In this document: positions 1 to 64,000 of the stretch, piece after piece | Layout: each line of letters starts with the position of its first letter | Numbering within the stretch: position 1 is the stretch's first letter | Source of the DNA: an uncultured archaeon | GTDB taxonomy: Archaea > Aenigmatarchaeota > Aenigmatarchaeia > CG10238-14 > SCSR01 | Assembly: GCA_964475145.1 (NCBI GenBank) | Contig: CAYYVK010000001.1 | Span: 6,328-70,327 of the forward strand | Direction of reading: 5' to 3' | DNA length: 64,000 nucleotides | Notes under the pieces: generated by a model | Database searches by the model: none | What the model was told of the DNA's origin: nothing | What the model saw: the letters and a program-made list of their open reading frames with translations, nothing else | Translations under genes and position numbers: made by a program

Positions 1-517
1 AGGAAAGAAAAAGCCAGAAGTGTTTGAAGTTGGAATTGGCGGAAAAGATCCCAAAGAAAAGCTTGATTTTGCTAAGAGCATGCTTGGAAAAGAAATAAAC
101 CATAAAGATGTGTTTAGAGAAGGTGAGCTTGTAGATGTTATTGCTGTAACAAAAGGTAAAGGTACTGCTGGTCCAGTAAAAAGGTTTGGTGTAAAGATTC
201 AACCAAGACATGCTAAACAGAAAAGAAGGCACGTAGGTAGCCTAGGTCAGGAAAGACCAGGAAAGGTAAGACCTACTGTACCTATGGCTGGACAACTTGG
301 GTTTGCAAGAAGGACTGAGTTAAACAAGAGAATACTGAAACTTGGAGAGGGAGGTATATCCCCAAAAGGTGGATTTAAAAGATATGGAATTGTCAAGACC
401 AATTATATTGTGATAGAAGGCTCGGTTCCAGGTAGCAAGAAAAGACTAGTGATGATGAGACCAGCTATAAGACCTAAATTAATAAGCATGCATGAGTTTA
501 GGAAATTGGTGATATGA
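1..517 (+). CDS. rpl3: 50S ribosomal protein L3 (uL3), C-terminal part; 5' end lies upstream of window (frame continues from nt 2)
   Basis: ORF-track protein 20..517 continues without stop to window start; sits upstream of L4-L23; Gly/Lys-rich L3-like C-terminus; ATGA overlap with next gene. Confidence 0.8.
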   Translation, partial: GKKKPEVFEVGIGGKDPKEKLDFAKSMLGKEINHKDVFREGELVDVIAVTKGKGTAGPVKRFGVKIQPRHAKQKRRHVGSLGQERPGKVRPTVPMAGQLGFARRTELNKRILKLGEGGISPKGGFKRYGIVKTNYIVIEGSVPGSKKRLVMMRPAIRPKLISMHEFRKLVI

Positions 518-1317
518 TGGAAGTAGATGTTTTAAGCATAGAAGGTAAGCCTGTAGAAAAGATTAGCTTGCCAAAAGTATTTTCTGAACAAGTAAGAGAA
601 GACTTGATTAGAAGAGCTTTTTTATCGACCATGAGCAAACAAAGACAACCTTATGGTACAGATGTCATGGCTGGCCAAAGAACTTCTGCTCATTATCATG
701 GATACAGAAGGCATAGGTATACTATGATGAACAGAGAGATGGCTAGGTTGCCAAGGCTGCATGGTAAGACAGTTCCCTTCTTATACTTCCAAGCAAGGTT
801 TGTACCTCAAGCTAAAGGTGGAAGGGAGGCTCATCCTCCAAAAGTTGAGAAAGTCTGGGTAGAAAAGATAAACAAGAAGGAAAGACAAAAGGCTATTCGC
901 TCAGCAATAGCAGCTACGGCAAAGAAAGAGCTTGTAGCGAAAAGAGGGCACAAGATTAAGGATATACCTCTTCCTATAGTAGTAGAAGACAGTGTCCAAG
1001 AGTTGAAAAAGGCTAAGGATGTAGTAAAGTTTCTGAAGGCTGTTGGGCTGGAAGAGGAGCTAGAAAGAATAAAGAAGAAAAAAGTTAGAGCTGGTAAAGG
1101 TAAGGCCAGAGGAAGAAAGTATAAAAGAAAGGTAGGTCCTTTAATAGTTATAGCAGAAGATAAGGGAATTGGTAAGGCTGCAAGAAACTTACCCGGTATT
1201 CATGTTTGTAGGGTAGAAAACCTATGCGCAGCCTACCTTGCACCAGGTGGCATGCCTGGCAGATTAACTATCTGGGCTAAGTCTGCTCTTGAGAAGCTAA
1301 AGAATTTGGTTGGTTAA
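514..1317 (+). CDS. rpl4: 50S ribosomal protein L4 (uL4)
   Basis: 267 aa, basic; position L3-L4-L23; stop/start overlaps with neighbours. Confidence 0.8.
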
Positions 1318-1579
1318 AATGGACCCGTTCAAAATACTTAAGTATCCGCATACAACAGAAAAGTCTGTCAGGCTGGTAGAAAAGGAAAACAAGATAGTGT
1401 TTATTGTAGATAGAAAGGCGACCAAGCAAGAGATAAAAGAAGCTTTTGAGAAGCTTTTTGAAGTTAAAGTGGATAAAGTTAACACGCTTATAACAAAAAA
1501 AGGGGAGAAAAAAGCTTTCATAAAAATAAATCCTAAGTTTAAAGCAAGCGATGTCGCAGCAAAGCTAGGAATGATTTGA
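1310..1579 (+). CDS. rpl23: 50S ribosomal protein L23 (uL23)
   Basis: 89 aa; conserved position after L4; KxxLxYPxxTEK-like L23 N-terminus. Confidence 0.8.
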
Positions 1580-2152
1580 ACAAACTACTTTATCTTTTAT
1601 GAGCAACTTCAATTTTTCAAAATCTTTTATCATTTTCTCCCTTACTTTTGGAAACCTTCTTGCAGCTGAAGGGTGGAAGGTTGGAAAATAAATTCTTCCA
1701 TTTTTTCTTATTGGTTTGCCATGAATTTCAGAAACTTTGAACTTTTCATTAGGAAATAAAGCTTTGAGAGCAACATTCCCAAGCATCACAATTAGCTTTG
1801 GGTTTATAATTTCTATTTGCTTTGTAGTATGCAGCATACCATGCCTGATTTCTTCAGTAGTTGGTGCTCGCCTTCCTGGATAATATTTCAACGGTGAGGT
1901 GATAAAGACTTCTTCTCTCTTTATTCCAATCAAATCTAGAATTTCAGTTAAAAATCTACCAGACCTCCCTACAAATGGTCTGCCAACTTTGCTCTCAGTA
2001 GGTCCAGGTGATTCGCCGAGCAGCATGATTTTTGCATTTGGATTGCCTTCGCCAGGCACGGCTAATCCGAATTTATTTCTTTTGCATTCTTCACAGTTTT
2101 TTATTTCTTCTGAGATTTTTTCTAAAGCTTTAATTTTATAATCATCTACCAT
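1565..2152 (-). CDS. udg: uracil-DNA glycosylase, family 4 (thermophilic 4Fe-4S type)
   Basis: N-terminal CxxC cluster ([10 protein letters not shown]) followed by [17 protein letters not shown] and C-terminal HPSA motif typical of family-4 UDG. Confidence 0.75.
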
Positions 2153-2444
2153 TTTTCTACATCTTCTAATTTTTCCCTGCTCATTAAAGATATTTAAAGA
2201 GTAAAACTGAAAAACCCTAATATACTACTCTTGAACAAAAAGTTAAACCCGAAGGAAAATTACTGAGAAGCTATTGAAGCAAGAAACAATTAAAAGAAAC
2301 AAAAGACGGTAATTCTATTTGGCTGAGTTGAGGTATGGAATAGCTTGGGAAAGAAAATATATTTAAAAAACGTTAAATTCTAACTTTAAACTAAGAGATA
2401 TTAGCAACAAAACTAGGAATAACATAATTCTGATTTAAAGTTAC

Positions 2445-2456
2445 TTTTAAATATTT
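2445..2456 (+). promoter_or_regulatory. candidate TATA box (TTTTAAATATTT) about 20 nt upstream of TFB-like ATG; would imply leaderless or short-leader transcript
   Basis: A/T-rich TATA-like octamer at expected archaeal spacing in a 320-bp intergenic region. Confidence 0.25.
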
Positions 2457-2472
2457 ACCGATTTAATTTTAA

Positions 2473-3075
2473 GTGGTGCAGATGAGTAAACAGCGTGATA
2501 AAAATCTTGCCAGCAGTATAAGAGAGTTAGAAAGCCTTTGCGATAAACTCTACATTCCACAATCTGTTAAGGAGAAGGCTATTTCAATCTATTCTTCTGC
2601 ATTAGATAAAGGTTTACTACGTAGAAGCTCTAGTGTTAAATTGACCTATGCTGCTCTTTATGCTGCTTGCCGACATATGGATTTTCCAAGATTTATTTCT
2701 GAAATAGCTGAAGCAGGTCCTCTTAGCAGGAAAGAACTTCAGAGAAACTACAGGCTTCTGGTACGTGAAGGATTAGTAGAACCAAAAGCGCAAGATCCTC
2801 TCTTATATATTCCCAGAATTGCTGAAAAGTTAGGGATTTCGATGAAAGCTCAGGAGCTTGCTATTAGATACCTTAAGAAAGCTAAAGAGAAGCATATTTT
2901 ACCCGGGAAATCTCCACTAGCATTGGCTGCAGGAGCCCTTTACCTTGCTTGTATAGAGTGTGGTGAGAAGAAACTTCAAAGGGATATAGCGAAAGCAGCT
3001 TGTGTAAGTGAAGTAAGTATAAGAAATTCATATAAATATCTTATGAAAAAGCTAGACTGGAGCCTTCCTTGGTGA
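2473..3075 (+). CDS. TFB/TFIIB core-domain protein (two cyclin folds) lacking N-terminal Zn-ribbon and B-reader
   Basis: 200 aa matching both TFB cyclin repeats (AALYAACRHMDFPR...; KSPLALAAGALYLACIECGEKK...SIRNSYKYL); no CxxC ribbon encoded upstream in any frame. Confidence 0.7.
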   Translation: MVQMSKQRDKNLASSIRELESLCDKLYIPQSVKEKAISIYSSALDKGLLRRSSSVKLTYAALYAACRHMDFPRFISEIAEAGPLSRKELQRNYRLLVREGLVEPKAQDPLLYIPRIAEKLGISMKAQELAIRYLKKAKEKHILPGKSPLALAAGALYLACIECGEKKLQRDIAKAACVSEVSIRNSYKYLMKKLDWSLPW

Positions 3076-3312
3076 ATTATTTATTTTACTTAACTCTGTT
3101 ATTATATCCAGGCTAGGTTTTTCGTAAAGTACGTCACATAACACAACCTGAAATGCTCTAGTTGGCATCAAACCATCATTTACCCTTGTATAATACTTAT
3201 GCAAAAGATATCCAATTCGCTCAAAATAACCATCCAGTTCAAGCTTCCTTATTGTTGGATATACTTCTTCAAACTTTGACATTATAGGGTTTGAATAATA
3301 TAAATGCATCAA
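3052..3312 (-). CDS. hypothetical small protein
   Basis: 86-aa ORF, no recognisable motif; coding status uncertain. Confidence 0.2.
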   Translation of the reverse strand: MMHLYYSNPIMSKFEEVYPTIRKLELDGYFERIGYLLHKYYTRVNDGLMPTRAFQVVLCDVLYEKPSLDIITELSKINNSPRKAPV

Positions 3313-3600
3313 ATTAGTTATTTTCTCAACATCCTCTCCTGGAACTTCGTTTTCGACGACATTTCTTATTACACTATTAACTACAAACCAATCCTCCTCT
3401 TCTTTTTTTCTTAATGCATAAGCAGGGTCTCTAACCCATCTTTTCTTATCATACTCACGTATTGGGGGAGCTAAATTTTTTGCAGCATCCGAACATAATT
3501 TTTTTATGAGCGGGAGTGATTGATAGAGTTCTTTTAGTACTTCTTTTTTTCTAATTGAAAAAAGGATTTTTTTCCATATCCTCTATATCAGCGGTTGTTT

Positions 3601-4533
3601 CTATAAACGGAAAAAATGAAATAAAAATTCATAAACCCTCTGTTCCTCCTTACTCTTTACCTTTTTAGGCAATATTTCGAGAGCTTTCTTAGCTAAATCG
3701 TCTATGGTTACCCTTTCTTTCTGTTGAAATAATTTGAAAAATCTAACAAAAGCTCTTGGTTCTGAGTTAGAAGAATAGAGAAATTCCTTAACAGGTTCGT
3801 CAGCTTCTACATGATATGCGTCAAAAAGATTTAGCCATTCCTCATAAGAAATAGGAATCTCCCTATGGGCAAGGTAATTACGCTTATTTCTATATTTCAG
3901 ATATTTTTTAGGATCTAACGGAAGCTCTCCAAATCTAGGCAAAATTTCATCGAACTCATCAATTTTTAATTTTTCTGCATAGCTTGAAAGAAGATCTTCA
4001 GAGACAAGTATGAACTTCTTCCCATGATAAACTTCTTCTAAAGACCTTTTTAAGTCTTCAACAAAAACTTCTGGAGACTCTTTACCTTTAACTAATGCTT
4101 CAAATCTATAGTGGATATCATCTTCCACTATAACATTTGCATTATTCAATAAATCCTCTCTATTACAACAAGAGTTGTATACATAGTATCTTTCGCCCCA
4201 TGTTTCAGGAGATGCTAGTTTTAAGGGGTCTAAGATTCCGCTTCTACCATCTTGTCGGTAAGTAAATACCACAGGTAATAATTTTTTATCTCTTTCAACC
4301 GAAGTTTCTAAAGCCTTCATTATTCCAAACGTCTTTCCGGAGCCTTTTGGCCCTAACAAAAAAATGGGCATCCTATCGTCTGAGAGAAGGTACTCTTCTA
4401 AAAATCTTATAAAGGAGGAATTAATTGGAGTAATTTTCCTCAAACTTTCTAAATCAAAATCTTCAGCTCTTTCTACGAGTAAAGACATAATTAAGCAATG
4501 TTTCAGAAATTTTAAAAAGTTTTCTAAAGCCAA
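3601..4533 (-). CDS. P-loop ATPase of the 'archaeal ATPase' type (Walker A LLGPKGSGKTF)
   Basis: 310 aa; Walker A GPKGSGKT, DE-rich Walker B-like segment (VIVEDD); alternative start at internal Met (MSLLVER). Confidence 0.5.
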   Translation of the reverse strand: MALENFLKFLKHCLIMSLLVERAEDFDLESLRKITPINSSFIRFLEEYLLSDDRMPIFLLGPKGSGKTFGIMKALETSVERDKKLLPVVFTYRQDGRSGILDPLKLASPETWGERYYVYNSCCNREDLLNNANVIVEDDIHYRFEALVKGKESPEVFVEDLKRSLEEVYHGKKFILVSEDLLSSYAEKLKIDEFDEILPRFGELPLDPKKYLKYRNKRNYLAHREIPISYEEWLNLFDAYHVEADEPVKEFLYSSNSEPRAFVRFFKLFQQKERVTIDDLAKKALEILPKKVKSKEEQRVYEFLFHFFRL

Positions 4534-4563
4534 AATATTAATTTACTTAAAAACTAATAACAA

Positions 4564-5274
4564 GTGAGAAAGATGGGAAAAAGGATAATTGCCAGAGCAA
4601 GAGGAAAGGGCGGGCCAAGATATAGAGCACCGAGCCACAGGTATCTAGGTAAAGTAAGTTATTTTCCTTTTAATAAGGTCGTAGGCAAGGTTGTTGACAT
4701 AGTTCATGATCCTGGAAGGTCTGCTCCTGTCGCAATCATAAGGACTGAAGATGGAAAAGAAGTTTTGCACATTGCTCCTGAAGGCTTGCAAGTTGGTTCA
4801 GAAATAGAGTATGATGGAAAAATTGTAGTAGGTAACGTAGTAGAACTGGGGAAAATTCCAGAAGGGACTAAGATATGCGCAATAGAAACTTATCCTGGTT
4901 CTGGTCCAAAGCTATGCAGAAGTAGTGGAAGTTTTGCAGAAGTTGTAGGCAGAGTTGGTGATAAGGTTGTAGTTATGCTTTCATCTAAGAAGACAAAAGA
5001 ATTAGATGCTAGATGCAGAGCTACCATAGGAATTCCTGCTGGTAGTGGTAGGGTAGAAAAGCCATGGGTAAAGGCTGGCAAACATTGGTATGCTATGCAT
5101 GCAAGAGGCAAAATCTTCCCAAGGACAAAAGGTGTAGCAATGACGCCAACCGATCATCCTTATGGAGGTAAGAGTAAGAGGCCGAGACCGTCGAAGACTG
5201 TGGCTAGAACAGCTCCACCCGGAGCAAAAGTTGGTAGCATCGCAGCTAGGAGGGTTGGAAAGAAAAAGTTGTGA
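4564..5274 (+). CDS. rpl2: 50S ribosomal protein L2 (uL2); conserved N-terminus suggests true start at 4573 (MGKRII)
   Basis: GKRIIARARGKGG..., conserved L2 C-terminal HPYGGKSKRPRP-like motif. Confidence 0.9.
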   Translation: MRKMGKRIIARARGKGGPRYRAPSHRYLGKVSYFPFNKVVGKVVDIVHDPGRSAPVAIIRTEDGKEVLHIAPEGLQVGSEIEYDGKIVVGNVVELGKIPEGTKICAIETYPGSGPKLCRSSGSFAEVVGRVGDKVVVMLSSKKTKELDARCRATIGIPAGSGRVEKPWVKAGKHWYAMHARGKIFPRTKGVAMTPTDHPYGGKSKRPRPSKTVARTAPPGAKVGSIAARRVGKKKL

Positions 5275-5687
5275 TAATTATGAAAGAGTTTAGGTATAGA
5301 GGATATACGCTAGAAGAATTGAAAAAAATGTCTATAGAAGAATTTGCAAAGATAGCTGACGCAAAAATAAGAAGAAAGTTAAGAAGAGGATTAACTGAAC
5401 AAGAGAGAAAGCTCTTAGAAAAGTTAAGGAAAGAGCCTGACAAGTTTCACAAAACACATGTAAGAAGCATGGTAATACTTCCTGAAATGGTTGGAAAAAA
5501 GATTGGCGTCTATATTGGTGGTGGAAAGGCTGGAGACGCAAGCGGTAAATGGCAACCTATTACAATAACTCCTGAAATGATAGGATTTAGGCTTGGTGAC
5601 TTTGCAATAACAATAAAGCGTGTGAAACATTCTGCACCTGGTATAGGAGCTTCTAAGGGAAGCAAACACTATGCAACAAAGACCTAG
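5271..5687 (+). CDS. rps19: 30S ribosomal protein S19 (uS19)
   Basis: 138 aa; position L2-S19-L22; GHAAPG-like C-terminal segment (KHSAPGIGASKGSKH). Confidence 0.85.
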   Translation: MIIMKEFRYRGYTLEELKKMSIEEFAKIADAKIRRKLRRGLTEQERKLLEKLRKEPDKFHKTHVRSMVILPEMVGKKIGVYIGGGKAGDASGKWQPITITPEMIGFRLGDFAITIKRVKHSAPGIGASKGSKHYATKT

Positions 5688-6048
5688 TGATGGCATGAAA
5701 GTGACTGCAAGAACTACAGCAAGAATTTCTCTCAAGCATTCCACTCTCCTATGCAAAAAACTAAAAGGAAAGAAATTGTCAAAAGCAAAAAGCTTTTTGG
5801 AAAGGCTTATAGAAAAGAAGGAAAGTGTAGACGGAAAGTATTACACAAAAGCAAGCAGCGAAATCCTTAAACTACTAAATAATGTAGAAGCAAACGCAAA
5901 ACAAAAGAACATGGATGTAGAAAGGTTATTCATAAGTAGAATAAAAGCAGATAAAGGTTTTACCTTCGTGCTTCCAAAATCAAAGGCAAAGTTCAGGGGA
6001 AGAAGAGGAAAAGTAACAAACTTGGAAGTAGTGGTGGAAGAAAGGTGA
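5671..6048 (+). CDS. rpl22: 50S ribosomal protein L22 (uL22)
   Basis: position S19-L22-S3; basic 125-aa product; start may lie further upstream with non-ATG codon. Confidence 0.7.
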   Translation: MQQRPSDGMKVTARTTARISLKHSTLLCKKLKGKKLSKAKSFLERLIEKKESVDGKYYTKASSEILKLLNNVEANAKQKNMDVERLFISRIKADKGFTFVLPKSKAKFRGRRGKVTNLEVVVEER

Positions 6049-6671
6049 TAGAAAAGATTTTCGTAAAAACTGGCATTGCCATCTCAGACTTAGAGAAGTT
6101 TTTAAGGAAAAAGGTTGAGAAAGCTGGATATAGCCATTCAGAAATAGAGAGAACTCCTCTGGGAACTAGGATAATAATCTATGTTCATAAACCAGGCTTG
6201 ATCATAGGAAAGTCTGGAAGAAAAATAGACGAGCTTGCTGAAGAGATAAAAGAAAAGTTTAAGATAGAAAATCCAATGATAGACGTAAAAGAAGTTGAAC
6301 AGCCCATGCTGGATGCTAATATAGTTGCTTACAGGATTGCAAAAGCTATAGAAAAAGGAATAAACTACAAGAAAGTTTGCAATTATTACCTGGAGCAAGT
6401 AAGGAACGCAGGAGCAATAGGAGTAAGTATTGTAGTTTCTGGAAAACTTGCTGGAAAGGAAAGATCCAGGTTTCAAAAGTTTAGGTCTGGGTTTGTAGCA
6501 TACTCTGGCGAGTATGCTGAGAGGCTTGTAGAAAAGGGTTATTCCCAAGCTATGATCAAACCTGGTGTAGTTGGTGTTGAAGTGAGAATAATGAAGCAGC
6601 CTATAGAAGAGTTTAAAATGAAAGAAGGTGAGAAGGGTGAGAGCGAAGGAACTGAGGAAACTAAAGCCTGA
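6045..6671 (+). CDS. rps3: 30S ribosomal protein S3 (uS3)
   Basis: KH-domain segment (GLIIGKSGRKIDELAEEI), acidic C-terminal tail; conserved position. Confidence 0.9.
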   Translation: MIEKIFVKTGIAISDLEKFLRKKVEKAGYSHSEIERTPLGTRIIIYVHKPGLIIGKSGRKIDELAEEIKEKFKIENPMIDVKEVEQPMLDANIVAYRIAKAIEKGINYKKVCNYYLEQVRNAGAIGVSIVVSGKLAGKERSRFQKFRSGFVAYSGEYAERLVEKGYSQAMIKPGVVGVEVRIMKQPIEEFKMKEGEKGESEGTEETKA

Positions 6672-6843
6672 AGATTTAAATAGTCAACTACAAGAATTAA
6701 AATTAGAGCTGATGAAAGAATTGAGTAATGTAAAGATGGGCAGACCTGTAAAGAACCCTGGTAAAATAAAAGAGATTAAAAAGAACATTGCCAGGATTTT
6801 AACAATAAAAAGAGAATTAAAAGCAAGAGAGGGAAAAAGATAG
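6628..6843 (+). CDS. rpl29: 50S ribosomal protein L29 (uL29)
   Basis: 71 aa, LRKLKPEDLNSQLQELKLEL coiled-coil typical of L29; follows S3. Confidence 0.8.
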   Translation: MRRVRAKELRKLKPEDLNSQLQELKLELMKELSNVKMGRPVKNPGKIKEIKKNIARILTIKRELKAREGKR

Positions 6844-6845
6844 AA

Positions 6846-7181
6846 ATGGCAGAAGTGTGTCTTAAGTGTGGAGCTCCTGCTTCTCAAGGTATTTGCTCTA
6901 AGTGTGGATTGCCAGCAGAAATTTGTGTTTGTGAAGCTTTAGAAAAAGAAGAGAAGAAAATAAAAGTTTTTATCGAAAAGAGAAAGTTTAATAAGCCTAT
7001 AACAATAATTGAAGGAGTGAGAAGTAGAGGAAAAGAAATTACTTCTCAATTGAAGCAGAAGCTTGCATGCGGTGGAACCTACAAAAACGGGAAAATAGAG
7101 TTGCAAGGTGATCATAGAAATAGGTTAAAAGACTTGCTTAAAAGTTTTGGATTTGATGAAAGTCAAATAGAAATAATATAA
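6846..7181 (+). CDS. sui1: translation initiation factor aSUI1 (eIF1 homologue)
   Basis: N-terminal CxxC...CxxC...CVC zinc motif and SUI1 core (GGTYKNGKIELQGDHRNRLKDLL); archaeal L29-SUI1-Rpp29-S17 order. Confidence 0.8.
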   Translation: MAEVCLKCGAPASQGICSKCGLPAEICVCEALEKEEKKIKVFIEKRKFNKPITIIEGVRSRGKEITSQLKQKLACGGTYKNGKIELQGDHRNRLKDLLKSFGFDESQIEII

Positions 7182-7200
7182 AGTCTTTTTCTTTATAATT

Positions 7201-7479
7201 ATGCCCATTACACCAAAGAACTTAGTCAGACATGAACTGATAGGGTTAAAAGTAAAAGTTGTTAAATCTACTGAAAAAACTCAAAAAGGTTTAACAGGAG
7301 TAGTGATAGACGAAACTTATAACACGCTTAAGATTGAAACAAAAAATGGTGAAAAGACTGTGATAAAAAGCAATTGCGTTTTCATCTTTACCCTGCCAGA
7401 CAAAACAAAAGTACAAGTAGATGGTAAGGTTTTAGTAGGTAGACCAGAAAACAGGATAAAAAAGAAATTCTTATACTAG
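7201..7479 (+). CDS. rnp1: RNase P protein component 1 (Rpp29/Pop4)
   Basis: 92 aa; [14 protein letters not shown]...[18 protein letters not shown] Sm-like Rpp29 fold; conserved position before S17. Confidence 0.7.
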
Positions 7480-7529
7480 CCTTGTTTAAGAATTTATATT
7501 TTTCCAATTTCAAGTTTATTAAAAGTGGT

Positions 7530-7859
7530 CGGATGAAAGCTAGAAACATTGGAATAAAAGTTAAACCACCAGAGAAGGAATGCTCTGACCCTAAGTGTCC
7601 GTTTCATGGTCGTTTATCCATTAGAGGGAAGATCCTAGAAGGTTTGGTTGTCTCTGCCAAATCGCCAAAAAGTGTTATAATTGAACGAAATTATCTTCAT
7701 TATGTCCCAAAGTACAAGAGGTACGAGCGTAGACACAGTAGAATTGCTGCCTACAATCCTGAATGTATAAACGCAAAGGAGGGTGATAAAGTTAGAATTG
7801 CTGAATGCAGACCTTTGAGCAAGACTAAATCTTTTGTTGTCATAGAGGTGATTAAGTGA
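7530..7859 (+). CDS. rps17: 30S ribosomal protein S17 (uS17); start chosen at internal Met MKARNIG
   Basis: [16 protein letters not shown] zinc-knuckle-like S17 N-terminus; ORF-track ORF begins 48 nt earlier. Confidence 0.8.
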
Positions 7860-8152
7860 GCATGAATTTAAAGCCTGATCCAACGTACATAAAAATCATT
7901 TCAAGATTGGCAAAGGAAAATATGCTAACAAGAAAAGAAATAGCAAGAATTGTAGAACCAAATTTCCCTTACATCCCTCCACCAGAAAAGTTGATCTATG
8001 TATTAAGCGAGGTAGACAGATACATAGATAGTTTAGAAAAGAATGGAATGATAATAAAGTTTAGGTACAAAGGGAGTAGAAAAGATTACACGGTCCAAAT
8101 CACAGAAAGAGGATTAAGTTATGCTGAAAAGTTAAGAAAAGGTGAAAAATGA
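7856..8152 (+). CDS. hypothetical winged-helix-like protein inserted in r-protein operon
   Basis: 98 aa, ATGA-coupled to S17 and L14; no ribosomal-protein signature. Confidence 0.4.
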
Positions 8153-8547
8153 AAGCAGTTAAAGCGAAAGTCACTAAAGCATTGAACGTTGGAAGTTATC
8201 TCGTTTGTGCTGATAACACAGGGGCAAAACTCTTACAGATAATTTCTGTAGGCGGGTATAAAGGTACAAGAAGAAGGCAACCAAGAGCTGGAGTAGCTGA
8301 TGTTGTTAAATGCACGGTAAAAGAAGGTGATGTAAAGATTAGAAAGCAAGTGGTAACTGCAGTAATAATCAGGCAGAAGGCAGAATATAGAAGGAAAGAA
8401 GGAATTAGAATAAAGTTTGAGGATAATGCAGCAGTCTTAGTAAACGAAAGTCTAGAACCAAGAGGTACACAGATAAAAGGTCCTGTCGCAAGAGAAGTTG
8501 TAGAAAGGTTTCCTGCAATAGGAAAGATTGCTAGCATGGTTGTTTAG
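8149..8547 (+). CDS. rpl14: 50S ribosomal protein L14 (uL14)
   Basis: 132 aa; [14 protein letters not shown]... characteristic L14 N-terminus. Confidence 0.9.
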
Positions 8548-8549
8548 GT

Positions 8550-8936
8550 GTGCTTATGCCTAAATCAAAAAAACCTAGAAAGCAAAGAAAAGCCTTGTAT
8601 ACAGCACCATTACACAAGAGAAGAAAGCTTCTTTCTGCGCATTTATCCAAGGAACTTAGAGAAAAGTATAAACGAAGATCCTTACCAATAAGAAGAGGAG
8701 ATGAAGTAAAGATACTGCGTGGAGAATTTAAAGGAAAAGTTGGTAAGGTCTCTAAGGTTGATTTGAAGAAATTAAAAGTATACGTAGAAGGTGTGACTAG
8801 AAAAAGGACTGTAGGAACTGAAGTACAAGTACCCATTCATCCAAGCAATCTAATGATAATAAACCTTGAGTTAAGCGATAAAAGAAGGCTTCTCATCCTG
8901 GAGAGGAGTTCTAAGAAAGCAAGCCAACGTTTATAA
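8550..8936 (+). CDS. rpl24: 50S ribosomal protein L24 (uL24, KOW domain)
   Basis: KOW motif [19 protein letters not shown]; follows L14. Confidence 0.85.
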
Positions 8937-9011
8937 GCTTTTCTCACGATAATTTTAAAAATTCAAGGATAAGTTAAAAGAAGTTAAAATAGATTAAAAA
9001 GGTGGGAGTAT

Positions 9012-9710
9012 ATAGCAAAGTTAAAAAGGCTTTTAGCACCAAAATACTGGAAAATTCCAAGAAAGAAGTTAGAGTGGGTTGTATCGCCTAGGCCAGGGCC
9101 TCATAAGAAGTTAGAGTGCATCCCCTTGCTAATAGTGGTAAGAGATTTTCTACATCTAGCAGAAACTGGAAAAGAAGCTAAAAGTATAATAAAAAAAGGT
9201 GAAATTCTTGTAGACGGAAAGCCAAGAAAAGACCATGCTTATCCTGTTGGATTGTTTGATGTAGTCTTTATACCTAAACTTAACGAATGTTATAGAGTAG
9301 TTCCAACTTCATACGGCTTAGACTTGTTGAAAATAAATAAGGAGGAGTCTAACTTAAAAATCTGCAAAATCCTAAATAAAACTACTCTCAAAGGTGGAAA
9401 AACACAACTAAACTTGAACGATGGGAAAAACATTATTGTAACTGAAGATGTGTACAAGACTAACGATTCTCTTTTGATCGAGCTACCGAGCTTAAAAATA
9501 GTTCAGCATATTCCACTTGAAAAAGGTTGCACAGGAATTGTTGTAAAAGGGAAGAACTCTGGAAAAGTTTGTGTTGTTGATAAAGTTTACAAAGGTGAAT
9601 TTAGAAAACCTGCTAGAGTATTATGTAAAATTGGAGAAGAAAAAATTGAAACACTTCTGGACTACTTGATTGTCTTGGGGAAGGAAAAACCTCTCATTAC
9701 AGTGATGTAA
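9012..9710 (+). CDS. rps4e: 30S ribosomal protein S4e (eS4); N-terminus extends upstream of first ATG, probable ATA (or other non-ATG) start at 9012 preceded by AGGTGG
   Basis: Open frame from 8988; translated AKLKRLLAPKYWKIPRKKLEWVVSPRPGPHKK matches conserved eS4 N-terminus; first in-frame ATG only at 9126. Confidence 0.75.
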   Translation: MAKLKRLLAPKYWKIPRKKLEWVVSPRPGPHKKLECIPLLIVVRDFLHLAETGKEAKSIIKKGEILVDGKPRKDHAYPVGLFDVVFIPKLNECYRVVPTSYGLDLLKINKEESNLKICKILNKTTLKGGKTQLNLNDGKNIIVTEDVYKTNDSLLIELPSLKIVQHIPLEKGCTGIVVKGKNSGKVCVVDKVYKGEFRKPARVLCKIGEEKIETLLDYLIVLGKEKPLITVM

Positions 9711-10220
9711 ATGGAAGAAAATCCTATGCGTGAAATCAGGATAGAGAAAGTTACTTTAAACATAGGATGCGGCGGAGATTTGCAGAAGATAGAAAGAGCG
9801 AAAAAGCTCTTAGAAATGTTAAGCGGACAAAAGCCTACGGTAACAAAAAGTAAGAGAAGGTCTACTTTTGGAATAGCTAAGGGTAAGCCTGTAGGCGTTA
9901 AAGTTACTCTTAGGAAAAAGCATGCTGAAGAATTCTTTAAAAGAGTTCTACTGGCTGTAGATAAAAAAATTAAAAGGTCTCAATTCGATAGTGACGGAAA
10001 CTTGAACATAGGAATAAAAGAGTACATAGACTTACCAAACGTAAAGTATCAACCTACGATAGGAATACTGGGCTTGGATGTTGCTGTAACTTTTGAGAGG
10101 CCAGGTTACAGGGTGAAAAGAAGGAAAGTAAAAAAAGGAAAAATACCAAAAGAGCATAGAATTAATAAAGAGGATGTGATAAAATTTTTGGAAGAAAAAT
10201 TCGGTGTTAGAATTGAATGA
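9711..10220 (+). CDS. rpl5: 50S ribosomal protein L5 (uL5)
   Basis: 169 aa; KVTLNIGCGGD...; conserved position. Confidence 0.9.
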   Translation: MEENPMREIRIEKVTLNIGCGGDLQKIERAKKLLEMLSGQKPTVTKSKRRSTFGIAKGKPVGVKVTLRKKHAEEFFKRVLLAVDKKIKRSQFDSDGNLNIGIKEYIDLPNVKYQPTIGILGLDVAVTFERPGYRVKRRKVKKGKIPKEHRINKEDVIKFLEEKFGVRIE

Positions 10221-10224
10221 AGAG

Positions 10225-10383
10225 ATGCTTATACTGAGTGCAAACTTGAACGGGATAATACTGGAAAAGGCTGAAATGGAAGAAAACTTTAGTCTTTTCT
10301 ACTCGAAAATATTTGAAAAAATGGAAGAACTGGAAGATTCGGAGCAAGACCTCCTTTACTTGTTAGGAGAGGTAGGTAGCTAA
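10225..10383 (+). CDS. hypothetical acidic 52-aa ORF whose TAA overlaps S14 ATG
   Basis: [52 protein letters not shown]; coupling to S14 start; below ORF-track size cutoff. Confidence 0.2.
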
Positions 10384-10526
10384 TGCCAAAAAAGTTTGGT
10401 AGAGCTGCTCATCCTTGCAGAAGATGCGGAAGTACACGTGGTGTAATAAGAAAGTATGGACTTTACTACTGCAGGAAATGCTTCAGAGAAGTTGCCAGAA
10501 GCATAGGGTTTAAAAAATATTCTTAG
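10383..10526 (+). CDS. rps14: 30S ribosomal protein S14 type Z (uS14, zinc-binding)
   Basis: 47 aa [47 protein letters not shown] with CxxC...CxxC; follows L5. Confidence 0.85.
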
Positions 10527-10543
10527 AAGAACAAATAATATCT

Positions 10544-11410
10544 ATGTTTAGTGAAATTCGTTTTTTAGTTGCTCTTGTAGGCTCGGTCGTTGGTGGAGCT
10601 TACGATTTGAAGACGACTGAAATTCCTGACATAATTCCGCATGCAATGATAATTTTAGCTTTATTTTTAGCTATCGTGGAATCCTTAATTCAACATAGCT
10701 ACTTACCAATATTCTATAGTTTAGTAGCTGGTCTTCCATTCTTAGCTTTTGGTTTCTTGCTATACTATTTCGGACAATGGGGAGGTGGAGATGCCAAGCT
10801 ACTAGCGGCAATAGTATTTTTGCTGCCAACAAAACCTAATTTTCTAAATTTCAATTTCTTGTTACCTTTTCCACTAACTTATCTTTTAAACGTTCTGTAC
10901 GTTGGAGCTGGATACATGATACTTTATGCGTTAGTTCTTGCTTTCATGGAGAAAAAAATACTAAGAGAGTTCTTCAAAAGAGTGGAAGCATCTGCAACCT
11001 TTTTTTCCTTAGTAGCTCTTGCTTGCTTCATCGCATTTTTTGCTACGAACTTGTACTTTACAAGTGTACTTGATTTAGAAAAAGATCTTTTTATCTTGCT
11101 GAGAAATTCTGTATTGCCACTAGTACTCTTTGTTTCTCTAATTCTTCTTTGGAAGTTTGTGAGAGTTGTTGAAGATGTTGGATTTAAAAAAAGAATTCCA
11201 GTAAGTAAGCTAAAAGTTGGTGACGTGTTGCTCGAATCTAAGAGATGGGATGGAATAACAGAAGCCGAACTTAGAAAAATAAAAAAATCTGGCAAGAAAT
11301 TTGTTACAATAAAGACTGGTGTGAGGTTTGGCCCGGTCTTTTCTTTAGCCCTTTTATTCACATTCTTTTATGGAGACGTTACATTTTTCTTAACTAGATA
11401 TTTGATTTAA
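10544..11410 (+). CDS. type IV prepilin/prearchaellin peptidase (A24 family, FlaK/PibD/EppA-like) with extra C-terminal soluble domain
   Basis: Two catalytic Asp motifs in polytopic membrane context: GGAYDLKT (Asp ~21) and WGGGDAKLLAAIVFLLP (Asp ~83). Confidence 0.7.
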   Translation: MFSEIRFLVALVGSVVGGAYDLKTTEIPDIIPHAMIILALFLAIVESLIQHSYLPIFYSLVAGLPFLAFGFLLYYFGQWGGGDAKLLAAIVFLLPTKPNFLNFNFLLPFPLTYLLNVLYVGAGYMILYALVLAFMEKKILREFFKRVEASATFFSLVALACFIAFFATNLYFTSVLDLEKDLFILLRNSVLPLVLFVSLILLWKFVRVVEDVGFKKRIPVSKLKVGDVLLESKRWDGITEAELRKIKKSGKKFVTIKTGVRFGPVFSLALLFTFFYGDVTFFLTRYLI

Positions 11411-12690
11411 CTCTTTGCTAGTCTTTCTATACCATTCATGTATGGTCTGAGTGCCTCTGGTATTATAACACTACCATCCTTCTGTTGATATTGCTCTACT
11501 ATAGCAACTATAGTCCTGCTCGTTGCTAATGCTGTATTGTTTAAGGTATGAACAAAACCCTTAGGAGCTTGACCTGGCTTTTCTCTGTACCTTATGTTTA
11601 GCCTGCGTGCCTGATAATCTGTGCAGTTGCTGTTAGAGCCACTTTCTCTAAACTTTCCGTCGGCCATCCAAACTTCTATATCATATTTTTTTGCTGCTAC
11701 TGTCCCTATCTCTCCAGTACATACATTGACAACCCTATAGTGTAAGCCAAGCTTTTGATAAAGTTCTTCTGAGTTTTTCTGAAGCTCTTCGTGTATTTCC
11801 CAAGATTGCTCTGGTAAACAGAAAACAAATTGTTCTACTTTATTGAATTGATGCATCCTGAATAAACCCCGTGTGTACTTTCCATGCGCGCCTACTTCCT
11901 TCCTAAAGCATGGAGATACGCCGCAAAACTTGAGAGGAAGCTCGTCCTTATCTAGAACTTCATTCATGTACATTGCACCCAGTGGATGCTCTGCAGTAGC
12001 TATCAAGTACAAGTCCTCGTTCTCCACCTTATAAGTGACCATTTCAAAGTCTGTTGGGTCTATCATTCCTTCGTATGCTTTTCTATTTATCATGTAAGGA
12101 GGGTTTATTAGTATGAAACCTTTCTTCAAAAGACTATCTATAGCAAACCTTTGTATTGCTATATCTAACAGCACAAGCTCCTTTTTCAAGTAAAAGAATT
12201 GATGCCCTGCTACCTTTGCGCCTCTCTCCACGTCTATTAACCCTAAATTCTGTAAAATTGTCAGATGGTCCTTAGGCTGGAAATCAAACTTAGGTGGTTG
12301 CCCCCACCTCCTTATTTCGACATTATCGTTTTCGTCTTTTCCATAAGGCACAGAATCGTGTAGAAGGTTTGGTATAGACAACAAAAGAGACCTCTCCTTT
12401 TCCTTTAGCTCTTTAAGCTTTTGCTCTTTTTCTTCTATTTCTTCGGCTACTTTCGACGCTTCTTCCAACTTTTTCTTGAAAGACTTCCCCTCTTTCTTCA
12501 GCTCTGCTATCTCTCTTGTAAGCTCGTTCCTTCTTCGCCTTAGAAGATTAAGGTCTGTCTGAACTTTTCTCCAGAATTTATCCACTTCAACAAGCTCTTC
12601 AAAAAGCTTTAGCTTGCCTGGGTCTCTCCTTTTTTCTAAGTTCTTTCTAACGTAGTCCGGATTCTCTCTAACTAGTTTTATGTCTATCAT
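11407..12690 (-). CDS. serS: seryl-tRNA synthetase
   Basis: 427 aa; N-terminal coiled coil, class II core motifs (FRKE...GTRGL, GSGSALVGPR-like SNCTDYQARR). Confidence 0.9.
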   Translation of the reverse strand: MIDIKLVRENPDYVRKNLEKRRDPGKLKLFEELVEVDKFWRKVQTDLNLLRRRRNELTREIAELKKEGKSFKKKLEEASKVAEEIEEKEQKLKELKEKERSLLLSIPNLLHDSVPYGKDENDNVEIRRWGQPPKFDFQPKDHLTILQNLGLIDVERGAKVAGHQFFYLKKELVLLDIAIQRFAIDSLLKKGFILINPPYMINRKAYEGMIDPTDFEMVTYKVENEDLYLIATAEHPLGAMYMNEVLDKDELPLKFCGVSPCFRKEVGAHGKYTRGLFRMHQFNKVEQFVFCLPEQSWEIHEELQKNSEELYQKLGLHYRVVNVCTGEIGTVAAKKYDIEVWMADGKFRESGSNSNCTDYQARRLNIRYREKPGQAPKGFVHTLNNTALATSRTIVAIVEQYQQKDGSVIIPEALRPYMNGIERLAKS

Positions 12691-12770
12691 CCTACCACTA
12701 ATAGATTTTTAGGAGAGTATTAATTTAAAGAAAGTTAAAGTTTTAATTCTTTCCGGATAAACTTCTAAAA

Positions 12771-13421
12771 ATGGGAAGTGAGTTGAGAGGGGTTATTTAC
12801 GACTTCGACAACACATTAGTACTTACAGATAAATATCTCCAGAAAAAGATTGAAGAGATTTGTAAATATACCAGAAAAGAAATAAGGATAAATAGAAAAG
12901 AACTAGAAACTGGTTCCCATTTGATAAGCTGGCTAAAGAAGTGGCAAATTCCAAAGAGGAAAGCTGAAGAGATATACCTATCTGAAATTCATTCTCTTAC
13001 TCTTGTTGATTGTGCTAGAGAAATGCTAAAGCATGTGCATTCTTTAGACTATCCACAAGGTATTGCCACACATTCACCAAGGTGTGTTGTTGAAACTGTC
13101 TTAGAAAACAATAAAGCACTAGAATATGTAACAAAAATGGTTACTTTTGACGAAATTCTAAAATTGAAGTTAAAGCCTAAGCCTGCGCCTGACACCCTTC
13201 TATGGCTTGCTGACCAGTTGGATGTAAAGCCACAAAATTGTTTGTATGCAGGTGATACGCCTGAAGACATAAAAGCTGGAAAAAGTGCTGGTATGATAAC
13301 TGTTGGTGTAGCTTACGATAAAAATAGAATAAAGAGATTAAGAAAAACTTATCCAGACTTGGGGATAATGACTAGTAGCAAACAACTTTACAACTTGGTC
13401 TGTCTTCTTTTCTCCAGGTAA
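12771..13421 (+). CDS. HAD-superfamily hydrolase
   Basis: motif I IYDFDNTLV; C-terminal GD...D motif (AGDTPEDIKAG). Confidence 0.6.
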   Translation: MGSELRGVIYDFDNTLVLTDKYLQKKIEEICKYTRKEIRINRKELETGSHLISWLKKWQIPKRKAEEIYLSEIHSLTLVDCAREMLKHVHSLDYPQGIATHSPRCVVETVLENNKALEYVTKMVTFDEILKLKLKPKPAPDTLLWLADQLDVKPQNCLYAGDTPEDIKAGKSAGMITVGVAYDKNRIKRLRKTYPDLGIMTSSKQLYNLVCLLFSR

Positions 13422-13456
13422 ATAAATTTATTTACTCTTCACCAAATTATTTACGA

Positions 13457-14071
13457 ATGGTAGAGTTTACAGAAGTTTTAGTTAGCATTTCAGAGTCTTT
13501 TGTAAAATTCTTGCCAAATGTTATAGGAGCTTTGGTGCTTCTTGGGATAGGTTGGTTGATAGGAAGCGTTGTAGGAAGAATAGTAAAAGAAGTAATTAGA
13601 AGGTTAAAGCTTGACGACCTTCTTTTCAAGAAAAAGAAGCCTTTGTTCAAGTTGAGCGATCTTTTCTCAATAATCTTTTCATGGGCCATCTACATTCTCT
13701 TTATCCAAGCTTCTTTTGAAACTCTTGGAGTCCCTGTATTAGTAGAAGCTCTTGGTGCAATTCTTGCATTCATTCCTGGCTTGATAAAAGCAATAATCGT
13801 AGTTATAGCTGGTTATGCTGTTGCAGAGTATGTAAGAGAAAAGATAGAAGAGAGTAAAATTATGTATTCCAACCTTGTAGCAAAAATTATGTTCTTCCTT
13901 ATCATCTACATAGCAGTTGCTACAGCCTTGCCTTCTGTAGGTATAGATGCAAGCCTAATAAACATGATACTGATAATCATCGTTGCTTCGTTTGGTCTAG
14001 GTATAGCAATTGCAATCGGGCTTGGGTTTAAGGATACAGTAGCAAGACTTGCTAAGAAAAAGTTTAAGTAG
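13457..14071 (+). CDS. small polytopic membrane protein (conserved TM-helix/MscS-like N-terminal region?)
   Basis: 204 aa, 4-5 hydrophobic helices. Confidence 0.35.
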   Translation: MVEFTEVLVSISESFVKFLPNVIGALVLLGIGWLIGSVVGRIVKEVIRRLKLDDLLFKKKKPLFKLSDLFSIIFSWAIYILFIQASFETLGVPVLVEALGAILAFIPGLIKAIIVVIAGYAVAEYVREKIEESKIMYSNLVAKIMFFLIIYIAVATALPSVGIDASLINMILIIIVASFGLGIAIAIGLGFKDTVARLAKKKFK

Positions 14072-15341
14072 ACCTTCTTTTCTTCAGCTCTAAAGTCTTC
14101 TCTATAAGAAGAAAATAAGTTGAAATAAACGTTTGTACTCTTGAAATTAGTCCAAAAGGCTCAGGCCCTATTTTTGCCATCCCTTCCGACCTTAAACCGA
14201 CTTTCTCTTCTAACCCATCCAAGAATCTCATGGAAATAATTCTTAAGAGAGTTGAGAGGATGAAGACAAACCATATGCTAGTAAACTCTGCGACCATTCC
14301 TCCAACAAAAGGTGCTACTGCCGAGCTTAAACCAGTTAACATATTGTACATAGCAATAGAAGAAGATCCTTTCTCATGCGGTAGGATGTGTGAAAGATAT
14401 ACGAACAAAGCAGTATCGAAGCCTGCCCAAGAAGCTTGACCTATAAAAGCATAAAGATATACCCAAACTAAACTGTTAGAGATAGCATAGACGAATGGAT
14501 AAAAAGATATTGGAATTATACAGCTTAGCATGACAGTTCTTGTTCCTAAGTAGTCTACTAAAGACCCCCATGGACGATAAAAGATTATACGTGAAATAAA
14601 GCCTATGGCTGAAATTATAGCAACATCCATGATGCTTCCTCCTAAATTTTTCACTATATAGACTGAAAAGAAAGGTCCTGCGATGCTAACTGAAAAATTT
14701 AGGAATGCTATGGCGCCAATTAAATTTATCATTTTTTTGTTTTTTGTTATTTCAAGACAAAACGTTGACTTTAAAACTTCCTTAAAACTCCGAGTAGAAA
14801 GTATTACAGGTTCTTCAACATGAATAAAAACAATCTTGCTGATAATTCCCAGGAAACAAATCATGTAAAAGATGAAGTACACAAAACCAAATTGACGAAG
14901 TATTAAACCGCCTATCATACTTCCTACAAAATATCCTAAACTAGAAGCAGTGTTTAAATTGCCGATCACTTCTCCACGCCTATACTTTGGAGATAGTTGG
15001 ATAAACATGATCGTCCATGCTGGCACTGTGATAGAAGAGAGGATAGACTGGAGAGTTAGCAAAATTATCAAAGTATATACTTCTTTCACAAAAGATATGG
15101 GTATCCAAAAAAGAGACCAAACTATTCCTCCTAGAATGACTAGAAACTTTCTGTTTTTTGCTATTTCCACAACACTACCCCAAAGCACTTGAGAAAGTAA
15201 GCCAGTAATGTTTGGCAAAGATGAGACTAAACCTATTAGAGTTTTCGTAGCACCTAAGGATAGAGCAAACAAAGGTATGAAAGGTGCTATCAGTTCTTCC
15301 GCCAAACCTTGGACGAAAGATGAAACGTAAAAATGTTTCAT
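14064..15341 (-). CDS. MFS-type transporter
   Basis: 425 aa, ~12 TM helices, two-fold repeat. Confidence 0.55.
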   Translation of the reverse strand: MKHFYVSSFVQGLAEELIAPFIPLFALSLGATKTLIGLVSSLPNITGLLSQVLWGSVVEIAKNRKFLVILGGIVWSLFWIPISFVKEVYTLIILLTLQSILSSITVPAWTIMFIQLSPKYRRGEVIGNLNTASSLGYFVGSMIGGLILRQFGFVYFIFYMICFLGIISKIVFIHVEEPVILSTRSFKEVLKSTFCLEITKNKKMINLIGAIAFLNFSVSIAGPFFSVYIVKNLGGSIMDVAIISAIGFISRIIFYRPWGSLVDYLGTRTVMLSCIIPISFYPFVYAISNSLVWVYLYAFIGQASWAGFDTALFVYLSHILPHEKGSSSIAMYNMLTGLSSAVAPFVGGMVAEFTSIWFVFILSTLLRIISMRFLDGLEEKVGLRSEGMAKIGPEPFGLISRVQTFISTYFLLIEKTLELKKRRST

Positions 15342-15415
15342 AGGATTAATTTTGTTCTTTTGAGTTCTTATTCCTGAAGTTAACTTATTCTGAAAGAAAA
15401 GAGAAAATTATTCTT

Positions 15416-16738
15416 ATGGATAAGTTGAAGAGAACGCTCAGTCTTTTTGAAGCTATAATGTATGGTATAGGTGTAATTGTAGGAGTTGGTGTTTATACTC
15501 TCATCGGCAAAGCTTCCGGATTTGCTGGAAATGCTATATGGCTTGCTTTTGTTCTAGGAAGTTTCATAGCTATCTGCACTGGACTAAGCTATGCTGAACT
15601 TTCCTCCATGTTTCCCAAATCTTCAGCAGACTATTACTATGCAATGAAAGCTTTCAGAAATAGGGTCCTGGCCTTTCTCATCTCTTGGCTCTTGATTTTT
15701 GCAGGACTTATGGGAGTAGCTACAGTCTCACGCGGCTTTGGTGGCTATGCTAAAGGACTTACCAATATAGACGAAACTGTACTTTCTATACTCCTTATAA
15801 TCTTTATTTCCTTCGTAGCTATAAGAGGAATAAAGATTTCTTCTACACTCAACGTTTTCCTTGTAACCTTAACTATTTTTGGGTTATTGATTGTTATAGG
15901 ATTTGGAATGAAACACTTCGGCTCAGTAAACTATTTTTATTCACCATACGGAATAAACGGTGTATTACTGGCTGCTCCTATAATCTTCTTTGCCTTTCTA
16001 GGTTTTGAAAATATTGTAAGCATTGCTGAAGAAACTAAGTCACCAAGAAAGAATATTCCAAGAGCAATAATTGGCTCTCTTACAATAACTACAATTCTGT
16101 ATATTTTAGTCTCTTTGTCTATCGTAAGTCTAGTAGGGTGGCAAGCTTTAGCAAATTCAGACGCGCCACTAGCACTAGCAGTAGAAAAGGAAAGCAGACT
16201 AGGAAGCTTTATCGTCTCGCTGATAGCTTTGACCGCAACTTCGACGACAGTCCTTGGCTTGATCATTTACCTATCAAGAATTGTATACGGAATTGCAAAA
16301 GAAGGGTCTTTACCAAAGTTTCTTGCATTAGTTCATCCCACTTACAAAACACCATGGACAGCTATAATCCTTGTTGCAACCTTTTCTATCCTTTTTCTGT
16401 TTTTAGGCGATATGGTCTCTACCGCATCTTTAGCTACTTTTTCAACTTTAACAGCGTTCATAGCTGTTAACCTTGCGGTAATTCGATTGAGGAGGCATAA
16501 CATCCGAAGAAAGTTTAAAGTACCTCTAAACTTTAGGAATTTACCCATCCCATCTCTTCTTGGAATTCTACTCTGCTTTTTTATGCTTTCCAACGTAACT
16601 TTGGAAGTTTTTAAAGTAGGAATCTTGGTAATCCTTACAGGAATATTATACAGCCTCCTCATAGATAGAATACTAAAATGGCTAAAATTTTGGAAAAATT
16701 TAAAACGTGAACTACAGAAAATCTCTAGAAACTTCTAG
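15416..16738 (+). CDS. amino acid/polyamine permease (APC superfamily)
   Basis: 440 aa, 12 TM; N-terminal GVIVGVGVYTLIGKASG... APC signature. Confidence 0.65.
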   Translation: MDKLKRTLSLFEAIMYGIGVIVGVGVYTLIGKASGFAGNAIWLAFVLGSFIAICTGLSYAELSSMFPKSSADYYYAMKAFRNRVLAFLISWLLIFAGLMGVATVSRGFGGYAKGLTNIDETVLSILLIIFISFVAIRGIKISSTLNVFLVTLTIFGLLIVIGFGMKHFGSVNYFYSPYGINGVLLAAPIIFFAFLGFENIVSIAEETKSPRKNIPRAIIGSLTITTILYILVSLSIVSLVGWQALANSDAPLALAVEKESRLGSFIVSLIALTATSTTVLGLIIYLSRIVYGIAKEGSLPKFLALVHPTYKTPWTAIILVATFSILFLFLGDMVSTASLATFSTLTAFIAVNLAVIRLRRHNIRRKFKVPLNFRNLPIPSLLGILLCFFMLSNVTLEVFKVGILVILTGILYSLLIDRILKWLKFWKNLKRELQKISRNF

Positions 16739-17772
16739 TGCTTTATTCCTAGTGACCTATTTGTTTTTTCTATAGATTTAAACTTATCTCTTTCCAGCTC
16801 AAACATCGCTCTTATCGCATCTACGTTCTCTGGCACAACTATAGCTTCCTGATGCACCATGTGTCCCCAATACACATCCTTACCTTTAGCAGCTACAAGC
16901 TCTTCTATCACAGCAACTTCATACATATCGCTCCTTATTCTACCTAAATCTCTAAATTTTTCCAAAATTTTTGCAGTAGAAGTATATCCCTCACTTCCCT
17001 TGAATGTGAGAATTCTAGAACCATTCCTGAAAACTTCCAATAGCTTTTCTGTAGTTGTTTCTTTTTTAACTTTTGCATGAATCATATGGAAGTGTGCAAG
17101 TGTTGTTGGAACTTTGACAGCCATGCTTGTTATGTTTAGGTTTGGTAGAACAGTCTTCACGTCTGGAGCATGGTGTGAAGGAATCTTTAAATCTGGTGTT
17201 ATCGCATTTATTGGACCTTTTTCATCCTCCCACGGGTCTGCTGCTCTTCTTACCAAAGCTGCAAAGACTTCCTCTACTCCAAAGTTTTCCTCTACTGTAA
17301 AAATAGTCCTGACTAGAGAGGTTGTATTACAACTAACAACCCTAACAGAAGTTGCACCAAAAGCCTTTTCATAACTTGCTATTGCTGTAAAGCTTAAGTC
17401 AGCAACATGTGCCTTTTCACCACCCTGAAATACTTGCTTTACCTTGTACTTTTGATAAAGTGGTTTAAGAGTTTCACCTACACCTTCTGAAGTACAATCT
17501 ACAACTACATCCACTTCCCCACTTGCTAGAAGTTCTTCTAAAGTACCGTTCACTATCATTCCTGCATTTCTCATAGCTTCTAAAGAGTTTTGATTAGCTG
17601 CCCAAAGGTCTACGCCGTATAAAGGTGCTCCTGGTTCTAAAACTGTTTTTAAGACGAAAGAAGGAGATCTTGTAGATATGCCGATGAGCTTCATGTCATC
17701 TTGAAGTCTTATTGCATGAGCAACTCTTTTCCCTATAGTCCCTATACCATTAACAACTACTCTCACTGGCAT
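16735..17772 (-). CDS. gap: glyceraldehyde-3-phosphate dehydrogenase, archaeal type
   Basis: MPVRVVVNGIGTIGKRVAHAI Rossmann start, catalytic SCNTTS motif. Confidence 0.85.
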   Translation of the reverse strand: MPVRVVVNGIGTIGKRVAHAIRLQDDMKLIGISTRSPSFVLKTVLEPGAPLYGVDLWAANQNSLEAMRNAGMIVNGTLEELLASGEVDVVVDCTSEGVGETLKPLYQKYKVKQVFQGGEKAHVADLSFTAIASYEKAFGATSVRVVSCNTTSLVRTIFTVEENFGVEEVFAALVRRAADPWEDEKGPINAITPDLKIPSHHAPDVKTVLPNLNITSMAVKVPTTLAHFHMIHAKVKKETTTEKLLEVFRNGSRILTFKGSEGYTSTAKILEKFRDLGRIRSDMYEVAVIEELVAAKGKDVYWGHMVHQEAIVVPENVDAIRAMFELERDKFKSIEKTNRSLGIKH

Positions 17773-17798
17773 GTTTATAATTTTAAACTTTCTTCCTA

Positions 17799-18638
17799 TT
17801 AAGCTTTTATTACGCGAGAAATTTGCTCTATCAGGTCTGTAGGCAGCATTCCCTCCCCGTATTGCTTGGCTGCCAATTCTCCAGCTTTACCGTTTATGTA
17901 AGCAGCTGCACAAGCAGCAATAAATGTCTCAACCTTTCTAGCTAGAATGGCTGCGCATATCCCTGCAAGAGTATTGCCAAAACCAGCTTTAGTCATCAAA
18001 GGAGTTCCTGTCTTGTTAATTGCAACCTCTTTACCGTTTGAAATAACATCTATATGACCTTTAAGTATGATTGTTGCTCCCAACTCTGCTGCAACTTTTC
18101 TTACAGTTTCTGCTCTTTTCTTTAGGTCTGTTGAGACCTTCTTTCCTGACAAGACATAGAACTCAAAAGAATGAGGAGTAAGAACAAAATTTTCTTTTAT
18201 CACTTCTTTGTTTTTGGCAATAGCATAGAGTGCATCATCGTCAATTACACAAGGAACTTTAACTTCCTTCAAGAATTCTGTTATTGCAGAAAGTACATGC
18301 TCGCTTCTTGTTAAACCTCCACCTATCTCTACTGCAGTTCTTTTGTTCAAAATCTCTAAAAGCTTACTAACATGCCTTATCTCTAGAAATTCTCCTTCAA
18401 GAGGATAAGTCATGATGTTTGGCGAATGTGTGGCAATTATTCTTGCAGCTTCTTGAGGTGCAGCAACGGTCACCCAATCCACCCCTGCACGATAAGCAGC
18501 AAGACCAACTAATACAGGCGTTGTTGGGTATATCTTACTTCCACCCACCACAAGAAGATTGCCAAAGTCATGCTTCCTTGCCCAATCAGGTCTTTTCTTG
18601 TATATATGCTTGAGCAAGGATTTACCAACAACTTCCAT
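17799..18638 (-). CDS. ADP-dependent NAD(P)H-hydrate dehydratase (YjeF C-terminal/carbohydrate-kinase-like)
   Basis: 279 aa; GxGNTLAGICAAILARK and GGGLT motifs. Confidence 0.7.
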   Translation of the reverse strand: MEVVGKSLLKHIYKKRPDWARKHDFGNLLVVGGSKIYPTTPVLVGLAAYRAGVDWVTVAAPQEAARIIATHSPNIMTYPLEGEFLEIRHVSKLLEILNKRTAVEIGGGLTRSEHVLSAITEFLKEVKVPCVIDDDALYAIAKNKEVIKENFVLTPHSFEFYVLSGKKVSTDLKKRAETVRKVAAELGATIILKGHIDVISNGKEVAINKTGTPLMTKAGFGNTLAGICAAILARKVETFIAACAAAYINGKAGELAAKQYGEGMLPTDLIEQISRVIKA

Positions 18639-18766
18639 AAGAAAAATTAGTGTTTTAGTAAATATCTACTTTAGTATAATTACTCCTCTTCCCTTCCTCT
18701 TAAAGCCTTTTTTATATCCTTTATACCTTTTTTTCTTTTCTGGCAACTCTATAGTATCGACATCCA

Positions 18767-19348
18767 TCAATATTGTACCCCTTTTGTAGTTGGTATATCT
18801 TTCGGATGTTTAACATCTATTATTTCATTCACAAAATCTGACCTCTCTATAATCTCTTTAGGAGCATACCTTCCTGTTAGGACTAAGTCTGTTCTCTTAG
18901 GAAGTTTTTCTATAAGCTCAAGAAGCTCCTCAACTTTCAGAAGCTTTAGATGCAAAGCCAAGCATACTTCGTCTAGAACCAGTAAATGAGGTTTTTCTTT
19001 CAGCATAATTTTCTTTGCAAACTCTAATCCTCTTCTTGCAAACTCTCTGTCTAATTCTTCCACATTTCTTACTTTAAACGTGGCTTTCCCGTACTTTATC
19101 TTTCCTGTCTTATCATCTATTTTTAACCAACCAGGTCTACCAAACTGGTATATCTTGTAGTAAGGGTAAAGCATTTTTCTTATCTTGTATTCGCCTGTGT
19201 TTTTCCACCATTTGAGAAATTGAATTATAACAACTTTATGTTTGTGCCCAACAGAACGAAGAGCCAGCCCTAAAGCATTTGTAGTTTTTCCTGCGCCAGT
19301 TCCAGTGTATAAGTATACATAACCCATATATCTTATTTTAATCATCAT
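18767..19348 (-). CDS. cobO: cob(I)alamin adenosyltransferase (CobA/CobO/BtuR family)
   Basis: GYVYLYTGTGAGKTTNALGLALRSVGHKHKVVIIQFLK P-loop signature. Confidence 0.75.
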   Translation of the reverse strand: MMIKIRYMGYVYLYTGTGAGKTTNALGLALRSVGHKHKVVIIQFLKWWKNTGEYKIRKMLYPYYKIYQFGRPGWLKIDDKTGKIKYGKATFKVRNVEELDREFARRGLEFAKKIMLKEKPHLLVLDEVCLALHLKLLKVEELLELIEKLPKRTDLVLTGRYAPKEIIERSDFVNEIIDVKHPKDIPTTKGVQY

Positions 19349-19356
19349 AAATTAAT

Positions 19357-19656
19357 TTGGTGGTCAAGATTCAGCTGTTGTTGACGATACTTGCACTAAT
19401 AGATATAGCTGCTGGTTCTGCTTTAGTTTTCCGTCTATCCATCTTTTCATCCTACATCGGCTATGCAATCCTTGTAAAAGGTGGGTGGACTGTTTTAAGC
19501 ACGTTCAAAAGTGACTTTCTATTTTTGCTGATAGGTGTTCTAGACTGCATTGCTGCACTGATTTTACTTTTACCTAGTGCTTTAACTTCTCTTTCCTGGC
19601 TTGTAGGAATTTTAATTATGGTAAAAGGAGCTTGGTCTTTTCTATCTTCTCTCTAA
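19357..19656 (+). CDS. small membrane protein
   Basis: 99 aa, three hydrophobic helices; between cobO and RNR. Confidence 0.3.
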   Translation: MVVKIQLLLTILALIDIAAGSALVFRLSIFSSYIGYAILVKGGWTVLSTFKSDFLFLLIGVLDCIAALILLLPSALTSLSWLVGILIMVKGAWSFLSSL

Positions 19657-22600
19657 CTTAGTTCGCATACTTCACAAACGGATATACCCTCTCCTATTGG
19701 CTTCAGAACTTCCTGTTGTCTACTGCCTTGTCTGTAAACAGTAACACCTAAACATCCAAGGTCGTATGCAAGCATAAAAGCCTTTTCCACGTCATGAGGC
19801 GTAGCATCGTGTGGAAAGTTTATCGTTTTGCTTATACCATTGTCTACGAACTCTTGGAAGGCTGCTTGAATTCTTACATGCCATTCTGGTGAAATGTCAT
19901 GAGCTGTAACGAAGATTCTTCTTATTCTCTCCGGTATTTCTTTTATGTGCTGAATGCTTGTAGAACTTAAAACTTCTTTCAAAATTTTCTCGTCGTAAAA
20001 TCCTTCTTCTATGGCAATTCTCTCAAAGTAAGGATTAACAACAATCAAGTTTGTTCCTAAACTCTCAGCCACATTTCTTATATAACCTATAGCAAAAAGT
20101 GGTTCTATGCCTTGAGAACAACCTGCTATCTCACTTATGCTTCCAGTAGGTGCTATAGTAGTTACTGTAGCATTTCTCATTGCTTCATAACCAAGCTCAT
20201 CCCATCTGCTACCTTTAAAGTTTGGAAAGCTACCTTTTTCCTTACCAAGCTCTACAGAAGTTTTCCTTGCTTCTTCTGTTATAAATTTCATCAATTCTCT
20301 TGCAGTCTTGAGAGCTTCTTCAGAATTGTAAGGAATTCTCAACAAAATTAACATGTCAGCAAATCCCATTACACCCAAACCTATTTTCCTGTTTCCCTTT
20401 GTCATTTCCTCTATCTGCTTAATCGGATACTTATTGGCATCAATAACATTGTCTAAGAAACGAACTGCTAGTTTTACTGTTTTTCTAAGCTTTTCCCAAT
20501 CTATCTCGTACTTTCCTTCTACTTCTTTAACCATCTTAGAAAGGTTTATAGAGCCTAGATTGCAAGACTCGTAAGGCAAAAGAGGTTGTTCTGAGCAAGG
20601 GTTAGTAGACTCTATTTCACCCAACTTTGGTGTTGTGTTGCAATGCCTGTTTATCCTATCTATAAAAACTACACCAGGTTCACCATTCTTCCAAGCCATT
20701 GTAACTATTAAGTTCCAGATAGCTCTTGCTTTCAAGGTTTTAACTACTGCTTTGTTTCTAGGATTGATTAGCTCAAAGTCCTTGTCATTTTTTACAGCAT
20801 CCATGAATTTGTCCGTTATTGCCACAGAAATGTTAAAGTTTCTCAAAAATCCTTCTTGCTCTTTGCAAACTATAAAGTCTAATATATCTGGATGGTCCAC
20901 TCGCAAAATTCCCATGTTGGCTCCACGACGTTTTCCCCCTTGTTTTATCTCTTCTGTTGCTGCATTGAAAACTTTCATGAAGCTTATAGGTCCTGAAGCT
21001 GTGCCAGTAGTCGATTTTACTATATCACCTTTTGGCCTTAGACGAGAAAAGCTGAATCCGGTGTTGTGAACAAACACTAGGCCGTTGACACCAGCAAGAT
21101 AATTCTGAAAATTCTCTACTGTTAAATCATAAAAGATTTTATCTTCTTTCGTTCTTGAAACCGATTTTACAACCTCTAAAGATTCTACAAGTCTCAACAA
21201 CTTTTCAAGTTGGCGTAGGTTTAAAACATTACCAACTTTTCTTAAAAACTTTACTAAAGTAGCCTTAGCAACAACACCTCTCTTATGCCACTGTCCGAGT
21301 GAAATTTTTTCACCATCAACAACAGCAATTGTCTGATTACCGTTGGTCTTGAATTCAACATCAGACCCAGATAGTAACTTTTTAAATGATTCGAAATTTA
21401 ACGGTAGTCCAAAACTTCCACCCTTATGATTTTCTAACAAAGTTTTAAGTTTCTCCCTTTTGTCGTTTCGCTGTAAGTTCATGCCTATGAGTTCATAAAA
21501 CCTTAATAGCGAAGAATATTCCTCGACTTGCAAAACATAATCAACACCATCTTTTCTTTTTTTCTTTCTCATTCTTGCCTTTATTCCTATAGAGTTTAGA
21601 AAGTATGTAATCGCTTCTATCTGTTCTTCATTAATCATGGAGAGCTCAACACTAGGTTTGGAGCTAACATGCCCTTCTGCATCAAAAAGTCCTGTAATGA
21701 AAGAAAGTGTAGCATTTTTATTTTTATATACAGTTTCTCTTAGTTTAAGGTAGTACGAGATTATTTCTTTGTTCTTTATATCAATGTAGAAAATGTTCCT
21801 ATCTTTTTGGATCGAGTATCTTCTTCTAAACTTCTTCTCCAAATGTTTATTTATTTTTTCAAGCGTTTCTTTACAGTTGTCATAAATCCTCAATCTATCT
21901 GTTTCATAGCCAGCTGCTCTATTTCTATACCTTCCGATACTACCATCACCTACTATGAAGCCAGTCGTCCAATAATCGAAGTCAAAACTGGTCTTAACTT
22001 TTGGCGGAATAGCCCCTAAAATCATATCTCCTTTTTTAATCTCATCAGCTCTTTTTTGTACAACTTCAAAATTCGGTGTCATTACAAGAAAGGGATGCCA
22101 AGCAGAAGTCAAAATCTTAGTACCTTTGTTAGTTTTTATTTCGTGTTTTTCTTCGCCATTGCTTAAAACATACTTCCAAATAAATTGGACTTTACCCCTT
22201 GCTAACTCTTTTGTTTTTGGATCAAAAGAGAAAACGAATATTTGCTTGTCTCTCACGTCAATTCCGTGTCTATTAAACTCTCCATCATAAAATTCTTTGT
22301 GCCTATTTTTCTCGTAGAACCTACTCATACTTAAAACATGAAACTCTCCATCATTTTCAAATACAAGTTTAGCTCTTCCGTCTACACATCCTCCACCTGA
22401 TTTTTGAACGATTGCCATAACTTTAAGAGCATCAAAAATACTTTCTATGCTATCTTCAACAGGTATAACAAAACATGCAGATAAGTTAAGACCATCAGGA
22501 ACTCCTGCGTTCATAAGCGTTGGTGAATTTGGCAGAAACTCTAGATTTGTCATCATCCTGTAAAACTCCTCTTCTAGGCTTTTAATGTATTCCTCGTCTT

Positions 22601-23072
22601 TTCCGTACATCCTTTCGACTTCTGCTATAGCTTTGGCAACTCTCCTGAACATTTGCCCGGTAGACTCTATTATCTTGCCGTTAACGTCTTTTCTCAGATA
22701 CCTAGCTGCCAGAATTAATAAAGCATTTGTTGGTAGCTTCAACTCGTCCTCTACACCCAACATTGCTTTTATCCTTCTTGCCTCTGCCCTTTTTTGTCTG
22801 TACAAAATATATGCTTTAGCAGTCTTGTAATGTCCATTTTCTACAAGAACTTTTTCTACAAGATCCTGAACTTGTTCAACAGTAGGAATATCTCCAGGCT
22901 TCAGTTGTTTTTCCAGCAACTCTACAACTTGTTTAGAAAGCTTTTCTGCTATTGTCCTATCCTTTCCACCTACAGCCTGGGCAGCCTTAAAAATTGCGTT
23001 AGTAATTTTTTCAGGCTCGAAGTCGACGATTCTTCCGTCTCTTTTTTTGATTTTAGAAATTGTCATCAACAT
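19653..23072 (-). CDS. nrdJ: ribonucleoside-diphosphate reductase, class II (adenosylcobalamin-dependent), intein-containing precursor (1139 aa; ~697-aa mature extein)
   Basis: N-terminal ATP-cone; thiyl-radical loop TNPCSEQ; KSGGG/TGFSFSRLRP motif split by intein; C-terminal Cys pair CEVCE. Confidence 0.9.
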   Translation of the reverse strand: MLMTISKIKKRDGRIVDFEPEKITNAIFKAAQAVGGKDRTIAEKLSKQVVELLEKQLKPGDIPTVEQVQDLVEKVLVENGHYKTAKAYILYRQKRAEARRIKAMLGVEDELKLPTNALLILAARYLRKDVNGKIIESTGQMFRRVAKAIAEVERMYGKDEEYIKSLEEEFYRMMTNLEFLPNSPTLMNAGVPDGLNLSACFVIPVEDSIESIFDALKVMAIVQKSGGGCVDGRAKLVFENDGEFHVLSMSRFYEKNRHKEFYDGEFNRHGIDVRDKQIFVFSFDPKTKELARGKVQFIWKYVLSNGEEKHEIKTNKGTKILTSAWHPFLVMTPNFEVVQKRADEIKKGDMILGAIPPKVKTSFDFDYWTTGFIVGDGSIGRYRNRAAGYETDRLRIYDNCKETLEKINKHLEKKFRRRYSIQKDRNIFYIDIKNKEIISYYLKLRETVYKNKNATLSFITGLFDAEGHVSSKPSVELSMINEEQIEAITYFLNSIGIKARMRKKKRKDGVDYVLQVEEYSSLLRFYELIGMNLQRNDKREKLKTLLENHKGGSFGLPLNFESFKKLLSGSDVEFKTNGNQTIAVVDGEKISLGQWHKRGVVAKATLVKFLRKVGNVLNLRQLEKLLRLVESLEVVKSVSRTKEDKIFYDLTVENFQNYLAGVNGLVFVHNTGFSFSRLRPKGDIVKSTTGTASGPISFMKVFNAATEEIKQGGKRRGANMGILRVDHPDILDFIVCKEQEGFLRNFNISVAITDKFMDAVKNDKDFELINPRNKAVVKTLKARAIWNLIVTMAWKNGEPGVVFIDRINRHCNTTPKLGEIESTNPCSEQPLLPYESCNLGSINLSKMVKEVEGKYEIDWEKLRKTVKLAVRFLDNVIDANKYPIKQIEEMTKGNRKIGLGVMGFADMLILLRIPYNSEEALKTARELMKFITEEARKTSVELGKEKGSFPNFKGSRWDELGYEAMRNATVTTIAPTGSISEIAGCSQGIEPLFAIGYIRNVAESLGTNLIVVNPYFERIAIEEGFYDEKILKEVLSSTSIQHIKEIPERIRRIFVTAHDISPEWHVRIQAAFQEFVDNGISKTINFPHDATPHDVEKAFMLAYDLGCLGVTVYRQGSRQQEVLKPIGEGISVCEVCELS
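21063..22388 (-). mobile_element. intein (442 aa) with LAGLIDADG homing-endonuclease domain inside nrdJ
   Basis: Starts with Cys directly after KSGGG, ends VHN before Thr of TGFSFS; block B TSAWHPF, LAGLIDADG blocks GFIVGDGSIG and GLFDAEGHV. Confidence 0.85.
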
Positions 23073-23129
23073 AAGTTTTTGTTTATAGCTTAAAAACCTT
23101 TTCTGTTGTAGAAAAAATATTTTCCAAGT

Positions 23130-23720
23130 TTATTCTTCTACCCCAAAATCTTTTAGAGTATACTTAAACTCTGCATCTGACTTTATCTGCTTCCTTTCTT
23201 TCATGATTTCTCTTGTCAATAACATGCAGGCTGTAGCTAAAGATTTTTTACCCTTATTGTTCATAGGAATTACTAAATCTATGTTTTTCGTCTCATGTCC
23301 TGTATCACACATTGCAACTATAGGAACTCTAGCTGTTACTGCCTCCTTTATAGCTTGTTGATCAATCACAGGATCTACAACAAACATAACATCAGCCTCA
23401 AAATAGTCCTTGTAATGAGGGTTCGTGAGCATCCCAGGCATAAACCTACCAACCACAACTTTTGCTCCTATCAGTTCGCCAAACTTTTTTATAGCTTCTT
23501 GGGCTACAGGCTTTCTGCTTGCAACTACAATGTTTTTATGTCTTGCCAAGAATTTTGCAGCGACTCTAATTCTCTCGTCTATCTCCCTTAGGTTTAAAAC
23601 TGCTAACCCGTCAGCTCTTATCTTGTATATGAACTCTTTCATGTCTTTTGTCTTTTGTTTCATTCCTATATGGATTCCAGAAGCAAGATATTGTTGCTTG
23701 CTCAAGAGTAATTTTGCCAT
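23130..23720 (-). CDS. rps2: 30S ribosomal protein S2 (uS2)
   Basis: 196 aa; LLASGIHIG...RADGLAVLNL; VVDP...PIVAMCDT. Confidence 0.85.
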   Translation of the reverse strand: MAKLLLSKQQYLASGIHIGMKQKTKDMKEFIYKIRADGLAVLNLREIDERIRVAAKFLARHKNIVVASRKPVAQEAIKKFGELIGAKVVVGRFMPGMLTNPHYKDYFEADVMFVVDPVIDQQAIKEAVTARVPIVAMCDTGHETKNIDLVIPMNNKGKKSLATACMLLTREIMKERKQIKSDAEFKYTLKDFGVEE

Positions 23721-24224
23721 TTATACACCTCTTGATTTTTTGCCAGCAGACGTCAAACCGCGAAACACCCTACCTTTATGCGTCGGTCTGCATATCCAGT
23801 TTATCTTTGGGTCATTCTTTATGCTTGGATTGTTAGGATCGACCAGAATGACTTCAAACCATTTATAAGTGCCATCTTCACCAACAGGATAACTGTTCAA
23901 AACTTCAAGGTTTGGAAACTTCCTAGCTGCTTTCTCTTCTGCCTGCCATTGCAAACTTTTACCAGGTGTAAATTTGACAAGACCTGCCTTGCTAGGTTTT
24001 CTTCCTCTCCTTCCATACAAAGGTCTTCTTCTACCACCCTTTCTTACCCTCACTCTGCAGAGGACAAAACCAGGCTTTGCCTTGTAGCCTAAAGCTCTTG
24101 CCCTGTCTAAGCGTGTAGGTTTTTCTACTCTTTCGACTACATTCTGCTTCCTCCACAGGATTAGCTTTGAAGCTAAGTTTTTCTGCCAGTTTTCTCTTAA
24201 ATGCTGGTATAGGCCTTTTACCAT
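23721..24224 (-). CDS. rpl15e: 50S ribosomal protein L15e (eL15)
   Basis: 167 aa; [10 protein letters not shown]...[19 protein letters not shown] typical eL15. Confidence 0.85.
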
Positions 24225-24269
24225 ACGCTCGCCCTTAGTATTTGTATTGTTTTGTTTTTAAATTTAAAC

Positions 24270-25760
24270 TTAAAAAGGATATCCTAAACCTAGTGTAAAC
24301 AAGTAGACGTCAAACATGTCCCTGTTTAGTGTATTCACGTAAGAGACTTCATAACCTTTCTTTACTGGTGTAATAGTAGCTTCTAAAGAGATTTTTTTAG
24401 AGGCGAAAAGGAGCAAAGAAATGAGAAGCATTCTTTCATCATCACCAACTCCACCATCAGTAAAATTGGCTATCCAAGCAGTATTGTAAGCAGGTGTACT
24501 CTTGAGTACTACTCCTGGTATTATCCCTCCGGTCTCTGTTGTATTTTCTGCTTGAATTAACACCCTATTATAATCGTTATCATCTGGAAGTATGATATAA
24601 TATCTTCCCCACCTATTTACCAGGCCAGCAGCTACAGCATGCGCAGGTGGACCCTTACCTGGCTTATTCGGATCTATCTGGTATCCAAACTCGTATCTGA
24701 TAAAATCATAAAACTTGTACTTCGGCTGAAATGTTATGCCAATTTTTCCTTCACGGATATAGCTTAAAAGAAAAGTAAAGTTTTCACTCTGATTGTGAAG
24801 GTTTGGTAACTCGAATTTCTCACCTACACCTACTTTCAAATCAGCAGTACCATTCCAATCTGTGTCGAAGTAAACACTACTAAAGTTGCAAACCCAAAAA
24901 GAATAAGCATAAGGCTCTTCTACATTTTGACTGTCTACTTGATAGACGTAAGATTGTATCTTCAAGCTCCCATTGGTTATGTTTGAACAGTAAGGAGAAG
25001 GTAAAGAACCTTCTGTTTGGATATTACCTGATGGTAGTTGACTTGTTAAAATTGGGGCAGGAATATGGTAAAAATACTTCCAAGGTTGGTAGATTATATC
25101 ACTTGCGTTGCACGGCTTTTCGTCGCATTCGTATGTGACTCTAAATTTGTCGTAATCGGAAAACCTGGAAGTCTCTGTAATTGTCGTGTTAGTTAGCCCG
25201 AATATTTGTTTTGTTCCTAGATCGAGTAAAGTAGCGTTCAAGTCAGAAATCTCAACTATTCCGTTTCCGCTGCTAAGATAAGAATTTAGCATGCTAGTAT
25301 AAGGTGTAAGGTTTCTGTAACCCCAAATTAAAAGAAGGTCAGAACCAAAGTAGCAGGGATTAACAATACCAAGATAACTCGGACAAAACTCAATTCTAAT
25401 AGGTCTATTGTTCACCTCAAGCCCATAGGTCCAGTTGTTCAAAACGCTAATTTGTTCGTCTGTGCAATTACATGCTACAACTATTCTTCCTTTTATTGTC
25501 CCTTGTGTTGTATACCAAAAGACGGTATTGTTACCTAGAACTGTCTTAGTCAGGAAATCGGAAAGTGCATTTCTGTCAAAAGAAACACTGTATAGGATGC
25601 CTATCCTATCAGCAGTAGTTATCACATCTCGTAGTTTTAGAAGTGTGTCTGCAGCATCCCATCCGGTCTCGTAATAAAAAGGTGGGAAAAATATTGTTAG
25701 TGTAACTATCAGAATTATTATGGTTGAAATTGCTTCTATAATAGATATTTGTCCGCGCAT
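24270..25760 (-). CDS. large pilin-like surface glycoprotein with class III (type IV prepilin-like) signal peptide
   Basis: MRG|QISIIEAISTIIILIVTL N-terminus; ~19 N-x-S/T sequons in 496 aa; last gene of pilus locus. Confidence 0.5.
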   Translation of the reverse strand: MRGQISIIEAISTIIILIVTLTIFFPPFYYETGWDAADTLLKLRDVITTADRIGILYSVSFDRNALSDFLTKTVLGNNTVFWYTTQGTIKGRIVVACNCTDEQISVLNNWTYGLEVNNRPIRIEFCPSYLGIVNPCYFGSDLLLIWGYRNLTPYTSMLNSYLSSGNGIVEISDLNATLLDLGTKQIFGLTNTTITETSRFSDYDKFRVTYECDEKPCNASDIIYQPWKYFYHIPAPILTSQLPSGNIQTEGSLPSPYCSNITNGSLKIQSYVYQVDSQNVEEPYAYSFWVCNFSSVYFDTDWNGTADLKVGVGEKFELPNLHNQSENFTFLLSYIREGKIGITFQPKYKFYDFIRYEFGYQIDPNKPGKGPPAHAVAAGLVNRWGRYYIILPDDNDYNRVLIQAENTTETGGIIPGVVLKSTPAYNTAWIANFTDGGVGDDERMLLISLLLFASKKISLEATITPVKKGYEVSYVNTLNRDMFDVYLFTLGLGYPF

Positions 25761-25761
25761 C

Positions 25762-26268
25762 TTACCACACTCTTACACTTATTTTTGCATAAGAGCCTGA
25801 ATCTAAGGCCGCTATTCTAGTTACTTCTGCTATATTCTGTCTGGAAATCTTGGTAGGAGGTGAACAGCTTGCTAAGAGTGTGTTAGAAATTAAGTCTGCA
25901 ATCGTGATCTCAAATTGATAATCTTGTGGTACTCCTAATTTTTCGGCGATGGAATTGTAGTCTGAAGAACATGTTTGATTAAAGGCTTGTATTTTATCGA
26001 GAGAAATTAAGTTTGTTAAATTCTTCAACTCGCTAGAAAGGCCTATTCTCTTTATTTCACCAGGACTCGTTTGGGTCCAATTGAGTGGTTCGCCAAAATC
26101 GTTTACTAAAAGCTCAGAAATCTGGTAAGCTTCTGCTTTTAGAAGCCTATTTCTTATTTCTGCTCTGTACACCGAAGTAGCAGAAATTGTTTGAAAAACT
26201 ATGTATGTGGCAAACATTACAAACAATACTAGAGAAAAATAGTATTCGGAAGATACTTGAGCCTTCAT
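25762..26268 (-). CDS. pilin-like protein (class III signal peptide MKA|QVSSEYYF...)
   Basis: short charged N-terminus then ~20-aa hydrophobic helix; stop/start abuts neighbours. Confidence 0.4.
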   Translation of the reverse strand: MKAQVSSEYYFSLVLFVMFATYIVFQTISATSVYRAEIRNRLLKAEAYQISELLVNDFGEPLNWTQTSPGEIKRIGLSSELKNLTNLISLDKIQAFNQTCSSDYNSIAEKLGVPQDYQFEITIADLISNTLLASCSPPTKISRQNIAEVTRIAALDSGSYAKISVRVW

Positions 26269-27188
26269 ACTACCAGCAACCCTACTCTTGATAAGAACAT
26301 GAATGAAACTAAAACTATCACGCTAAGGATTAAGCTATGTTTTAATCCTGCTATTACAGAATTCTCGCTTATCTGTCCTGCAACCAAGCCAGCAAAGAAT
26401 GCTTGCATAAAAGCCATGTAGAAGAAGAGGGAAACATAGTAGGAGGGTATGCCAGGCTTAACACCAAACAAACTAGTTGAAGTTAGTTCAAAAAGTGCAC
26501 ATATACTGCAAGCTCCAGCTGTACAACTCTCGCAAGGGTTTGTTAGCCCGACTACCTGTCCAAAGGTTGGAGAATAGAAAACAGGCATTAACAAATGATT
26601 GATAAGAACGATTATCACTATGAAAATTATAGTTATAGCATAGATTATTAGCAAGTGTTTATGTAATATGCTTCTCTTCTCCTTTTCTGCCTCTTGCAAG
26701 GTTATCAAGTTGTCTGCAACAGAATCTATGACAGAAACTATCTCACCTCCAGACAAATGAGCCTCTCTTATTATATTCACTGCCATATAAAGCCTTTTAC
26801 TACTTTTTACCCTTTCAGCAAACTGACCTAGAACCTTATCTACACTCATCCCCCAGCTTATTTGATTAGACATCTTCTTTACTTCCAGGCTCAGCCTACC
26901 ATAGCCTATTTTACTAGTTTGTTGTATTGCCTTGTAAAGTGGCATTCCAGAGCTTATAGCTTCTGCCAAATCGTGTAAAAAGTTTGGAAATACTGCCTCC
27001 ATTTCTTTTATGTCTCTGTACTTCTGGTACTGGTAAAGGAAATACATGAAAACTATTGCTAAAGTAGAAACTATTATCCCATTAGCTAAAACTCCCCTGT
27101 CGCCAGTTAAAACACCTATAAGAATAGCTCCTAGTAGAATTGCTCCAGAAATCCCTATCATCCTAATTTCTCTCTTAATTTTATTCAC
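26265..27188 (-). CDS. pilus-assembly platform protein, TadC/FlaJ half-size (T2SS-F domain)
   Basis: 307 aa; cytoplasmic helical domain followed by 3-4 TM helices; paired with a second such gene next to a FlaI/TadA ATPase. Confidence 0.55.
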   Translation of the reverse strand: MNKIKREIRMIGISGAILLGAILIGVLTGDRGVLANGIIVSTLAIVFMYFLYQYQKYRDIKEMEAVFPNFLHDLAEAISSGMPLYKAIQQTSKIGYGRLSLEVKKMSNQISWGMSVDKVLGQFAERVKSSKRLYMAVNIIREAHLSGGEIVSVIDSVADNLITLQEAEKEKRSILHKHLLIIYAITIIFIVIIVLINHLLMPVFYSPTFGQVVGLTNPCESCTAGACSICALFELTSTSLFGVKPGIPSYYVSLFFYMAFMQAFFAGLVAGQISENSVIAGLKHSLILSVIVLVSFMFLSRVGLLVV

Positions 27189-28041
27189 CTCCTGGTGTTG
27201 CTGCCTTTACAAGATAGAGGAAAAGAATCGAAACTGACGGTATTACCACGAAAATCATCATAAATTGGAGGGGAAGTACGTTGCCTCCTCCTATTCCAGA
27301 AATTATTGCAGTTAGGACTGTCATAAAAATAGCTGCAAGAATTATCGCAACAAGGTATATCTCCAAGTAAATCGTCAGGCTGTGAGCAAACTCGTATAAT
27401 TTTCTTCTGTATTCTACCATCATGCTATTGGACTTCTCTTTCAAGTATACATTCAAATCTCCACCTGCTCTTACGATTGAAAGGATTCCGTAAAAGATTT
27501 CACTAAGCTTTTTTGATGGTGACCTTTCAATAGCTCTTTCAAGTGCTGTGTTTACGTCTAGTCCGAACATCTCTATGTCTGTATTAATGGAGTTTATCTC
27601 AGCTGCAATTTCTTCCCTTCCAAACTTGGAAGACATCTTTAAAATTTTTGATAAAGGTAGTTTTGTACTAGCTATAGTTGAAAGATAGAGGAGGGAAAAA
27701 GGTAGTGCGCTATCTATCTTCTTCTCCCTATCTCTAATCAAAAGCTTTGGATAGTTTATGTACAAGTAAAAGAAGATTATAGAGAGGAAGACTGATGTGG
27801 TGAAACCAGTAAAAAATGCAAAAGCAAAGCTTTTAAACAATAATCCGTAGATGAAAGAAAATATAGGCAACTCGAAAAGGAAAACTATTAAGCCTGTTAG
27901 CAAAGATTTGGAAATGAACTCTTCCACAGAAATTTTAGACTTTGATTTTCTTAAATCAGATTTTAAGTCTGGAAAGTAAACTGTAAGCTTGCCCGCATAC
28001 TCGCTGAAAAGTTTGTAGGCAACCCTATCATAGAAACCCAT
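27181..28041 (-). CDS. pilus-assembly platform protein, TadB/FlaJ half-size (T2SS-F domain)
   Basis: 286 aa polytopic membrane protein; overlaps both neighbours by a few nt. Confidence 0.5.
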   Translation of the reverse strand: MGFYDRVAYKLFSEYAGKLTVYFPDLKSDLRKSKSKISVEEFISKSLLTGLIVFLFELPIFSFIYGLLFKSFAFAFFTGFTTSVFLSIIFFYLYINYPKLLIRDREKKIDSALPFSLLYLSTIASTKLPLSKILKMSSKFGREEIAAEINSINTDIEMFGLDVNTALERAIERSPSKKLSEIFYGILSIVRAGGDLNVYLKEKSNSMMVEYRRKLYEFAHSLTIYLEIYLVAIILAAIFMTVLTAIISGIGGGNVLPLQFMMIFVVIPSVSILFLYLVKAATPGGE

Positions 28042-29841
28042 CTAGCTCTCACCCATTACTACTGCCAGAACTCGAACAGGTGATGTATAATAAAGGTTTA
28101 TTACCTGGTACACACTTCTATAATCTGTTATGTTCTTTTTCTTCATCCACTCTAGAATCAAAGCCCTCCTTTGTAGCTCGTCTATCACGTCTTGCTCTGG
28201 TATACCAAACGTCTTTGAAATTTTCTTAAGAGTTAGACTCTTGCCTTGTACATCAAACTTGTCTGTGAAAGAATTCCACTTTAGCACAGTATTTACAGTG
28301 GGTCTTTGAGTCTCAAAATCAAAACCTGTTACCTCTACCACTTCACTCACTCTTCTAACAAACTTTTCTTTATACCTAGCACGAATTAGGAAAACTATCA
28401 AATCTAAGCTTGCAACGAGTGGAGGAGGTAGGGCAATAGGTTGTGTTGTTAATCTGTCAAAAAGTTTATTCATGTCTTCTGCATGTATTGTTGCAAGAGA
28501 TGGGTGACCAGTAGAGATTTGTTGGAATAGGATGTAAGCTTCTTTACCCCTAACCTCCCCAACTACTATATAATCTGGTCTTTGTCTTAGGCTTTCTCTC
28601 AGCAGGTCGAACAAGTCTACCTCTCCTCTTTCTCCCTTACTTATAGCAGTTCTTGCAACAGTAGGAACCCAGTGAGGATGTGGTAACCTTATTTCTGCAG
28701 TATCCTCTATAGAAACGATCTTCTTCTCTGGCCTGATAAAAAGAGAAAGAACGTTTAGCATAGAAGTTTTACCAGTTGCTGTACCACCAGAAATCAGAAT
28801 ACTTCTCCCATAATCTACTGCCAGCCATAAGAATGCTAAAGTCTTTGCATCGACTGTTCCATAGTTCATTAAATGAATAGGCGTTAAAGGCTCTTCTGTG
28901 AATTTTCTGATAGTAAAATTGCTTCCTTTTCTTGCTATGTCTGTGGCTAAAGTTGCTTGTAAACGCGAGCCGTCAGGGAGAGTTCCATCAACCAAAGGTT
29001 CAGCAACTGAAATAGATTTACCGCTTAACTGAGCTAACCTTATTATAAAAGAGTCTAGTTCCTCAGCAGAAGGAAAAACTACATTAGTAACTATAGAGCC
29101 AAAAGCAGGATCTCTATGATAGACAAAAATTGGCACCCCTACTCCGTCGCAAGAAATGTCCTCTATATTCGGGTCTTGCATTAATGGTTCTATTCTTCCC
29201 AAACCAACAAAATCTCTGTTTATGTAGTAATCAAGTATTTCTCTTTCCTCTGGTGTAATTTCTACCTTAAAGTATTTTAGCAATTCACTTATCTGTTGAC
29301 GGATATACTCTCTTGCTTCAGCCACTCCTAATTTAGAGAAGTCTACCTCCAGCCTCTGTTCTAGGAGCTCTCTAAGCTTATTCATCAAACTTTTTATCTT
29401 ATCACTCAAAGGCGGTTCAACTAACTGATAAACATATTTATTTGCCTTTTCGTCCCAGAAGATCCGAGCATAAGCAAAAATCTTTTCACCTTTTTTTGGA
29501 TTTCTTGGAATTAAAGGATATATGGTGACTCCTTTTTTAATTTCTACAGCTTCTTTTTTTCCTATCCCAACTTTTTTAATTTCTGTTGGAATCTCTAATC
29601 CCTCTTCTACCTTTACTTCTTTTCGAATGGCTGGTTTTTCTACTTCCTTAGGAACTTCTACACCACCTATCATTGGCCGAATCTTTAACGGTACTTCTAT
29701 CACACCTCCAGTAGACTTTATAGCTAAAGAAACTCCCAGCGGGCCTATTCCTGCTCCTTCTGCTTCAGCACTCTTAGCTTCCGTTAGGACTTTCTTCGCA
29801 CCCCTAATCATTTTTCTTGCTACTATTTTAGCTATCCTCAT
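28042..29841 (-). CDS. type IV pilus/archaellum-family secretion ATPase (FlaI/TadA/VirB11-like) with ~120-aa Lys/Glu-rich N-terminal extension
   Basis: Walker A ILISGGTATGKTS; DYIVVGEVRG Walker B/Asp box; His box TGHPSLATIHAED. Confidence 0.8.
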   Translation of the reverse strand: MRIAKIVARKMIRGAKKVLTEAKSAEAEGAGIGPLGVSLAIKSTGGVIEVPLKIRPMIGGVEVPKEVEKPAIRKEVKVEEGLEIPTEIKKVGIGKKEAVEIKKGVTIYPLIPRNPKKGEKIFAYARIFWDEKANKYVYQLVEPPLSDKIKSLMNKLRELLEQRLEVDFSKLGVAEAREYIRQQISELLKYFKVEITPEEREILDYYINRDFVGLGRIEPLMQDPNIEDISCDGVGVPIFVYHRDPAFGSIVTNVVFPSAEELDSFIIRLAQLSGKSISVAEPLVDGTLPDGSRLQATLATDIARKGSNFTIRKFTEEPLTPIHLMNYGTVDAKTLAFLWLAVDYGRSILISGGTATGKTSMLNVLSLFIRPEKKIVSIEDTAEIRLPHPHWVPTVARTAISKGERGEVDLFDLLRESLRQRPDYIVVGEVRGKEAYILFQQISTGHPSLATIHAEDMNKLFDRLTTQPIALPPPLVASLDLIVFLIRARYKEKFVRRVSEVVEVTGFDFETQRPTVNTVLKWNSFTDKFDVQGKSLTLKKISKTFGIPEQDVIDELQRRALILEWMKKKNITDYRSVYQVINLYYTSPVRVLAVVMGES

Positions 29842-30263
29842 CAGCTTACCCCTAAAATATTTTTATCTTTTTCTAATGTTAAAGTTATAGGCTTAATCGA
29901 GTAAGAAAAGCCGTTGAAAAGAAGTGTATAGTTTAAATTGTGTAAGGATGACTTATCTGCGACTCCTCCTGGTTGAGTAATTACACTAGACTGATTGTTG
30001 CTAAAACTTATCTCTGTGTAATAACCTCCTGTCATGTTCTGGAGTTTGAAAGAAAGAGCAGCATAATCACATATTTTACATTCAGCAAGAAGGTTTATAG
30101 CAATCGCTGAAACGTAGCTATTAACCAATTTTCTGTGACCAGAAGCAACGTCTTCTCTAAATAGGTCGGACTGAAGTTTAAAAAAGTATCCTAATGCTCC
30201 TAGTATGCTTATGCTTAAGACAAAGAAAATTACAAATTGTACTACGACTGTTTGAGCTTTCAT
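29841..30263 (-). CDS. pilin-like protein (MKA|QTVVVQFVIFFVL...)
   Basis: class III-like signal peptide; 140 aa. Confidence 0.4.
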   Translation of the reverse strand: MKAQTVVVQFVIFFVLSISILGALGYFFKLQSDLFREDVASGHRKLVNSYVSAIAINLLAECKICDYAALSFKLQNMTGGYYTEISFSNNQSSVITQPGGVADKSSLHNLNYTLLFNGFSYSIKPITLTLEKDKNILGVS

Positions 30264-30874
30264 CCTAAAAGAATTTTTACTTTTGTTATAGTTAAACCTT
30301 CTGGAGTTGTGGTTATTTCACCCCTAGATATACCTATTGTTTTACCAGTAGAGGTTGTGGGACCTGTTACCTCTAACTCGATCTTCTGTCTTACATTAGG
30401 GTTGCTTGGGTCTACTAGCTCTCTAAACCATATTTTGTAAGTGATGTTGTAACCGTCTCCAAAAGGATCTGCACGACCACAAGTAACGAAAGAGTTACTT
30501 CCTAGGTATGCTGAATCTGAAGGAGATACACAATTATCGCCAGCCAAGAGTGCAACCCAGTCTCCTGTTGCTGCTAGGTTAGTAGCTTTGCTAAAAAAAG
30601 TAAACTGAATACTGTTACTTGCAGTTTCAATTATCCATATGCCGTCTACGTCTAATTTAAACGTATCATACCCACCCTTGTTAGCAACGGTTGTTATCTT
30701 TCTTTGTAAGGAGTTTGGATTGTTTGGGTCAAAATATCCAGCTACTCTTTCTGTTACAGACCTGCTCTGCATTTTTTGTATTAACGGCAAACCCCATGTA
30801 TATGCCATCGCAACAAGTGTTATGGCTATTAGCACTACCAAAACAGCAGAAATGATCTCACTCACACCTTTCAT
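30260..30874 (-). CDS. type IV pilin (archaeal class III signal peptide MKG|VSEIISAVLVVLIAITLVA)
   Basis: Textbook prepilin/prearchaellin N-terminus; first pilin of locus. Confidence 0.6.
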   Translation of the reverse strand: MKGVSEIISAVLVVLIAITLVAMAYTWGLPLIQKMQSRSVTERVAGYFDPNNPNSLQRKITTVANKGGYDTFKLDVDGIWIIETASNSIQFTFFSKATNLAATGDWVALLAGDNCVSPSDSAYLGSNSFVTCGRADPFGDGYNITYKIWFRELVDPSNPNVRQKIELEVTGPTTSTGKTIGISRGEITTTPEGLTITKVKILLG

Positions 30875-30877
30875 ATT

Positions 30878-31345
30878 TTATAGTGTTGGTTTTGGTGGTA
30901 ATAAAGGTTTTTTAATAGTAATTGGTGGTCTTCTTAGTCTCTTCTCCACTTCTTCCAAAGATGCTTGCATAGCCTGGTTCGCTTCTACCATCTTCTTTGT
31001 CATTTCTATTAGCTGGTCCAGCTTTTGAGCAATAGAAGGAGTGATTCCTTCCTTAGAAGCTACTTCCTCTTCTGCCGACGCTTTTATGAAATTTATTAGT
31101 TCTTCTAACCTTGAAGTCAGATCTTCTAACCTGGAAGGAAGCTTTGAAAGCTCTATTCTCAAGGCATCGTTGGCCTTTGCTAATTCGTCTACAATTTGTT
31201 GATTCATCCTGATTATATCTACAAGCTCTTTATAAAGCTCTTTCGAGTCAAAAGCTTTGGAAGCTTCTAACTGCTCTATTCTCTTTTCCAACCTTCTTAA
31301 AGGAGAAATAGGAATTATTTCTACTTCCTCTGTACATTCTGGCAT
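30878..31345 (-). CDS. coiled-coil protein (prefoldin-like heptad repeats), function unknown
   Basis: 155 aa; long heptad-repeat helices, Pro-rich basic tail. Confidence 0.3.
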   Translation of the reverse strand: MPECTEEVEIIPISPLRRLEKRIEQLEASKAFDSKELYKELVDIIRMNQQIVDELAKANDALRIELSKLPSRLEDLTSRLEELINFIKASAEEEVASKEGITPSIAQKLDQLIEMTKKMVEANQAMQASLEEVEKRLRRPPITIKKPLLPPKPTL

Positions 31346-31383
31346 ATTTATTATTTTAAAATTAAAGTTAATAAAAGTACCAG

Positions 31384-33030
31384 TTAGTATTCTTCCTCGC
31401 CACTAGGAGTAGGTGTTGATGGCTTTTCCTTGGAAAGCTTTCCAGCAGCTATAACATCATCTATTCTCAGAATCATTTCAGCAGCTTCTGCAGCTGAAAT
31501 TATTGCTTGCCTCTTCACTTTTAGAGGTTCTACCACGCCATACTCAAACGCATCTTCTATTCTTCCCTCAAAGATGTTTATGCCATAAGTGCTTTTGCCT
31601 TGCTCGTGAGCTGCTCTAAGTTGTACAAGAATGTCTATTGGGTCTAGACCTGCATTCTCGGCTAAAGTCCTTGGAACTATTTCTAAAGCATCTGCAAAAG
31701 CTTTTATAGCCAATTGTTCTCTCCCTGAAAACTTTTCTGCAAACTCTTTTAATTGCTTAGAAACTTCAGCCTCAGGAGCCCCTGCACCTGGAAGTATCTT
31801 ACCAACTTCTACTGCTGATGCTACAGCACCTATTGCATCTTCTATACTTCTATCAACTTCATCAACAACATGCTCCGTGCTTCCCCTTACTAGAATAGTC
31901 ACTGCCTTAGGATCTTTGCAACCTGTTACAAAAGTTACTTCTTCTCCACCTATTTTCTTCTCTTCTACCAGCTTGGCATAACCTAAGTCTTCTTTTGTCA
32001 AATCTTCTAAGTTTGAAACTATTCTTCCACCTGTTGCTCTTGCTAAAGCCTCCATGTCAGACTGTTTCACTCTTCTGCAAGCAAGAATGCCTTTTTTAGC
32101 TAGGTAGTGCTGAGCAACGTCGTCTATACCTTTCTGACAGAATACCACGTTAGCGCCTGTTGCAGCAACCTTTTCCACCATTTCTTTTAGCATCTTCTGT
32201 TCTTGCTCTAAAAATGCTTGCATCTGTTCTGGAGATGTAATTCTTATTTGTGCGTCTGTCTCAGGCTCTTTTACTTCAAGCGCAACATCCAATAAAGCTA
32301 TCTTTGCATCTTTTATTGTTTTAGGCATTCCTGGATGCACTACCTCCTTATCTATAGCAATTCCCCTTATTAGCTCTGTTTCTTCAGAAGAAGCACCATG
32401 TTTCTTCAATCTTTTTATGTTGTCTGTATCTACGACAATTTTTCCATCTTTTTTCTCTGCTACACTTCTTACTGCTTCAACAACCAGAGAAGCTAACTTT
32501 GGAGATGCCTTTTCCACAGACTTTCCAGACATGGCAGTAATCGCTATCTTTTTCAAGTCTTCTGTATCTTCTAGTGTAACCGGCCTTGCAATTTTCTCTA
32601 GAATCTTTAAAGCCTCTTCTTTAGCAATCTTAAAACCTTTTGTTATGACAGTTGGATGAACTTCTTGATCTAAAAGTTGCTCAGCATTTTTCAAAAGCTC
32701 GCCTGCTAAAATAACGGAAGTAGTGGTACCGTCGCCTGTCTCCTCGTTCTGTGTCTTTGCTACTTCAACCATCATCTTAGCAGCTGGGTGCTCTATCTCC
32801 ATTTCTTCTAGAATAGTCACACCATCGTTGGTAATAACTATATCACCTATACTGTCTACAAGCATTTTGTCCATTCCCTTAGGTCCTAGAGTAGTTTTCA
32901 CAGCCTCAGCAACTGCCTTAGCAGCTGCTATGTTATTGCGTTGAGCATCCTTACCTGTAGTTCTTAACGTACCTTCTGGCAATATCAAAACCGGCTGTCC
33001 TCCTAATTGACCTATCATTGCCTGAGCCAT
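31384..33030 (-). CDS. ths: thermosome subunit (group II chaperonin)
   Basis: 548 aa; [25 protein letters not shown] motifs; acidic GEEEY tail. Confidence 0.9.
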
Positions 33031-33037
33031 CAGAACA

Positions 33038-33043
33038 CCTCCT
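33038..33043 (-). promoter_or_regulatory. Shine-Dalgarno AGGAGG 7 nt upstream of thermosome ATG
   Basis: minus-strand AGGAGGTGTTCTGATG. Confidence 0.4.
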
Positions 33044-33368
33044 AAATCAGTATATTAGTATACGTACATTCATATATTTAAATTTTATTCTGGTAGGCCA
33101 AGTTTTTTACTTGTACTGCTTCCATTTGGCTTCTTATTCCATACAGAAAGGGTTGAACTATTTTTCTGCAGATCTTCTCCTACCAATTGAAAGCAGTAGA
33201 AGAAATTATTGATAGATGTGATGGCACTTTAGCCTTTAATATTGAGAAATTAAGTACTCTTGAATGTTATCCAGAAATTAAGGAAAAATTCTAAAACTCG
33301 TGAAACAAAATAATTGCATTCACTTCCCCAAGCTTGAACCTCTAAAATTTCAGATTGTATTTACCTCT

Positions 33369-34271
33369 TTAGAGACATGAAGATTCTACAACCTTTCTCA
33401 AATCTTTTCTACTAGTTTCTTTCAATTCTTCTTTCGATATGATTGGCAAATTGTCTAAATACTTTTTTCTATACTGTTGGATTACAAACAAAACCTTCGA
33501 GAGGGTCACCGCTGACATTTCTCTGAAATGTTGCAAACTTCTTAGAACTTTTTCCTCGTCTTCGTAAAGCGCTGTAATAAATACTTTTTCCTCTCTTCCA
33601 ATAATATTAAAAATTGATCCACGCACCGGAGAATTCTCTATTTTCATACGCTTAAACTCTTTGACAACTTCACTTTCGAAATCATCTTTTGGTTTGAGAT
33701 ACACCGGTTCTGATTGATCAAACCTAAAGTTAACTCGAAGTTTTGTGTTCAGCAATTCTTCCATCTTTTCTACATGCTCGAGTTTCGGGTTCACACGTTT
33801 GTGCTCTATTTCATACAATGCCTTTTTGGATATACCTATCCTTTTCGCCATATCCTCTAGCGTATACTTGTTCTCTAACCTCTTCCTCCTAAGCAACTCT
33901 GCGTCTATTTCTACTACATGCTTACCTTTGCTAGCCATAACTGCTGATGAGGTATTATCAATAATAGATTCTAGCGTTTGAGGCGTGACCACTGCCACAG
34001 AGAAACGGTTGTACACTGTATTGTCCTGGAGCTTAAATTTTGTACATCTATAAGCTACGATAAATGGGCAAGCTGAAAGAAAGTATGCCAAGTTCTTTAG
34101 GCTAAAAGCACTTTCCTGTGAAATGCAGTCCACGTTAAATAAAACCTTTAACAGGAGTAGATAATCTCTTCTAGCAGCAATGTCAAAACATCCACTAGTC
34201 ACGAACACATCAAATTCTTTTCTCTTTAGCATCTCGGCTACTTGCTTTAGCAGTAGAAACTTATTAAACAT
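33369..34271 (-). CDS. XRE-family HTH transcriptional regulator with N- and C-terminal domains of unknown function; start set at internal Met (MFNKF) to avoid tRNA overlap
   Basis: HTH TLEDMAKRIGISKKALYEIEHKRVNP; ORF-track start 34343 would overlap tRNA at 34314..34410. Confidence 0.5.
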   Translation of the reverse strand: MFNKFLLLKQVAEMLKRKEFDVFVTSGCFDIAARRDYLLLLKVLFNVDCISQESAFSLKNLAYFLSACPFIVAYRCTKFKLQDNTVYNRFSVAVVTPQTLESIIDNTSSAVMASKGKHVVEIDAELLRRKRLENKYTLEDMAKRIGISKKALYEIEHKRVNPKLEHVEKMEELLNTKLRVNFRFDQSEPVYLKPKDDFESEVVKEFKRMKIENSPVRGSIFNIIGREEKVFITALYEDEEKVLRSLQHFREMSAVTLSKVLFVIQQYRKKYLDNLPIISKEELKETSRKDLRKVVESSCL

Positions 34272-34313
34272 TTCTCTCAATAAATTATTGAAAAGAAATA
34301 TATTTATGATATT

Positions 34314-34410
34314 GGGCGAGTAGCTTAGCCTGGTGGAGCACAAGTGCTTAATCGCCTTATAAGGCAGCTAAGCTAGCGAGGGGTCGAGGGTTCAAATCCC
34401 TCCTCGCCCA
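34314..34410 (+). tRNA. tRNA (97 nt) with one or more non-canonical insertions/introns; isotype unresolved
   Basis: Perfect acceptor GGGCGAG/CTCGCCC, T-arm GAGGG-TTCAAAT-CCCTC, D-arm GCTT-AGCCTGGTG-GAGC, discriminator A. Anticodon region holds perfect helix GCTTA/TAAGC enclosing 18 nt with nested hairpin GCCT-TATA-AGGC; about 23 nt exceed a 74-nt tRNA. Confidence 0.7.
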
Positions 34411-34442
34411 CTTTTATAGATATTTAAAAGGAATTTTATCTT

Positions 34443-36089
34443 ATGGAGAAAAGATACGAGTTTTGGACTGACAAGCTTGCAAGAGAAATTGTAGAGAGAA
34501 AGAAGTTTCGCTTTATTGATGAGGAAATACCAACTTTCAAAAAATTCGTCGTAAAGACTGCTGCTTCAGTTTCTGGAGTGCTCCATATAGGCAGACTTAG
34601 CGATACGATCAGAAGTGAAGCTGTATATCTCTCTTTAAAAGATGCCGGGTTCGATGCAGAGTTTATATGGGTTGCGGATAATGTTGATCCTCTAAGAAAA
34701 ATACCCAGAGGGATACCAGAAAGCTACAAAGAATTTTTAGGCGTACCTGTTACAGAAGTACCTGACCCTTTTGGTTGCCATAAATCTTACGAAGAGCACT
34801 TTAGGTCTGAGTATCTTGAAGTTGTCAACCAGTTCATTCGAAGCGATATGAAAATCTTTTCCATGAGAGAAGAATACTTAAAAGGAAATTTCAGGAATGA
34901 GATAAAGACTATTCTGGAAAATTATGAAGCTATTGTAGAAATACAGAACAAGAACAGACCAAAAGATAGACCTTTACCAAAAGATTGGAGCCCATGGCAA
35001 CCTATATGCAAGAACTGCGGTAAAATCATCACTCCTAGAGTAACAAAGATAGAAAACGGTAAAGTTTACTATGTTTGTAAAGATTATGCTTTTAAAACAA
35101 CTGTAGCAAAGGGTTGTGGATATGAAGGTGAAGATAACCCCTTGCACGGGAATGGCAAGCTCATGTACAAAAGTGAGCTTGCTTCTCAGTGGTACCACTG
35201 GCAAGTTTGTTCTGAAGGTTTCGGGAAGGAATATATAGTGCCAGGAAGTGCCTTTTGGATAAATGCTGAAATAGTAGAAAGGGTTTTTAGATTTCCTATG
35301 CCTGTACCAATTTTCTACGAGCACCTAGTAGTAGATGGTAAAAAAATGTCAGCATCTGTCGGCAACGTTGTATATCCAGCTGACTGGATGAAAGTTGCAA
35401 CACCTGAATTGCTTAGACTACTATTTTTAAAAGACCCCATGAGAGTAAGAGATTTTAGATGGAGTGATGTACCAAGGTTGATGGAAGAGTACAAAAGGTT
35501 AGAAGAAATTTACTACGGAAAAAGACCTGTAAAGAATGAAAGAGAAAAGGCAAACCTCACCAGACTTTTCGAGCTTGTGAGAGTCGAGCCTTTACCAAAA
35601 GAAAAGCCTTTCAGAATATCTTTTGACTTTGCATGCATGCTTGTACAAATTATACCAAAGGAAAAAAGGATAGAAAGAATTATAGAAATTTTAAGAAAAA
35701 CGCAGGGTATAAAAGAGCTTTCTGAAGAAGAAAAGGTATTGCTTGAAAAAACGCTACAAAAGGCAGAAAACTGGGTAAACCTTTATGCACCTGAAAATAT
35801 GAAGATAAAGGTTTTAGAATACATTCCTGAGGAAGTTAAGAATAAGCTATCAGAAGAGCAGAAGATTGCACTAAGGGAGCTTGGCGAATTTTTAAAAGAA
35901 GATAGGAAAGACGAAGAAATAAGAGAAGAGATAGTAAAAATATCGGAAAGAATAAAAATTCCATACTCTAAAATCTTTGAAGCTGCCTATACTGTACTGA
36001 TTGACAAGCCTTTCGGCCCAAGACTAGTCCCGTTTATCCAAAGCCTTGACAAAAGCTTTGTAGTAAAGAGGTTTGTTGAGTTAAGATGA
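34443..36089 (+). CDS. lysK: lysyl-tRNA synthetase, class I (archaeal type)
   Basis: 548 aa; HIGR (HIGH-like), KMSAS (KMSKS), Cys-rich zinc segment CKNCGK...C..C. Confidence 0.85.
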   Translation: MEKRYEFWTDKLAREIVERKKFRFIDEEIPTFKKFVVKTAASVSGVLHIGRLSDTIRSEAVYLSLKDAGFDAEFIWVADNVDPLRKIPRGIPESYKEFLGVPVTEVPDPFGCHKSYEEHFRSEYLEVVNQFIRSDMKIFSMREEYLKGNFRNEIKTILENYEAIVEIQNKNRPKDRPLPKDWSPWQPICKNCGKIITPRVTKIENGKVYYVCKDYAFKTTVAKGCGYEGEDNPLHGNGKLMYKSELASQWYHWQVCSEGFGKEYIVPGSAFWINAEIVERVFRFPMPVPIFYEHLVVDGKKMSASVGNVVYPADWMKVATPELLRLLFLKDPMRVRDFRWSDVPRLMEEYKRLEEIYYGKRPVKNEREKANLTRLFELVRVEPLPKEKPFRISFDFACMLVQIIPKEKRIERIIEILRKTQGIKELSEEEKVLLEKTLQKAENWVNLYAPENMKIKVLEYIPEEVKNKLSEEQKIALRELGEFLKEDRKDEEIREEIVKISERIKIPYSKIFEAAYTVLIDKPFGPRLVPFIQSLDKSFVVKRFVELR

Positions 36090-36110
36090 AATTAAAGTTA
36101 ACTGATTAGT

Positions 36111-37151
36111 ATGGAGCTCGAATCAAAAATTTTTAAGAATGAAGAAATTTTGTTGCCAGAATACTTACCAGAAATTCTCCCCCATAGAGAGAGTCAGATA
36201 AAACTCTTAGCAGAGAACCTTTTAGCAACTTTAAAAGGGAGGAAGCAAAATACATTCATCTTTGGCCCTCCAGGGATAGGAAAAACAGCAACAGTAAAGT
36301 ACGTGTTTAGAGAGTTTGAAGATTATTCTGGTATAAAAACTGTATATACAAATTGTTGGGATCATAGAACTGCTACAGCTGTCCTTTCACACCTTGCACT
36401 TAGTTTAGGAATGTTTGTGCAAAGACATGGTTGGTCGAAAGATGAAATAATGTCAAGGCTTCTAGAAGGACTAAAAAAGTGGGGAAAAAGTGTTGTAGTT
36501 TGTCTAGACGAAGTAGATCAACTAATATTCAGGGATGCTTCCGTCTTGTACGACCTGCTTAGGATAGACCAGTACGTGAAAAATCCTATTACTCTTATTT
36601 TCATTTCGAACAATCCTCACGTCTTTGCTAAAGTGGAACCGAGGATAAAAAGTAGCTTATCTGTAGAAGAAATAGAATTCAAGCCTTACACACTCCAGGA
36701 AATGAAGGATATACTAGAAGAGAGAGCAAAAAATGCCTTTACTGCAGTCGAGAAAGGAGTTGTGCTGCTTGCGGCTAATCGTGCTGTTCAAATGGGAGGA
36801 GATGTTAGAATAGGTTTGGACTGCCTGCTAAGAGCTGGAAGGCTAGCAGAACGTGAAAATGCTGAGATGGTAAAAGTAGAACATGTAAAAAGGGTTCTTA
36901 AAGAAGTTGAACCTGTTAAACCGAAGATCCTTAGGGAAAAGATAAACGAACATGAAAAAGTGTTGCTAGAGATACTTGATAAGGAAAAAATTCTTAGTTC
37001 TGGAGACCTTTACAGGAAATATTGTGAAGTATCTTCAAACCCTGTAAGCGACAGAGCTTTTAGAGATCTAGTGAAACATTTACAAGAATTAAAGCTGATA
37101 AGAGTAAGGAAAGGAAAGTCAAGAAACCTAAGAATAATATCAAAAATATAA
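36111..37151 (+). CDS. cdc6: Orc1/Cdc6 replication initiator
   Basis: AAA+ Walker A FGPPGIGKTATVKY, Walker B VVCLDEVDQL, C-terminal winged helix. Confidence 0.85.
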   Translation: MELESKIFKNEEILLPEYLPEILPHRESQIKLLAENLLATLKGRKQNTFIFGPPGIGKTATVKYVFREFEDYSGIKTVYTNCWDHRTATAVLSHLALSLGMFVQRHGWSKDEIMSRLLEGLKKWGKSVVVCLDEVDQLIFRDASVLYDLLRIDQYVKNPITLIFISNNPHVFAKVEPRIKSSLSVEEIEFKPYTLQEMKDILEERAKNAFTAVEKGVVLLAANRAVQMGGDVRIGLDCLLRAGRLAERENAEMVKVEHVKRVLKEVEPVKPKILREKINEHEKVLLEILDKEKILSSGDLYRKYCEVSSNPVSDRAFRDLVKHLQELKLIRVRKGKSRNLRIISKI

Positions 37152-37179
37152 ACTGATAAGTATTGAAATATTATAGGAT

Positions 37180-37295
37180 AGCGGGGTGGAGCATAGCCTT
37201 GGAAATTCCAGGGCTCTCGAAGCCTGGAGTGCTCGTCGATGCTAAGCGAAAGGCTCATAACCCGAAGGTCGTTGGTTCAAATCCAACCCCCGCTA
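37180..37295 (+). tRNA. initiator tRNA-Met (CAT), 116 nt, with two insertions: ~11 nt in D-loop and 32 nt inside the 5' strand of the anticodon stem
   Basis: A1:U72 acceptor AGCGGGG/CCCCGCT, three G:C pairs 29-31:39-41, loop CTCATAA, variable AGGTC, T-arm GTTGG-TTCAAAT-CCAAC; D-loop ATAGCC[TTGGAAATTCC]AGG; anticodon stem TCG[AAGCCTGGAGTGCTCGTCGATGCTAAGCGAAA]GG / CCCGA. Confidence 0.75.
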
Positions 37296-37350
37296 TAAAC
37301 TTTAGAACTCTTGCATTGCAAACTTAATTATCAATTTTTAATTAGAATGT

Positions 37351-37872
37351 ATGAAGGTGTTCTTAACAGGAGCGCCGGGCTCTGGCAAGTCAACTGTCTT
37401 AATGAATATAGTTGAAATTTTAAGAGAAAAAGGGTTAAAAATTGGTGGTATTGTTACACCAGAAATAAGAAGTGGGAGGAGAAGAATTGGTTTTGGAGTA
37501 AAAGACGTCTTTTCTTGTGAAGAAGGGATCTTAGCGAGAGTAGACGAAAAAGTTGGTCCTAAAGTTGGAAAGTATACAATCAATTTGGAAAGCTTTGAAA
37601 AGATTGCTTTACCCGCATTAGATTTTGCTTTTGAAAATTGTGACTTGGTTGTTATAGACGAGATTGGGAAAATGGAAGCTTTCAGCAAGAGATTCATGGA
37701 AAAAGTTTTTGAAATTTTAAGTTCGAAGAAGAAAGTCTTGGCAGTTTTGCATAGAAACTTTGTCTCGGAATTTAAAAGTTTTGGTAGAGTTATAGAAGTT
37801 ACTGAGAAGAATAGAGACGTATTACCACAAGAGTTGGTAAAATACTTTTTAAGTGGGTCCGCGCAGAATTGA
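37351..37872 (+). CDS. nucleoside-triphosphatase THEP1 family (P-loop NTPase)
   Basis: MKVFLTGAPGSGKST Walker A, VVIDEIGKME Walker B; 173 aa. Confidence 0.7.
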   Translation: MKVFLTGAPGSGKSTVLMNIVEILREKGLKIGGIVTPEIRSGRRRIGFGVKDVFSCEEGILARVDEKVGPKVGKYTINLESFEKIALPALDFAFENCDLVVIDEIGKMEAFSKRFMEKVFEILSSKKKVLAVLHRNFVSEFKSFGRVIEVTEKNRDVLPQELVKYFLSGSAQN

Positions 37873-37925
37873 ACTGCGATCTCCACTTTGTAAGAGTGGC
37901 GTCCTAACCGTTAGACTACGGACCC
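37854..37925 (-). tRNA. tRNA-Val (TAC), 72 nt, no intron
   Basis: Reverse complement GGGTCCG-TA-GTCT-AACGGTTA-GGAC-G-CCACT-CTTACAA-AGTGG-AGAT-CGCAG-TTCAATT-CTGCG-CGGACCC-A. Confidence 0.85.
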
Positions 37926-37964
37926 TTTGTAATTAATTATTAATATGAAAAATAAATTTGAAGT

Positions 37965-40022
37965 GTGAGCCTTAAAAAGGAAAGCATCCTGAACCTACTT
38001 GTACTGATAGCAATCTATGCATTTCTTTTAAACTATTTCAAGCCAAGCCTAATCCTGAGAGATACACACATAGCTGGTGGTGATACAGGATCGTTTAACT
38101 ACATGTTATTTTACATGAAAGAGTATCTATTACCTAACGGTAAACTAATTGGTTGGAGTCCGGGCTGGTTTGCTGGCATTCCTATTTTTCAGTTTTACTT
38201 TCCTGCACCATTTTTAGTTGCAGTAATATTAAGCTATGCAACTCCACTAAACATAGCCTTTAAGCTTGTTACAGTCTCAGGGACTTTCTTACTGCCTATA
38301 ACCTGCTTTTTATTTGCTAAATCATTGAAGTTAAAGTTTCCTCTACCAGCCATTGCTGCAACACTGGCGCTTCTCTTTCTTTTTAACGAAGGAAACTCTA
38401 TGTGGGGAGGTAATATTCCAAGTACATTAGCTGGTGAATTTTCTTACAGCCTTAGCCTTGCTTTTACAGTTTTGTTTTTAGGGTCGATTTTTAGAGGAGT
38501 TAAGGAAAACAGATTTTTATTAGCAAACGTTTTGCTTCTGAGTTTCACCGCTCTAACGCACGTCTACACCCTACTCTTTGCTGTGGCATGCTCTCTTTTT
38601 TTCCTCTTCAAAAAATCTAGGAGTGAAGTTGTTAAAAACTTAAAGTATCTCTTAAAGGTTTACTTTTTAGCGTTTCTTTTAGTAAGCTTTTGGTTCATTC
38701 CTGCCCTTGCTAAGTCTGAATACAGAACTCCCCTTAATTACGTGTGGCAAACTAAAGACCTAAAGGAGGTTGTTCCAATTACATTATTACCTGCTCTAGT
38801 TTTAGCTTTTTTTGGTGCTTTAGCAGGATTTAGATTAAGAGATGAAAGAGTTTACTATATTTTGTTCGCAACTCTTGTTTCCTTAGTCTTGTACAAGCTA
38901 ACACCTTTCCTTAAACTAACAGATGCAAGGTGCTTACCATTCTTCCAACTAATGCTATGCTTTTTAGCAGCTTATGCTTTTGTTCCATTGGCTTCGGAAA
39001 GATTAAAACCACTTTTACCTGTAATCGTTCTTCTTTTAACAATTGCTTTTGTAGCCAAAACGATGTCTTACATACCTTACTGGATAGAATGGAATTATAG
39101 CGGGTTCGAAAGCAAAAACGGTTGGCAGCAGTTCGATGCTATAAACAAATACTTGCAAAGCTTGCCAGAAGGTAGAGTTGTTCATGAATTTTCTCGTATA
39201 CATGACAAATTTGGAACAGTAAGGGCTTTCGAATCTATCCCATTTTTTGCTAAAAAACCTGTTTTAGAGGGACTACTGATAGAATCTGCAGTGAACGCAC
39301 CTTTTGTATTTTGGATACAGTCAGAAATTTCTGAAACACCCACTTGCCCAATCCCAGGAATGACTTGCTCACAATTTTCTTTAGAGAATGCAACGCCTCA
39401 CCTACAACTTTTTAACGTAAACTATATAGTTGCTACTTCTGAAAAACTGAAAAATGCTTTGAGAAACAATTCACAATACACCTTTTTAAAAAAGTTTGAT
39501 GAAATAGAAATCTACAAAGTAAACAACAGTGGAAAGTATGTTGAATTAGCTAGGTACGAGCCTGTATTAGTAAAAACTAAAGACTGGAAGAAATTATCGC
39601 TAGAATGGTTTAAGAACAAAAATTTGCTAGATGTGCCACTTGTTTTTTCTGGCGATGAAAAGAGCTTTAAAATTGTAATAAACGATGACCTAACAAAATT
39701 GGTTAAGATACCTGTAGAAGCTAATTGCTCTTTAGAAGAGTTTGTAGCAAACGAAGAAATAAAGATTAAGACTTCTTGTGTAGGAAAACCCTTGTTAATA
39801 AAAATTTCTTATTTTCCAAACTGGAAGGTAGAAGGGGCTGAAAAGATTTACTTAGCATCGCCTGCCTTCATGCTTGTTTTCCCAAAAAATGAAAATGTGA
39901 GGATATACTACACGGAAACCTTAAGCGACCTGATAGGAAAAGTTTTTTCGATGGTTGGATTGATAGTATTAATAGCTTCTGCAGCATCAAAAAGAATTTC
40001 TAAATTCTTAAGCTCAATCTAA
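37965..40022 (+). CDS. large polytopic membrane protein, probable GT-C-fold glycosyltransferase (YfhO/DUF2298-like)
   Basis: 685 aa: ~400-aa multi-TM N-terminal domain, ~270-aa soluble domain, terminal TM; convergent with GT2 gene. Confidence 0.4.
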   Translation: MSLKKESILNLLVLIAIYAFLLNYFKPSLILRDTHIAGGDTGSFNYMLFYMKEYLLPNGKLIGWSPGWFAGIPIFQFYFPAPFLVAVILSYATPLNIAFKLVTVSGTFLLPITCFLFAKSLKLKFPLPAIAATLALLFLFNEGNSMWGGNIPSTLAGEFSYSLSLAFTVLFLGSIFRGVKENRFLLANVLLLSFTALTHVYTLLFAVACSLFFLFKKSRSEVVKNLKYLLKVYFLAFLLVSFWFIPALAKSEYRTPLNYVWQTKDLKEVVPITLLPALVLAFFGALAGFRLRDERVYYILFATLVSLVLYKLTPFLKLTDARCLPFFQLMLCFLAAYAFVPLASERLKPLLPVIVLLLTIAFVAKTMSYIPYWIEWNYSGFESKNGWQQFDAINKYLQSLPEGRVVHEFSRIHDKFGTVRAFESIPFFAKKPVLEGLLIESAVNAPFVFWIQSEISETPTCPIPGMTCSQFSLENATPHLQLFNVNYIVATSEKLKNALRNNSQYTFLKKFDEIEIYKVNNSGKYVELARYEPVLVKTKDWKKLSLEWFKNKNLLDVPLVFSGDEKSFKIVINDDLTKLVKIPVEANCSLEEFVANEEIKIKTSCVGKPLLIKISYFPNWKVEGAEKIYLASPAFMLVFPKNENVRIYYTETLSDLIGKVFSMVGLIVLIASAASKRISKFLSSI

Positions 40023-40683
40023 GCAGGTTTAAAAACATTCTGGGTATGTGAGAAAGCTGGAAGCTAGTAGTTTCTAGCTTTTTAACTGGCGTGTATACTT
40101 CTTTAATCTCAAAACCTTTCCTTCTTATCTTGTTTAAAAGCTCTACGTCAAACTCAAAACCTTTGCACCTAAAGTTCATGCCTATAGAGTCTAGCACATA
40201 CCTTTTCACAAATTTTAATCCTGCCTGTGTATCTTCTAGTTGTAAGTGAAGGAAAAACCTTACTAGAATGTTCCAAAACCTTCCTGCAACTTTTCTTAGA
40301 AAAGGCCAATCTACACAAGAAAACCTTTGACCCTTCCATTTAGAAGCTATTGCACAATCTGTACTTTCCAAAGCCTTAACAACATTCCTTATCTCTTTGC
40401 ATCCAAAGCTACCATCTGCATCAACAAAGCCTATGTAAGAACCTTTAGCAACCTTAAAACCTTCTACTATTGCGGCACCTTTTCCTATCTTTTCCCTGAA
40501 GACAAGAGATTTGACGTTTTTCCTTCTAAACTCATCAACAATCTCAGGAGTTCTATCCGTACAACCGTTGCAAACAACTATTATTTCTTCTGATGGAAAA
40601 CACTTACAGAGCTCCTTCAAAAAGCTACCGATGTGCTTTTCCTCGTTGTAGGCTGGAATTATTATGGATATTTTAGCCATCAA
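40000..40683 (-). CDS. family-2 glycosyltransferase (dolichyl/polyprenyl-phosphate sugar synthase-like)
   Basis: IIIPAYNEEKHIGSFL, GFVDADGSF (DxD), QAGLK motifs. Confidence 0.75.
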   Translation of the reverse strand: MMAKISIIIPAYNEEKHIGSFLKELCKCFPSEEIIVVCNGCTDRTPEIVDEFRRKNVKSLVFREKIGKGAAIVEGFKVAKGSYIGFVDADGSFGCKEIRNVVKALESTDCAIASKWKGQRFSCVDWPFLRKVAGRFWNILVRFFLHLQLEDTQAGLKFVKRYVLDSIGMNFRCKGFEFDVELLNKIRRKGFEIKEVYTPVKKLETTSFQLSHIPRMFLNLLRLSLRI

Positions 40684-40699
40684 TAAAAACTTGAAAAAG

Positions 40700-41629
40700 C
40701 TAGTATTTAGACTTTTTAACAGCTAAGAGAAAGAGAGCAAGAGCAAGCAAAACTATCTGAAGTAAGCCGAATAGGTCAAACTCTGGTAAGCTAGCAATTC
40801 CAACTTTTATTGGAATCTCTAACTTGTACCAGCATTTGTTATCTATACACGCTGAATTTGTCCCATATGGAATTAGGGGGCATGGACAGCTTATTTGATC
40901 GTCAGCCGTAGGCCTTACAAAAAGATAGAGGGTAAGATCTGTAGCTAAGAGAAAGTTCATTCTTGGATAGAACTTAGCTATTTCGCCCCAGTATACAGAG
41001 CTCGTATTACCGCTTGAAGGACTGACCCAAACTGCTTCCGGGAAAGAGGATGAAATATTTACAGAAAAGTTGGTTGCTAATGCGCCTCTGTTTATAACAC
41101 CCACTTCCCAGACAAATTGCTGCCCTACAGTCGCAGAGCTTAAGGGTGCTGTTACCTCAAACGCAATTGGCTGAATAGAACGATTTACTGTACCATTGTA
41201 CAAACTAGGATTTATTGGATCAGAAAAGTTACATATAACTACATTTAATGTAGTATAGTCGTAGGCTGGAAACATTATCGTACAACCATCCTCCTCTCCC
41301 GCAACTGAAGTTTTTGTACATTTTTGGTCTGGTGTGTTCAAGTAGCATTCTACCTTAATATCCCTTCTGCTACCATCGCTATAAGAAGCGTTCCATCGTA
41401 CGTTCAAGTAGTCTCTAACATGGCCCTCAAGCCCAAGTGGATGCTCTCCTGTCATCAGTGTTTCTGGATATAAAAAGTTTCCACCGTATGGGGAATATTT
41501 TACAGGAAACACCCATATAGATAAAATTGTAAAAGTGAAATTAGCTGGCAGTAACTGGAATTGGGCATACCCTGCAGGAGTAAAAACCAAAACTAAAGTA
41601 ATAAAAAGCAATAGAGTGATTTTCTTCAT
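40700..41629 (-). CDS. secreted surface glycoprotein with Sec signal peptide and PEF-CTERM-like sorting signal
   Basis: MKKITLLLFITLVLVFTPAGYA signal; ~9 N-x-S/T sequons; C-terminus ...SLPEFDLFGLLQIVLLALALFLLAVKKSKY (PEF, TM helix, basic tail). Confidence 0.5.
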   Translation of the reverse strand: MKKITLLLFITLVLVFTPAGYAQFQLLPANFTFTILSIWVFPVKYSPYGGNFLYPETLMTGEHPLGLEGHVRDYLNVRWNASYSDGSRRDIKVECYLNTPDQKCTKTSVAGEEDGCTIMFPAYDYTTLNVVICNFSDPINPSLYNGTVNRSIQPIAFEVTAPLSSATVGQQFVWEVGVINRGALATNFSVNISSSFPEAVWVSPSSGNTSSVYWGEIAKFYPRMNFLLATDLTLYLFVRPTADDQISCPCPLIPYGTNSACIDNKCWYKLEIPIKVGIASLPEFDLFGLLQIVLLALALFLLAVKKSKY

Positions 41630-41662
41630 AATACATATTTTGAGATGCTATTAATTAATTAC

Positions 41663-42391
41663 TCATTGAGCAAGAATTCCTAAGGTAGCTGCTATTAAGA
41701 AGATTATTTGGCGGATTTCATATCTAGGTCTCCACTTGAAGATTCCATTACCAGAAAGTCTAACAGTTCCTTTATCACCGTTAAGCGTTACTTGATACTT
41801 ACAGCCTCCATTCAGAAGCTTTATGTTTGGTCTAAAGCTTATCACTCTCAAGCAGTTGCTAAACTTTTGCATATACTCCTTAAACTTTTCATTTTTTTCT
41901 AGGGTTCTGCCTCTAAGAACCTCGTAGATTAAACCTTCTACGTTCTTGAACATTGCCTGCTTTAGCTCTAAAGAATGGTTGGTGTATATCTTTTGTAAAT
42001 CTTCTGAACTCAGTTTTAAAGGTGTAAACTTCGTACCTAAAATTTTTTCCAAACCTGCTACTATTTCTTCTGTTTTCCTATCAGGGCCTCGATAGATTTC
42101 TAGAGTTTTTGTCAACAGGTTTATAAAACAGTACACACGTTTTAACACTTTGCTCTTACCGTTTTGTTTTAAGAATGTAACTATCTCTTCTGCTTCCTCT
42201 TCAGAAAAAACTTTTCTCATGCTATCGTCTATATCCTCATACCACCAGTACTGGATGAACAACTCTTGTTTGTTGTATTTGCTAGGTCTCGAAGTTATCC
42301 ATCCTCCGTTCAATTTAACATTCTTTAAAGCTACCCATATTTCACGAATGGTAAACGTTTTCTCGAAGGTGTAAAGAGTTATACACGGCAT
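41663..42391 (-). CDS. hypothetical protein with C-terminal TM helix
   Basis: 242 aa; no recognised motif. Confidence 0.3.
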   Translation of the reverse strand: MPCITLYTFEKTFTIREIWVALKNVKLNGGWITSRPSKYNKQELFIQYWWYEDIDDSMRKVFSEEEAEEIVTFLKQNGKSKVLKRVYCFINLLTKTLEIYRGPDRKTEEIVAGLEKILGTKFTPLKLSSEDLQKIYTNHSLELKQAMFKNVEGLIYEVLRGRTLEKNEKFKEYMQKFSNCLRVISFRPNIKLLNGGCKYQVTLNGDKGTVRLSGNGIFKWRPRYEIRQIIFLIAATLGILAQ

Positions 42392-42498
42392 GTTACCACC
42401 TCCTTCTAATCATTAATATATATACATTAAGGTATATTTAAATGTTTCTATAGTGTACTTCCGATACTTTTTTATACTATTACTACAAAAGAACATAC

Positions 42499-42969
42499 AT
42501 GGGAAAAATAACATCTAAGGAAGAAGAGTACGATACAAGAAACGCAAGGAGAATAAAAGAGCTTCTCGATAAAAATGAAAGAGGTCTTACAATAGCAGAA
42601 ATAGCTAATCAGCTAAAGCTCAACAGACATACAGTAGCAAAGTTGTGTGAAAGGATGTTAATAGAAAAAAAGATCAATTATGACGAAAAAGGTCCTGCAA
42701 AAGTCTACTACTCTGTTGGTCCAAGCAGGTTTGTTGGTAGAATAGACTTAAGCCCTACCGAGAAATTGTGGATAGATGTTTTCAAACATCCTAAATATAG
42801 CGGGGAGGAAGAGTTTGTAAGAATAAACCAAACTAAACATGATAACTTAATTAGATCGAGTAGCAAGTTTAAGTCTGTTGGAGCTATAGCAATTAAAAAG
42901 AGTCAACTAATAAACTTTATAAGAATTCTAAGGGATGTCGCAAGAAAGGAGTTTGGCTTGAACGTCTAG
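42499..42969 (+). CDS. winged-helix transcriptional regulator
   Basis: LTIAEIANQLKLNRHTVAKLCERMLIEKKI HTH. Confidence 0.45.
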   Translation: MGKITSKEEEYDTRNARRIKELLDKNERGLTIAEIANQLKLNRHTVAKLCERMLIEKKINYDEKGPAKVYYSVGPSRFVGRIDLSPTEKLWIDVFKHPKYSGEEEFVRINQTKHDNLIRSSSKFKSVGAIAIKKSQLINFIRILRDVARKEFGLNV

Positions 42970-43011
42970 AAAAGAATTTTATGTGTGCTGTTAAATAATA
43001 ACTGAGGAAAA

Positions 43012-43422
43012 ATGGAAAAAAATAGAGAACTGGAAGAAAAGATTTTGGCGCACAGAATACTAGAAGTAAGGTTAGGTGCTTTGCTAAAGAATAGAGATCA
43101 AATGATTGCTAAATTGAACGAAATAGAAAACACTATAGAAGGTATAAATGAAATAAGAAAAAGTGACAAGTTTCTCTTTCCCCTTGGGAGTGACACATAT
43201 GTTTTCGGAAATGTGACAAATAAGGAAAAGCTGGTAGTTGAGATGGGTGCTGGTGTAGCATTTGAAAAAACTTTTGATTCTGCAGTTGAGACACTGAAAA
43301 AGAAAAAGAATGAGTTGGAAAAACTCGTAGCCGAAACTCAGGAAGAGATATCAAAAACTTCTCTTGCTCTTCAACAAATAGATTCTGAAATCCAGAAGCT
43401 TGCTAGCAAATCTTCCAAATAG
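43012..43422 (+). CDS. pfdA: prefoldin alpha subunit
   Basis: 136 aa coiled-coil with central beta-hairpin segment FLFPLGSDTYVFGNV...VVEMGAGVAFEK; conserved pfdA-ftsY adjacency. Confidence 0.65.
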   Translation: MEKNRELEEKILAHRILEVRLGALLKNRDQMIAKLNEIENTIEGINEIRKSDKFLFPLGSDTYVFGNVTNKEKLVVEMGAGVAFEKTFDSAVETLKKKKNELEKLVAETQEEISKTSLALQQIDSEIQKLASKSSK

Positions 43423-43433
43423 GGGTAAGTAAA

Positions 43434-44540
43434 ATGTTCAGTCTTTTGAAAGAAAAATTTAAGAAAATGATAAAATCCTTTTCTGAAAAAGTTGAGGAAA
43501 AAGGAAAGAGTGTGGAAGAATTAAGAAAAGAAATTGAAAAGTTATCCAAAGAAGAAACTGAAAAAGCAATAGAAAAAATTAAGTTGAAGGTTGAAGAACT
43601 ACCAGAAGTTAAAAAGGAAATTGAAGAAGAACTTAAAAAAGTAAAACCAAAAGAAAAAAAAGGCTTATTCAAAAAAATTGCCGAGAAGATAACAAAAAAA
43701 ATTTCTGAAAAAACTTTATCAGAAGAAGATGTAGAGCCTATACTTAACGAGCTTGGTAAAGATCTTATAGAAGCTGATGTCGCCTATAGTGTTGTAGAAA
43801 AGATGAAAAACGATTTGAAAAAAAGTCTAGTCGGAAAGGAAATAAAAAGAGGGAAAGAGAAAGAAGCTATAACGCTTGCTTTAAAAGAGAGCATTTTAAA
43901 AATACTAGAAGTTCCTAGCTTTAGCTTAACAGAAAAATTGAAAAATAAAAAACCTGTTTTAATTCTCTTCTTAGGTTTTAACGGTAGTGGTAAGACGACA
44001 AGTCTTGCTAAAGTTGCAAAGTGGCTAATAGACAAAGGCTATTCTTGTGTTTTTGCTGCTGCAGATACTTTTAGAGCTGGTTCAGAGGAACAGTTAGAAG
44101 AGCATGCAAAGAAAATATGTGCAAGAGTCATAAAGCATAAGTACGGTGCAGATCCTGCTGCTGTGATATTTGATGCTGTAAGACATGCGGAAGCGAATGG
44201 TATAGATTTTGTTTTAGCGGATACAGCAGGAAGAAGCCATACAAACGAAAACTTGATGAATGAAATGGAAAAGATAATTCGAGTAAATAAACCAGACGTA
44301 AAAGTGCTAGTGATAGACAGTCTCACAGGAAACGATGCAGTTCTACAAGCAAAGTTTTTTGGGAAGCTTGGAATAGATGCTCTTATCTTCACGAAAGTAG
44401 ACGTGAATGAAAAAGGAGGGGCAATACTTTCTGTTGTTGATGAACTAAAAAAACCTATTTTGTTCCTTTGTAATGGACAAGACTATTCAAACTTAGAAGA
44501 ATTTTCTCCTCAAAAGTTCGTCGAGAACCTTCTTAGTTAA
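43434..44540 (+). CDS. ftsY: signal recognition particle receptor FtsY
   Basis: KE-rich N-domain; NG domain GFNGSGKTTSLAKVAKWL, DTAGR, TKVD motifs. Confidence 0.85.
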   Translation: MFSLLKEKFKKMIKSFSEKVEEKGKSVEELRKEIEKLSKEETEKAIEKIKLKVEELPEVKKEIEEELKKVKPKEKKGLFKKIAEKITKKISEKTLSEEDVEPILNELGKDLIEADVAYSVVEKMKNDLKKSLVGKEIKRGKEKEAITLALKESILKILEVPSFSLTEKLKNKKPVLILFLGFNGSGKTTSLAKVAKWLIDKGYSCVFAAADTFRAGSEEQLEEHAKKICARVIKHKYGADPAAVIFDAVRHAEANGIDFVLADTAGRSHTNENLMNEMEKIIRVNKPDVKVLVIDSLTGNDAVLQAKFFGKLGIDALIFTKVDVNEKGGAILSVVDELKKPILFLCNGQDYSNLEEFSPQKFVENLLS

Positions 44541-44693
44541 TTCACCACTCTTAGTGGTAGAAAAATTCTCCTACGCTACTGAAAGTAGTTAGGCATCTAT
44601 ATCCGACTCCCTTTTCCAACTATTTCTCATGAGAGCTTTTAAAAAACAAGCTCATGAACTTTTCGAAAGTTTTAGTTACTTTGAGGTGTTAAG

Positions 44694-45026
44694 ATGGAAA
44701 GGTACAAATCAGAACATAGAAAACAGAACAGGATTGTAAAGTTCATAAAAGAATACAACGGATTAGTTCCTGTGTTAGGTGGGCTAATAGTTAGTGGAGC
44801 AGCTGGAATAATTGCTTTTGCTGTAGGTAGCGCACAAAGTGCTAGCGATTCCTTCCGATACTTAACGCAAACAGGAGACTTTCTTGGCGCAATAGGGATG
44901 CTTTATGCAAGAGGTAGTGAGCTTGCTGGTAAGTATGCCTTAGCTGGCTATGTCGGTGGCCAATTTGTCACTTATAAACTTAAGAAAAGTGTTTCAAACT
45001 TTTTTGCTGGAATACTGGGGAGGTGA
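44694..45026 (+). CDS. hypothetical small membrane protein (2 TM)
   Basis: 110 aa; Gly/Ala-rich helices. Confidence 0.3.
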   Translation: MERYKSEHRKQNRIVKFIKEYNGLVPVLGGLIVSGAAGIIAFAVGSAQSASDSFRYLTQTGDFLGAIGMLYARGSELAGKYALAGYVGGQFVTYKLKKSVSNFFAGILGR

Positions 45027-45029
45027 AAA

Positions 45030-45320
45030 ATGTCTGAAATAGTCCAACTGTTAGAGAAGTATAAACTTCCACTAGCATTTGGAAGTGGTGTTGCTGCAAC
45101 ACTTTTAGTTCAATACGTTCTTGTGCCAAGAGTTCAGAAATGGAAAGAAGATCTTGCAGAAAAAATTGCAGAGAAACAGGCTAAATACCTAAAAAGTTGT
45201 ACCTCGCAGAATTGTGACGGAATAGTTTACCAAAGTGAATTGAAGAGGTTCGTCAAGGAAGTTGTTAAAGAGAGTTTAGCTGAACTACTGGAGAATTATA
45301 AGCAATCTTTGGAAAAATAG
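45030..45320 (+). CDS. hypothetical protein (1 TM)
   Basis: 96 aa. Confidence 0.3.
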   Translation: MSEIVQLLEKYKLPLAFGSGVAATLLVQYVLVPRVQKWKEDLAEKIAEKQAKYLKSCTSQNCDGIVYQSELKRFVKEVVKESLAELLENYKQSLEK

Positions 45321-45338
45321 AAAGTTGAGCGGGAAAAT

Positions 45339-45737
45339 ATGGAAGTAAAATATGAGAAAAGTTTACCGAATTTTTTAGAAACTCTTTCCTACTCTTTAAA
45401 GAATTTTGCTGAAATTCTAAAACACCAAGAAAAAATAGACATTAGAGAGGAATTGTTGAAAGTAGGTTTGTACTTGCTTTCAGAAGCTAGAAATAATGAG
45501 TTAAAAAATCTTATCTTAGATTTTTTCCCTAAACCTTATAGACCAGTAGCGGATGCAATAATAGAAAAGTATAAGAAAGAACCTTGGGACGTCACAGTAG
45601 ACTTTATTTCGAGTGTAATAAAAGAACTTGGAAGGGACAAGGAAAAAGGTGTGTACAGGTCTACAGAAGAAGTTGTAAAAAGTACTTTTAAGAAATTGGT
45701 TGTAAGTAGCTTAGTCAAAGAACTTTTTAGCGCTTAG
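45339..45737 (+). CDS. hypothetical helical protein
   Basis: 132 aa. Confidence 0.3.
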   Translation: MEVKYEKSLPNFLETLSYSLKNFAEILKHQEKIDIREELLKVGLYLLSEARNNELKNLILDFFPKPYRPVADAIIEKYKKEPWDVTVDFISSVIKELGRDKEKGVYRSTEEVVKSTFKKLVVSSLVKELFSA

Positions 45738-45749
45738 AGTGGCTAAAAA

Positions 45750-46088
45750 ATGGAGCTCGATAGACTTATTAAAACACTAGAAACTTATGATAAGGTATTT
45801 TCTTTTCATCATACAAAAGAAGCTAGCCTAGAATTAAGAAACAGTATCTTAAAAGACCCTGAACTAAGACCATATGATAAAATGCTCTTTACAAGTTATC
45901 TAGATCGACTAAGCCAAACAAAGAACGAACAAAATAATAGTTCATTCTGGAGTTATGCGCTTGTAGGCTTACTTGGTGTTGCAGGTGGTTTTTTGATCCG
46001 AGGTTTGCTCCAAGAATTTCTTGAAAATCTTGTAGAAGATGTGAATAAAAAAGTCCTCGAGAGGCTTGAGTATGAGAGAAAAAAGTAA
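45750..46088 (+). CDS. hypothetical protein with C-terminal TM helix
   Basis: 112 aa. Confidence 0.3.
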   Translation: MELDRLIKTLETYDKVFSFHHTKEASLELRNSILKDPELRPYDKMLFTSYLDRLSQTKNEQNNSSFWSYALVGLLGVAGGFLIRGLLQEFLENLVEDVNKKVLERLEYERKK

Positions 46089-46524
46089 AATTGGGTATGA
46101 GTTTGAAAAAATAGTAGCAAAACTTTTCGAGCTAAAGGGGTATGAAGTAGAAACAAATAAAATTCTGGTTGGCAAGAGTGGGGTTCAACACGAGATAGAC
46201 ATCTACGGCAAGTTAAAAGGAACTACCATGGCTGCTGAGTGCAAGTATAGAAGTATAGAAGAAAAGGTTGAGAAAAATGACATAGCTATATTTTTGATGA
46301 AGCTAGACGACTTAAACATCCAAGAAGCCTACATAATAACAAACTCCAAGTTTGATGAAAATGCAATCAGAATAGGAAATTATTATAACATCAAAATGAT
46401 AGACGGAGATTCTCTAAAAGAAGAGTTTAGAAAGTATGGAATTAGTTACACACTCGAACCCCTTCCAGATGGTCCACTTTTAAATATCGTTAAATCTTTT
46501 ATAAATCTCGCTAAACAAATTTAA
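46066..46524 (+). CDS. stand-alone Mrr-cat-type restriction-endonuclease-fold (PD-(D/E)xK) protein
   Basis: 152 aa; FELKGYEVE...GVQHEIDIYGK...AECKYRS matches D-x(n)-E-x-K core. Confidence 0.55.
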   Translation: MSMREKSKIGYEFEKIVAKLFELKGYEVETNKILVGKSGVQHEIDIYGKLKGTTMAAECKYRSIEEKVEKNDIAIFLMKLDDLNIQEAYIITNSKFDENAIRIGNYYNIKMIDGDSLKEEFRKYGISYTLEPLPDGPLLNIVKSFINLAKQI

Positions 46525-47437
46525 ACGTGCTTTTCCCTCTTTTAGGTTTCAGTTCTAGTATAAATTCTGACCTTACTGTTTCTAAGAATTCACGAAGCAT
46601 TTGCTCATTCTCTGCTGAGAGTGTGTCCCACTCCAGTAAACTCTCGTCTAATTTGGAGTACATTTTTTTACTTGCTTCTAACAATTTTCTTGGAGCCCCT
46701 CCTCTTTCCAAAAGTTTTGAAAGTTCTCTTAGATTTGATTTTATTTTTCTACACTGGGCTTTTTCTCCTATCAGCCTATATACAAGATTAACTACCTTTT
46801 CTACCTCCCTTACATCTAACGGTGGTCTATCAACAGCTAGATCTGCTAGAAGATAAACCTGATAGATGTTCTTCTCTGCTATCTTAATAAGCTTTTCAAA
46901 ACCTTCATCTAGAGAATTAAATTTGTTCGCCGCTCTTATTATTGCCTTATACACAAAATCCCTCTTTGGAAAATCTTCTGGAACAAGATTTGCAATCCTT
47001 TCTGCTATTCTAAACCCCTTTATCAGCTCGACGTTAGACTCGTCTGCAAGAATAGAAAAAAGCTCTCCCTCTACTTCTGCAAACTTATAGCCAACTTTCT
47101 CAAGACGTTTACCCACTTCTAGTTCTACCTTCTTACAAACTCCTGAAAAAAGTTTACTATCTCTCAGCCTAAACTCGTCACCAGTTTCTTGGTAAAAGTT
47201 TGCATAAGGTTGGAGAAAAGCCAGGATAGATGCAAGCTCCTCTGAGAAAAAATTTTTATTCAAGGCATTATAGTTTATGACAAACCTATAGTTCTTAAAA
47301 TCTGCAAATCCTCTTATGCTTTTGTCTTCAAAAAATCTGCCATCCTTATCTAACTCTAATTGAAAAGTGTTTGGAAAGCCAAAATAGTCTGTATAAAGCT
47401 TTACATCTTCTAATACTTTCTTTGCTTTCTCTTCCAT
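46511..47437 (-). CDS. hypothetical protein
   Basis: 308 aa; 4-nt spacing to upstream HAD-like gene. Confidence 0.35.
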   Translation of the reverse strand: MEEKAKKVLEDVKLYTDYFGFPNTFQLELDKDGRFFEDKSIRGFADFKNYRFVINYNALNKNFFSEELASILAFLQPYANFYQETGDEFRLRDSKLFSGVCKKVELEVGKRLEKVGYKFAEVEGELFSILADESNVELIKGFRIAERIANLVPEDFPKRDFVYKAIIRAANKFNSLDEGFEKLIKIAEKNIYQVYLLADLAVDRPPLDVREVEKVVNLVYRLIGEKAQCRKIKSNLRELSKLLERGGAPRKLLEASKKMYSKLDESLLEWDTLSAENEQMLREFLETVRSEFILELKPKRGKSTFKFV

Positions 47438-47440
47438 CTT

Positions 47441-48628
47441 TCACCTTTTAAAAATTTCTGCATACTTCCTAATCTTTTCTATATCCTCTTCGGTAAAATG
47501 CCATTCCGGAATTTTAGCTTCCATCTCATTACAAATATCGTCTATAAAACTTTTCTCACTTTCCTCTTTGCCGCTTTCAAACCTTTCTAGCATCTCCTGT
47601 AATCTTGAACCTAATTCAGAATTTCTAAACTTCAGATTTTTGTCGATAAACTTAGTATTTTGTACAAGTTTCTGAATTGCATTCTTCATTGTTTCTTTGT
47701 CTAAAGAGTCTAAAGTGCTTTTCAGCTTTTTCACCTCGTTGATACTTAAGCATAGATTATAGTAAGATGAAGGATCGAGAAAGAGAGTTGTTAATCTACC
47801 AACCAACCATGACTTTACAATGTTAGTTATTTTACTTAAGTCTTCCTTCAAAGAAGCATCACCAAAGTAGAGTATACTTGGATATTTTGGCAAATTGTAG
47901 GAAGTTTCTTTTTCATCTTTTCTTGGAATTCCAACATAAAGCCCTAAACCACCTCTTGCAAAAAGTGGCTCCTCAAGCCCTATTTCTTCTGTAGAGTCTA
48001 TGTCAGTAGAGTAGATGCATAAGTCTGAAGAGCACCCAAACATCTTTGAAATGTTTTGTGTAGCTTCTAGCTTATTGTAGCCCAGGTTGTGACGCATTCC
48101 CTTAAAGTATCCTTCCTCGTCCCATTCAAAAGTAGATCCAAAACAAAAAGTAGCTGGAAGAGAAAATTTTTCTGTTGCAAACTCTTGCACCAAATCTACA
48201 GGCTCACCTGAGTTTAGAGCTATGGTAAAACCAATCTCTGTTAACTCCTTTTTAGCTTGTAAAGCTCCTGGTGTTAGTTTTGCTTCTCTTACTGTCTTCT
48301 CTCTTGCTTCTACATAATCTTCCTTCTTCATCCTCGTCTCCCTCAACTCTTGATTTAAAAGCTCTTCCCATCCTTTGTTTTCATGCTCACAAACTAACTT
48401 CAAGAAGAGCTTTTTCAACAAATTAACTTTTTCTTTCACCCTTCTGTTTCTCATGTTCTCAAACAGCCTCTCGTACAAGTTCTCGGTAGTAAGTGTGTGG
48501 TCTATGTCGAAGATGAAAAGCAAACGTGGTATGTACTTGAAGTGTGCTCCAGAGAAATCGTACTTGTTTGCAATCTTTAGGTAGAGTGTACAAACTTCTT
48601 TTGTGTAATTATTTGTAAAGTTTTCCAT
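47441..48628 (-). CDS. HAD-like domain protein (motif I FIFDIDHTLT) with long C-terminal helical extension
   Basis: 395 aa; DxDxT motif, later YFGDAS. Confidence 0.4.
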   Translation of the reverse strand: MENFTNNYTKEVCTLYLKIANKYDFSGAHFKYIPRLLFIFDIDHTLTTENLYERLFENMRNRRVKEKVNLLKKLFLKLVCEHENKGWEELLNQELRETRMKKEDYVEAREKTVREAKLTPGALQAKKELTEIGFTIALNSGEPVDLVQEFATEKFSLPATFCFGSTFEWDEEGYFKGMRHNLGYNKLEATQNISKMFGCSSDLCIYSTDIDSTEEIGLEEPLFARGGLGLYVGIPRKDEKETSYNLPKYPSILYFGDASLKEDLSKITNIVKSWLVGRLTTLFLDPSSYYNLCLSINEVKKLKSTLDSLDKETMKNAIQKLVQNTKFIDKNLKFRNSELGSRLQEMLERFESGKEESEKSFIDDICNEMEAKIPEWHFTEEDIEKIRKYAEIFKR

Positions 48629-48892
48629 CAGTTAAATTTACTACCCCCAGTGGTAAAAATCTTATACTTTTAATTCACCACTCAATAGTAGCTATGAGAA
48701 AAATGAAAAATTCAGAAGATCTGGCAAAAGCGATCATTTCTGTTGCAAGAAAGTTCGTCTCAGAATTAAAGAGAATGTGTGAAAACCCTTCTTTAAAGGG
48801 AAATTTACTGAAAGAAAGGCTTAGAAGGAAGTTGAAAGAGTTTGAATCTATCCTAGACTTCTTAGAATTTACTCGGAAATTGACTCGAAAGT

Positions 48893-49681
48893 CTAGGAAA
48901 ACTTAAAATCTTCTAGCTTCACTTCCTTTGCACTTTTCCAAATGCTTTTCATATAGCTATCAAAAACTTTTACTAAAGCTGGGTCTGTAGAGTAGAGTGA
49001 AGTAAACGGGAACTTTTCTTGTCTTGTTGGGTTATGGTCTAATCTTATTAGCACTTCTTTACCGTCTGCGACCATAATCCTTGGATGCACATTAGTAACG
49101 AAAATTCTTATTTGAACCTTATGAGAATAGTACCATTTTGCTTGATAGTAATTTTTCTCGTCTATGCCCTTCATGGCTATTATTCTTACAGTAGCTCCCC
49201 TTTTCACAGCATTCTTTACTGCCTCGCCTAGCTTTGGTGAGTAGGTAAAATCTCTACTTATCACATAAGCATACTTTTCTACTCTATCAAACATTTCGCA
49301 TACCCTATTTACAAATTCTTTTAAGCCTTTCCCTCTTGCTGTCCATAAACCCTCTATCACGTTTTGTCTAACAGGCTTTATCGATTGTAAAAGCTTGATC
49401 GATTCTTCCAACTCCTTTAGCTCACTTTTTCTTTCTTCCAAGAGGTTTGTCAATGCTACTTGTGGAGGGATCGCCCTGAACTCTTTTGGTCTACCTCCTA
49501 CAAACTCTACAAGTTGCTTGTTTGCAAGCTGCTCTAAAACTTCATAAACTTTTGACTGGGGTATTCCAGAATCCTTTCCTATTACACTAGCTTTTGCCGA
49601 GCCTAGGGAGAGAAGTGTTGAATAGGCAAGTGCCTCATATTCGCTCAAGCCAAACTTTTTGAGCAAATCTTTTGCTTCCAT
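48893..49681 (-). CDS. TrmB-family transcriptional regulator
   Basis: N-terminal wHTH GLSEYEALAYSTLLSLGSAKASVIGKDSGIPQSKVYEVLEQL; C-terminal effector domain. Confidence 0.7.
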   Translation of the reverse strand: MEAKDLLKKFGLSEYEALAYSTLLSLGSAKASVIGKDSGIPQSKVYEVLEQLANKQLVEFVGGRPKEFRAIPPQVALTNLLEERKSELKELEESIKLLQSIKPVRQNVIEGLWTARGKGLKEFVNRVCEMFDRVEKYAYVISRDFTYSPKLGEAVKNAVKRGATVRIIAMKGIDEKNYYQAKWYYSHKVQIRIFVTNVHPRIMVADGKEVLIRLDHNPTRQEKFPFTSLYSTDPALVKVFDSYMKSIWKSAKEVKLEDFKFS

Positions 49682-49762
49682 TTATTCTTAGTTTATAATG
49701 AATAAAATAAAAATGTTTCCGTTTTTGAGAAGTTTTTATTCTGCGATAAGCTAATTAATTTT

Positions 49763-50275
49763 ATGGAAGTTTTTGGCATAAGCATGCAAGAGTTAATCTT
49801 CTCCATATTTCTTCCCTTTGTTTTGTTCTATCTTCTGTTCTTTGCCTTATTAAGAAAGTCTAAGATACTTGGCGAAAATAAGAATTTAGACGCTGCCACC
49901 GCTTTAGTGTTCTCAGCCTTAGTAATCACAAGCATGTACTCCCTTGGGATAACACGATACTTAGCAAACTTTGGTGCAGCTGTCGCGGTTGCATGTTTTG
50001 CTGCCTTGTTTATCTATGGCACTATAAAGATGACTCTCACAAAAGGGTGGGAATATGCTACAGAAGTAGACAGAAAAAAATTTGAAGAACTGGAGAAAAA
50101 AGGTGAAGAGCTGTGGAAGGAATTTCTCAAAGGAGATTCTTCTGCCTTTCCTGCTTTGGAGAATGTGGTAAAAGAACTTGAAGTGCTAGCGAAAAAGTTG
50201 AAGAAGGATTTGAACCAGATCGAGTGGTACAAAAAATATAAAGAGTATAAAAGGCGTCCTGAAAAAGGTGGCTGA
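49763..50275 (+). CDS. membrane protein with charged C-terminal tail
   Basis: 170 aa, 3 TM. Confidence 0.35.
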   Translation: MEVFGISMQELIFSIFLPFVLFYLLFFALLRKSKILGENKNLDAATALVFSALVITSMYSLGITRYLANFGAAVAVACFAALFIYGTIKMTLTKGWEYATEVDRKKFEELEKKGEELWKEFLKGDSSAFPALENVVKELEVLAKKLKKDLNQIEWYKKYKEYKRRPEKGG

Positions 50276-50542
50276 ATGTTTGAGTTGCTTTTTCAGTTTT
50301 TATTTTTCATGCTTTCCTTCCTGCTAGTTTTTGGTATGCTGAACAAATTAAGAATTTTTAACAGAAACTTGAATGTTGTAATAGCTTTCGTAATTGCTTT
50401 TTATGTTATTTCTGTTTCTTTTATCTTTGCAGAAGATGTGCAGAAAGTTCTAGCGTGTTTTGGAATTCTTGTTATTATCGTCCTTGGCGCAGTCTTAGTC
50501 TACACAGCCTCTGGGTTAAGAGAACAGAAAAGGAAGTTTTAA
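50276..50542 (+). CDS. small membrane protein
   Basis: 88 aa, 3 TM; starts 1 nt after previous stop. Confidence 0.3.
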   Translation: MFELLFQFLFFMLSFLLVFGMLNKLRIFNRNLNVVIAFVIAFYVISVSFIFAEDVQKVLACFGILVIIVLGAVLVYTASGLREQKRKF

Positions 50543-50567
50543 ATACTTAAAATAATAAAAAATTTTT

Positions 50568-51449
50568 ATGAAAAAGTTGTTAGCGTTGTTGCCAGTAATG
50601 CTTTTATTAATTCTCCAAGCAGCAAATGCTCAGGAAGAAACTGTTAACATAATATCCAACATTCTTGTTCAGTTCTCTGGTGTTATATTCATCATTGCTT
50701 TTGTTATAATACTTTTGTTGATTGCTGGTGTTTTTCCAAGAATATCTATTGGAGGAATTCCGTGGGGAACTATTGGGTTGCTTATAGCTATTCTCATAGT
50801 AATGCTCGTTCCATTTTTCATCGACTTAGAGTGGCTAACATCACAATTTAAGGTTAGCCTTCCTCAATATCAGCAATCGCCGCTTCCTGCGCCTGCAGTA
50901 ACAGTTCTTTCTGATTGGCTAGGATTACCTAAAGACTGGATGTACATACCTGCGATAATATACTTCTTTCTCCTGCCTTTTGCAGCAGTCTTTGCTCTTA
51001 TTTATGCGTTCTTAGCTAGCATAAACATGTGGGGAGGAAAGAACAACATAAACAGGCTGCTCGCGTTTATAATAACGATAATGACCATACCTACTGGTAT
51101 TTTAACAAGAATGACGATGGTAATGTTTGTATTCCTAGGTATGTGGACGCTTGGCGTTTTCTTTGTGACTTTTGTCGTTGGTGTTCTCTACAGGGGAGCA
51201 GGAGTTATAGCGAAAGAAAGGGCAACCTACAAAGCCATGAGGGGTCCGATAAGGGAGCTGGCAGAATCGTTTAGAAAGTATGCTGATAGAAAAATTGCAG
51301 CTATCGCGCCTACCGAGCGTGTGAAACAAGAGACCATGAGAAGGACAAGAGATGATATAGAAGAAAAGATATATCTAGGTGAAATAAAAACTCTTGACGA
51401 AGCTAAAAGTCAGTTTGATAAGCAGTATGAGAGTATAGTCGGTAAATAA
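50568..51449 (+). CDS. membrane protein with signal peptide
   Basis: 293 aa; MKKLLALLPVMLLLILQAANA signal then 6 TM. Confidence 0.4.
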   Translation: MKKLLALLPVMLLLILQAANAQEETVNIISNILVQFSGVIFIIAFVIILLLIAGVFPRISIGGIPWGTIGLLIAILIVMLVPFFIDLEWLTSQFKVSLPQYQQSPLPAPAVTVLSDWLGLPKDWMYIPAIIYFFLLPFAAVFALIYAFLASINMWGGKNNINRLLAFIITIMTIPTGILTRMTMVMFVFLGMWTLGVFFVTFVVGVLYRGAGVIAKERATYKAMRGPIRELAESFRKYADRKIAAIAPTERVKQETMRRTRDDIEEKIYLGEIKTLDEAKSQFDKQYESIVGK

Positions 51450-51533
51450 AAGATTTAAAAATCTTTAATTTAATATCAATAAGAATAGTAGGCTTGGCAT
51501 TAAAAACAATAAAATCAAAGGAGGTGTAAGTGA

Positions 51534-51824
51534 ATGGCAACAAATCAAGCAACTCAAGATAATGTGGTATACGTCGGCAGGAAGCCTAGCATGGCATACG
51601 TCCTAGCGGTAATCACTCAGTTCAACAACGGACAGGAAGAAGTTCATGTAAAAGCACGTGGGAAAAGTATAAGTAAAGCAGTAGATGTTGCAGAAATAAT
51701 AAGGAGAAGGTTCCTGACCGGCGTAAAGATAAAGAATATAGAGCTTGGCACTGAAGAAAAAGAGTTGCCTGAAGGTAAAGGAAAGATAAACGTTTCAACA
51801 ATATCAATAACACTAGCAAAGTAA
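51534..51824 (+). CDS. albA: DNA/RNA-binding protein Alba
   Basis: 96 aa; [19 protein letters not shown]...[22 protein letters not shown]. Confidence 0.8.
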
Positions 51825-51858
51825 AGGCCTAAGTCGATGAAGAAATTCAGAGACTTTT

Positions 51859-53400
51859 TCATCTTTCCAAAACAAACATCTTTTTTGTTATTGGTATTTC
51901 TCTTACTCGATGAATCAACATTTCCCTCTTTTCTCCAATGCCGATAGGAATTTCTTCTGCTAATAAGTTAGAAGCTCTTTCCAGCTTCCTCAGTTTTTCC
52001 GCATAGATTGTGAGAATTTTCTCTTCTTTCTTTACAGGATCTCCAAGTTTCTTGTGTAAAGTTACACCAGCTCCCTTATCTTTTGGTGCTCCTGCTGCTT
52101 TGGCAACCTCGGATATACCCCCATTATCGATCCACAACACTCTCCCATTTTTCTCTGACTTTATATCCAATTTATACGCACCTACCTCCACTTCCTCAGG
52201 ACTTATCTTTTTCCCTCCTTGGGCTTCCATTATTTCATAGAGTTTTTTCATGGCTTTACCAGAGTTTAATGCAGCTTTAGCTAGATTCTCGGAATTTCTT
52301 TTACCCACCATGCTCAGAAGTATTTGTGCTAAAGAGCATACCTTCTCTTCTAGATCGCTTACAATTCTTCTTCTTGAAATGACTTCTAAAGCCTCCCTTG
52401 CTTCAAGAGCAGGACCTATCGAATAGCCTACAGGCTGTTCCCCATAAGTAACAGCGCACTGAACTTTTATTCCAACCCTTTTCCCAAGCTCTATAAAATC
52501 TTTTGCTAACAAATCTGCATCTCCTATAGTCTTAATTTTTGCTCCTCTACCAGTAGGTATATCTATCACCAAATGTGTAGCTCCAACCGCTTTTTTCTTT
52601 GCCATTATAGATGGTAGAAGAAGAGGATCTATACCAAGAGGGTATTCTATCTGAATGAATATATCGTCTGCAGGGGCTAGCTGTAAAGTGCCTCCCCAAA
52701 CTATGCAACCGTTTGTTTTTTCTACCACTTTCTTCATTTCTTCAATGGTTAAGTTAACTGGCATCAAACATCCTGCTCTATCAGCTGTGCCTGCTGGTGA
52801 AGTAATTGCTCTAGAAGATGTCTTTGGTATTGTTAAGCCAAGACAAGCGATTATAGGAACGAGGAGTAGCGTAGTCTTATCTCCTGGCACACCACCTGCA
52901 GAATGTTTATCACAAATAATTTTCCTCTTCAGATTAAGCTTTTTTCCAGTCTCGACCATAGCAATAGATAAGCTTGTAGCCTCGTCTAAGTCTAGTCCAG
53001 TATTGTGAAGAGTGGTAACAAAAGCAGATATTTCTATATCGGTCAAGTTTCTTTCTACAATATCTTTAACAATTTGCTTTATTTCGTCATAGTTCAGTTT
53101 TCTTCCTTTTAGCTTGTTCCTGATGAAATGAAGAGATTGAGGGAATTTTGCAACTTCCACTTCTAACGTTTCTTCCCTTCTTAGCCCAAGGGCTGCTTTG
53201 ACTTCCTCGTACAAGCCTATCGTACCTTTTTCTACTATCTTTTCTGTCACGTTTACTATAGCAGTTACACAATTCTTTTTGTAACCAACCCTAACTCTGT
53301 CAAGACTATGTATACCTAAATCTCCTGCATCCTCCATGTTCAAAATTACTATCGGTTTACCACCCGACTCCAAGCCTAGGAACTTTGCCTTCAAGTTCAT
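51859..53400 (-). CDS. deoA: AMP phosphorylase (thymidine-phosphorylase family, archaeal DeoA-like)
   Basis: 513 aa; N-terminal ~90-aa extension plus glycosyl-transferase family-3 core (SAGGVPGDKTTL; TGRGAKIKT). Confidence 0.8.
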   Translation of the reverse strand: MNLKAKFLGLESGGKPIVILNMEDAGDLGIHSLDRVRVGYKKNCVTAIVNVTEKIVEKGTIGLYEEVKAALGLRREETLEVEVAKFPQSLHFIRNKLKGRKLNYDEIKQIVKDIVERNLTDIEISAFVTTLHNTGLDLDEATSLSIAMVETGKKLNLKRKIICDKHSAGGVPGDKTTLLLVPIIACLGLTIPKTSSRAITSPAGTADRAGCLMPVNLTIEEMKKVVEKTNGCIVWGGTLQLAPADDIFIQIEYPLGIDPLLLPSIMAKKKAVGATHLVIDIPTGRGAKIKTIGDADLLAKDFIELGKRVGIKVQCAVTYGEQPVGYSIGPALEAREALEVISRRRIVSDLEEKVCSLAQILLSMVGKRNSENLAKAALNSGKAMKKLYEIMEAQGGKKISPEEVEVGAYKLDIKSEKNGRVLWIDNGGISEVAKAAGAPKDKGAGVTLHKKLGDPVKKEEKILTIYAEKLRKLERASNLLAEEIPIGIGEKREMLIHRVREIPITKKMFVLER

Positions 53401-53774
53401 GCTACACTACACACTCCTTCTATACATTTGCATGACAAAGAAGGTTTTGGAGAAATTATCTGAGGGCAAATAACCTTAAATCCGCTACATGTAACGTTAC
53501 TCCTTTTGTTTATGCATTCCCAATTGGCTCCGGCTGTCTCTGGACAACAATTAGTGGAAAGCCATTCACAATCTGTATCAAAAGTGCATGAACGAATTAT
53601 CTCAGGTGTATGAACTGGTATTGTAGTTGATGGAGCTGTGGTCGTGGTTGTTGTCCCTATAGTTATTTGTGTGACGCATAAATTTTTCTGGACAGATTTT
53701 AGAAAGATCCAGAAGCCGATCAACATAGTTAAAATGGTGAAAAGGATATAAGGAGTACACCTTCTTACCTTCAT
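53397..53774 (-). CDS. small secreted/anchored Cys-rich protein with poly-Thr linker
   Basis: 125 aa; N-terminal TM/signal, TTTTTTAPSTT linker, 11 Cys in final 60 aa; 4-nt overlap with deoA start. Confidence 0.4.
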   Translation of the reverse strand: MKVRRCTPYILFTILTMLIGFWIFLKSVQKNLCVTQITIGTTTTTTAPSTTIPVHTPEIIRSCTFDTDCEWLSTNCCPETAGANWECINKRSNVTCSGFKVICPQIISPKPSLSCKCIEGVCSVA

Positions 53775-53849
53775 AAGTTAAATTTTGTTATCTGAAAATA
53801 AATGCTTAGGAAGACATTTTCTTGAGTGCCAGCCTCAAAAGATTAGAAG

Positions 53850-55091
53850 TTATCTGGAAGAAACAAAACCAAACTTGTTTAATGCTAGCTTGAGTTCTTT
53901 ATGTGTCTTGGAATACTCTTGTAGCGAGATTCCTTCTAATGCAGCATCCAATGCTTGCCTCATTGCGATAGCACCTATTCTTGTTTGAAGAGAGTGTATT
54001 CCACCGCCAGCTTGAACAATGAAATCGTTACCAAATACTTTTATCAATTGAGGTATATGGCCAGGATGCAACCCTCCAGAAGCAACAGGCATAACAGGCT
54101 TAAACTTCCATAGCCCTTCTTTTAACGCTTTACAATTTTCTAAAACTTCTTCCTTCTTCTCAAACATTTTCCCTACTCCTGTGCCTACGTGCAACTGATC
54201 TACACCAACAATTCTCGCAAGCTTTGCAATAACTTTCATGGATATACCATGCTTAGAATTTCTTGTTAGAGCTGCATGCCCTGCCCTATGTGCATGAATA
54301 ACAAGGTTAAAGTCTTGATTCCTTAAAGTCTGCAACGCAGACCAACCTATAGTAATTATGTCAACCATTATATACTCGTTCCCAACGTTCTCCACAGCCT
54401 TGGCACGTTTTAGCATTTCTTGCGTTTCTGCAGTAACGTTTATCATGTATGCTTTCTTCTCACCAGTTTCTTTTTCAGCCTTTTCTTTTGCTTTAAATGT
54501 TTTCTCTAACCTCTTCTCGAACTTATTGAAGTTTTGGCTGCTTAAGTTTTCATCATCTTTTACTATATCAATACCATTAACCCAAGCTTCGTAAGCAACT
54601 TTTACATGTTCTTCTGTTCTTAATCCAATCTTAGGTTTTATTATTGTCCCCAGCAAAGGTCTATTTGTCCTAAAAATTTTCCTTATCCCTTTTATTCCAT
54701 ACTTCGGACCTTTGAAGCTTTTCAGAAGCTTCTCTGGAATTGTTAAATCGACGAGCCTTAAACTTTTTATCTCTTTCATGCCAAAGATGTTTCCTGCCAC
54801 GCTAGAGAGGATCTGAGGAATATTTCCAGGTTCAAAAAGCTCAACAGGATAAGCAACGTTTATTCTTTTTCCCTCAATCTTAAAAACTTTTGCTGCAAGT
54901 TTTCTAACATACTTTTTCTCAGTTTTCACTTCTGTCCACGTTCCAGTCGAGCTCTCTGCAGCAATTGCACCAGCTGCTCTTTCTATACTTGAATTCCCTG
55001 CAGGCTCTAAAACGAATTCACATACCAAATCGTCCTTGCCTGGCTTGTAACCAAGGTCTACATAGTCTTCGTATCGCACACCATCACCCAA
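53850..55091 (-). CDS. rbcL: ribulose-1,5-bisphosphate carboxylase, form III
   Basis: 413 aa; GTIIKPKIGL, KDDENLSSQ, AGGGIHS-type motifs; clustered with AMPpase and R15P isomerase. Confidence 0.9.
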   Translation of the reverse strand: MGDGVRYEDYVDLGYKPGKDDLVCEFVLEPAGNSSIERAAGAIAAESSTGTWTEVKTEKKYVRKLAAKVFKIEGKRINVAYPVELFEPGNIPQILSSVAGNIFGMKEIKSLRLVDLTIPEKLLKSFKGPKYGIKGIRKIFRTNRPLLGTIIKPKIGLRTEEHVKVAYEAWVNGIDIVKDDENLSSQNFNKFEKRLEKTFKAKEKAEKETGEKKAYMINVTAETQEMLKRAKAVENVGNEYIMVDIITIGWSALQTLRNQDFNLVIHAHRAGHAALTRNSKHGISMKVIAKLARIVGVDQLHVGTGVGKMFEKKEEVLENCKALKEGLWKFKPVMPVASGGLHPGHIPQLIKVFGNDFIVQAGGGIHSLQTRIGAIAMRQALDAALEGISLQEYSKTHKELKLALNKFGFVSSR

Positions 55092-55923
55092 ACCTTTTCA
55101 TAAATTCTTTTGGCGTGAAAATTCCTTTTTCATTCACCAAGTAAGAAACAAGGTCAAACTCTACCAGATCAAAAGCCGGATTTCTCACTTTAATCTTTTT
55201 AGTGTTGATTTTAGAAAAAATTTCAGCATAAATTTCTTCTGCTGGCCTTTCTTCTATCACAAGCTTTTTCCTCTTATCTATCTTTAGAGTATTGCCAACA
55301 ACGATAAATGGTTTTTTCTCTCTTGCAGCTGCTAGCGCAAGGTTTTTTGTACCTATCTTGTTCACTACACCCTTAGGCTCAACAACTCTTATAGCATCTG
55401 TTCCAACTACTACACAATCTACATCTTTCATAAAATAGCTAACAGAATTGTCTGTAATGAGTGTGACAGGTATTCCAATCTTAGAAAGCTCTTTAGCAGT
55501 TTTCACCCCTTGCTCAAGAGGTTCTGTTATCGTAGCAAAAACACGGAATTTTTTCCCTTTTTTCCAGGCATTCTTTAAAACAGATAAAGCTTCACCAGAA
55601 TGACAGTGAGTCATTATTGTATGTCCATTACCAATAAGCTTACTTCCAATCCTTGCAACCCTTTTGGTAGAAGTTTCTAGTCTTTTGATGAGATAGTCTA
55701 TCGTTTTGACACTCTTTTTCTTTTTCAAAATCTCTAAGCAATTGTGTAAAACTACTGCAGTTGGTCTTGCACGCTCAAGTATCATTGCTGCAACCTCAAA
55801 CTTTAAACCAAATCCATACTTCTTACAGAACTTCCTCAAGAATTTTAACGAATACAAAGCAATCTCTTTAGCACCTTGAACTTTCATGCTCTGTATGCTT
55901 TCAGCAACTCTGGAAACATCCAT
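55084..55923 (-). CDS. ribose-1,5-bisphosphate isomerase (eIF-2B alpha/beta/delta-like family)
   Basis: 279 aa; GTDAIRVVEPKGVVNKIGT and CHSG motifs; 8-nt overlap with rbcL. Confidence 0.8.
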   Translation of the reverse strand: MDVSRVAESIQSMKVQGAKEIALYSLKFLRKFCKKYGFGLKFEVAAMILERARPTAVVLHNCLEILKKKKSVKTIDYLIKRLETSTKRVARIGSKLIGNGHTIMTHCHSGEALSVLKNAWKKGKKFRVFATITEPLEQGVKTAKELSKIGIPVTLITDNSVSYFMKDVDCVVVGTDAIRVVEPKGVVNKIGTKNLALAAAREKKPFIVVGNTLKIDKRKKLVIEERPAEEIYAEIFSKINTKKIKVRNPAFDLVEFDLVSYLVNEKGIFTPKEFMKRFG

Positions 55924-55955
55924 AGAATAAATATTGTTTGATACAATTATAAAGT

Positions 55956-56627
55956 ATGAAAAGTTCAGAGGAAGAGAGAAAAAGGTTGGTAGAAACTCTA
56001 GAGAAAAGGGGGTATATTCGCAGCAAAGAGGTTAAGGAAGCAATGCTGAAAGTCAAAAGAGAGGACTTTGTTCCAGAAGAATATAAAAAAGATGCTTATC
56101 TAGATACACCACTTCCAATCCCAGGTAATGTAACTATATCTGCACCCCATAGCTAAGGGGAAATGCATGCAATCTCCCTAGAAGCTCTGCAGCTTAAACC
56201 TAGAGAAAAGTTTTTGGAAGTTGGCGCTGGCTCAGGAATAATGCTTGCTTATGCTTACGAAATAATTAGAAGCAAGGAGAAAGTTTTTGGGATAGAGATT
56301 GTTCCAGAAGCTTACAAGTTTGGAAAAGAAAATTTGGAAAAAGCAGGATATGGCAACAAAGTTAAGCTTGTTCTTGGAGATGGTTCTTTAGGATTGCCCA
56401 ACTATGCCCCATTCGATAAGGTCTTAATAAGTGCTGCATGCCCAGATATACCCAAACCGTTAAAGGAGCAGACTAAAGTTGGAGGGAGAATAGTCGCAGT
56501 TATTGGTTTACCACATGGGGATCAACACCTTGTTTTAGTTGAAAAAACAAAAGGTGGAAAATTTTTAAGAAAAAAACTTTTACCTGTAGTTTTTGTTCCG
56601 CTAGTTGGAGAGTACGGATGGAAATAA
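55956..56627 (+). pseudogene. pcm: protein-L-isoaspartate O-methyltransferase (pcm) interrupted by in-frame TAA; either pseudogene or split gene (66-aa N-fragment 55956..56156 and 154-aa C-fragment 56163..56627 with its own AAGGGG RBS)
   Basis: ...TISAPHS*GEMHAISLEALQL versus canonical contiguous TISxPHM; downstream SAM motif LEVGAGSGIMLAYAY. Confidence 0.6.
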
Positions 56628-56721
56628 TTATTAGGCAGGAAAAAGGATGAAGTGAAAAGTTATAAATCCTAAGAAAAGGATTGTATTTCGCCATATATTT
56701 TTTAAAAGGTAAGAGAGAAAT

Positions 56722-57639
56722 ATGCTAGGTTGGATAACTTTTGTACTCTTTCTTCTTACTCTTTTGTCCGGGATTTTGAAGAAGAAAAGAGTCCACTCTT
56801 ACCTAGCTTTCTTGACACTTTTCTCTTTGTTGCTTCATACTTATTACAACCGATTCCTTTCTCAGTTATGTATTTTCATCCTGCTATTCTTCTTCCTAAC
56901 CTTTATCACAGGTTTCAGAAAGTTTAAAATTCCAAGAAGAAGGGTGTTGCATACACTCTTCGCCCTCTTGACACTTTTACTTACTCTTTTTCATATTTAC
57001 TCCTTTACCCCTCTTCAAAGAAGAGTTGAAGCTGTAAAAGGAGAGATTACACTTCCTTCTCCAAGGTATAGTAGTAATGTAAGCATTGAAGAAGCTCTTC
57101 TCAAAAGAAGATCTATCAGAGAATATCAAGATAAACCTGTTAGCTTACAGCAAGTTGCACAAATTTTATGGGCTGTTCAAGGAATAACTTCGAAGTGGGG
57201 TGGAAGAACAGCACCTTCTGCTGGAGCTACTTATCCTTTAGAAGTCTACATAGTAGTAAGAAAAGTTGAAAATCTTGAGCCAGGGGTTTATCGTTACATC
57301 CCGAGTACACATTCTTTAAGCATTATTGCAAAGGGTGAATATTCACAAAAACTTATGGAAGCTTCTCTTAACCAGAAATGGGTTGGTGATGCAAGTTTTA
57401 ATTTGGTTATAGCAGCTGATTTTTCTCGAACTACACGAGTATATGGAGAAAGGGGCATAAGATATGTTTACTTAGAAGCTGGGCATGCTGCTCAAAACGT
57501 CTACTTGCAAGTGGTTAGTTTGAACCTTGGTTGTGTTGTTGTAGGAGCTTTCAACGATAATCTTGTGAAATCTTACTTGAAACTACCTCAAAACGTCCAG
57601 CCAATATACGTTGTTCCAGTTGGAATTCCTTTGAAATAG
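56722..57639 (+). CDS. nitroreductase-family (SagB-type) dehydrogenase with N-terminal membrane anchor
   Basis: 305 aa; 3 TM helices then RRSIREYQDKPVSLQQVAQILWAVQGIT and C-terminal nitroreductase fold. Confidence 0.55.
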   Translation: MLGWITFVLFLLTLLSGILKKKRVHSYLAFLTLFSLLLHTYYNRFLSQLCIFILLFFFLTFITGFRKFKIPRRRVLHTLFALLTLLLTLFHIYSFTPLQRRVEAVKGEITLPSPRYSSNVSIEEALLKRRSIREYQDKPVSLQQVAQILWAVQGITSKWGGRTAPSAGATYPLEVYIVVRKVENLEPGVYRYIPSTHSLSIIAKGEYSQKLMEASLNQKWVGDASFNLVIAADFSRTTRVYGERGIRYVYLEAGHAAQNVYLQVVSLNLGCVVVGAFNDNLVKSYLKLPQNVQPIYVVPVGIPLK

Positions 57640-57646
57640 GGTTAAG

Positions 57647-57748
57647 TGGGGTCGACGGGATTCGAACCCGCACACCGAGGTTTCCTCATCAAATCAGAGC
57701 TCCATTCAGCTGGAGCCTCGTGTCACTACCAGGTTAGACGACGACCCC
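57647..57748 (-). tRNA. tRNA-Trp (CCA) with 28-nt intron at canonical 37/38 position
   Basis: GGGGTCG-TC-GTCT-AACCTGGTAG-TGAC-A-CGAGG-CTCCAG[CTGAATGGAGCTCTGATTTGATGAGGAA]A-CCTCG-GTGT-GCGGG-TTCGAAT-CCCGT-CGACCCC-A; intron UGGAG pairs with anticodon loop. Confidence 0.8.
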
Positions 57749-57790
57749 TTCTTAGCTTAATGTTATTATTCCTCATTTCAAATAAAAATT

Positions 57791-59866
57791 ATGGGTAAAC
57801 CTTCTCAGGAAGCAGAAAAACCAAAAATTTCTCCTGAATACATGGAATTCCTCCTTGCAGAAATCCGCGCTAGAAAGCCTAAAGGGTTCTACGAAAGGCT
57901 GTGCAAGCTTGCTGAAAAGCTGAGGTTAAATCCGCCAAAGCAGTTTGCTGAAAAGCTGAACTATGATGTTGTATACTCAGGCTTAAACGTTACTCCAACA
58001 GGCGTCTTTTCTGCATCTTTTCTGCTCTTGTTTATTTTTTCTTTTGTTTGCTTTTTCTTCTCTTTTTTGATATCTGACGTTGCATTGCTCATAATCCTGG
58101 CAGTTTTGCCGATTGTACTCTTTTGGTATGTTTTTACCTATCCTTCCTACCAAGCAGAAGTTACGAGAATACAAGCTGGCAACGAAGCTATAAAGTTAAT
58201 ACTCTACATGGCAATTTACCTTAAGTCTAACCCCAGCTTTGAGGGTGCAGTACAGTTTGCTGTACAGCATTCAAAAGGACCGATAAGCGATGATATAAGA
58301 AAAGCTTTTTGGGACCTAGAGACTGGTAAGTACAGGACAGTAGAAGAGGCTCTAGGCGTTTATTCACAGAAATGGGTTTGGTGGAACGAAGATTTCGTCC
58401 GCTCACTAAACTTGCTTTACACGATACTTGTAGAGCCGAGTGAAAAAGGAAGAGAAGAAATTCTCAAAAAAGCGTTAGACCATATACTCATAACAACTCA
58501 TAGAAAGATGAAAGCTTATGTAGAAGAAATATCCGGTCCTATATCCATTTTGCACATTCTAGGCTTGCTACTACCAGCGTTGGGAATAGTAATGTTTCCA
58601 ATGATAGCAATTTTTCTACAGAATTCTGTAAGCATTCCTCAACTCATCGTAGGCTACATTGTATTCCTGCCGATTTTAAACTTGTTCTTTGTTAACAGGT
58701 TGCTTAGAAAAAGGCCTGGTGCTTTCATGGCCCCTGATGTTTCTAAGCATCCTGACCTACCACCACCAAACTTTTTTGCTGTAAAAATAGGTAAGGTGAA
58801 GCTGATAGTGCCAGTTTTCTTGCTATCCCTACTAGTTGGTATGATAACAATGATGTACGGTGCTTACCACTTCCTCAACCTAGGCATGACTATTTCATCA
58901 CTACCGCCTGATATCGTGAAGAAGGTTGTGCTAGAAGAGGCTGGCATAAACGTGAAAAACTTCCTTGTAGTTACTTCTTTTGTAGGTGGTTTTGCGATTT
59001 TTTTCATCTTGAACTACTATCTCAGAAGTGTGCAGAGGATAAAGGTAAGGAATGAAATAAAAGAGATAGAAAGGGATTTTACTGCTTGCATGTTTTCCTT
59101 AGGCAATTTCTTCTCAGAAGGGTACCCTATAGAGTTTGGAATAGGTAAGGCTATAGACGAGTACAGGAGGCTTGGGATGGAAAAAAGACCAACCTATGGC
59201 TTTTTGGTAAGGCTTTATGAGACTATGAAGAATTTTGGTGTGAGCTTTAAGTCTGCCCTTTTTGGTGAAAGGTTTATGCTGATAAAACATTATCACTCAG
59301 TCCTGATAGAGGATACTATGAGAATACTTGCTGATGCTTCTGAAAAGGGTTCCTATTTTTTGGGAACGGTTGCAAAAACACTTTCTAACTATCTAGAAAG
59401 CATATACACGATAGAAGATAGAATAAGGGAACTTTTAGCTGAGACTAGAAGCTCGATAAAGATGCAAGCGAGCTTTGTCATTCCTATGATAAACGGAATA
59501 ATCATGGCTCTTTCAGCTTTTATAGTCAACATGCTCAGGATACTGGCAGAAATGATAGGTAAAATTCAACAGATGTTTGGAATAAGCTTGAGTAGGATGG
59601 CTGGAAAGGATTTGCTAACTATTTTAATCGGAAACTACGAGAACATGGTTCCATCCACACTCCTTCAGGCAGTGATAGGAATATATACTGTTGAAGCAAT
59701 TGCAATTTTTTCTATACTCTTGAGTGGGATAGAAAACGGTATAGATCCTGTTGCGAAGGATTGGGAAATTTCTAACAACTTGATTAAAGGCATGGCACTG
59801 TTTTTCTTGATATACTTGGTAGCACTTTTTGTTTTTGGAAACATCCTAACCAGTGTTCAACCATGA
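57791..59866 (+). CDS. large polytopic membrane protein, possible full-length FlaJ/TadC-like pilus platform protein
   Basis: 691 aa; two cytoplasmic helical domains each followed by TM clusters; precedes five pilin-like ORFs. Confidence 0.4.
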   Translation: MGKPSQEAEKPKISPEYMEFLLAEIRARKPKGFYERLCKLAEKLRLNPPKQFAEKLNYDVVYSGLNVTPTGVFSASFLLLFIFSFVCFFFSFLISDVALLIILAVLPIVLFWYVFTYPSYQAEVTRIQAGNEAIKLILYMAIYLKSNPSFEGAVQFAVQHSKGPISDDIRKAFWDLETGKYRTVEEALGVYSQKWVWWNEDFVRSLNLLYTILVEPSEKGREEILKKALDHILITTHRKMKAYVEEISGPISILHILGLLLPALGIVMFPMIAIFLQNSVSIPQLIVGYIVFLPILNLFFVNRLLRKRPGAFMAPDVSKHPDLPPPNFFAVKIGKVKLIVPVFLLSLLVGMITMMYGAYHFLNLGMTISSLPPDIVKKVVLEEAGINVKNFLVVTSFVGGFAIFFILNYYLRSVQRIKVRNEIKEIERDFTACMFSLGNFFSEGYPIEFGIGKAIDEYRRLGMEKRPTYGFLVRLYETMKNFGVSFKSALFGERFMLIKHYHSVLIEDTMRILADASEKGSYFLGTVAKTLSNYLESIYTIEDRIRELLAETRSSIKMQASFVIPMINGIIMALSAFIVNMLRILAEMIGKIQQMFGISLSRMAGKDLLTILIGNYENMVPSTLLQAVIGIYTVEAIAIFSILLSGIENGIDPVAKDWEISNNLIKGMALFFLIYLVALFVFGNILTSVQP

Positions 59867-60249
59867 GCGACGTAGGCAAGATGCTGGCACAAGTTATTTA
59901 TGTAACAGTAGCAATAGCTGCAATGATAATTTTTGTCCTTCTAGTTCAGCAGAGAAAGGTTGAGGAATGTAGTCAAGTAATCTACGGCAATGCCCTGGAA
60001 GCCTTGGGTAAACTGAGAGTCTGTGTGAACAACTGTTGGTCTAAGCATGACTTTGGAAGGAGTAGCATGAACGAAGACTGTTACGTAGTAAAATTTATTT
60101 CTTCTGGAAGCATAGACAAGGATACTGCTGAAAAAATTCTTAGCAACCCAGCAAAAGTATCTTTTCTTGTTGATGTGCAACCAAACGTAGAAACTATTTT
60201 GCGAGTTAGGTACAATTCTACTGGAATCGTACAGATAATTCCTTATTAA
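59863..60249 (+). CDS. pilin-like protein (N-terminal hydrophobic helix)
   Basis: 128 aa; MSDVGKMLAQVIYVTVAIAAMIIFVLL. Confidence 0.3.
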   Translation: MSDVGKMLAQVIYVTVAIAAMIIFVLLVQQRKVEECSQVIYGNALEALGKLRVCVNNCWSKHDFGRSSMNEDCYVVKFISSGSIDKDTAEKILSNPAKVSFLVDVQPNVETILRVRYNSTGIVQIIPY

Positions 60250-60269
60250 TTGCTTACTTAAATATTTTT

Positions 60270-60764
60270 ATGAAGGGTATTGCAATTTCTACTGTAGCTC
60301 TGTTTATAATTGCTGTTTTTGTTGTCGTAATGCTTATAATTTTCATAGGGTCGAACTTTTCCCCTGCTTTGAGGAGTGCATACTGCTCTTTGCTAATAGG
60401 GTTGAGAGGTTTCCTTCCTTTGCCAGAAAGCTTAAAGCCTGGATTGCCTACTTACTGCAAGGAAGACGTATATCCACAGACTTATTACATAGAATCCGAC
60501 CAGCCTGACAAGATAGCTTATGAGGTTGCTTCTTACATTCTGGCATGCTGGGAGGTTACTGGAAGAGTAGACTTGAAAGCGAACAGGACATGCTCAGAAG
60601 TTGTTATAAAGCGTATACAGGGAGTTGTAGACAAGAGTTTAGTTATGAGTAAACTACCTGAAAATTATCGAAACATATTTGATTGGAAAGCTGATATCAT
60701 CGATAGACCAAAATCTTTAGGTATACTGTACGAATACCCAAGCAAGAAGGTGGTGGTTGTATGA
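60270..60764 (+). CDS. pilin-like protein, class III signal peptide MKG|IAISTVALFIIAVF
   Basis: 164 aa. Confidence 0.45.
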   Translation: MKGIAISTVALFIIAVFVVVMLIIFIGSNFSPALRSAYCSLLIGLRGFLPLPESLKPGLPTYCKEDVYPQTYYIESDQPDKIAYEVASYILACWEVTGRVDLKANRTCSEVVIKRIQGVVDKSLVMSKLPENYRNIFDWKADIIDRPKSLGILYEYPSKKVVVV

Positions 60765-61156
60765 AAGGATTCATGGTACTAGAGTATCCGTTCAAGATGC
60801 TGCTCTACCTAGTTGTAATAGTAGTGGTAATCGGTATCATCCTGTTTTTCAGGAAAGAAATCATGTCTGGTTTAAACTTTTGCTGGATAGGAGGGTGCCA
60901 CCCAGAACCGTGCAAGACTGTAAGAGTAAACGAAGCTTCTATCGATACATCAGTGCTAGACAAGTACTGTAACCTCTGCTGGCAGAAGACTGGTAAAATA
61001 GGTTTGAAGGAAGATTGTTTGTGCTATGTCGTGAGCGGAAGTTTTACTCCCTTTGCTTACACATCAGAACATTGTGTGCTTAAGTGTAACTCTAACTCAC
61101 AGTTTGTCACGTTTACTTACAGCCATTTGTTTAATCAGATATTTATAGAGTGTTGA
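60761..61156 (+). CDS. pilin-like protein with G|FxxxE motif (MKG|FMVLEYPF...)
   Basis: 131 aa; 6 Cys in C-terminal domain. Confidence 0.5.
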   Translation: MKGFMVLEYPFKMLLYLVVIVVVIGIILFFRKEIMSGLNFCWIGGCHPEPCKTVRVNEASIDTSVLDKYCNLCWQKTGKIGLKEDCLCYVVSGSFTPFAYTSEHCVLKCNSNSQFVTFTYSHLFNQIFIEC

Positions 61157-61157
61157 G

Positions 61158-61595
61158 ATGGAGTTGAAGTACGTTGCTGCAGTAATAGTTGCTTTTGTAG
61201 TAATGATAGTGTTTTTTGGTTTTTATGCTGGTTTGTTCAAATTAAATGTTGGGTTTAACCAGCATGTTGACGTAAAGTATGCTTGCTCCAAATTGAATGG
61301 AACGACAATCTCAAAGATGGATTTGGAAACGATACTATATGGGTTTCTTACTGACCAGTGCAACTATTTTGAGTTTAATTTGACCGAAAGTCTGCAGATT
61401 AGTGAAATAGAAAGGATTGTACACAAGATAGACAATAAGGTAGAAGTACTACCAAAGAACGATTGCAAGCTACCTTTGACTGCTACGAACACTGTTTTTG
61501 TCTGCTGCTCTGATCCTTTAGAACAAGGAAAACGAATAAATATCTCAAAAAGACAAATTACTTATAGTGATGTGCTGATATGCCAAAAGGAATAA
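61158..61595 (+). CDS. pilin-like/hydrophobic N-terminus protein
   Basis: 145 aa; MELKYVAAVIVAFVVMIVFFGF. Confidence 0.3.
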   Translation: MELKYVAAVIVAFVVMIVFFGFYAGLFKLNVGFNQHVDVKYACSKLNGTTISKMDLETILYGFLTDQCNYFEFNLTESLQISEIERIVHKIDNKVEVLPKNDCKLPLTATNTVFVCCSDPLEQGKRINISKRQITYSDVLICQKE

Positions 61596-62440
61596 GTGCC
61601 CTAGAAATTATATTTGCTATGTTCATTCTTATAGTCGTTGCTTTTGTAGTCATTAGGCTTTTTACAGGAGTTGTAAGCCCTAGCACTTTACCGAACATAC
61701 AAGACTTCAAGGATACATACAACTACCAGCGAGAAAAGCAGAAATGTGAAAACTTGTGCAACAGGTTTATAGAAAGCAACTGTCAAGACTACAGTGCAGC
61801 AGCTTCCTATTGCTTGCAGAAAGTAGCTGTAAGCATAGACGGAAATTCTGTTACAGGAGAAAAGGGACATTATGGAATGGTTGCTAATCTACCCTATTGT
61901 GAAGATGGATTGTACTGTTTTCATGTAAGCGATTGTGTGTGCGGGAGCATTAAGCTTGATGCAAAAAATTGCTTGACCTACCTTGATACCTATTATAGGG
62001 AGGTTGCAGGTTTTGACGAGGATACGACAAAGCGGCTAATATGTTCTGACACTGGTGTGAAATATGGTTCGTGCTGTCCTCAACCAACCACGTGTAACCC
62101 AAAGCAGTGGAGCATAAAGCCGAAAGGGTTTGACGAAAGTACTTACCCAGACATAGACGCAACTCATTGGTGGGTGAACGCAGGATATAAAAGGTATTGC
62201 ACAGGTGGAGGTGGAGCACTTAGTTTAGATTGTACTGGTGGTAGTGGAACTATAACATGTAATTGGGATAATTGTGAGATTACAAGTGGAGAAGGAATAC
62301 TCACCGTGGATACTAAAACTCATATTGTTAATACCGTAAGAGGTTCATATACATTTTCAGGTTTATCTCCAGGAGTGTATAAGGCTGTACTCAGTTGTGA
62401 TAATGGTGTTGAAATTCGAGGAAACATTATAGTAGGGTAA
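61580..62440 (+). CDS. pilin-like protein with class III signal peptide (MPKG|ISALEIIFAMFILIVVAF) and Cys-rich extracellular domain
   Basis: 286 aa; >20 Cys; Gly-rich GGGGALSLDCTGGSG. Confidence 0.5.
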   Translation: MPKGISALEIIFAMFILIVVAFVVIRLFTGVVSPSTLPNIQDFKDTYNYQREKQKCENLCNRFIESNCQDYSAAASYCLQKVAVSIDGNSVTGEKGHYGMVANLPYCEDGLYCFHVSDCVCGSIKLDAKNCLTYLDTYYREVAGFDEDTTKRLICSDTGVKYGSCCPQPTTCNPKQWSIKPKGFDESTYPDIDATHWWVNAGYKRYCTGGGGALSLDCTGGSGTITCNWDNCEITSGEGILTVDTKTHIVNTVRGSYTFSGLSPGVYKAVLSCDNGVEIRGNIIVG

Positions 62441-62910
62441 TTATTAGTAGAAAAAATATTACCAACTTAAGGATGTAACTTTTCTGTAGGAGTAATACAT
62501 TTATTGGGACTAACTTGGATCTCTGTCAGTTCGTAGTCCTAAATCATTCATAGTAGACTGTTCCAGCGATTACATATTAACGCAACAAGAAGCCTTTATC
62601 AATCAAAAATATTGGGCGTCGTAGGCAAGGTGGTTGGTTTAAGTGTTATAAAGATAAGACGTACCAGTCATACGAATAACGGTAAGTCATGAAGCTATTA
62701 GGAAGAGATGAAAGAAACTAAAAATCGTTCTCTAATAACTTTCCTTATAGAGATGCTGCTATTAATGAAATGAGTGAATTCCTAAGATTGTTTGTATTCT
62801 AGTACAACTGCATAATAGCATACGAGTTTAAGTAAAACATCTATGAAATTAGAAGAGTGTTAAGTTGATAGTATGAAAAGTTTAAATCGTTAGAAAGCTA
62901 AAATATTAAT

Positions 62911-64000
62911 ATGTTAAAAAGGATGTTTTTAGTATTTCCTGTTTTCATGCTTTTGTTAATTTCTGTAGTTAAGGCAGGTTGTATAGAGTCTATAGGATAT
63001 CCTCCAGCTTATCCAGGTATCGATCCTTGGTGCTCTTTACCTGGTAATGTGTGTCAACAAGGAGATGGTATATTTGGTACGCTTAAAACCACTGGTTGCC
63101 CCTCAACACCGAGTGTTCAAATCGAAATAAAAGGAGATGGTTGCTCTATAACAGATACCTTTTCTGCAGGCAGGTACTACTGCAGTGGGCCTGGCTGTTG
63201 GTACGAATATCTATGGTACATCCCACAACTGCCTTCCGGCTGCCTTGGAAAAATAGTTACTGTTACTGTTACATCAGAAGGTGTGTCGGCATCAAAAACT
63301 ATAAAGCTTTCTACAGATTCTACTAGAGACAATCCTCCGACAATGCCTAAGCCAGGAGAGTGGTCAGTATCACCTATATATTCAACGGATAAAGTGTCGT
63401 ATACTGCTTATGCTGAAGATGATAAAGGATTGAAAGAAATAAAAATTTTAGCTATGATCAACGGTCAACCATGGACTGTAGTTAAAGTGTGTTCCGTCTC
63501 TGGAACTTCTGCCTCCTGCACGTATACAGGAGGGCCTTATCCTGCTGACACTGAAGTTTGCTTCAAGGGTGCTGCAACTGATACAAGAGGTCAAGAAGCA
63601 AGTAGCACAGATGTTGGTGCGAGAGCAGAGTGTCAGCGTGTCCTTAGCCCGCCACATGACACAGATAACGGTAAAAATTATACGACAAAAGGTGTATGCA
63701 TAGATACAAGAACATGGGAAGACTTCTGCCCGTGGGAAGGGCCTAGAGGATATTGTTGTGGTATTTTGCCAGGGTATTACTGGCATGTTATAAACTTGTC
63801 AACGGACGGAACAGTTACTTGCTGCAGAACAAGCTCACCAAAACCCGTTGGAGGCTGTTTGGAAACAAGGATAATAAACTGTAAAAATGTTTTGGGAGAA
63901 TATTACCCAAGTGCTAGAGAGTGTAGCTTAGAACTATATGATTGCTCGAAAGAGGGAAAGACTTGCTTTAACGGAGCTTGTGTTTCTGGAATACCGACAA
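62911..64000 (+). CDS. secreted Cys-rich protein, 3' end beyond window
   Basis: ATG at 62911, open to window end (>360 aa); signal peptide MLKRMFLVFPVFMLLLISVVKAG; many Cys; not in ORF track because no stop. Confidence 0.5.
   Translation, partial: MLKRMFLVFPVFMLLLISVVKAGCIESIGYPPAYPGIDPWCSLPGNVCQQGDGIFGTLKTTGCPSTPSVQIEIKGDGCSITDTFSAGRYYCSGPGCWYEYLWYIPQLPSGCLGKIVTVTVTSEGVSASKTIKLSTDSTRDNPPTMPKPGEWSVSPIYSTDKVSYTAYAEDDKGLKEIKILAMINGQPWTVVKVCSVSGTSASCTYTGGPYPADTEVCFKGAATDTRGQEASSTDVGARAECQRVLSPPHDTDNGKNYTTKGVCIDTRTWEDFCPWEGPRGYCCGILPGYYWHVINLSTDGTVTCCRTSSPKPVGGCLETRIINCKNVLGEYYPSARECSLELYDCSKEGKTCFNGACVSGIPT

Follow-up and report, generated by a model that had tools for sequence, protein, structure and literature searches.

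A conserved gene pair for a PF10131 GT-C enzyme and a GT2 glycosyltransferase, probably using a lipid-linked sugar, beside a C-terminally anchored surface protein in an archaeon

The window analysed here, a 64,000-nucleotide stretch of DNA from a DPANN-type archaeon, carries two glycosyltransferase genes next to a gene for a secreted protein. These three genes had been noticed in the sequence by the original prediction, and open reading frames of 685, 227 and 309 aa were all confirmed. The coordinates of these ORFs and the features discussed below are as follows:

37965..40022, + strand: GT-C-fold membrane glycosyltransferase of family PF10131 (PTPS_related), 685 aa, with a membrane core, an AglB-CC-like alpha/beta domain, a beta-sandwich and a C-terminal helix
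38082..38084, + strand: Asp40, the acid of the G38-G39-D40 motif in external loop 1 (no variation across 27 homologues, 44-66% identity)
38406..38441, + strand: conserved loop GGNIPSTLAGEF, residues 148-159, including invariant E158 (invariant or near-invariant alignment columns)
39090..39104, + strand: W376-N377-Y378-S-G380, start of the extracytoplasmic domain (conserved columns and AF2 model)
40000..40022, no strand assigned: 23-bp overlap of the convergent GT-C and GT2 gene 3' ends (ORF coordinates)
40000..40683, - strand: GT2 (GT-A fold) glycosyltransferase, 227 aa, predicted dolichyl-phosphate monosaccharide synthase (PF00535, PDB and NCBIfam matches)
40700..41629, - strand: secreted, sequon-rich, C-terminally anchored surface protein, 309 aa
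40703..40789, - strand: tripartite C-terminal tail of LPEFD, LFGLLQIVLLALALFLLAV and KKSKY (read from the sequence and homologue tails)
41564..41629, - strand: signal peptide, residues 1-22, ...PAGYA / QF (read from the sequence; conserved in homologues)
41663..42391, - strand: P242, a 242-aa cytoplasmic protein (gene in the same direction as the surface-protein gene, which it precedes by 33 bp)

As first described, the 685-aa gene is convergent with the GT2 gene, and we found that their 3' ends overlap. Of the 24 archaeal loci in which a GT2 adjoins the GT-C gene, 23 have this convergent, 3'-overlapping layout. Because of this orientation the two genes are not co-transcribed in archaea, which counts against the pair. 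The surface-protein and GT2 genes, on the other strand, are co-directional with a 16-bp spacing and may be co-transcribed. P242, whose homologues were found in loci L002, L010, L026 and L036, may, to judge by spacing alone, head a transcription unit that continues with the surface-protein and GT2 genes.

The 685-aa protein matched PF10131 in a Pfam HMM search, and not YfhO (PF09586), to which it had originally been likened. PF10131 is placed in the GT-C clan CL0111, with function unknown (PMC7801869). The AF2 model (pLDDT 90.8) bears out the predicted multi-helix membrane protein with a large extracytoplasmic domain; this domain, of ~280 aa (~residues 370-650), is alpha/beta plus beta-sandwich and is followed by one more C-terminal helix. 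The nearest structures to the model were STT3B, AftA, PMT and AglB. On the basis of the PF10131 match, the high-confidence model and the invariant G-G-D40 in the first external loop, we assign the protein to the GT-C-fold glycosyltransferases. Other GT-C enzymes carry acidic motifs in EL1 (PMC7801869, PMC3703281), and Asp40 is, by analogy, a candidate catalytic or metal-binding acid. The loop at residues 148-159 provided one of the two peptide patterns that retrieved 559 relatives of this protein. Structure comparison matched the outer domain to the AglB central-core unit, a likeness that is structural only, as a profile of this domain found no AglB by sequence. At the start of the domain, W373, W376, N377, Y378, G380 and K384 are invariant in homologues, and W376-N377-Y378-S-G380 lies within helix 370-378, directly after membrane helix 350-366; this motif is a possible counterpart of the WWDYG of STT3/AglB. 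An AglB/STT3 identity had been named as one outcome that would overturn the original assignment; STT3 (PF02516) matched none of 27 PF10131 members, even at E <= 10. There was likewise no HMM match to PMT or PMT_2, and no MIR domain.

The 227-aa protein matched Glycos_transf_2 (PF00535, E 4e-23), in line with its original assignment to GT2. It has no membrane helix and carries a DAD motif at residues 88-90 (40414-40422). Its top PDB match was the P. furiosus Dol-P-Man synthase 5mlz (E 2.7e-13, residues 3-185); ArnC structures aligned over residues 3-193, and the GtrB-type sll0501 gave a weaker, partial match (residues 4-120). The best NCBIfam matches were AglJ (59.6 bits, cut-off 325), PpgS (57.9 bits, cut-off 370) and a Dol-P-hexose transferase, all under their equivalog cut-offs. 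The protein thus resembles polyprenyl-phosphate sugar synthases most, and from its sequence we predict a dolichyl-phosphate monosaccharide synthase.

Across archaea and bacteria, 46 of 76 GT-C genes (24/33 archaeal and 22/43 bacterial) have a GT2 homologue no more than 400 bp away, the other 30 having no GT2 within this distance. Of the 66 GT2 occurrences near GT-C genes, 46 were adjacent, against 12.4 +/- 2.9 for random placement, with a maximum of 25 in 2000 trials. Since adjacency exceeds expectation to this extent (46/76 vs 12.4), the reading of GT2 and GT-C as a conserved two-enzyme functional unit of the CsbB/YfhO type is well supported, and the proposed resemblance to that pair finds support both here and in the likeness of the GT2 to polyprenyl-phosphate sugar synthases. 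Relatives usually add a third gene, X, encoding a type-I membrane protein with two Ig-like domains. It was adjacent 33 times among the 36 unfused cases (8.7 expected); in six bacterial loci it forms an in-frame fusion with the GT-C gene. X has no conserved sequon and is absent from the window. Five loci (L013, L015, L030, L046 and L056) encode an EamA/SMR-like 4-helix protein directly upstream of the GT-C gene; this flippase candidate is also absent from the window. One homologue of the GT-C enzyme, P0107, carries TPR repeats. With PF10131 relatives in DPANN archaea, anammox planctomycetes, Desulfobacterota, Actinomycetota and Saganbacteria, the enzyme pair is widely conserved yet uncharacterised.

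We favour, with a probability of about 55%, the reading that the core of the locus is a two-enzyme, lipid-linked-monosaccharide glycosylation pair with an extracytoplasmic acceptor. The soluble or peripheral GT2 (40000-40683) would load dolichyl phosphate with a single sugar, taken from a nucleotide sugar, on the cytoplasmic side; the lipid-linked sugar would be flipped, no flippase gene lying beside the pair here; and the PF10131 enzyme (37965-40022), with Asp40 as key acid, would use it outside the membrane. The acceptor would most likely be protein, because the outer domain resembles the peptide-binding one of AglB, an Ig-like partner is usually encoded with the enzyme and sometimes fused, and one homologue has TPR repeats. 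The 309-aa neighbour would be an N-glycosylated surface protein held by its conserved C-terminal LPEF-helix-basic anchor module. What we infer from these data includes the identity of the donor lipid and sugar, the side of the membrane on which each step takes place, an acceptor that is a protein and whatever connects the 309-aa protein to the pair, as well as, for a family with no characterised member, the activity of the PF10131 enzyme itself.

The 309-aa protein starts with a Sec-type signal peptide (MKKITLLLFITLVLVFTPAGYA / Q) and contains eight N-X-S/T sequons, against 2.35 +/- 1.39 after shuffling (P about 2e-4), and S/T swaps preserve them; the original description as secreted and sequon-rich therefore stands, with its count of about nine corrected to eight. 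The AF2 model, with a low pLDDT of 56, shows beta structure throughout and a helix at the C-terminus. The protein is the minimal member of a large family sharing a ~250-aa all-beta, Cys-containing C-terminal module; among 215 cluster representatives, many have this module at the C-terminus of proteins of 400-2561 aa, and the LPEF-helix-basic anchor module is widespread among relatives of this archaeon. The protein ends in LPEFD, 19 mainly hydrophobic residues and KKSKY. LPEFD was invariant in six close homologues, including one at 34% identity. We read the tails of ~150 homologues (representatives of 50%-identity clusters and the close homologues), and most showed a [SA]-L-P-[ED]-[FY]-x(2-3)-G-xx-Q-I pattern followed by a helix and a K/R cluster. 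Judged from this conservation, the PEF, TM helix and KKSKY ending pointed out by the original prediction is not coincidental.

The self-contained sorting module that had been proposed around this tail was not borne out. Neither the curated PEF-CTERM model nor any other NCBIfam sorting-domain model matched the isolated tail, even at E <= 10, and the full-length protein and 10 members of its family gave no such match either. As noted before, no archaeosortase was recognisable in the window: a Pfam and NCBIfam scan of multi-helix ORFs other than the 440-aa, 12-segment ORF at 15416-16738 gave none, and the unassigned 7-helix ORF at 50568-51449 has no cysteine at all. Neither was an archaeosortase or exosortase listed by Pfam in the eight fetched contexts with Pfam domains given. 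We consider it rather unlikely that the tail is a true archaeosortase-type signal, a PEF-CTERM variant that an archaeosortase elsewhere in the genome would cleave, adding a lipid anchor. The tripartite architecture at the extreme C-terminus speaks for such a signal, as does the conservation of P-[ED]-[FY] and G..QI in most tails read, which goes beyond the needs of a plain membrane anchor; PGF-CTERM likewise has a conserved preceding domain. PEF-CTERM has been assigned to archaeosortase C (PMC5244752). The resemblance to that system (Haft et al. 2012, as cited in PMC5244752 and PMC6098224) lies in the extreme C-terminus, where P-E-F, a hydrophobic helix and clustered basic residues follow one another, and in its bearer, an archaeal surface protein that is secreted and probably glycosylated. 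However, besides the lack of model and enzyme matches, this tail was never found apart from a single homologous ~250-aa module, whereas known sorting tags occur on unrelated proteins; it has an extra conserved G..QI within the helix; and its host belongs to the DPANN/Aenigmatarchaeota, outside the subset of Euryarchaeota named for archaeosortases (PMC6098224).

The link between the 309-aa protein and the enzyme pair is weak, and we doubt that this protein is functionally part of the pair, either as a dedicated acceptor or as a lineage-specific replacement of X. It is built like X (signal peptide, beta domains, C-terminal helix and basic tail) and has, as X does, a CARDB-like N-x-G...A motif in its beta domains, but the profile-profile match to X was weak (probability 35% over 40 columns). 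Its co-directional position 16 bp from GT2 has a parallel in L001 and L002, where the order surface protein then GT2 recurs at ~20-35 bp, and module-bearing genes lie by the GT-C cluster in three other arrangements (divergent in L006, upstream of X in L046 and in frame with X in L056). The loci with the module next to a GT-C gene and no X are the window, L001, L002 and L006; in contrast, X and a module protein occur together in L046 and L056, a point against simple replacement. In addition, L003 has GT-C, GT2, prefoldin and FtsY without a surface-protein gene. None of the six other surface-protein family members adjoins PF10131, and three of them sit beside prefoldin-FtsY, as in the window; therefore, shared synteny explains much of the adjacency.

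It also seems unlikely that the pair decorates a non-protein acceptor, be it a surface polysaccharide or a lipid or glycolipid of the membrane, with the 309-aa protein unrelated to it. The pair would then work like CsbB/YfhO on teichoic acids, ArnC/ArnT on lipid A or PpgS/Rv3779 plus Aft on arabinogalactan, and the presence of a small, ArnE/F-like EamA protein beside the GT-C gene of five relatives parallels the Arn pathway. Moreover, most characterised bacterial GT2 and GT-C pairs act on glycopolymers (PMC8035078). Nevertheless, the hosts of this family, from DPANN archaea to Actinomycetota, differ so greatly in envelope that a shared non-protein acceptor is hard to name, and the conserved, sometimes fused Ig-like partner, the TPR homologue and the AglB-CC-like outer domain all favour protein.

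Least probable is a minimal N-glycosylation system, in which PF10131 would be a divergent oligosaccharyltransferase-like enzyme acting on sequons, such as those of the 309-aa neighbour, with a Dol-P-linked sugar begun by the AglJ-like GT2, which would supply the first residue: the invariant, Trp-rich W..WNYxG at the site of WWDYG in STT3/AglB (PMC3703281), AglJ as best NCBIfam match of the GT2 and the preserved sequon enrichment agree with it, whereas, compared with STT3/AglB/PglB, the PF10131 enzyme has no PF02516 match, no sequence-level similarity in its outer domain, a single conserved acid in the first loop instead of two DXD motifs, Asn for the WWDYG Asp, no conserved acidic (TIXE-type) external-loop-5 motif at ~residues 250-272, a usual partner (X) without a conserved sequon, and a monosaccharide-type GT2 in place of a lipid-linked oligosaccharide assembly cluster. 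The family is also common in bacterial phyla that are not known for N-glycosylation.

Among known systems, the favoured two-enzyme glycosylation pair resembles the bacterial multi-component transmembrane glycosylation systems, made up of CsbB/GtlA (GT-A), the GtcA flippase and YfhO/GtlB (GT-C) (PMC8035078), in that genes for a GT2/GT-A enzyme and a multi-helix GT-C enzyme lie side by side, a lipid-phosphate-monosaccharide would be made inside and transferred outside, and some relatives have small 4-helix flippase candidates. It differs in the family of the GT-C enzyme (PF10131, not PF09586), in a GT2 without membrane helices, in flippase candidates that are EamA/SMR-like rather than GtrA-like, and in the extra conserved Ig-like membrane partner of relatives. 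Teichoic acids, as bacterial cell-wall polymers, are not expected as acceptors in an archaeon. The ArnC/ArnE-ArnF/ArnT lipid A pathway is similar in the alignment of the GT2 with ArnC and in the small membrane protein encoded next to the GT-C gene in five relatives, ArnE/F being of the EamA/SMR type too. By contrast, the PF10131 enzyme has no ArnT/PMT_2 HMM match, ArnT lacks a large AglB-like outer domain and, to our knowledge, archaea have no lipid A.

The protein O- and C-mannosyltransferases of the GT-C clan (PMT, TMTC, TMEM260 and DPY19) likewise use a Dol-P-monosaccharide donor from a DPM1-type GT2. The target domain of TMEM260 in cMET, RON and plexin receptors is Ig-like, just as a specific Ig-like protein is the conserved partner of PF10131 in relatives. 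TMEM260 acts on this one common domain (PMC10214176), TMTC N-terminal regions detect PF10131 by HHpred (PMC7801869), and the TPR repeats of one PF10131 homologue recall TMTC. Unlike in these enzymes, PMT and PMT_2 matches and a MIR domain are absent, and the partner protein, instead of being a free substrate, is fused to the enzyme or encoded beside it. In the Haloferax AglJ/AglD plus AglS and mycobacterial PpgS/Rv3779 systems, a GT2 charges polyprenyl phosphate with one sugar, which a multi-helix enzyme delivers outside. Although the window's GT2 scores far under the AglJ and PpgS cut-offs, the logic that we propose for the pair, charging by the GT2 and delivery outside, would be the same.

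The three ORFs of the original prediction were found precisely where it had placed them, in an AT-rich window (GC ~37%) and surrounded by archaeal housekeeping genes for a class-I lysyl-tRNA synthetase, Orc1/Cdc6, prefoldin, FtsY and thermosome-like proteins:

37853-37925, minus strand: tRNA-Val(TAC), between an NTPase gene (37351-37872) and the GT-C gene
37965-40022, plus strand: GT-C gene, 685 aa
40000-40683, minus strand: GT2 gene, 227 aa
40700-41629, minus strand: surface-protein gene, 309 aa
41663-42391, minus strand: gene for a 242-aa protein that matches no family, 33 bp upstream of the surface-protein gene and co-directional with it

The GT-C and GT2 genes are convergent and share 23 bp at their 3' ends. 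The 242-aa, 309-aa and GT2 ORFs stand in this order on the minus strand, separated by 33 and 16 bp, a row that, judging by spacing alone, looks like an operon. When the region was scanned for sigma-70 promoters and terminators, a method not built for archaea, sites were no commoner than in shuffles. The tRNA gene overlaps the final 20 bp of the NTPase ORF, so that a 182-aa ORF called on the minus strand (37338-37886) is spurious. Homologues of the 242-aa protein are found a few kb from the GT-C genes of four related loci (L002, L010, L026 and L036).

The GT2 and GT-C genes form a conserved unit. The 685-aa protein belongs to a large family, with at least 1200 homologues, the closest name-bearing ones in Aenigmatarchaeota/DPANN assemblies. 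Scanning 185,579 species-representative genomes gave 559 loci with GT-C relatives, of which the best 80 were fetched. These best 80 of 559 come from archaea (Aenigmatarchaeota, Altiarchaeota, Hydrothermarchaeota and Nanoarchaeia) and from bacteria (Desulfobacterota, anammox Brocadiaceae and Scalindua, Methylomirabilota, Saganbacteria, Margulisiibacteriota, Actinomycetota, Binatia and others). Among the 76 GT-C genes in this set with usable flanks, 46 had a GT2 homologue within 400 bp (24/33 in archaea, 22/43 in bacteria), whereas assigning the 66 GT2 matches at random to ORFs of these loci gave 12.4 +/- 2.9 adjacencies and never more than 25 in 2000 trials. All but one of the 24 archaeal pairs converge and overlap at their 3' ends, as in the window, and the bacterial pairs are co-directional. 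The CsbB/YfhO-like logic that had been proposed for the pairing is supported by linkage above chance in both domains of life.

The predicted class of the GT2, a polyprenyl-phosphate monosaccharide synthase, is well supported and agrees with the initial assignment, as its nearest relatives use a polyprenyl phosphate acceptor (5mlz, ArnC, AglJ and PpgS). The protein matches PF00535 (E 4e-23), carries a DXD-type motif (D88-A-D90) and has no membrane helix. Its best PDB match is the Pyrococcus furiosus Dol-P-Man synthase 5mlz (E 2.7e-13, residues 3-185); the alignment with ArnC spans residues 3-193, and that with the GtrB-type sll0501 is weaker (residues 4-120). In NCBIfam, AglJ, PpgS and Dol-P-hexose transferase rank first, but the scores are far under the equivalog cut-offs (59.6 bits vs 325 for AglJ, 57.9 vs 370 for PpgS), and we therefore assign the class and no sugar.

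The 685-aa protein matches PF10131 ('PTPS_related') with E 1.3e-32 and 113.5 bits against a Pfam cut-off of 26.4, and 27 aligned homologues (44-66% identity) match this family only. PF10131 is counted among the members of the GT-C clan CL0111 with the remark 'function unknown' in PMC7801869, the single paper in the searchable full-text literature that names the family, and no function for it has been reported. Of the label 'YfhO-like GT-C', the GT-C fold and clan hold, but the YfhO family does not: the window protein has no PF09586 match at E <= 0.1, a single homologue of the 27 reaches a non-significant E of 1.7, and membership is ruled out by HMM. A match to AglB/STT3, one of the outcomes named as contrary to the original prediction, did not appear by HMM either, since none of the 27 members matches PF02516 at E <= 10; nor did a sequence profile of the outer (extracytoplasmic) domain retrieve AglB, and STT3 membership by sequence is likewise ruled out. 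With a GT-C fold and matches to PF10131 only, the protein is therefore a GT-C glycosyltransferase in a family of its own.

An AlphaFold2 model built from the 27-sequence alignment (pLDDT 90.8, pTM 0.90) comprises a multi-helix core, an alpha/beta domain at ~370-520, a beta-sandwich extending to ~650 and a last membrane helix. As modelled, the multi-helix core is structurally similar to solved GT-C enzymes, and the model is closest to the STT3/AglB, AftA and PMT group, with Foldseek in agreement.

Structure comparison of the modelled 685-aa protein (the two values of each comparison row)
human STT3B: 20.5; 446
AftA: 18.5; 436
Pmt4: 18.2; 323
Pmt2: 17.1; 328
A. fulgidus AglB-L: 17.0; 417
AftD, ArnT, PglB: 15.8; 502, 409, 416
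DPY19: 14.2; 451

In the model, the 685-aa protein has a central core (CC) structural unit in its C-terminal globular domain, as STT3, AglB and PglB do. The AglB domain matched is this 'central core' alone, to which belong WWDYG, the DK motif and the Ser/Thr pocket of oligosaccharyltransferases (PMC3703281). In place of WWDYG, an invariant W373..W376-N377-Y378-x-G380..K384 immediately follows the membrane helix at 350-366; the likeness of WNYxG to WWDYG is suggestive. Neither a DK nor an MI motif was recognised in the protein. The two DXD motifs of STT3/AglB are also absent, and the 27 homologues share no conserved D-x-D, the single invariant acids being D40 and E158. D40 belongs to an invariant G38-G39-D40 in the first external loop, after helix 1, and we infer a catalytic role for it in this extracytoplasmic loop. 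Other conserved residues are GGNIPSTLAGEF, including E158, and R322.

In relatives, a third gene recurs immediately upstream of the PF10131 gene and on the same strand, in archaea and bacteria alike. It encodes a type-I membrane protein that we call X (~265 aa), in which a signal peptide is followed by two Ig-like domains of the CARDB/NEW3 type, a C-terminal helix and a basic tail. Of 36 unfused occurrences of X, 33 are adjacent to the GT-C gene (8.7 +/- 2.2 expected); X is fused in frame to the GT-C N-terminus in six bacterial loci (L031, L051, L054, L057, L061 and L064). It has a Y-x-D-A-N-x-Y-P-F-S-like motif that is invariant, lacks a conserved sequon and was not found in the window. Examples of X genes, with ~30 more elsewhere, are:

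L005, 7237-8031
L008, 9202-9996
L016, 3924-4784
L019, 9132-9944

It has been speculated that acceptor binding by small GT-C enzymes may depend on another protein (PMC8035078), and X would suit such a role.

In five archaeal loci the GT-C gene has a further gene immediately upstream, standing between it and X wherever X is present. It encodes an EamA/SMR-like four-helix protein of 126-129 aa:

L013, 9567-9950
L015, 5057-5419
L030, 9583-9975
L046, 2878-3267
L056, 9587-9967

Proteins of this type flip the lipid-linked sugar in the Arn pathway, and this one is a candidate ArnE/F-type flippase. Neither an EamA-like protein nor another dedicated small flippase was found in the window. A tandem pair of EamA/SMR-like genes lies ~2.5 kb away in another locus (L043, 13157-13875). 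Two of the archaeal loci are glycosylation islands (L046, 5386-14107; L056, 12070-17363) with a PMT_2-type GT-C enzyme beside PF10131 and a second GT2 adjoining a DUF2298 membrane protein; Pfam assigns two proteins of L046 to DUF2298, and the L056 genes are assigned by position and sequence similarity only. In L017, a PAP2 phosphatase and a DUF2079 protein adjoin the pair.

The best explanation of the whole, to which we give a probability of roughly 0.55, is a lipid-linked monosaccharide pair next to an independent, N-glycosylated and anchored surface protein. The GT2 would produce a Dol-P-monosaccharide, some flippase would carry it across the membrane, and the PF10131 enzyme would transfer the sugar outside, probably to a protein. 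The 309-aa protein would be a C-terminally anchored surface protein, N-glycosylated independently of the pair.

This protein has a Sec-type signal peptide and a body predicted to be all-beta (model pLDDT 56, low confidence). Seven of its eight cysteines are invariant or nearly so in a 34-sequence family alignment. The ~9 sequons initially noted are in fact 8, and the description as a sequon-rich secreted protein stands: shuffles give 2.35 +/- 1.39 (P ~2e-4), and several sequons are preserved in homologues via Ser/Thr exchange, which together make its N-glycosylation likely. Six homologues were found by word-indexed search and 215 cluster representatives by exhaustive profile search. Many of the 215 are 300-340 aa long and many others 400-2561 aa; in the latter, query positions ~62-308 correspond to the C-terminal ~250 residues, preceded by N-terminal regions that vary, such as a LamG-like start (the L006 homologue) or an OmpL47-type barrel with DUF11 repeats (the homologous proteins P0212 and P0221). 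This LPEF module, named after its tail, acts like a shared stalk or anchor to which differing surface domains are joined. Three tandem paralogues of L088 (251-1486, 3909-5726 and 5772-8414; >411, 605 and 880 aa) share the module and the LPEF tail and differ in their N-termini.

The tail itself reads LPEFD, LFGLLQIVLLALALFLLAV and KKSKY, that is, a PEF motif, a hydrophobic helix and a basic cluster. The pattern [SA]-L-P-[ED]-[FY]-x(2-3)-G-xx-Q-I plus helix plus K/R cluster is kept in most family members, and therefore the PEF motif is not coincidental, as the original prediction had allowed it might be. The conserved tail has the tripartite form of a PEF-CTERM-type archaeosortase substrate. Neither the curated PEF-CTERM model nor any NCBIfam sorting model matches the whole protein or ten family members; the tail alone has no NCBIfam match at E <= 10, a search in which HMMER filters may hide very weak ones. 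Every such tail found elsewhere is preceded by the homologous ~250-aa module, including in the L088 paralogues, and the window has a single such tail. In the window and among the relatives' tails, no PEF-type signal was seen on unrelated proteins of one genome; it is the N-terminal cargo that varies. As initially stated, no archaeosortase is recognisable in the window among the multi-helix ORFs scanned with Pfam and NCBIfam, which were most of them, excluding a 440-aa 12-segment ORF at 15416-16738. Those scanned are an A24 prepilin peptidase, MscS, MFS, T2SS-F-like and SagB-type dehydrogenase proteins and two without identity. Nor is an archaeosortase listed among the Pfam domains of eight related contexts. 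These results argue against the PEF-CTERM assignment, and we consider it somewhat unlikely that the tail is a novel archaeosortase signal, a question independent of the other alternatives. One of the two multi-helix proteins without identity contains no cysteine and so cannot be a Cys-dependent sortase:

50568-51449, plus strand: 293-aa protein with a signal peptide, ~7 helices and a charged C-terminal tail; no Pfam/NCBIfam match

In a 1282-aa protein encoded outside the window (P0182), an LPEF-type tail (SLPDFG...) is internal and directly followed by a type-IV-pilin/archaellin-type-looking signal (MSKAQSEIISALLVVIIATGLV...); P0182 is either genuinely made of two parts or the result of a gene-call fusion. 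The window has a probable type-IV-pilus/archaellum-like cluster at 24270-31345 on the minus strand, with two T2SS-F-like membrane proteins (26265-28041), a 599-aa ORF (28042-29841), several small proteins that each have a hydrophobic helix at the N-terminus, and a 496-aa protein whose 15 sequons represent the highest sequon density of the window. A second pilus-like locus may lie on the plus strand at 57791-62440, where a 691-aa nine-helix protein without Pfam/NCBIfam match precedes five small ORFs of 128-286 aa that all begin with a hydrophobic helix, as pilins do. At 56722-57639, also on the plus strand, is a membrane-anchored SagB-type dehydrogenase/nitroreductase (TIGR03605, E 8e-40) with an N-terminal three-helix extension; SagB-type enzymes usually function in peptide maturation.

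The 309-aa protein could alternatively be a dedicated substrate or an X-like partner of the pair. Its gene is co-directional with the GT2 gene and 16 bp from it, and the order 'surface protein then GT2' recurs in L001 and L002, but in both the entire neighbourhood is syntenic with the window. Module-bearing genes are found beside other GT-C clusters: L006 has a divergent 475-aa homologue, and a 156-aa one-domain version lies upstream of X, EamA and GT-C in L046 and in frame with X in L056. Against this, L003 has the GT-C, GT2, prefoldin and FtsY genes and no surface-protein gene, and none of six further surface-family members is next to PF10131, whereas three adjoin prefoldin-FtsY(-SRP54), as in the window. 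Inherited gene order can therefore explain much of the adjacency; we set aside a general link between the surface family and PF10131 and judge a dedicated role for the 309-aa protein improbable. Homology to X was not accepted either, the match being a weak CARDB-motif one only (hhalign probability 35%). On Aenigmatarchaeota-like contigs, LPEF-module genes are repeatedly no more than one or two genes away from prefoldin-FtsY(-SRP54) (L085, 10001-10981; L087, 10001-10969; L090, 8001-8972; window, 40700-44540), a conserved syntenic position that accounts for part of the window gene order.

Other alternatives concern the acceptor of the PF10131 enzyme. It could be a non-protein molecule, as with YfhO, ArnT and the Aft enzymes; we think this unlikely. 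An equally tentative idea is that PF10131 might be a sister family of the oligosaccharyltransferases that glycosylates Ig-like (CARDB-type) surface proteins, X being the presenting subunit or first substrate and LPEF proteins further clients. The donor would then be a dolichyl- or polyprenyl-phosphate monosaccharide from the adjacent GT2, and the pathway, if real, would be a new protein glycosylation pathway common to archaea and many bacterial phyla. That the enzyme N-glycosylates in the manner of an oligosaccharyltransferase is highly unlikely.

For the preferred lipid-linked monosaccharide pair, PF10131 gains a testable frame: a partner GT2, the Ig-like X, an occasional EamA-like candidate and an outer domain resembling the peptide-binding core of AglB. 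The accessible literature yielded no description of its conserved partners or of this AglB-like domain. Should the acceptor be a protein, DPANN archaea and many uncultured bacteria would have an extra glycosylation route, and the surface of DPANN archaea is central to their host-attached lifestyle. The LPEF-anchored ~250-aa module marks a large number of DPANN surface proteins whose outer domains vary, and offers a handle to catalogue them and to ask about their anchoring. The GT2 plus GT-C architecture is already of a known kind, and the GT-C family PF10131 is uncharacterised. The pair follows the same logic as the multi-component transmembrane glycosylation systems of GT-A enzyme, flippase and GT-C enzyme (PMC8035078).

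Follow-up and report, generated by a model that had tools for sequence, protein, structure and literature searches.

Directly downstream of ftsY (43434-44540) in the analysed window, a 64-kb stretch of archaeal DNA, a tightly packed plus-strand run of small ORFs converges with two longer minus-strand ORFs, beyond which lies a gene for a TrmB-family regulator. The initial annotation had described a cluster of seven ORFs here, with a 395-aa HAD-like and a 308-aa protein encoded convergently with the small ORFs, and the ORF listing of the window confirms all seven with respect to coordinates, order and convergent layout, as Pfam confirms the TrmB gene. On the plus strand, gaps of 3, 18 and 12 bp are followed by a 17-bp overlap, and the last gene of this operon, coding for a nuclease, overlaps the convergent 308-aa gene by 14 bp. 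As dN/dS values of the locus ORFs against the closest relative range from 0.11 to 0.18 (prefoldin 0.17, FtsY 0.05), all are genuine genes under purifying selection. The G+C content is uniform across the window.

The five-gene operon starts with A110 (110 aa, 44694-45026, +), a small, predicted glycine-zipper-like membrane protein with one strong hydrophobic segment (residues 22-48), the gene of which is preceded at a distance of 5 nt by the Shine-Dalgarno-like sequence GAGGTG. With 90-95% identity, A110 (dN/dS 0.12) is the most conserved module member among close relatives; in distant archaeal lineages, the loci of which carry L numbers here, orthologues were identified by tblastn in L024 and L025 (33-38% identity) and by profile in L022 and L027. 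B96 (96 aa, 45030-45320, +; dN/dS 0.17) consists of an N-terminal glycine-rich hydrophobic segment and a coiled-coil tail, with orthologues in L024, L022 and L027 found by tblastn or profile. C132 (132 aa, 45339-45737, +; dN/dS 0.14) is a soluble helical protein with the motif P-W-D-x-x-V-D ... K-E-x-G-K-D ... G-x-Y-R/K-x-T and without a match in Pfam or the PDB; present in seven out of seven distant loci, it belongs to the universal core of the module. D112 (112 aa, 45750-46088, +; dN/dS 0.18) begins with a soluble part, continues with a glycine-rich hydrophobic stretch (residues 65-88) and ends in a charged helix; orthologues are found in L024 and L025, and proteins of D112-like architecture occupy the equivalent position in L021, L022, L027 and L028. 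The operon thus encodes three glycine-rich small proteins predicted to be membrane or membrane-associated, one soluble helical protein and an Mrr-type nuclease. Within the window, 19-residue Kyte-Doolittle maxima of 2.19 (A110), 1.66 (B96) and 1.81 (D112) agree with the earlier assignment of transmembrane helices to three small ORFs, but A110 is the only small protein with a strong hydrophobic segment, and the glycine-rich segments are much weaker in distant orthologues, as noted for B96 and D112.

The last operon gene (46066/46072-46524, +) overlaps the D112 stop codon and encodes a protein of 152 aa from a TTG or of 150 aa from an ATG start, the latter being chosen in public gene calls. The claim that it is an Mrr-type PD-(D/E)xK nuclease is borne out, as it matches Pfam Mrr_cat (PF04471) with an E value of 4.6e-12 and 46.5 bits (gathering score 21), carries the motif HEIDIY...AECKYR and retains E12, D43, E56 and K58 invariantly in 11 orthologues down to 33% identity. 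By sequence, the 150-aa protein is confirmed as a bona fide stand-alone nuclease of this type with its predicted catalytic residues intact. The best solved relative of the family profile is AF1548 of Archaeoglobus fulgidus (PDB 1y88, 8e-13), with which the E...D...ExK catalytic set is shared. In contrast to its Mrr_cat relatives, though, the module nuclease is a stand-alone domain of 146-173 aa with a short conserved C-terminal tail (approximately 30 aa), possesses neither the Mrr_N winged-helix domain nor the ATP-cone or AF1548 C-terminal domain of the next relatives, and is always located at the end of the small-protein operon. With 14 matches among 5.8 billion clusters, the subfamily is very small. 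In one of eight lineages the nuclease is fused to a CDC48-like AAA ATPase, where the catalytic residues are equally kept. No signal peptide was found in the nuclease, and any substrate must therefore be intracellular or imported.

On the opposite strand, G395 (395 aa, 47441-48628, -) resembles HAD-IB phosphatases, with an inserted cap and, at the C-terminus, a helical domain of around 125 aa. The HAD assignment, previously based on the DIDHTLT stretch, holds, as the protein scores 34.3 bits against Pfam HAD PF12710 (gathering score 27), its DIDHT represents HAD motif I, and across 11 orthologues all four motifs (I-IV) are conserved, with D41, D43 and D209 invariant, the S/T-G at 132-133 kept and K186 nearly invariant. 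G395 is accordingly a confirmed, if sequence-predicted, HAD phosphatase with all four motifs intact. Its best PDB sequence matches are phosphoserine-phosphatase-like (3kd3, 6e-6; 1l7o/1f5s, 3e-4) and, as in phosphoserine phosphatase, approximately 90 residues are inserted between motifs I and II. In HAD enzymes, a C1 cap goes with small-molecule substrates. While the four catalytic motifs and the cap-sized insert recall HAD subfamily IB, G395 scores below every NCBIfam subfamily cut-off and differs by its N-terminal extension, its C-terminal helical domain and the zincin-like protein that always follows it directly, with reading frames that usually overlap or abut.

In the window this partner is F308 (308 aa, 46511-47437, -), the start of which is separated from the G395 stop codon by a 3-nt gap (47438-47440). 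Its N-terminal half, followed by helical bundles, models as a zincin-like fold, although Foldseek matches of F308 to zincin structures were not significant, and the protein belongs to a small family of its own. Unlike the zincin metallopeptidases (M1, M30, DUF885, M48/IrrE/SprT-like), the F308 family shows neither HExxH nor conserved histidines or other conserved metal ligands, and the model probably describes a non-catalytic or differently catalytic zincin derivative. Distant homologues (22-30% identical) are present in seven further lineages of archaea. With the exception of the G395 HAD domain, the partners matched no named family, be it in Pfam, NCBIfam, PADLOC, PHROGs or PDB sequences, in line with the earlier failure to recognise any.

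Two further genes belong to the unit. H70 (70 aa, 48694-48906, +), overlooked in the initial annotation, is a conserved basic helical protein encoded between the HAD and the TrmB gene; it is annotated as a gene in public assemblies, has 54-89% identity in relatives (dN/dS 0.11) and weakly resembles the B96 tail, as the B96 profile detects H70, possibly caused by coiled-coil bias. The TrmB-family regulator (262 aa, TrmBL2 size; 48893-49681, -; Pfam TrmB 5.4e-23) aligns over its full length with TrmBL2 (5box, residues 7-253 of 263), and TrmB (3qph) is a further match. The original grouping of the genes stands, but has to be extended by these two, and the seven ORFs, the 70-aa ORF and the TrmB gene constitute one conserved, probably co-regulated and previously undescribed module.

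The genes of this module have stayed linked in no fewer than eight lineages of archaea with small genomes (DPANN-type, Aenigmatarchaeota-like). Among close relatives, the block occupies an identical place between housekeeping genes, from ftsY to TrmB/Alba, in approximately eight contigs, but as gene order is shared over all 20 kb of the region within the genus to which the window belongs, synteny at that level proves nothing. In the closest reference genome found (L006, FtsY 56% identical), an SRP54-like gene is located in the module position, where the contig ends. Homologues of F308 were, however, placed on contigs from seven further lineages, with orthology confirmed by tblastn and iterated profiles, and each of these distant loci (those examined being only the ones that carry the 308-aa family) with enough flank contains a TrmB, a HAD-like and an Mrr_cat gene, the 308-aa homologue and four to six small ORFs coding for glycine-rich or coiled-coil proteins; the L023 sequence ends before the nuclease position. 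In L021, L022/L023, L025, L027 and L028 the TrmB gene immediately precedes the HAD gene, and in L026 it is nearby; by tblastn its product is, at 51-63% identity, the best-conserved member of the module. The window shares its convergent layout with L024 and L025, whereas all module genes lie on one strand in L021, L022, L027 and L028 and are reordered in L026, and as gene order and strand vary, the linkage has survived rearrangement. Conservation of context, proposed earlier as a check, is thus found both as synteny among relatives and as recurrence of the gene set in distant lineages. Assembly chimeras of one organism as the origin of the distant loci are excluded by protein identities of 20-45%. 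The contigs of these genomes suggest sizes of around 0.75-0.8 Mb. In six of the distant loci a SAM methyltransferase gene adjoins the module; next to the module, L021, L022 and L028 carry unknown genes specific to their lineage.

The TrmB protein is likely the regulator of the module. Palindrome 1, CACCACTCTTAGTGGTA (YACYAC-N5-GTRGTR; 44543-44559), a candidate TrmB-type operator, starts 3 nt past the ftsY stop codon, with the first small ORF following approximately 135 nt further downstream, and is conserved in six relatives with substitutions that preserve the palindrome. At a distance of 33 bp, palindrome 2, CTACTGAAAGTAG (44576-44588), contains TACT-N3-AGTA, a core kept in seven of seven relatives with variable flanking bases in L003/L018. 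Palindrome 3, TACTACCCCCAGTGGTA (48639-48655), another candidate operator, is located in the 65 bp that separate the divergently oriented G395 gene and 70-aa ORF, and is also conserved in relatives; as no gene ends there, a role as terminator is ruled out. Palindromes 1 and 3 are the two matches to the pattern in the 64 kb, against 0.02 expected for a pattern chosen post hoc. The seven distant loci, which were not part of the data defining the pattern, contain nine strict palindromes against 0.017 expected, a number reached by none of 300 shuffles; one of them lies within the methyltransferase gene of L021 and one between unrelated genes of L026, while all others fall into intergenic regions of the module. 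The palindrome 1 element precedes the first small ORF in six of the seven (L021, L022, L024, L026, L027 and L028; in L022 and L027 ahead of an intervening short ORF), a tandem pair 31 bp apart recurs in L021 (5700, 5731) and L028 (11147, 11178), and equivalents of palindrome 3 are found at divergent methyltransferase/TrmB or methyltransferase/A promoters in L021, L022, L024, L025, L027 and L028. Looser copies occur in L022, L024, L025 and L027. The palindromes are conserved between lineages with proteins only 20-45% identical, and it is the half-site sequence itself, beyond mere complementarity, that is retained, giving a TGM-like consensus TTACYAC-N5-GTRGTAA at module promoters of the window and the distant loci.

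As the palindrome marks promoters in both the window and the distant loci, the predicted sites argue for the module probably being a TrmB-type regulon. The regulator is of TrmBL2 length and keeps the recognition-helix tyrosine, and the palindromes, at or next to TATA-like elements, resemble two published sites, TATCAC-N5-GTGATA of TrmBL1/Tgr and TACT-N3-AGTA of TrmB (PMC4158304). On the other hand, the half-site is TACYAC and not TATCAC, and in contrast to the Thermococcales regulons the predicted targets are not sugar-metabolism genes. For TrmBL2 itself, a role as chromatin protein that shows little sequence specificity has been described (PMC4158304).

With respect to function, the initial annotation had suggested a defence, abortive-infection or toxin module, which the syntenic core-genome position and the lack of mobile-element or defence neighbours do not support. 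Were it a novel system for defence or abortive infection in archaea, infection would be sensed by the small membrane proteins together with the zincin-like and HAD proteins, the nuclease as effector would cut invading or host DNA, and TrmB would keep the system repressed. Mrr-type nucleases are common defence effectors, and this one is co-operonic with small hydrophobic proteins, fused to an AAA ATPase in one lineage and, in PADLOC, hits CARF-PD-(D/E)xK models as well as the Mrr domain of ZorD (1e-6); the adjoining methyltransferase and the lineage-specific neighbours would also fit. The PADLOC search, proposed earlier, however, yielded a match at the domain level only, with no partner among 5027 models. 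While Zorya likewise joins membrane components to an Mrr-type nuclease domain, C-terminal in ZorD, the module is without ZorA/ZorB (MotAB-like), the helicase and other Zorya genes and resides in the core genome, and HAD, zincin-like or TrmB partners are not known from Zorya. The methyltransferase is of the generic Methyltransf_11/UbiE type, not of a DNA methylase family, and is absent from the 64-kb window, where no DNA methyltransferase family was found near the block either. No integrase, transposase or known defence gene occurs in the eight contexts examined, and no module relatives were found on the viral contigs searched. Module divergence is similar to that of housekeeping genes, and a gene set fixed in every distant lineage examined and maintained in apparently strongly reduced genomes is more in keeping with a core function than with a defence island of patchy occurrence. 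A defence role is considered rather unlikely.

Very improbable is a toxin-antitoxin or programmed-death module, with the nuclease or the holin-like glycine-zipper protein as a toxin restrained by a small partner; the genes overlap tightly, but the similarities of A110 to Phage_holin_3_3 (E 0.015) and of the C132 family to the anti-restriction protein 3wx4 (E 0.06) are both below significance, 8-10 genes with two enzymes and a dedicated regulator far exceed any toxin-antitoxin pair, and vertical inheritance, housekeeping-like purifying selection and the lack of a mobile-element context in the loci point elsewhere. A quality-control machine for membrane proteins or complexes, with a PD-(D/E)xK domain that is not primarily a nuclease, and in which the zincin-like protein and, in one lineage, the CDC48-like unfoldase would be reminiscent of FtsH-type AAA-plus-zincin proteases acting on membrane proteins, is improbable, as the 308-aa family lacks HExxH or other conserved metal ligands and the AAA domain is present in one of eight lineages, which suggests that most have no protease or unfoldase partner; the strict conservation of the catalytic residues, AAA fusion included, argues for real nuclease chemistry. 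That the genes form no functional unit, being unrelated lineage-specific neighbours through the shared gene order of close relatives, agrees with the 20-kb synteny within the genus, but is hardly credible given that the set recurs in seven distant lineages, where flanks, order and strand differ, and that a shared palindrome is found at module promoters.

With moderate confidence, we favour a conserved, co-regulated module with a vertically inherited core function over a mobile defence or toxin island. The best guess is a membrane-associated nucleic-acid-processing complex, in which TrmB would bind the palindromes and switch both transcription units together, and the small proteins may provide a membrane-associated scaffold by which the nuclease, fused in one lineage to a CDC48-like unfoldase, is held and restrained. 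Tentatively, the most likely specific role of such a complex is controlled nucleic-acid breakdown at the membrane for salvage, whereby the nuclease would yield oligo- or mononucleotides, the capped HAD enzyme would remove phosphate from small phosphorylated products, and these could feed nucleotide and ribose salvage in scavenging-dependent organisms. The salvage neighbours, which are few, vary between loci and carry no palindrome in the window or the distant loci, provide weak hints: genes for AMP phosphorylase, ribose-1,5-bisphosphate isomerase and RuBisCO lie 3-7 kb away in the window, a nucleoside hydrolase gene 1.5 kb from the module in L028 and a NUDIX gene nearby in L026. An equally weak hint is the phosphoserine-phosphatase-like insert of G395.

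The block situated behind ftsY in this A+T-rich archaeal DNA (~36% G+C) is established as a module of nine or so genes with a dedicated TrmB-family gene, an operator-like element and a syntenic position in the core genome. The ftsY gene (43434-44540, plus strand), preceded by a prefoldin gene, is followed on the same strand by five packed ORFs, namely A110 (44694-45026), B96 (45030-45320), C132 (45339-45737), D112 (45750-46088) and, as the last, the Mrr_cat nuclease gene with a product of 150 or 152 aa (46072 or 46066 to 46524). Convergent with the nuclease gene, and overlapping it by 14 bp, is the gene for F308, a 308-aa protein with a putative zincin-like N-terminal half (46511-47437, minus strand), next to the gene for G395, a 395-aa HAD protein (47441-48628, minus strand). 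The initial annotation had listed these seven ORFs as a cluster and all seven are present, but the list lacked the conserved H70 (48694-48906, plus strand), a 70-aa basic helical ORF between the G395 and TrmB genes, the latter of which (48893-49681) lies beyond H70 and overlaps it by 14 bp at the 3' ends.

Exact copies of the module proteins occur on several metagenome contigs, and about eight related contigs possess an arrangement identical to the window, with the syntenic order winged-helix gene, prefoldin, ftsY, the seven ORFs, H70, TrmB, Alba, AMP phosphorylase and RuBisCO, at an identity of 80-95% for FtsY and 71-87% for the nuclease. When compared with the closest relative, all ORFs of the block, H70 among them, have dN/dS values of 0.11-0.18, with prefoldin (0.17) and FtsY (0.05) as comparison genes; the value for H70 (0.11) indicates purifying selection. 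The block ORFs are real genes situated in the core genome. FtsY-anchored scans of reference genomes recovered distant relatives only, enough for an approximate taxonomic placement, and no intermediate ones; the closest genome found by the alignment-based FtsY scan, a Candidatus Aenigmatarchaeota MAG with 56% FtsY identity, carries the winged-helix gene, prefoldin and ftsY, with an SRP54-like gene next after ftsY and then the contig end. The winged-helix-like 156-aa protein encoded upstream of prefoldin (42499-42969, plus strand) is unusually conserved, being 96% identical to its counterpart in the closest relative and 70% identical in the same MAG, and matches no Pfam family above threshold.

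As synteny within the genus is uninformative with respect to function, distant relatives were sought. Word-indexed homologue searches with the nuclease and F308 found almost nothing outside the same genus, and an exhaustive profile search for the F308 family among 1.84 billion proteins found 27 representatives, of 230-380 aa except for one weak 618-aa match. Contigs were obtained for seven of the 27, and among those with enough flank, to which the gene-set count is limited, every distant locus carries a TrmB gene (273-296 aa), a HAD-like gene (411-509 aa) directly followed by the F308 homologue, often with overlapping reading frames, and a run of four to six small ORFs that ends in a Mrr_cat gene of 146-173 aa. 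In a tblastn comparison against the window, all seven window proteins have matches of 26-44% identity in L024, in unchanged order, and TrmB shows 51-63% identity in the other distant loci; iterated profiles detect the C132 family in 7/7 loci, which confirms the distant genes as orthologues of the module genes. The TrmB gene adjoins the module in seven of eight lineages; in the eighth, L024, the contig ends ~180 nt upstream of its HAD gene. L024 and L025 share the convergent layout of the window; L021, L022/L023, L027 and L028 have all genes on a single strand, and L026 has a changed gene order. Persistence of the linkage through such rearrangements, with protein identities of 20-45%, strongly supports a functional unit with TrmB as a member. 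Two of the contigs, 757 and 783 kb in length with archaeal ribosomal and LSM genes alongside, suggest that the hosts of the module are small-genome archaea.

Adjoining the module in six distant loci is a well conserved class I SAM methyltransferase gene of the Methyltransf_11/25/UbiE type (218-246 aa; L021:1547-2215, L022:4403-5083, L024:4497-5153, L025:4882-5538, L027:6802-7542 and L028:6840-7535, with the truncated L014:849-1238 as a further locus), with an N6_N4_Mtase match (4.7e-4) below threshold. Wherever the intergenic region is readable (L014 is truncated), methyltransferase and module share a palindrome-bearing divergent promoter; within the 64-kb window no related methyltransferase is encoded. 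A few kb downstream of the module, three distant lineages possess a pair of genes of unknown nature (~590-680 aa and ~200-230 aa; L021:9570-12138, L026:12557-14921, L028:18084-20826) with 36-52% identity between loci, which is absent from the window. Many otherwise unrelated neighbour genes in L021, L022, L027 and L028 (e.g. L022:14020-14529 and L028:14636-15061) are headed by the N-terminal signature M-x(0-6)-Y-x-P-x-K/R and a charged stretch, as in MPQPYKPAKDREKE and MKYTPNKKKDE. Such genes number four in L021, eight in L022 and six to seven in L028, with none in the window, L024 and L025, and the signature may act as a signal for sorting or processing that is specific to these lineages.

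Reading of the intergenic regions uncovered palindromes at either edge of the block, conserved in related contigs. The first, CACCACTCTTAGTGGTA (44543-44559), is located 3 nt past the ftsY stop codon; the second (44576-44588), 33 bp further on, contains TACT-N3-AGTA; and the third, TACTACCCCCAGTGGTA (48639-48655), resides in the 65-bp divergent region between the G395 and H70 genes. YACYAC-N5-GTRGTR occurs in the 64-kb window at the first and third palindromes only, with 0.02 occurrences expected in this post hoc statistic. In the form TTACYAC-N5-GTRGTAA, the element is present at promoters of the module both in the window and in seven distant loci. These loci provide an independent test, in which the strict pattern has nine matches versus 0.017 expected, a number reached in none of 300 shuffles. 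All but two of these matches fall within intergenic regions of the module; of the two, one lies within the methyltransferase gene of L021 and the other in an unrelated intergenic region of L026. The sites are found in the methyltransferase/TrmB divergent promoter and upstream of the first small ORF, where L021 and L028 possess tandem palindromes 31 bp apart, as the window likewise has a pair; looser copies occur at equivalent places in L022, L024, L025 and L027. The control region 44541-44693 can be aligned by eye at the DNA level with L021:5697-5932, L028:11030-11285 and L026:2408-2636, in the order two palindromes, TATA-like ATCTATAT or CGATATTA and Shine-Dalgarno-like GGTG, and the first small ORF possibly has a conserved leader upstream.

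A role of the palindromes as terminators or RNA hairpins was rejected on two grounds, as they are also present in divergent promoters where no gene ends and as the half-site sequence TTACYAC itself, beyond complementarity, is conserved across lineages; both observations favour a protein-binding operator. Known sites of the TrmB family are the TGM TATCAC-N5-GTGATA for TrmBL1/Tgr and TACT-N3-AGTA for TrmB (PMC4158304), and the module palindromes resemble both. The module TrmB, with a PF01978 score of 81 bits, aligns over its full length with TrmBL2 with the recognition-helix tyrosine kept in the sequence. It presumably binds the palindromes as candidate operators, and the predicted pairing of TrmB with its operator is a variant of a regulatory type already known. 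The 9-mer TTCACCACT, present at both borders, was considered as an attachment-site repeat and rejected, as it belongs to the operator palindromes. With this 9-mer explained, G+C flat across the module region, no integrase and no flanking tRNA, a recent insertion or mobile element was equally rejected.

With respect to the enzymes, the initial annotation had proposed an Mrr-type nuclease fold and a HAD-like protein, and both assignments are borne out. The 150-aa protein matches Mrr_cat (PF04471) with 46.5 bits (gathering score 21, E 4.6e-12) over profile positions 6-113 of 115, and 11 orthologues with 33-87% identity show no variation at E12, D43, E56 and K58. Pfam detects no second domain, the 150 aa comprising the catalytic domain and a 30-aa tail, whereas the full-length Mrr type IV restriction enzyme combines the catalytic domain with an Mrr_N winged-helix domain that the module nuclease lacks. 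Among solved structures, the uncharacterised AF1548 (1y88; 8e-13) is the best match, and the subfamily, with 14 matches in 5.8 billion clusters, is as narrow as the F308 family, its next relatives having ATP-cone domains. Included in the orthologues is the protein of L026, the most distant module, in which Mrr_cat, still with its catalytic residues, forms a fusion with a single CDC48/VAT-like AAA domain (L026:4496-6076, plus strand; 8e-88 to PDB 5g4g); to our knowledge, an architecture of nuclease domain plus unfoldase has not been described.

G395 matches HAD PF12710 with 34.3 bits (threshold 27) and possesses HAD motifs I-IV, with D41, D43 and D209 invariant, K186 nearly invariant and S/T-G kept at positions 132-133 in 11 orthologues. 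The protein resembles HAD subfamily IB and SerB, its best PDB sequence matches being phosphoserine-phosphatase-like proteins, but scores below every curated HAD-IB NCBIfam cut-off (TIGR01490 31.3 versus 98.3, TIGR01488 25.3 versus 45, serB 20 versus 144) and thus stands outside every curated subfamily. As in phosphoserine phosphatase, an insert of ~90 residues separates motifs I and II, and an additional C-terminal helical domain is present; such C1 caps in HAD enzymes accompany small-molecule substrates. Nuclease and G395 are predicted to be catalytically intact enzymes, and their domains are new, divergent members of known superfamilies.

For F308, an AlphaFold model with a 28-sequence alignment reached a pLDDT of 91.8 (an earlier model with six sequences and a pLDDT of 61.8 was discarded), and Foldseek against PDB and BFVD returned nothing at E<=1e-3; neither an HExxH motif nor a conserved histidine is present across the 28 family members. 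The F308 and C132 families have no significant PDB or Pfam profile match, a C132-family hit to an anti-restriction protein (0.06) being noise-level. Glycine-rich hydrophobic segments are found in A110, B96 and D112, strong in A110 only. B96 and D112 have similar charged helices at their ends, and the B96 profile weakly detects H70, which is weakly similar to the B96 tail. Apart from HAD and TrmB, the partners of the nuclease have no meaningful match in Pfam, NCBIfam, PADLOC or PHROGs, in agreement with the earlier impression that none belongs to a named family. Judged by these comparisons, the module as a whole matches no known system and six of its members are without a library family; in the literature, no described DPANN cluster or module of this composition was found.

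We infer, with a moderate preference, that the conserved module is under the control of TrmB, encodes a membrane-associated assembly holding the nuclease and has a core cellular role. The leading specific role, tentative as it is, would be a regulated breakdown of nucleic acid that feeds nucleotide and ribose salvage. Weak hints towards this role come from four sides. At a distance of 3-7 kb from the module, the window encodes the archaeal AMP/nucleotide salvage pathway (51859-55923, minus strand), with AMP phosphorylase, form III RuBisCO and an isomerase-like protein of the IF-2B family for ribose-1,5-bisphosphate grouped together with a small unknown ORF; L028 has a nucleoside hydrolase gene adjacent to the module and L026 a NUDIX gene; and the HAD protein is capped. 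The initial annotation had proposed instead a defence or abortive-infection system, a rather unlikely reading that would nevertheless fit the combination of the nuclease and small membrane proteins, the neighbouring methyltransferase gene and the fusion with AAA. Speaking against it, defence models recover none of the partners: in PADLOC-DB 2.0, five of the six non-nuclease proteins are without any match and C132 has a sub-threshold AbiEii hit (E 0.0066, 14 bits), the nuclease alone finding domain-level matches (ZorD Mrr domain 1e-6, CARF-PD-(D/E)xK model 3e-4, PDC-S02 3e-3). In about eight related contigs the position is syntenic in the core genome, none of eight contexts is island-like or has mobile or defence neighbours, and the methyltransferase lies outside DNA-methylase families and is missing from the window, where no cognate DNA methyltransferase for a restriction-modification system is found next to the nuclease. 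Scans of viral contigs with A110, the nuclease and F308 found no relatives, and a metagenome scan with the A110 alignment recovered same-genus loci and otherwise only a spurious high-G+C match, L020, rejected after its ORFs were read.

A toxin-antitoxin function is less likely, as type II systems consist of two genes, a small toxin and its antitoxin, and are often mobile, whereas the module comprises eight to ten genes with two enzymes and a regulator in the conserved unit. A protein-quality-control machine and a neighbourhood of the genes by pure coincidence are likewise less likely. Returning to salvage, its most elaborate version, which we regard as improbable in full, would be a TrmB-switched, membrane-anchored machine specific to small-genome symbiotic archaea, in which a restrained nuclease and the capped HAD protein turn nucleic acid acquired from host or environment into salvageable nucleosides and phosphate. 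If so, the module would be part of the feeding apparatus of the symbionts and not an immune system, and salvage or uptake in general would bear on their nucleotide supply; a defence function would instead mean a new kind of system with unusual partners. Since the gene sets of small-genome (DPANN-type) archaea are very small, a block of nine or so genes that stays linked despite 20-45% protein identity is likely to be important to how these organisms live. Its six familyless proteins, the two enzymes with intact active sites and its own regulator with a recognisable operator offer a concrete entry into archaeal dark matter.

Elsewhere in the window, two tRNA genes (34314-34411, plus strand, and 57647-57748, minus strand) are with 97-102 nt longer than usual and probably contain introns; ARAGORN assigns no anticodon to the former. 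Matches to PCMT (protein-L-isoaspartate methyltransferase) are divided between two neighbouring gene calls, one of 154 aa (56163-56627) and one of 66 aa made in public assemblies (L001:2003-2674), and a split gene, a frameshift or a wrongly called start could account for this.

Follow-up and report, generated by a model that had tools for sequence, protein, structure and literature searches.

The pcm gene of an Aenigmarchaeota-like archaeon (DPANN, as placed by sequence comparison) is interrupted by 12 nucleotides that, judged from the sequence, probably form a miniature intron of the bulge–helix–bulge (BHB) class, in its bulge–helix–loop (BHL) form, and are spliced from the mRNA. The support for splicing comes from the match in register between the motif and the borders of the insert, the conservation and covariation of the motif, the patchy spread of the insert among relatives, selection on the exons, and the presence of host tRNA introns of the same build.

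Within the window, by which we mean the whole 64,000-nucleotide stretch of DNA analyzed, pcm appears as two open reading frames (ORFs) in the same frame: one at 55956–56156, encoding 66 amino acids and ending in TISAPHS and a stop, and the other at 56163–56627, encoding 154 amino acids and starting with MHAISLEAL (Table 1). Between them, the TAA codon is followed by GGGGAA and then directly by the ATG. The extra DNA relative to the orthologues is exactly the 12-nucleotide insert, and the sequence without it reads TISAPH-MHAISLEAL, with no gap in comparison with the protein-L-isoaspartate O-methyltransferase (PIMT) of P. furiosus or with intact relatives. The seven aligned intact relatives have TISAPHMHA in the junction region, with Leu replacing Pro in one of them, and the P. 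furiosus structure 1jg1 reads TVSAPHMVA at the same point. The ORFs and the orthologue alignment thus bear out the preliminary description, in which pcm was reported as broken by a 12-nt insert with an in-frame TAA and an ATG right after it, and the intact relatives and 1jg1 confirm that orthologues are contiguous at the break. Taking out 56152–56163 in place of 56151–56162 yields the same product.

Table 1. Positions, within the window, of the interrupted pcm gene, its predicted splice motif and the intron-containing tRNA genes
Feature	Position	Strand	Remarks
pcm exon 1	55956–56150	+	65 codons, ending ACT ATA TCT GCA CCC CAT (TISAPH)
pcm insert, predicted BHL mini-intron AGCTAAGGGGAA	56151–56162	+	12 nt; in-frame TAA at 56154–56156
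pcm exon 2	56163–56627	+	154 codons and TAA stop; encodes the SAM-binding Rossmann domain
Outer helix, 5′ strand UGCA (exon 1)	56141–56144	+	Pairs with 56164–56167; minimum free energy (MFE) fold; each pair formed in 12–14 of 14 carriers
Outer helix, 3′ strand UGCA (exon 2)	56164–56167	+	UG of the AUG and CA of the His codon; MFE fold
Central 4-bp helix, 5′ strand CCCC (exon 1)	56145–56148	+	Pro codon and first base of His codon; pairs with 56157–56160
Central helix, 3′ strand GGGG (in predicted intron)	56157–56160	+	MFE fold and carrier alignment
Predicted 5′ splice-site triplet AUA	56149–56151	+	Equivalent of bulge 1, here within the 8-nt loop; cut U56150/A56151
Variable loop GCUAA	56152–56156	+	Differs freely between carriers in length and sequence
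3′ bulge AAA	56161–56163	+	Predicted cut A56162/A56163; invariant in 14 of 14 carriers
tRNA-Ile(UAU) gene with two mini-introns	34314–34410	+	Introns 34342–34351 (10 nt, 27/28) and 34362–34374 (13 nt, 37/38)
tRNA-Trp(CCA) gene with 28-nt intron	57647–57748	-	Intron 57682–57709

The joined product matches the PF01135 (PCMT) family over its full length (E = 1.3e-59, residues 7–215), which on sequence identifies it as a PIMT, and it aligns with 1jg1 (E = 2.2e-54) without a gap at the junction. Its AlphaFold model is a confident single domain (pLDDT 96). In the predicted structure, the break falls in the first turn of helix 64–74, directly after the conserved Ser62 of the TISAPHM motif. The GTDB representative genomes contained only distant intact relatives of pcm, the best being an Aenigmatarchaeota MAG at 56% identity, and the protein collection contained no spliced full-length product more than 70% identical to the window protein. 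Dozens of 66-aa and 154-aa "PIMT fragments" are found in the database.

The MFE fold of 56130–56180 gives a BHL motif around the insert, which on its predicted fold belongs to the relaxed form of the archaeal BHB splice signal. In the pre-mRNA, UGCA-CCCC of exon 1 would pair with GGGG at the 3′ end of the insert and UGCA at the start of exon 2, producing outer and central helices of 4 bp each, separated by the 3-nt bulge AAA, with a loop closing the central one. The tRNA-splicing endonuclease (EndA) would cut AA↓A in the bulge and AU↓A symmetrically across the 4-bp helix, and an RtcB-type ligase would join the exons; we infer both the cleavage and ligation of the pcm mRNA and the identity of these enzymes. 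The spliced mRNA would read ...TCT GCA CCC CAT↓ATG CAT GCA... and encode a single PIMT of 219 amino acids. At the RNA level, the predicted junction joins GCACCCCAT to ATGCATGC with the 12 nucleotides absent, and the corresponding junction peptide would be SAPHMHAISLEALQLK.

According to the published rule, BHB motifs are cut between the second and third bulge residues (PMC2738675), and the rule applied to the pcm fold excises exactly the 12 nucleotides that are extra in comparison with the orthologues. Within the window, the chance of a given boundary pair fitting the motif geometry is ~3e-5 under strict and ~3e-4 under relaxed requirements. The pcm hairpin alone is thermodynamically unremarkable (z = -0.6 against shuffled sequences), a measure that is uninformative for a motif so short, and we therefore relied on comparative evidence. 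An Rfam scan of the window returned three tRNAs only and no match at pcm. A56163 of the 3′ bulge is also the A of the exon-2 ATG.

We identified 14 distinct carriers with an insert at the same codon boundary of pcm, the inserts being 12, 13, 15, 22, 23, or 28 (L094) nucleotides long with no preference for multiples of three. The exact junction of the window is present in four other independent assemblies (L001–L003 and L007), diverged versions are found in more than 20 further contigs from many samples, and the interrupted form extends across lineages down to ~60% protein identity. The carriers share the pattern GCACC[C/U]CA[U/C]↓A...G[G/A]GGAA↓AUGCA, and the loops vary freely, with the segment from the first base of the insert to the GRGG strand spanning 5–21 nt. 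The central helix is paired in all 14, as CCCC/GGGG in 11 and CCUC/GAGG in 3, among them L093, and the outer UGCA/UGCA helix comprises 3–4 bp, with 96% of the cells paired; when the register is shifted, pairing falls from 98% to 15–50%. The difference between the two central helices is a covarying pair, C–G in 11 and U–A in 3 carriers with no half-changes, in which the exon side is a synonymous change of the Pro codon from CCC to CCU. The three U–A carriers sit in three separate parts of the tree, and the covariation score was matched by 1 of 500 shuffles. The covariation is limited to one of eight pairs, the seven invariant pairs providing no test of structure, and the support for a predicted structure kept by compensatory change is thus real but thin. 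In the 23-nt insert of L095, the fold is a near-canonical BHB in which 3-nt bulges, AUA and AAA, lie on either side of the 4-bp helix and an inner helix of 4 bp follows. The MFE folds of L045, L093, L094, and L101 extend the central helix to at least 5 bp with an extra A–U pair and so depart from the 4-bp rule.

The codons forming the exon side of the helices are constrained at synonymous sites. Among the 14 carriers, Ala is encoded by GCA without exception, compared with 12 of 54 intact junctions (22%), and the Pro codon of carriers is CCC or CCU. In a comparison of six distinct carrier junctions with 54 distinct intact ones, the full combination GCA-CCC-CAT was seen in all six of the former and in none of the latter, the product of the codon frequencies being 0.009. 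Synonymous variability returns immediately outside the helix (dS from 0.45 to saturation). Over the same dS range, dN/dS is 0.02–0.19 for both halves, and by this measure both are under purifying selection.

The carriers occupy at least five to eight separate positions in the tree, interleaved with intact genes. The tree was built by NJ without bootstrap, and at least five of the lineages are backed by pairwise identities, each being closer to its nearest intact gene than to another carrier lineage: 88% vs. 72% for L045, 89% vs. 71% for L093, 82% vs. 71% for L094, 77% vs. 69% for L095, and 75% vs. 69% for L101. An intron fits this patchy occurrence of carriers among intact relatives better than the fission of a gene. 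An apparent additional pcm fragment, P0173/L102, was rejected: the gene is intact, and a run of Ns interrupts its sequence.

Introns of similar build are found in tRNA genes of the window. Both introns of tRNA-Ile(UAU) are loop-type and were located by the same geometric rule as the pcm insert, and their removal gives a perfect 74-nt product that ARAGORN calls tRNA-Ile(tat). As tRNA-Ile(UAU) requires the removal of loop-type introns of 10 and 13 nt, the host presumably splices such introns. The 3′ splice site of the tRNA-Trp(CCA) intron, GAGG AA↓A CCUCG, resembles the GGGG AA↓A UGCA of pcm. We found no genes for EndA or RtcB among the ~60 window ORFs scanned.

A genuinely split gene is the first alternative to be weighed, and we consider it unlikely. 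The mRNA would then stay unspliced, translation would stop in the insert and reinitiate at the nearby ATG, and the products of 66 and 154 amino acids would assemble into an active PIMT; the conserved hairpin could block the ATG until a ribosome comes from upstream. Three features point in this direction and count against splicing. The insert lies exactly before the conserved Met codon, a position with a chance of ~1–2% for an intron but needed by a split gene. An exon-1-frame stop 4–18 nt from the downstream ATG is present in every insert (14/14), as termination–reinitiation also requires, a regularity that is partly due to ascertainment, because several carriers were picked up through their truncated ORFs. 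Finally, a hairpin sequestering the start codon and opened by the upstream ribosome would also conserve the helix, and the start codon does lie inside a helix, as in classical translational coupling. The purifying selection on both halves is equally expected of a split gene, and the GAGG/GGGG strand is purine-rich and loosely Shine–Dalgarno-like.

On the other hand, the signals expected of a second start are poorly matched. The Shine–Dalgarno sequence of the host is GGAGGTG, with GAGG ~8 nt (GGTG 4–7 nt) upstream of the ATG, whereas the GRGG of pcm sits 2 nt from the ATG and lacks a match of at least 4 nt to the host sequence. The preliminary description had proposed AAGGGG as a ribosome-binding site 5 nt before the ATG; the G-run is in fact 2 nt away, and both sequence and spacing are wrong for the host. 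By sequence, the exon-2 ATG thus appears to have no host-type ribosome-binding signal at a working distance, and reinitiation could still take place there without a Shine–Dalgarno signal. A split gene has no need for an exact 4-bp helix with three unpaired nucleotides, for insert borders 2 nt past each strand, or for the inner helix of the longer L095 insert, which leaves 3 nt bulged on the 5′ side. It would also place the break next to Ser62 in helix 64–74 and leave the N-terminal fragments with tails as variable as S, K, N, T, KL, NSS, TAVLA, and NCFKQ. Lastly, a fission should be monophyletic, and the interleaved carriers would demand many scar-free re-fusions. These arguments make the split gene a weaker explanation than the intron.

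Programmed bypassing, in which the peptidyl-tRNA-His would leave CAU at 56148–56150, cross the hairpin and the stop, and land on the His codon CAU/CAC at 56166–56168, is very improbable. Take-off and landing codons match, the stop follows shortly after the former, where the hairpin also lies, and the purine-rich GRGG directly precedes the landing site; these features resemble the signals described for programmed bypass in phage T4 gene 60. The product would, however, be short of Met-His in the near-invariant SAPHMHA motif, and a bypass neither predicts the geometry of a 4-bp helix with a 3-nt bulge nor explains why the registers AA↓A and AU↓A stay invariant over inserts of 12–28 nt. Programmed bypassing is not known to occur in Archaea.

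A recent pseudogene or a sequencing or assembly artifact has a similarly slight probability: the in-frame stop within a conserved motif does resemble a fresh nonsense lesion, but the same junction is found in five independent assemblies, and many samples yielded variants of it, on more than 20 contigs altogether. The structure of the insert is kept, with a covarying pair, dN/dS of both halves stays low at dS of at least 0.45, and the interrupted form persists in lineages down to ~60% protein identity. Readthrough of the TAA into a 223-aa protein with a four-residue insertion suits the window, where the 12-nt insert keeps the frame, and is hardly credible for the carrier family: the 13-nt inserts of the close relatives L004 and L017 (TAA), L022 (TGA), and L035 (TAG) lose the frame, as do those of 22, 23, and 28 nt, leaving only the 12- and 15-nt inserts in frame, and lengths that are not multiples of three refute it. 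The inserts contain three different stops, all of which terminate ordinary genes in the window (TAA 30, TGA 22, and TAG 19), and we rejected stop reassignment and Sec/Pyl recoding on the same ground; the view of the preliminary description that TAA is not globally reassigned stands. Among the three explanations offered there, the split gene survives in a weaker position, programmed readthrough and recent pseudogenization do not, and BHB splicing was missing from the list.

No convincing second interrupted protein gene emerged from the window or from 351 kb of related loci. Over the 351 kb, a pipeline combining the motif with orthologue comparison returned all pcm carriers and no other convincing case. 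A covariance model of the pcm motif similarly found pcm only (87 bits), the next best hit scoring 15 bits (E ~0.1). Scanning the window for the motif geometry produced 56 candidates that would fuse ORFs, all of which were dismissed as gene junctions or antisense frames; the best of them, at 5677–5698, is merely the boundary of the S19 and L22 genes. A short TFB-like ORF at 2473–3075 has no exon in the upstream 320 nt, and a neighboring pair of T2SSF ORFs represents two distinct genes, the downstream one having a proper Shine–Dalgarno sequence.

Since 2002, splicing by the tRNA-splicing endonuclease has been known for only one archaeal coding sequence, cbf5 of Crenarchaeota, to which reviews up to 2025 add no more than one Haloferax 5′-UTR intron. 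If our reading of the insert as an intron is true, pcm is the second archaeal protein-coding gene known to be spliced by the tRNA-type pathway. BHB splicing of mRNA would then be no one-off and would reach the DPANN superphylum with introns down to 12 nt; very small loop-type motifs would suffice in mRNA; and gene callers would be systematically wrong in labeling such genes split, frameshifted, or pseudogenes. The pcm site is a compact RNA substrate of ~40 nt that occurs naturally in several lengths and in one compensatory mutant form. It could serve to study the way in which broad-specificity endonucleases gauge their cut sites, intron gain and loss at a fixed site, and the competition of splicing with coupled translation. 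A more far-reaching extension, which we regard as distinctly doubtful, is that the element is a site-specific mobile BHB mini-intron, repeatedly gained or exchanged at one codon boundary in Aenigmarchaeota-like lineages, whose stop makes the full-length enzyme dependent on the tRNA-splicing machinery, as an archaeal parallel to the conditional mRNA splicing of HAC1/XBP1, with a possible kinship to viral 12-bp indels. Its insertion might proceed, for example, by the EndA/RtcB reaction reversed on mRNA and then copied back into DNA.

The closest known counterpart is the intron in the cbf5 pre-mRNA of Crenarchaeota, the splicing of which has been confirmed both through cDNA and through cleavage in vitro (Watanabe 2002; Yoshinari 2006; Yokobori 2009, PMC2738675) and which was once mistaken for frameshifts or gene decay (PMC2738675). 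Like it, the pcm insert is short, of BHB type, inside a coding sequence, and with a relaxed motif, as is often the case in cbf5; its borders defined by orthologues match cuts between the second and third bulge nucleotides; it interrupts a catalytic-site motif; and it is patchily spread through gain and loss in related lineages. The host gene and lineage differ (pcm in Aenigmarchaeota-like DPANN vs. cbf5 in Crenarchaeota/TACK), as do the lengths (12–28 nt vs. 16–44 bp) and the positions (a codon boundary before Met vs. within an Asp codon); the pcm inserts always contain an in-frame stop, and their splicing is predicted only. The pcm insert would thus be the same kind of element lying outside the cbf5 intron family, which is tied to the catalytic Asp codon in Desulfurococcales/Sulfolobales.

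Among tRNA introns, which in Archaea are 11–175 nt long, the noncanonical BHL and hBH forms of DPANN and Crenarchaeota are cut by broad-specificity EndA of the (αβ)2, ε2, or loop-bearing α4 type (PMC5829648, PMC12397907, PMC3239211). The pcm motif resembles the BHL forms in combining a single 3-nt bulge with a 4-bp helix and a loop, and falls in the same size range; it differs in that the substrate is an mRNA, codons form the outer helix, and splicing would compete with translation. The mRNA of Haloferax volcanii HVO_1309 is the sole other mRNA substrate reported, with a BHB intron in the 5′ UTR (PMC7714728). It shares with pcm the role, predicted for the latter, of an mRNA substrate of the tRNA-splicing endonuclease, but its intron is canonical and in the leader, whereas the pcm insert is relaxed and in the coding sequence.

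Viral 12-bp indels are usually frame-preserving and without stops. In rudivirus and lipothrixvirus ORFs, such indels have been described as "putative 12-bp introns" (Peng 2004, as cited in PMC2738675 and PMC4390879). As far as these accounts go, they are, like the pcm inserts, insertions in archaeal protein-coding genes with putative splicing; pcm is cellular whereas the viral cases come from Sulfolobales hosts, and the likeness is one of description. Spliceosome-independent splicing of eukaryotic HAC1/XBP1 mRNA removes a short coding intron at stem–loop sites using the Ire1 endonuclease and a tRNA ligase or RtcB. Splicing of pcm would invoke EndA instead of Ire1, and HAC1/XBP1 is a regulated stress switch. 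This unconventional splicing is mentioned in PMC4090602. Finally, like the split genes of Nanoarchaeum equitans, pcm encodes a conserved enzyme in two ORFs in a member of DPANN. The N. equitans halves are dispersed in the genome, each with its own expression signals, whereas those of pcm lie 6–25 nt apart, have a conserved splice-type motif between them, and are intact in close relatives.

The two parts of pcm, the gene for protein-L-isoaspartate methyltransferase, are two ORFs of the same frame with TAA GGG GAA between them, as the preliminary description had stated, and 12 nucleotides between the coding parts are extra relative to orthologues. The joined product matched the PF01135 profile over its full length (E = 1.3e-59) and aligned to the P. 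furiosus enzyme (PDB structure 1jg1) with no gap over the junction (tisaphmhaisleal / tvsaphmvaimleian). Seven relatives lacking the insert ("intact"; 66–69% identity) also match the joined product and have TISAPHMHA at the junction, with Leu for Pro in one. As the junction recurs base for base in four further independent assemblies, the insert is not an assembly error, and the earlier statement that TAA is not reassigned agrees with the ordinary genes of the window ending at all three stop codons.

The MFE fold of 56130-56180 corresponds to the archaeal bulge-helix-bulge (BHB) splice motif in its bulge-helix-loop form, which has been described as a target of splicing endonucleases of the (alpha-beta)2, epsilon2, and loop-bearing alpha4 types, DPANN included (PMC5829648, PMC12397907). 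The published rule of cutting between the second and third bulge residues (PMC2738675), here AU/A and AA/A, takes out exactly the insert, and the predicted spliced junction is CCC CAT joined to ATG CAT, that is, SAPH followed by MHA. With both strands of the window scanned, the chance of a given boundary pair fitting the geometry was ~3e-5 under a strict definition (4-bp Watson–Crick helix and outer helix of at least 4 bp) and ~3e-4 under a relaxed one. Judging from comparative sequence evidence, the insert is probably removed from the mRNA by splicing.

Positions of the pcm elements, tRNA introns, and other features in the window
Feature	Position	Strand	Description
TFIIB-family ORF	in 2153-3075	+	200 aa
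Type IV pilus/archaellum-like module	26265-29841	-	
HTH_3-domain ORF	33369-34343	-	mechanical call, TTG start
tRNA-Ile(UAU) gene	34314-34410	+	over-long
tRNA-Ile(UAU) intron 1	34342-34351	+	10 nt, position 27/28
tRNA-Ile(UAU) intron 2	34362-34374	+	13 nt, position 37/38
AGCTAAG in intron 2	34366-34372	+	
AMP-salvage cluster	51859-55923	-	
Upstream pcm ORF	55956-56156	+	66 aa, C-terminal end TISAPHS, then stop
Outer helix	56141-44 with 56164-67	+	UGCA with UGCA, MFE fold
Central helix	56145-48 with 56157-60	+	4 bp, CCCC with GGGG, MFE fold
Loop			8 nt, AUAGCUAA, MFE fold of 56130-56180
Insert	56151-56162	+	12 nt, AGCTAAGGGGAA
AGCTAAG in insert	56151-56157	+	
Bulge	56161-63	+	3 nt, AAA, MFE fold
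Downstream pcm ORF	56163-56627	+	154 aa, N-terminal MHAISLEAL
tRNA-Trp(CCA)	57647-57748	-	28-nt intron 57682-57709; 3' site GAGG AA/A CCUCG

The same cut rule, used as an internal control on the over-long tRNA gene, found two introns, and their removal in silico gave a 74-nt tRNA-Ile(UAU), its anticodon stem free of mismatches, that was accepted by ARAGORN; the unspliced gene appears as "tRNA-???" with a 4-base anticodon in standard tRNA finders. The 13-nt intron has the layout of the pcm insert, with one bulge nucleotide, a short loop, a 4-nt helix strand, and two bulge nucleotides. The organism must therefore process loop-type introns of this size, a non-canonical position included. The insert and this intron, AGGCAGCTAAGCT, have the 7-mer AGCTAAG in common at structural positions that are not equivalent, which may be accidental or may point to a shared origin. 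The HTH_3-domain ORF shares 30 nt with the 5' end of the tRNA-Ile gene, and its true start is thus probably further downstream. In tRNA-Trp, the BHB has a C.A mismatch within its 4-bp helix, and the intron contains C/D-box-like CUGA...CUGA and UGAUGA as well as UGGAGC, which pairs with the anticodon loop, C34 lying five nucleotides upstream of a CUGA; the arrangement is like that of the known guide for C34 2'-O-methylation in the tRNA-Trp intron, but the intron here is much shorter.

From an unbiased metagenome scan, a protein search (second-lineage fragment), and contig look-ups, we gathered 26 loci carrying an insert, with 14 distinct complete junctions. All inserts lie at one common codon boundary, where GCACC[C/T]CA[T/C] precedes, A ... 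G[G/A]GGAA forms the insert ends, and ATGCA follows; the loop varies in sequence and length. The forms are 12 nt (AGCTAAGGGGAA in the window and the related contig loci L013 and L098; ACTTAGGGGGAA in L100), 13 nt (AGCTAAAGGGGAA in L004 and L017, AGCTGAAGGGGAA in L022, AAATAGAGGGGAA in L035, AAGTTATGAGGAA in L093), 15 nt (AATTAATTTGGGGAA in L045, AACTAATCAGGGGAA in L103), 22 nt (ACGGCCGTTCTGGCTTGAGGAA in L101), 23 nt (AATTGCTTTAAACAATAGAGGAA in L095), and 28 nt (AATAGTTCCTGATGGTAACTTTGGGGAA in L094). Multiples of three are not favoured, so the insert is not translated within the protein and the halves cannot be rejoined by readthrough. A stop in the frame of exon 1 (TAA, TGA, or TAG) is present in every insert, at nucleotides 4-6 in nearly all short forms, and is preserved through TAA to TGA and TAA to TAG substitutions; it could guard against the translation of unspliced RNA or indicate that two polypeptides are expressed. 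The source record of L101 (GCA_054386315.1, JBQSHO010000254.1) is labelled Candidatus Heimdallarchaeota, its closest pcm relatives are Aenigmarchaeota-like sequences and its gene order around pcm is that of other carriers, and the contig may be mis-binned.

In a structure test on the alignment of the 14 carrier sequences, 98% of the cells were paired, and the central helix was paired in 14/14. The only covarying pair, located in this helix, is C–G in 11 carriers and U–A in three, with no half-changed intermediates; on the exon side the change is synonymous (Pro CCC to CCU), and the U–A carriers (L093, L095, and L101) fall into three separate regions of the protein tree. Pairing fell to 15–50% when the partner was slid by 1–3 columns, and the observed score was reached by 1 of 500 shuffles. 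An almost canonical BHB is formed by the 23-nt insert, whose fold combines two 3-nt bulges (AUA and AAA) with the 4-bp helix and an inner helix of 4 bp. Inner helices also form in the 22- and 28-nt inserts, but their MFE central helix is longer by one A–U pair, making the structural case slightly weaker. TCT GCA CCC CAT was found in 6/6 distinct carrier junctions of the codon comparison and GCA CCC CAT in 0/54 distinct intact ones (codon-frequency product 0.009). Every one of the 14 carriers has GCA for Ala and CCC or CCT for Pro; variation is seen just outside the helix, in the adjacent Thr and Ile codons and at the third position of the His codon downstream. This conservation persists at synonymous divergence from 0.45 to saturation.

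Carriers occupy at least eight positions mixed among intact genes in an NJ tree of 104 sequences without bootstrap, and pairwise identities confirmed the interleaving for at least five lineages. The nearest intact sequence and the nearest other carrier lineage are, respectively, 88% (protein P0139) and 72% identical for L045, 89% (P0002) and 71% for L093, 82% (P0005) and 71% for L094, 77% and 69% for L095, and 75% and 69% for L101. Intact sisters with DNA compared use other synonymous junction codons, such as GCT CCT CAC in L038 and L031. Loss without scars or site-specific gain, either of them repeated, has been reported as the pattern of the cbf5 intron (PMC2738675). The gene maps read for carriers (window, L001-L004, L007, L094, L097, L098, L100, and L101) show pcm as a divergent pair with the IF-2B-family gene for ribose-1,5-bisphosphate isomerase, 32 nt apart in the window. 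The latter belongs to an AMP-salvage (pentose-bisphosphate) cluster, with AMP/thymidine phosphorylase family and form-III RuBisCO genes, that also adjoins pcm in most related loci.

A truly split gene, expressed as two polypeptides through termination-reinitiation, is unlikely but is the one serious alternative to splicing. In its favour, the insert precedes a conserved Met (~1–2% chance under the intron reading), the stop of every insert lies 4–18 nt from the ATG, and the start codon is enclosed in the helix, as it is in classical coupling. However, the organism's Shine-Dalgarno is GGAGGTG, with GAGG ~8 nt from the ATG, whereas the GRGG of pcm is only 2 nt from it and has no match of at least 4 nt to that sequence. 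Nor does fission call for a helix of 4 bp, a bulge of 3 nt, and insert borders placed precisely 2 nt beyond each helix strand. The chain break would come immediately behind the conserved Ser62, within the first turn of helix 64-74, and the N-half would carry variable tails of junk sequence (S, K, N, T, KL, NSS, TAVLA, NCFKQ); the patchy carrier distribution is hard to reconcile with a single fission. A mixed mode is possible, in which full-length enzyme comes from spliced mRNA and two fragments from unspliced mRNA. All readings besides splicing and a split gene are, even taken together, very improbable. A bypass like that of T4 gene 60, with take-off at CAU and landing on the next CAU/CAC, would lose the Met-His of the near-invariant SAPHMHA motif and predicts none of the helix/bulge geometry; it is very unlikely. 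Stop readthrough and a recent pseudogene, both offered in the preliminary description, are ruled out, the former by relatives' inserts that put the halves out of frame and the latter, like an artefact, by the recurrence and conservation of the junction and dN/dS of 0.02–0.19 for both halves.

Genes for a TFIIB-family protein, thermosome, class I LysRS, Orc1/Cdc6, and ribosomal proteins L15e and S4e identify the window as archaeal, and among named relatives the nearest are MAGs of Aenigmatarchaeota. A scan of about 60 of the window ORFs found no splicing endonuclease gene, and no second interrupted protein gene was found in the window or 351 kb of related loci. The short TFIIB-family ORF has two cyclin repeats without Zn-ribbon or B-reader and may be a truncated TFB paralogue; the 320-nt AT-rich stretch upstream contains no ORF or Rfam match. 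The pilus/archaellum-like module consists of a T2SSE-family ATPase (599 aa) and, after it, two separate T2SSF-domain membrane proteins with an 8-nt overlap, the second gene preceded by a clear AGGAGGTGA signal.

The only coding-sequence BHB intron cited in the literature consulted is that in cbf5 of Crenarchaeota, where the introns are 16–44 bp long, often have a relaxed motif, and were initially confused with frameshifts (PMC2738675). The other mRNA case is only the 5'-UTR intron of Haloferax HVO_1309 (PMC7714728). Yokobori et al. noted introns predicted in other protein genes but never confirmed, and puzzling "putative 12-bp introns" in SIRV1 ORFs (PMC2738675). By its sequence features the pcm element would work like the cbf5 intron, but it does not belong to that family, from which it differs in gene, site, and superphylum. 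At 12 nt, this predicted intron is the shortest of such elements, near the reported lower limit of 11 nt for tRNA introns.
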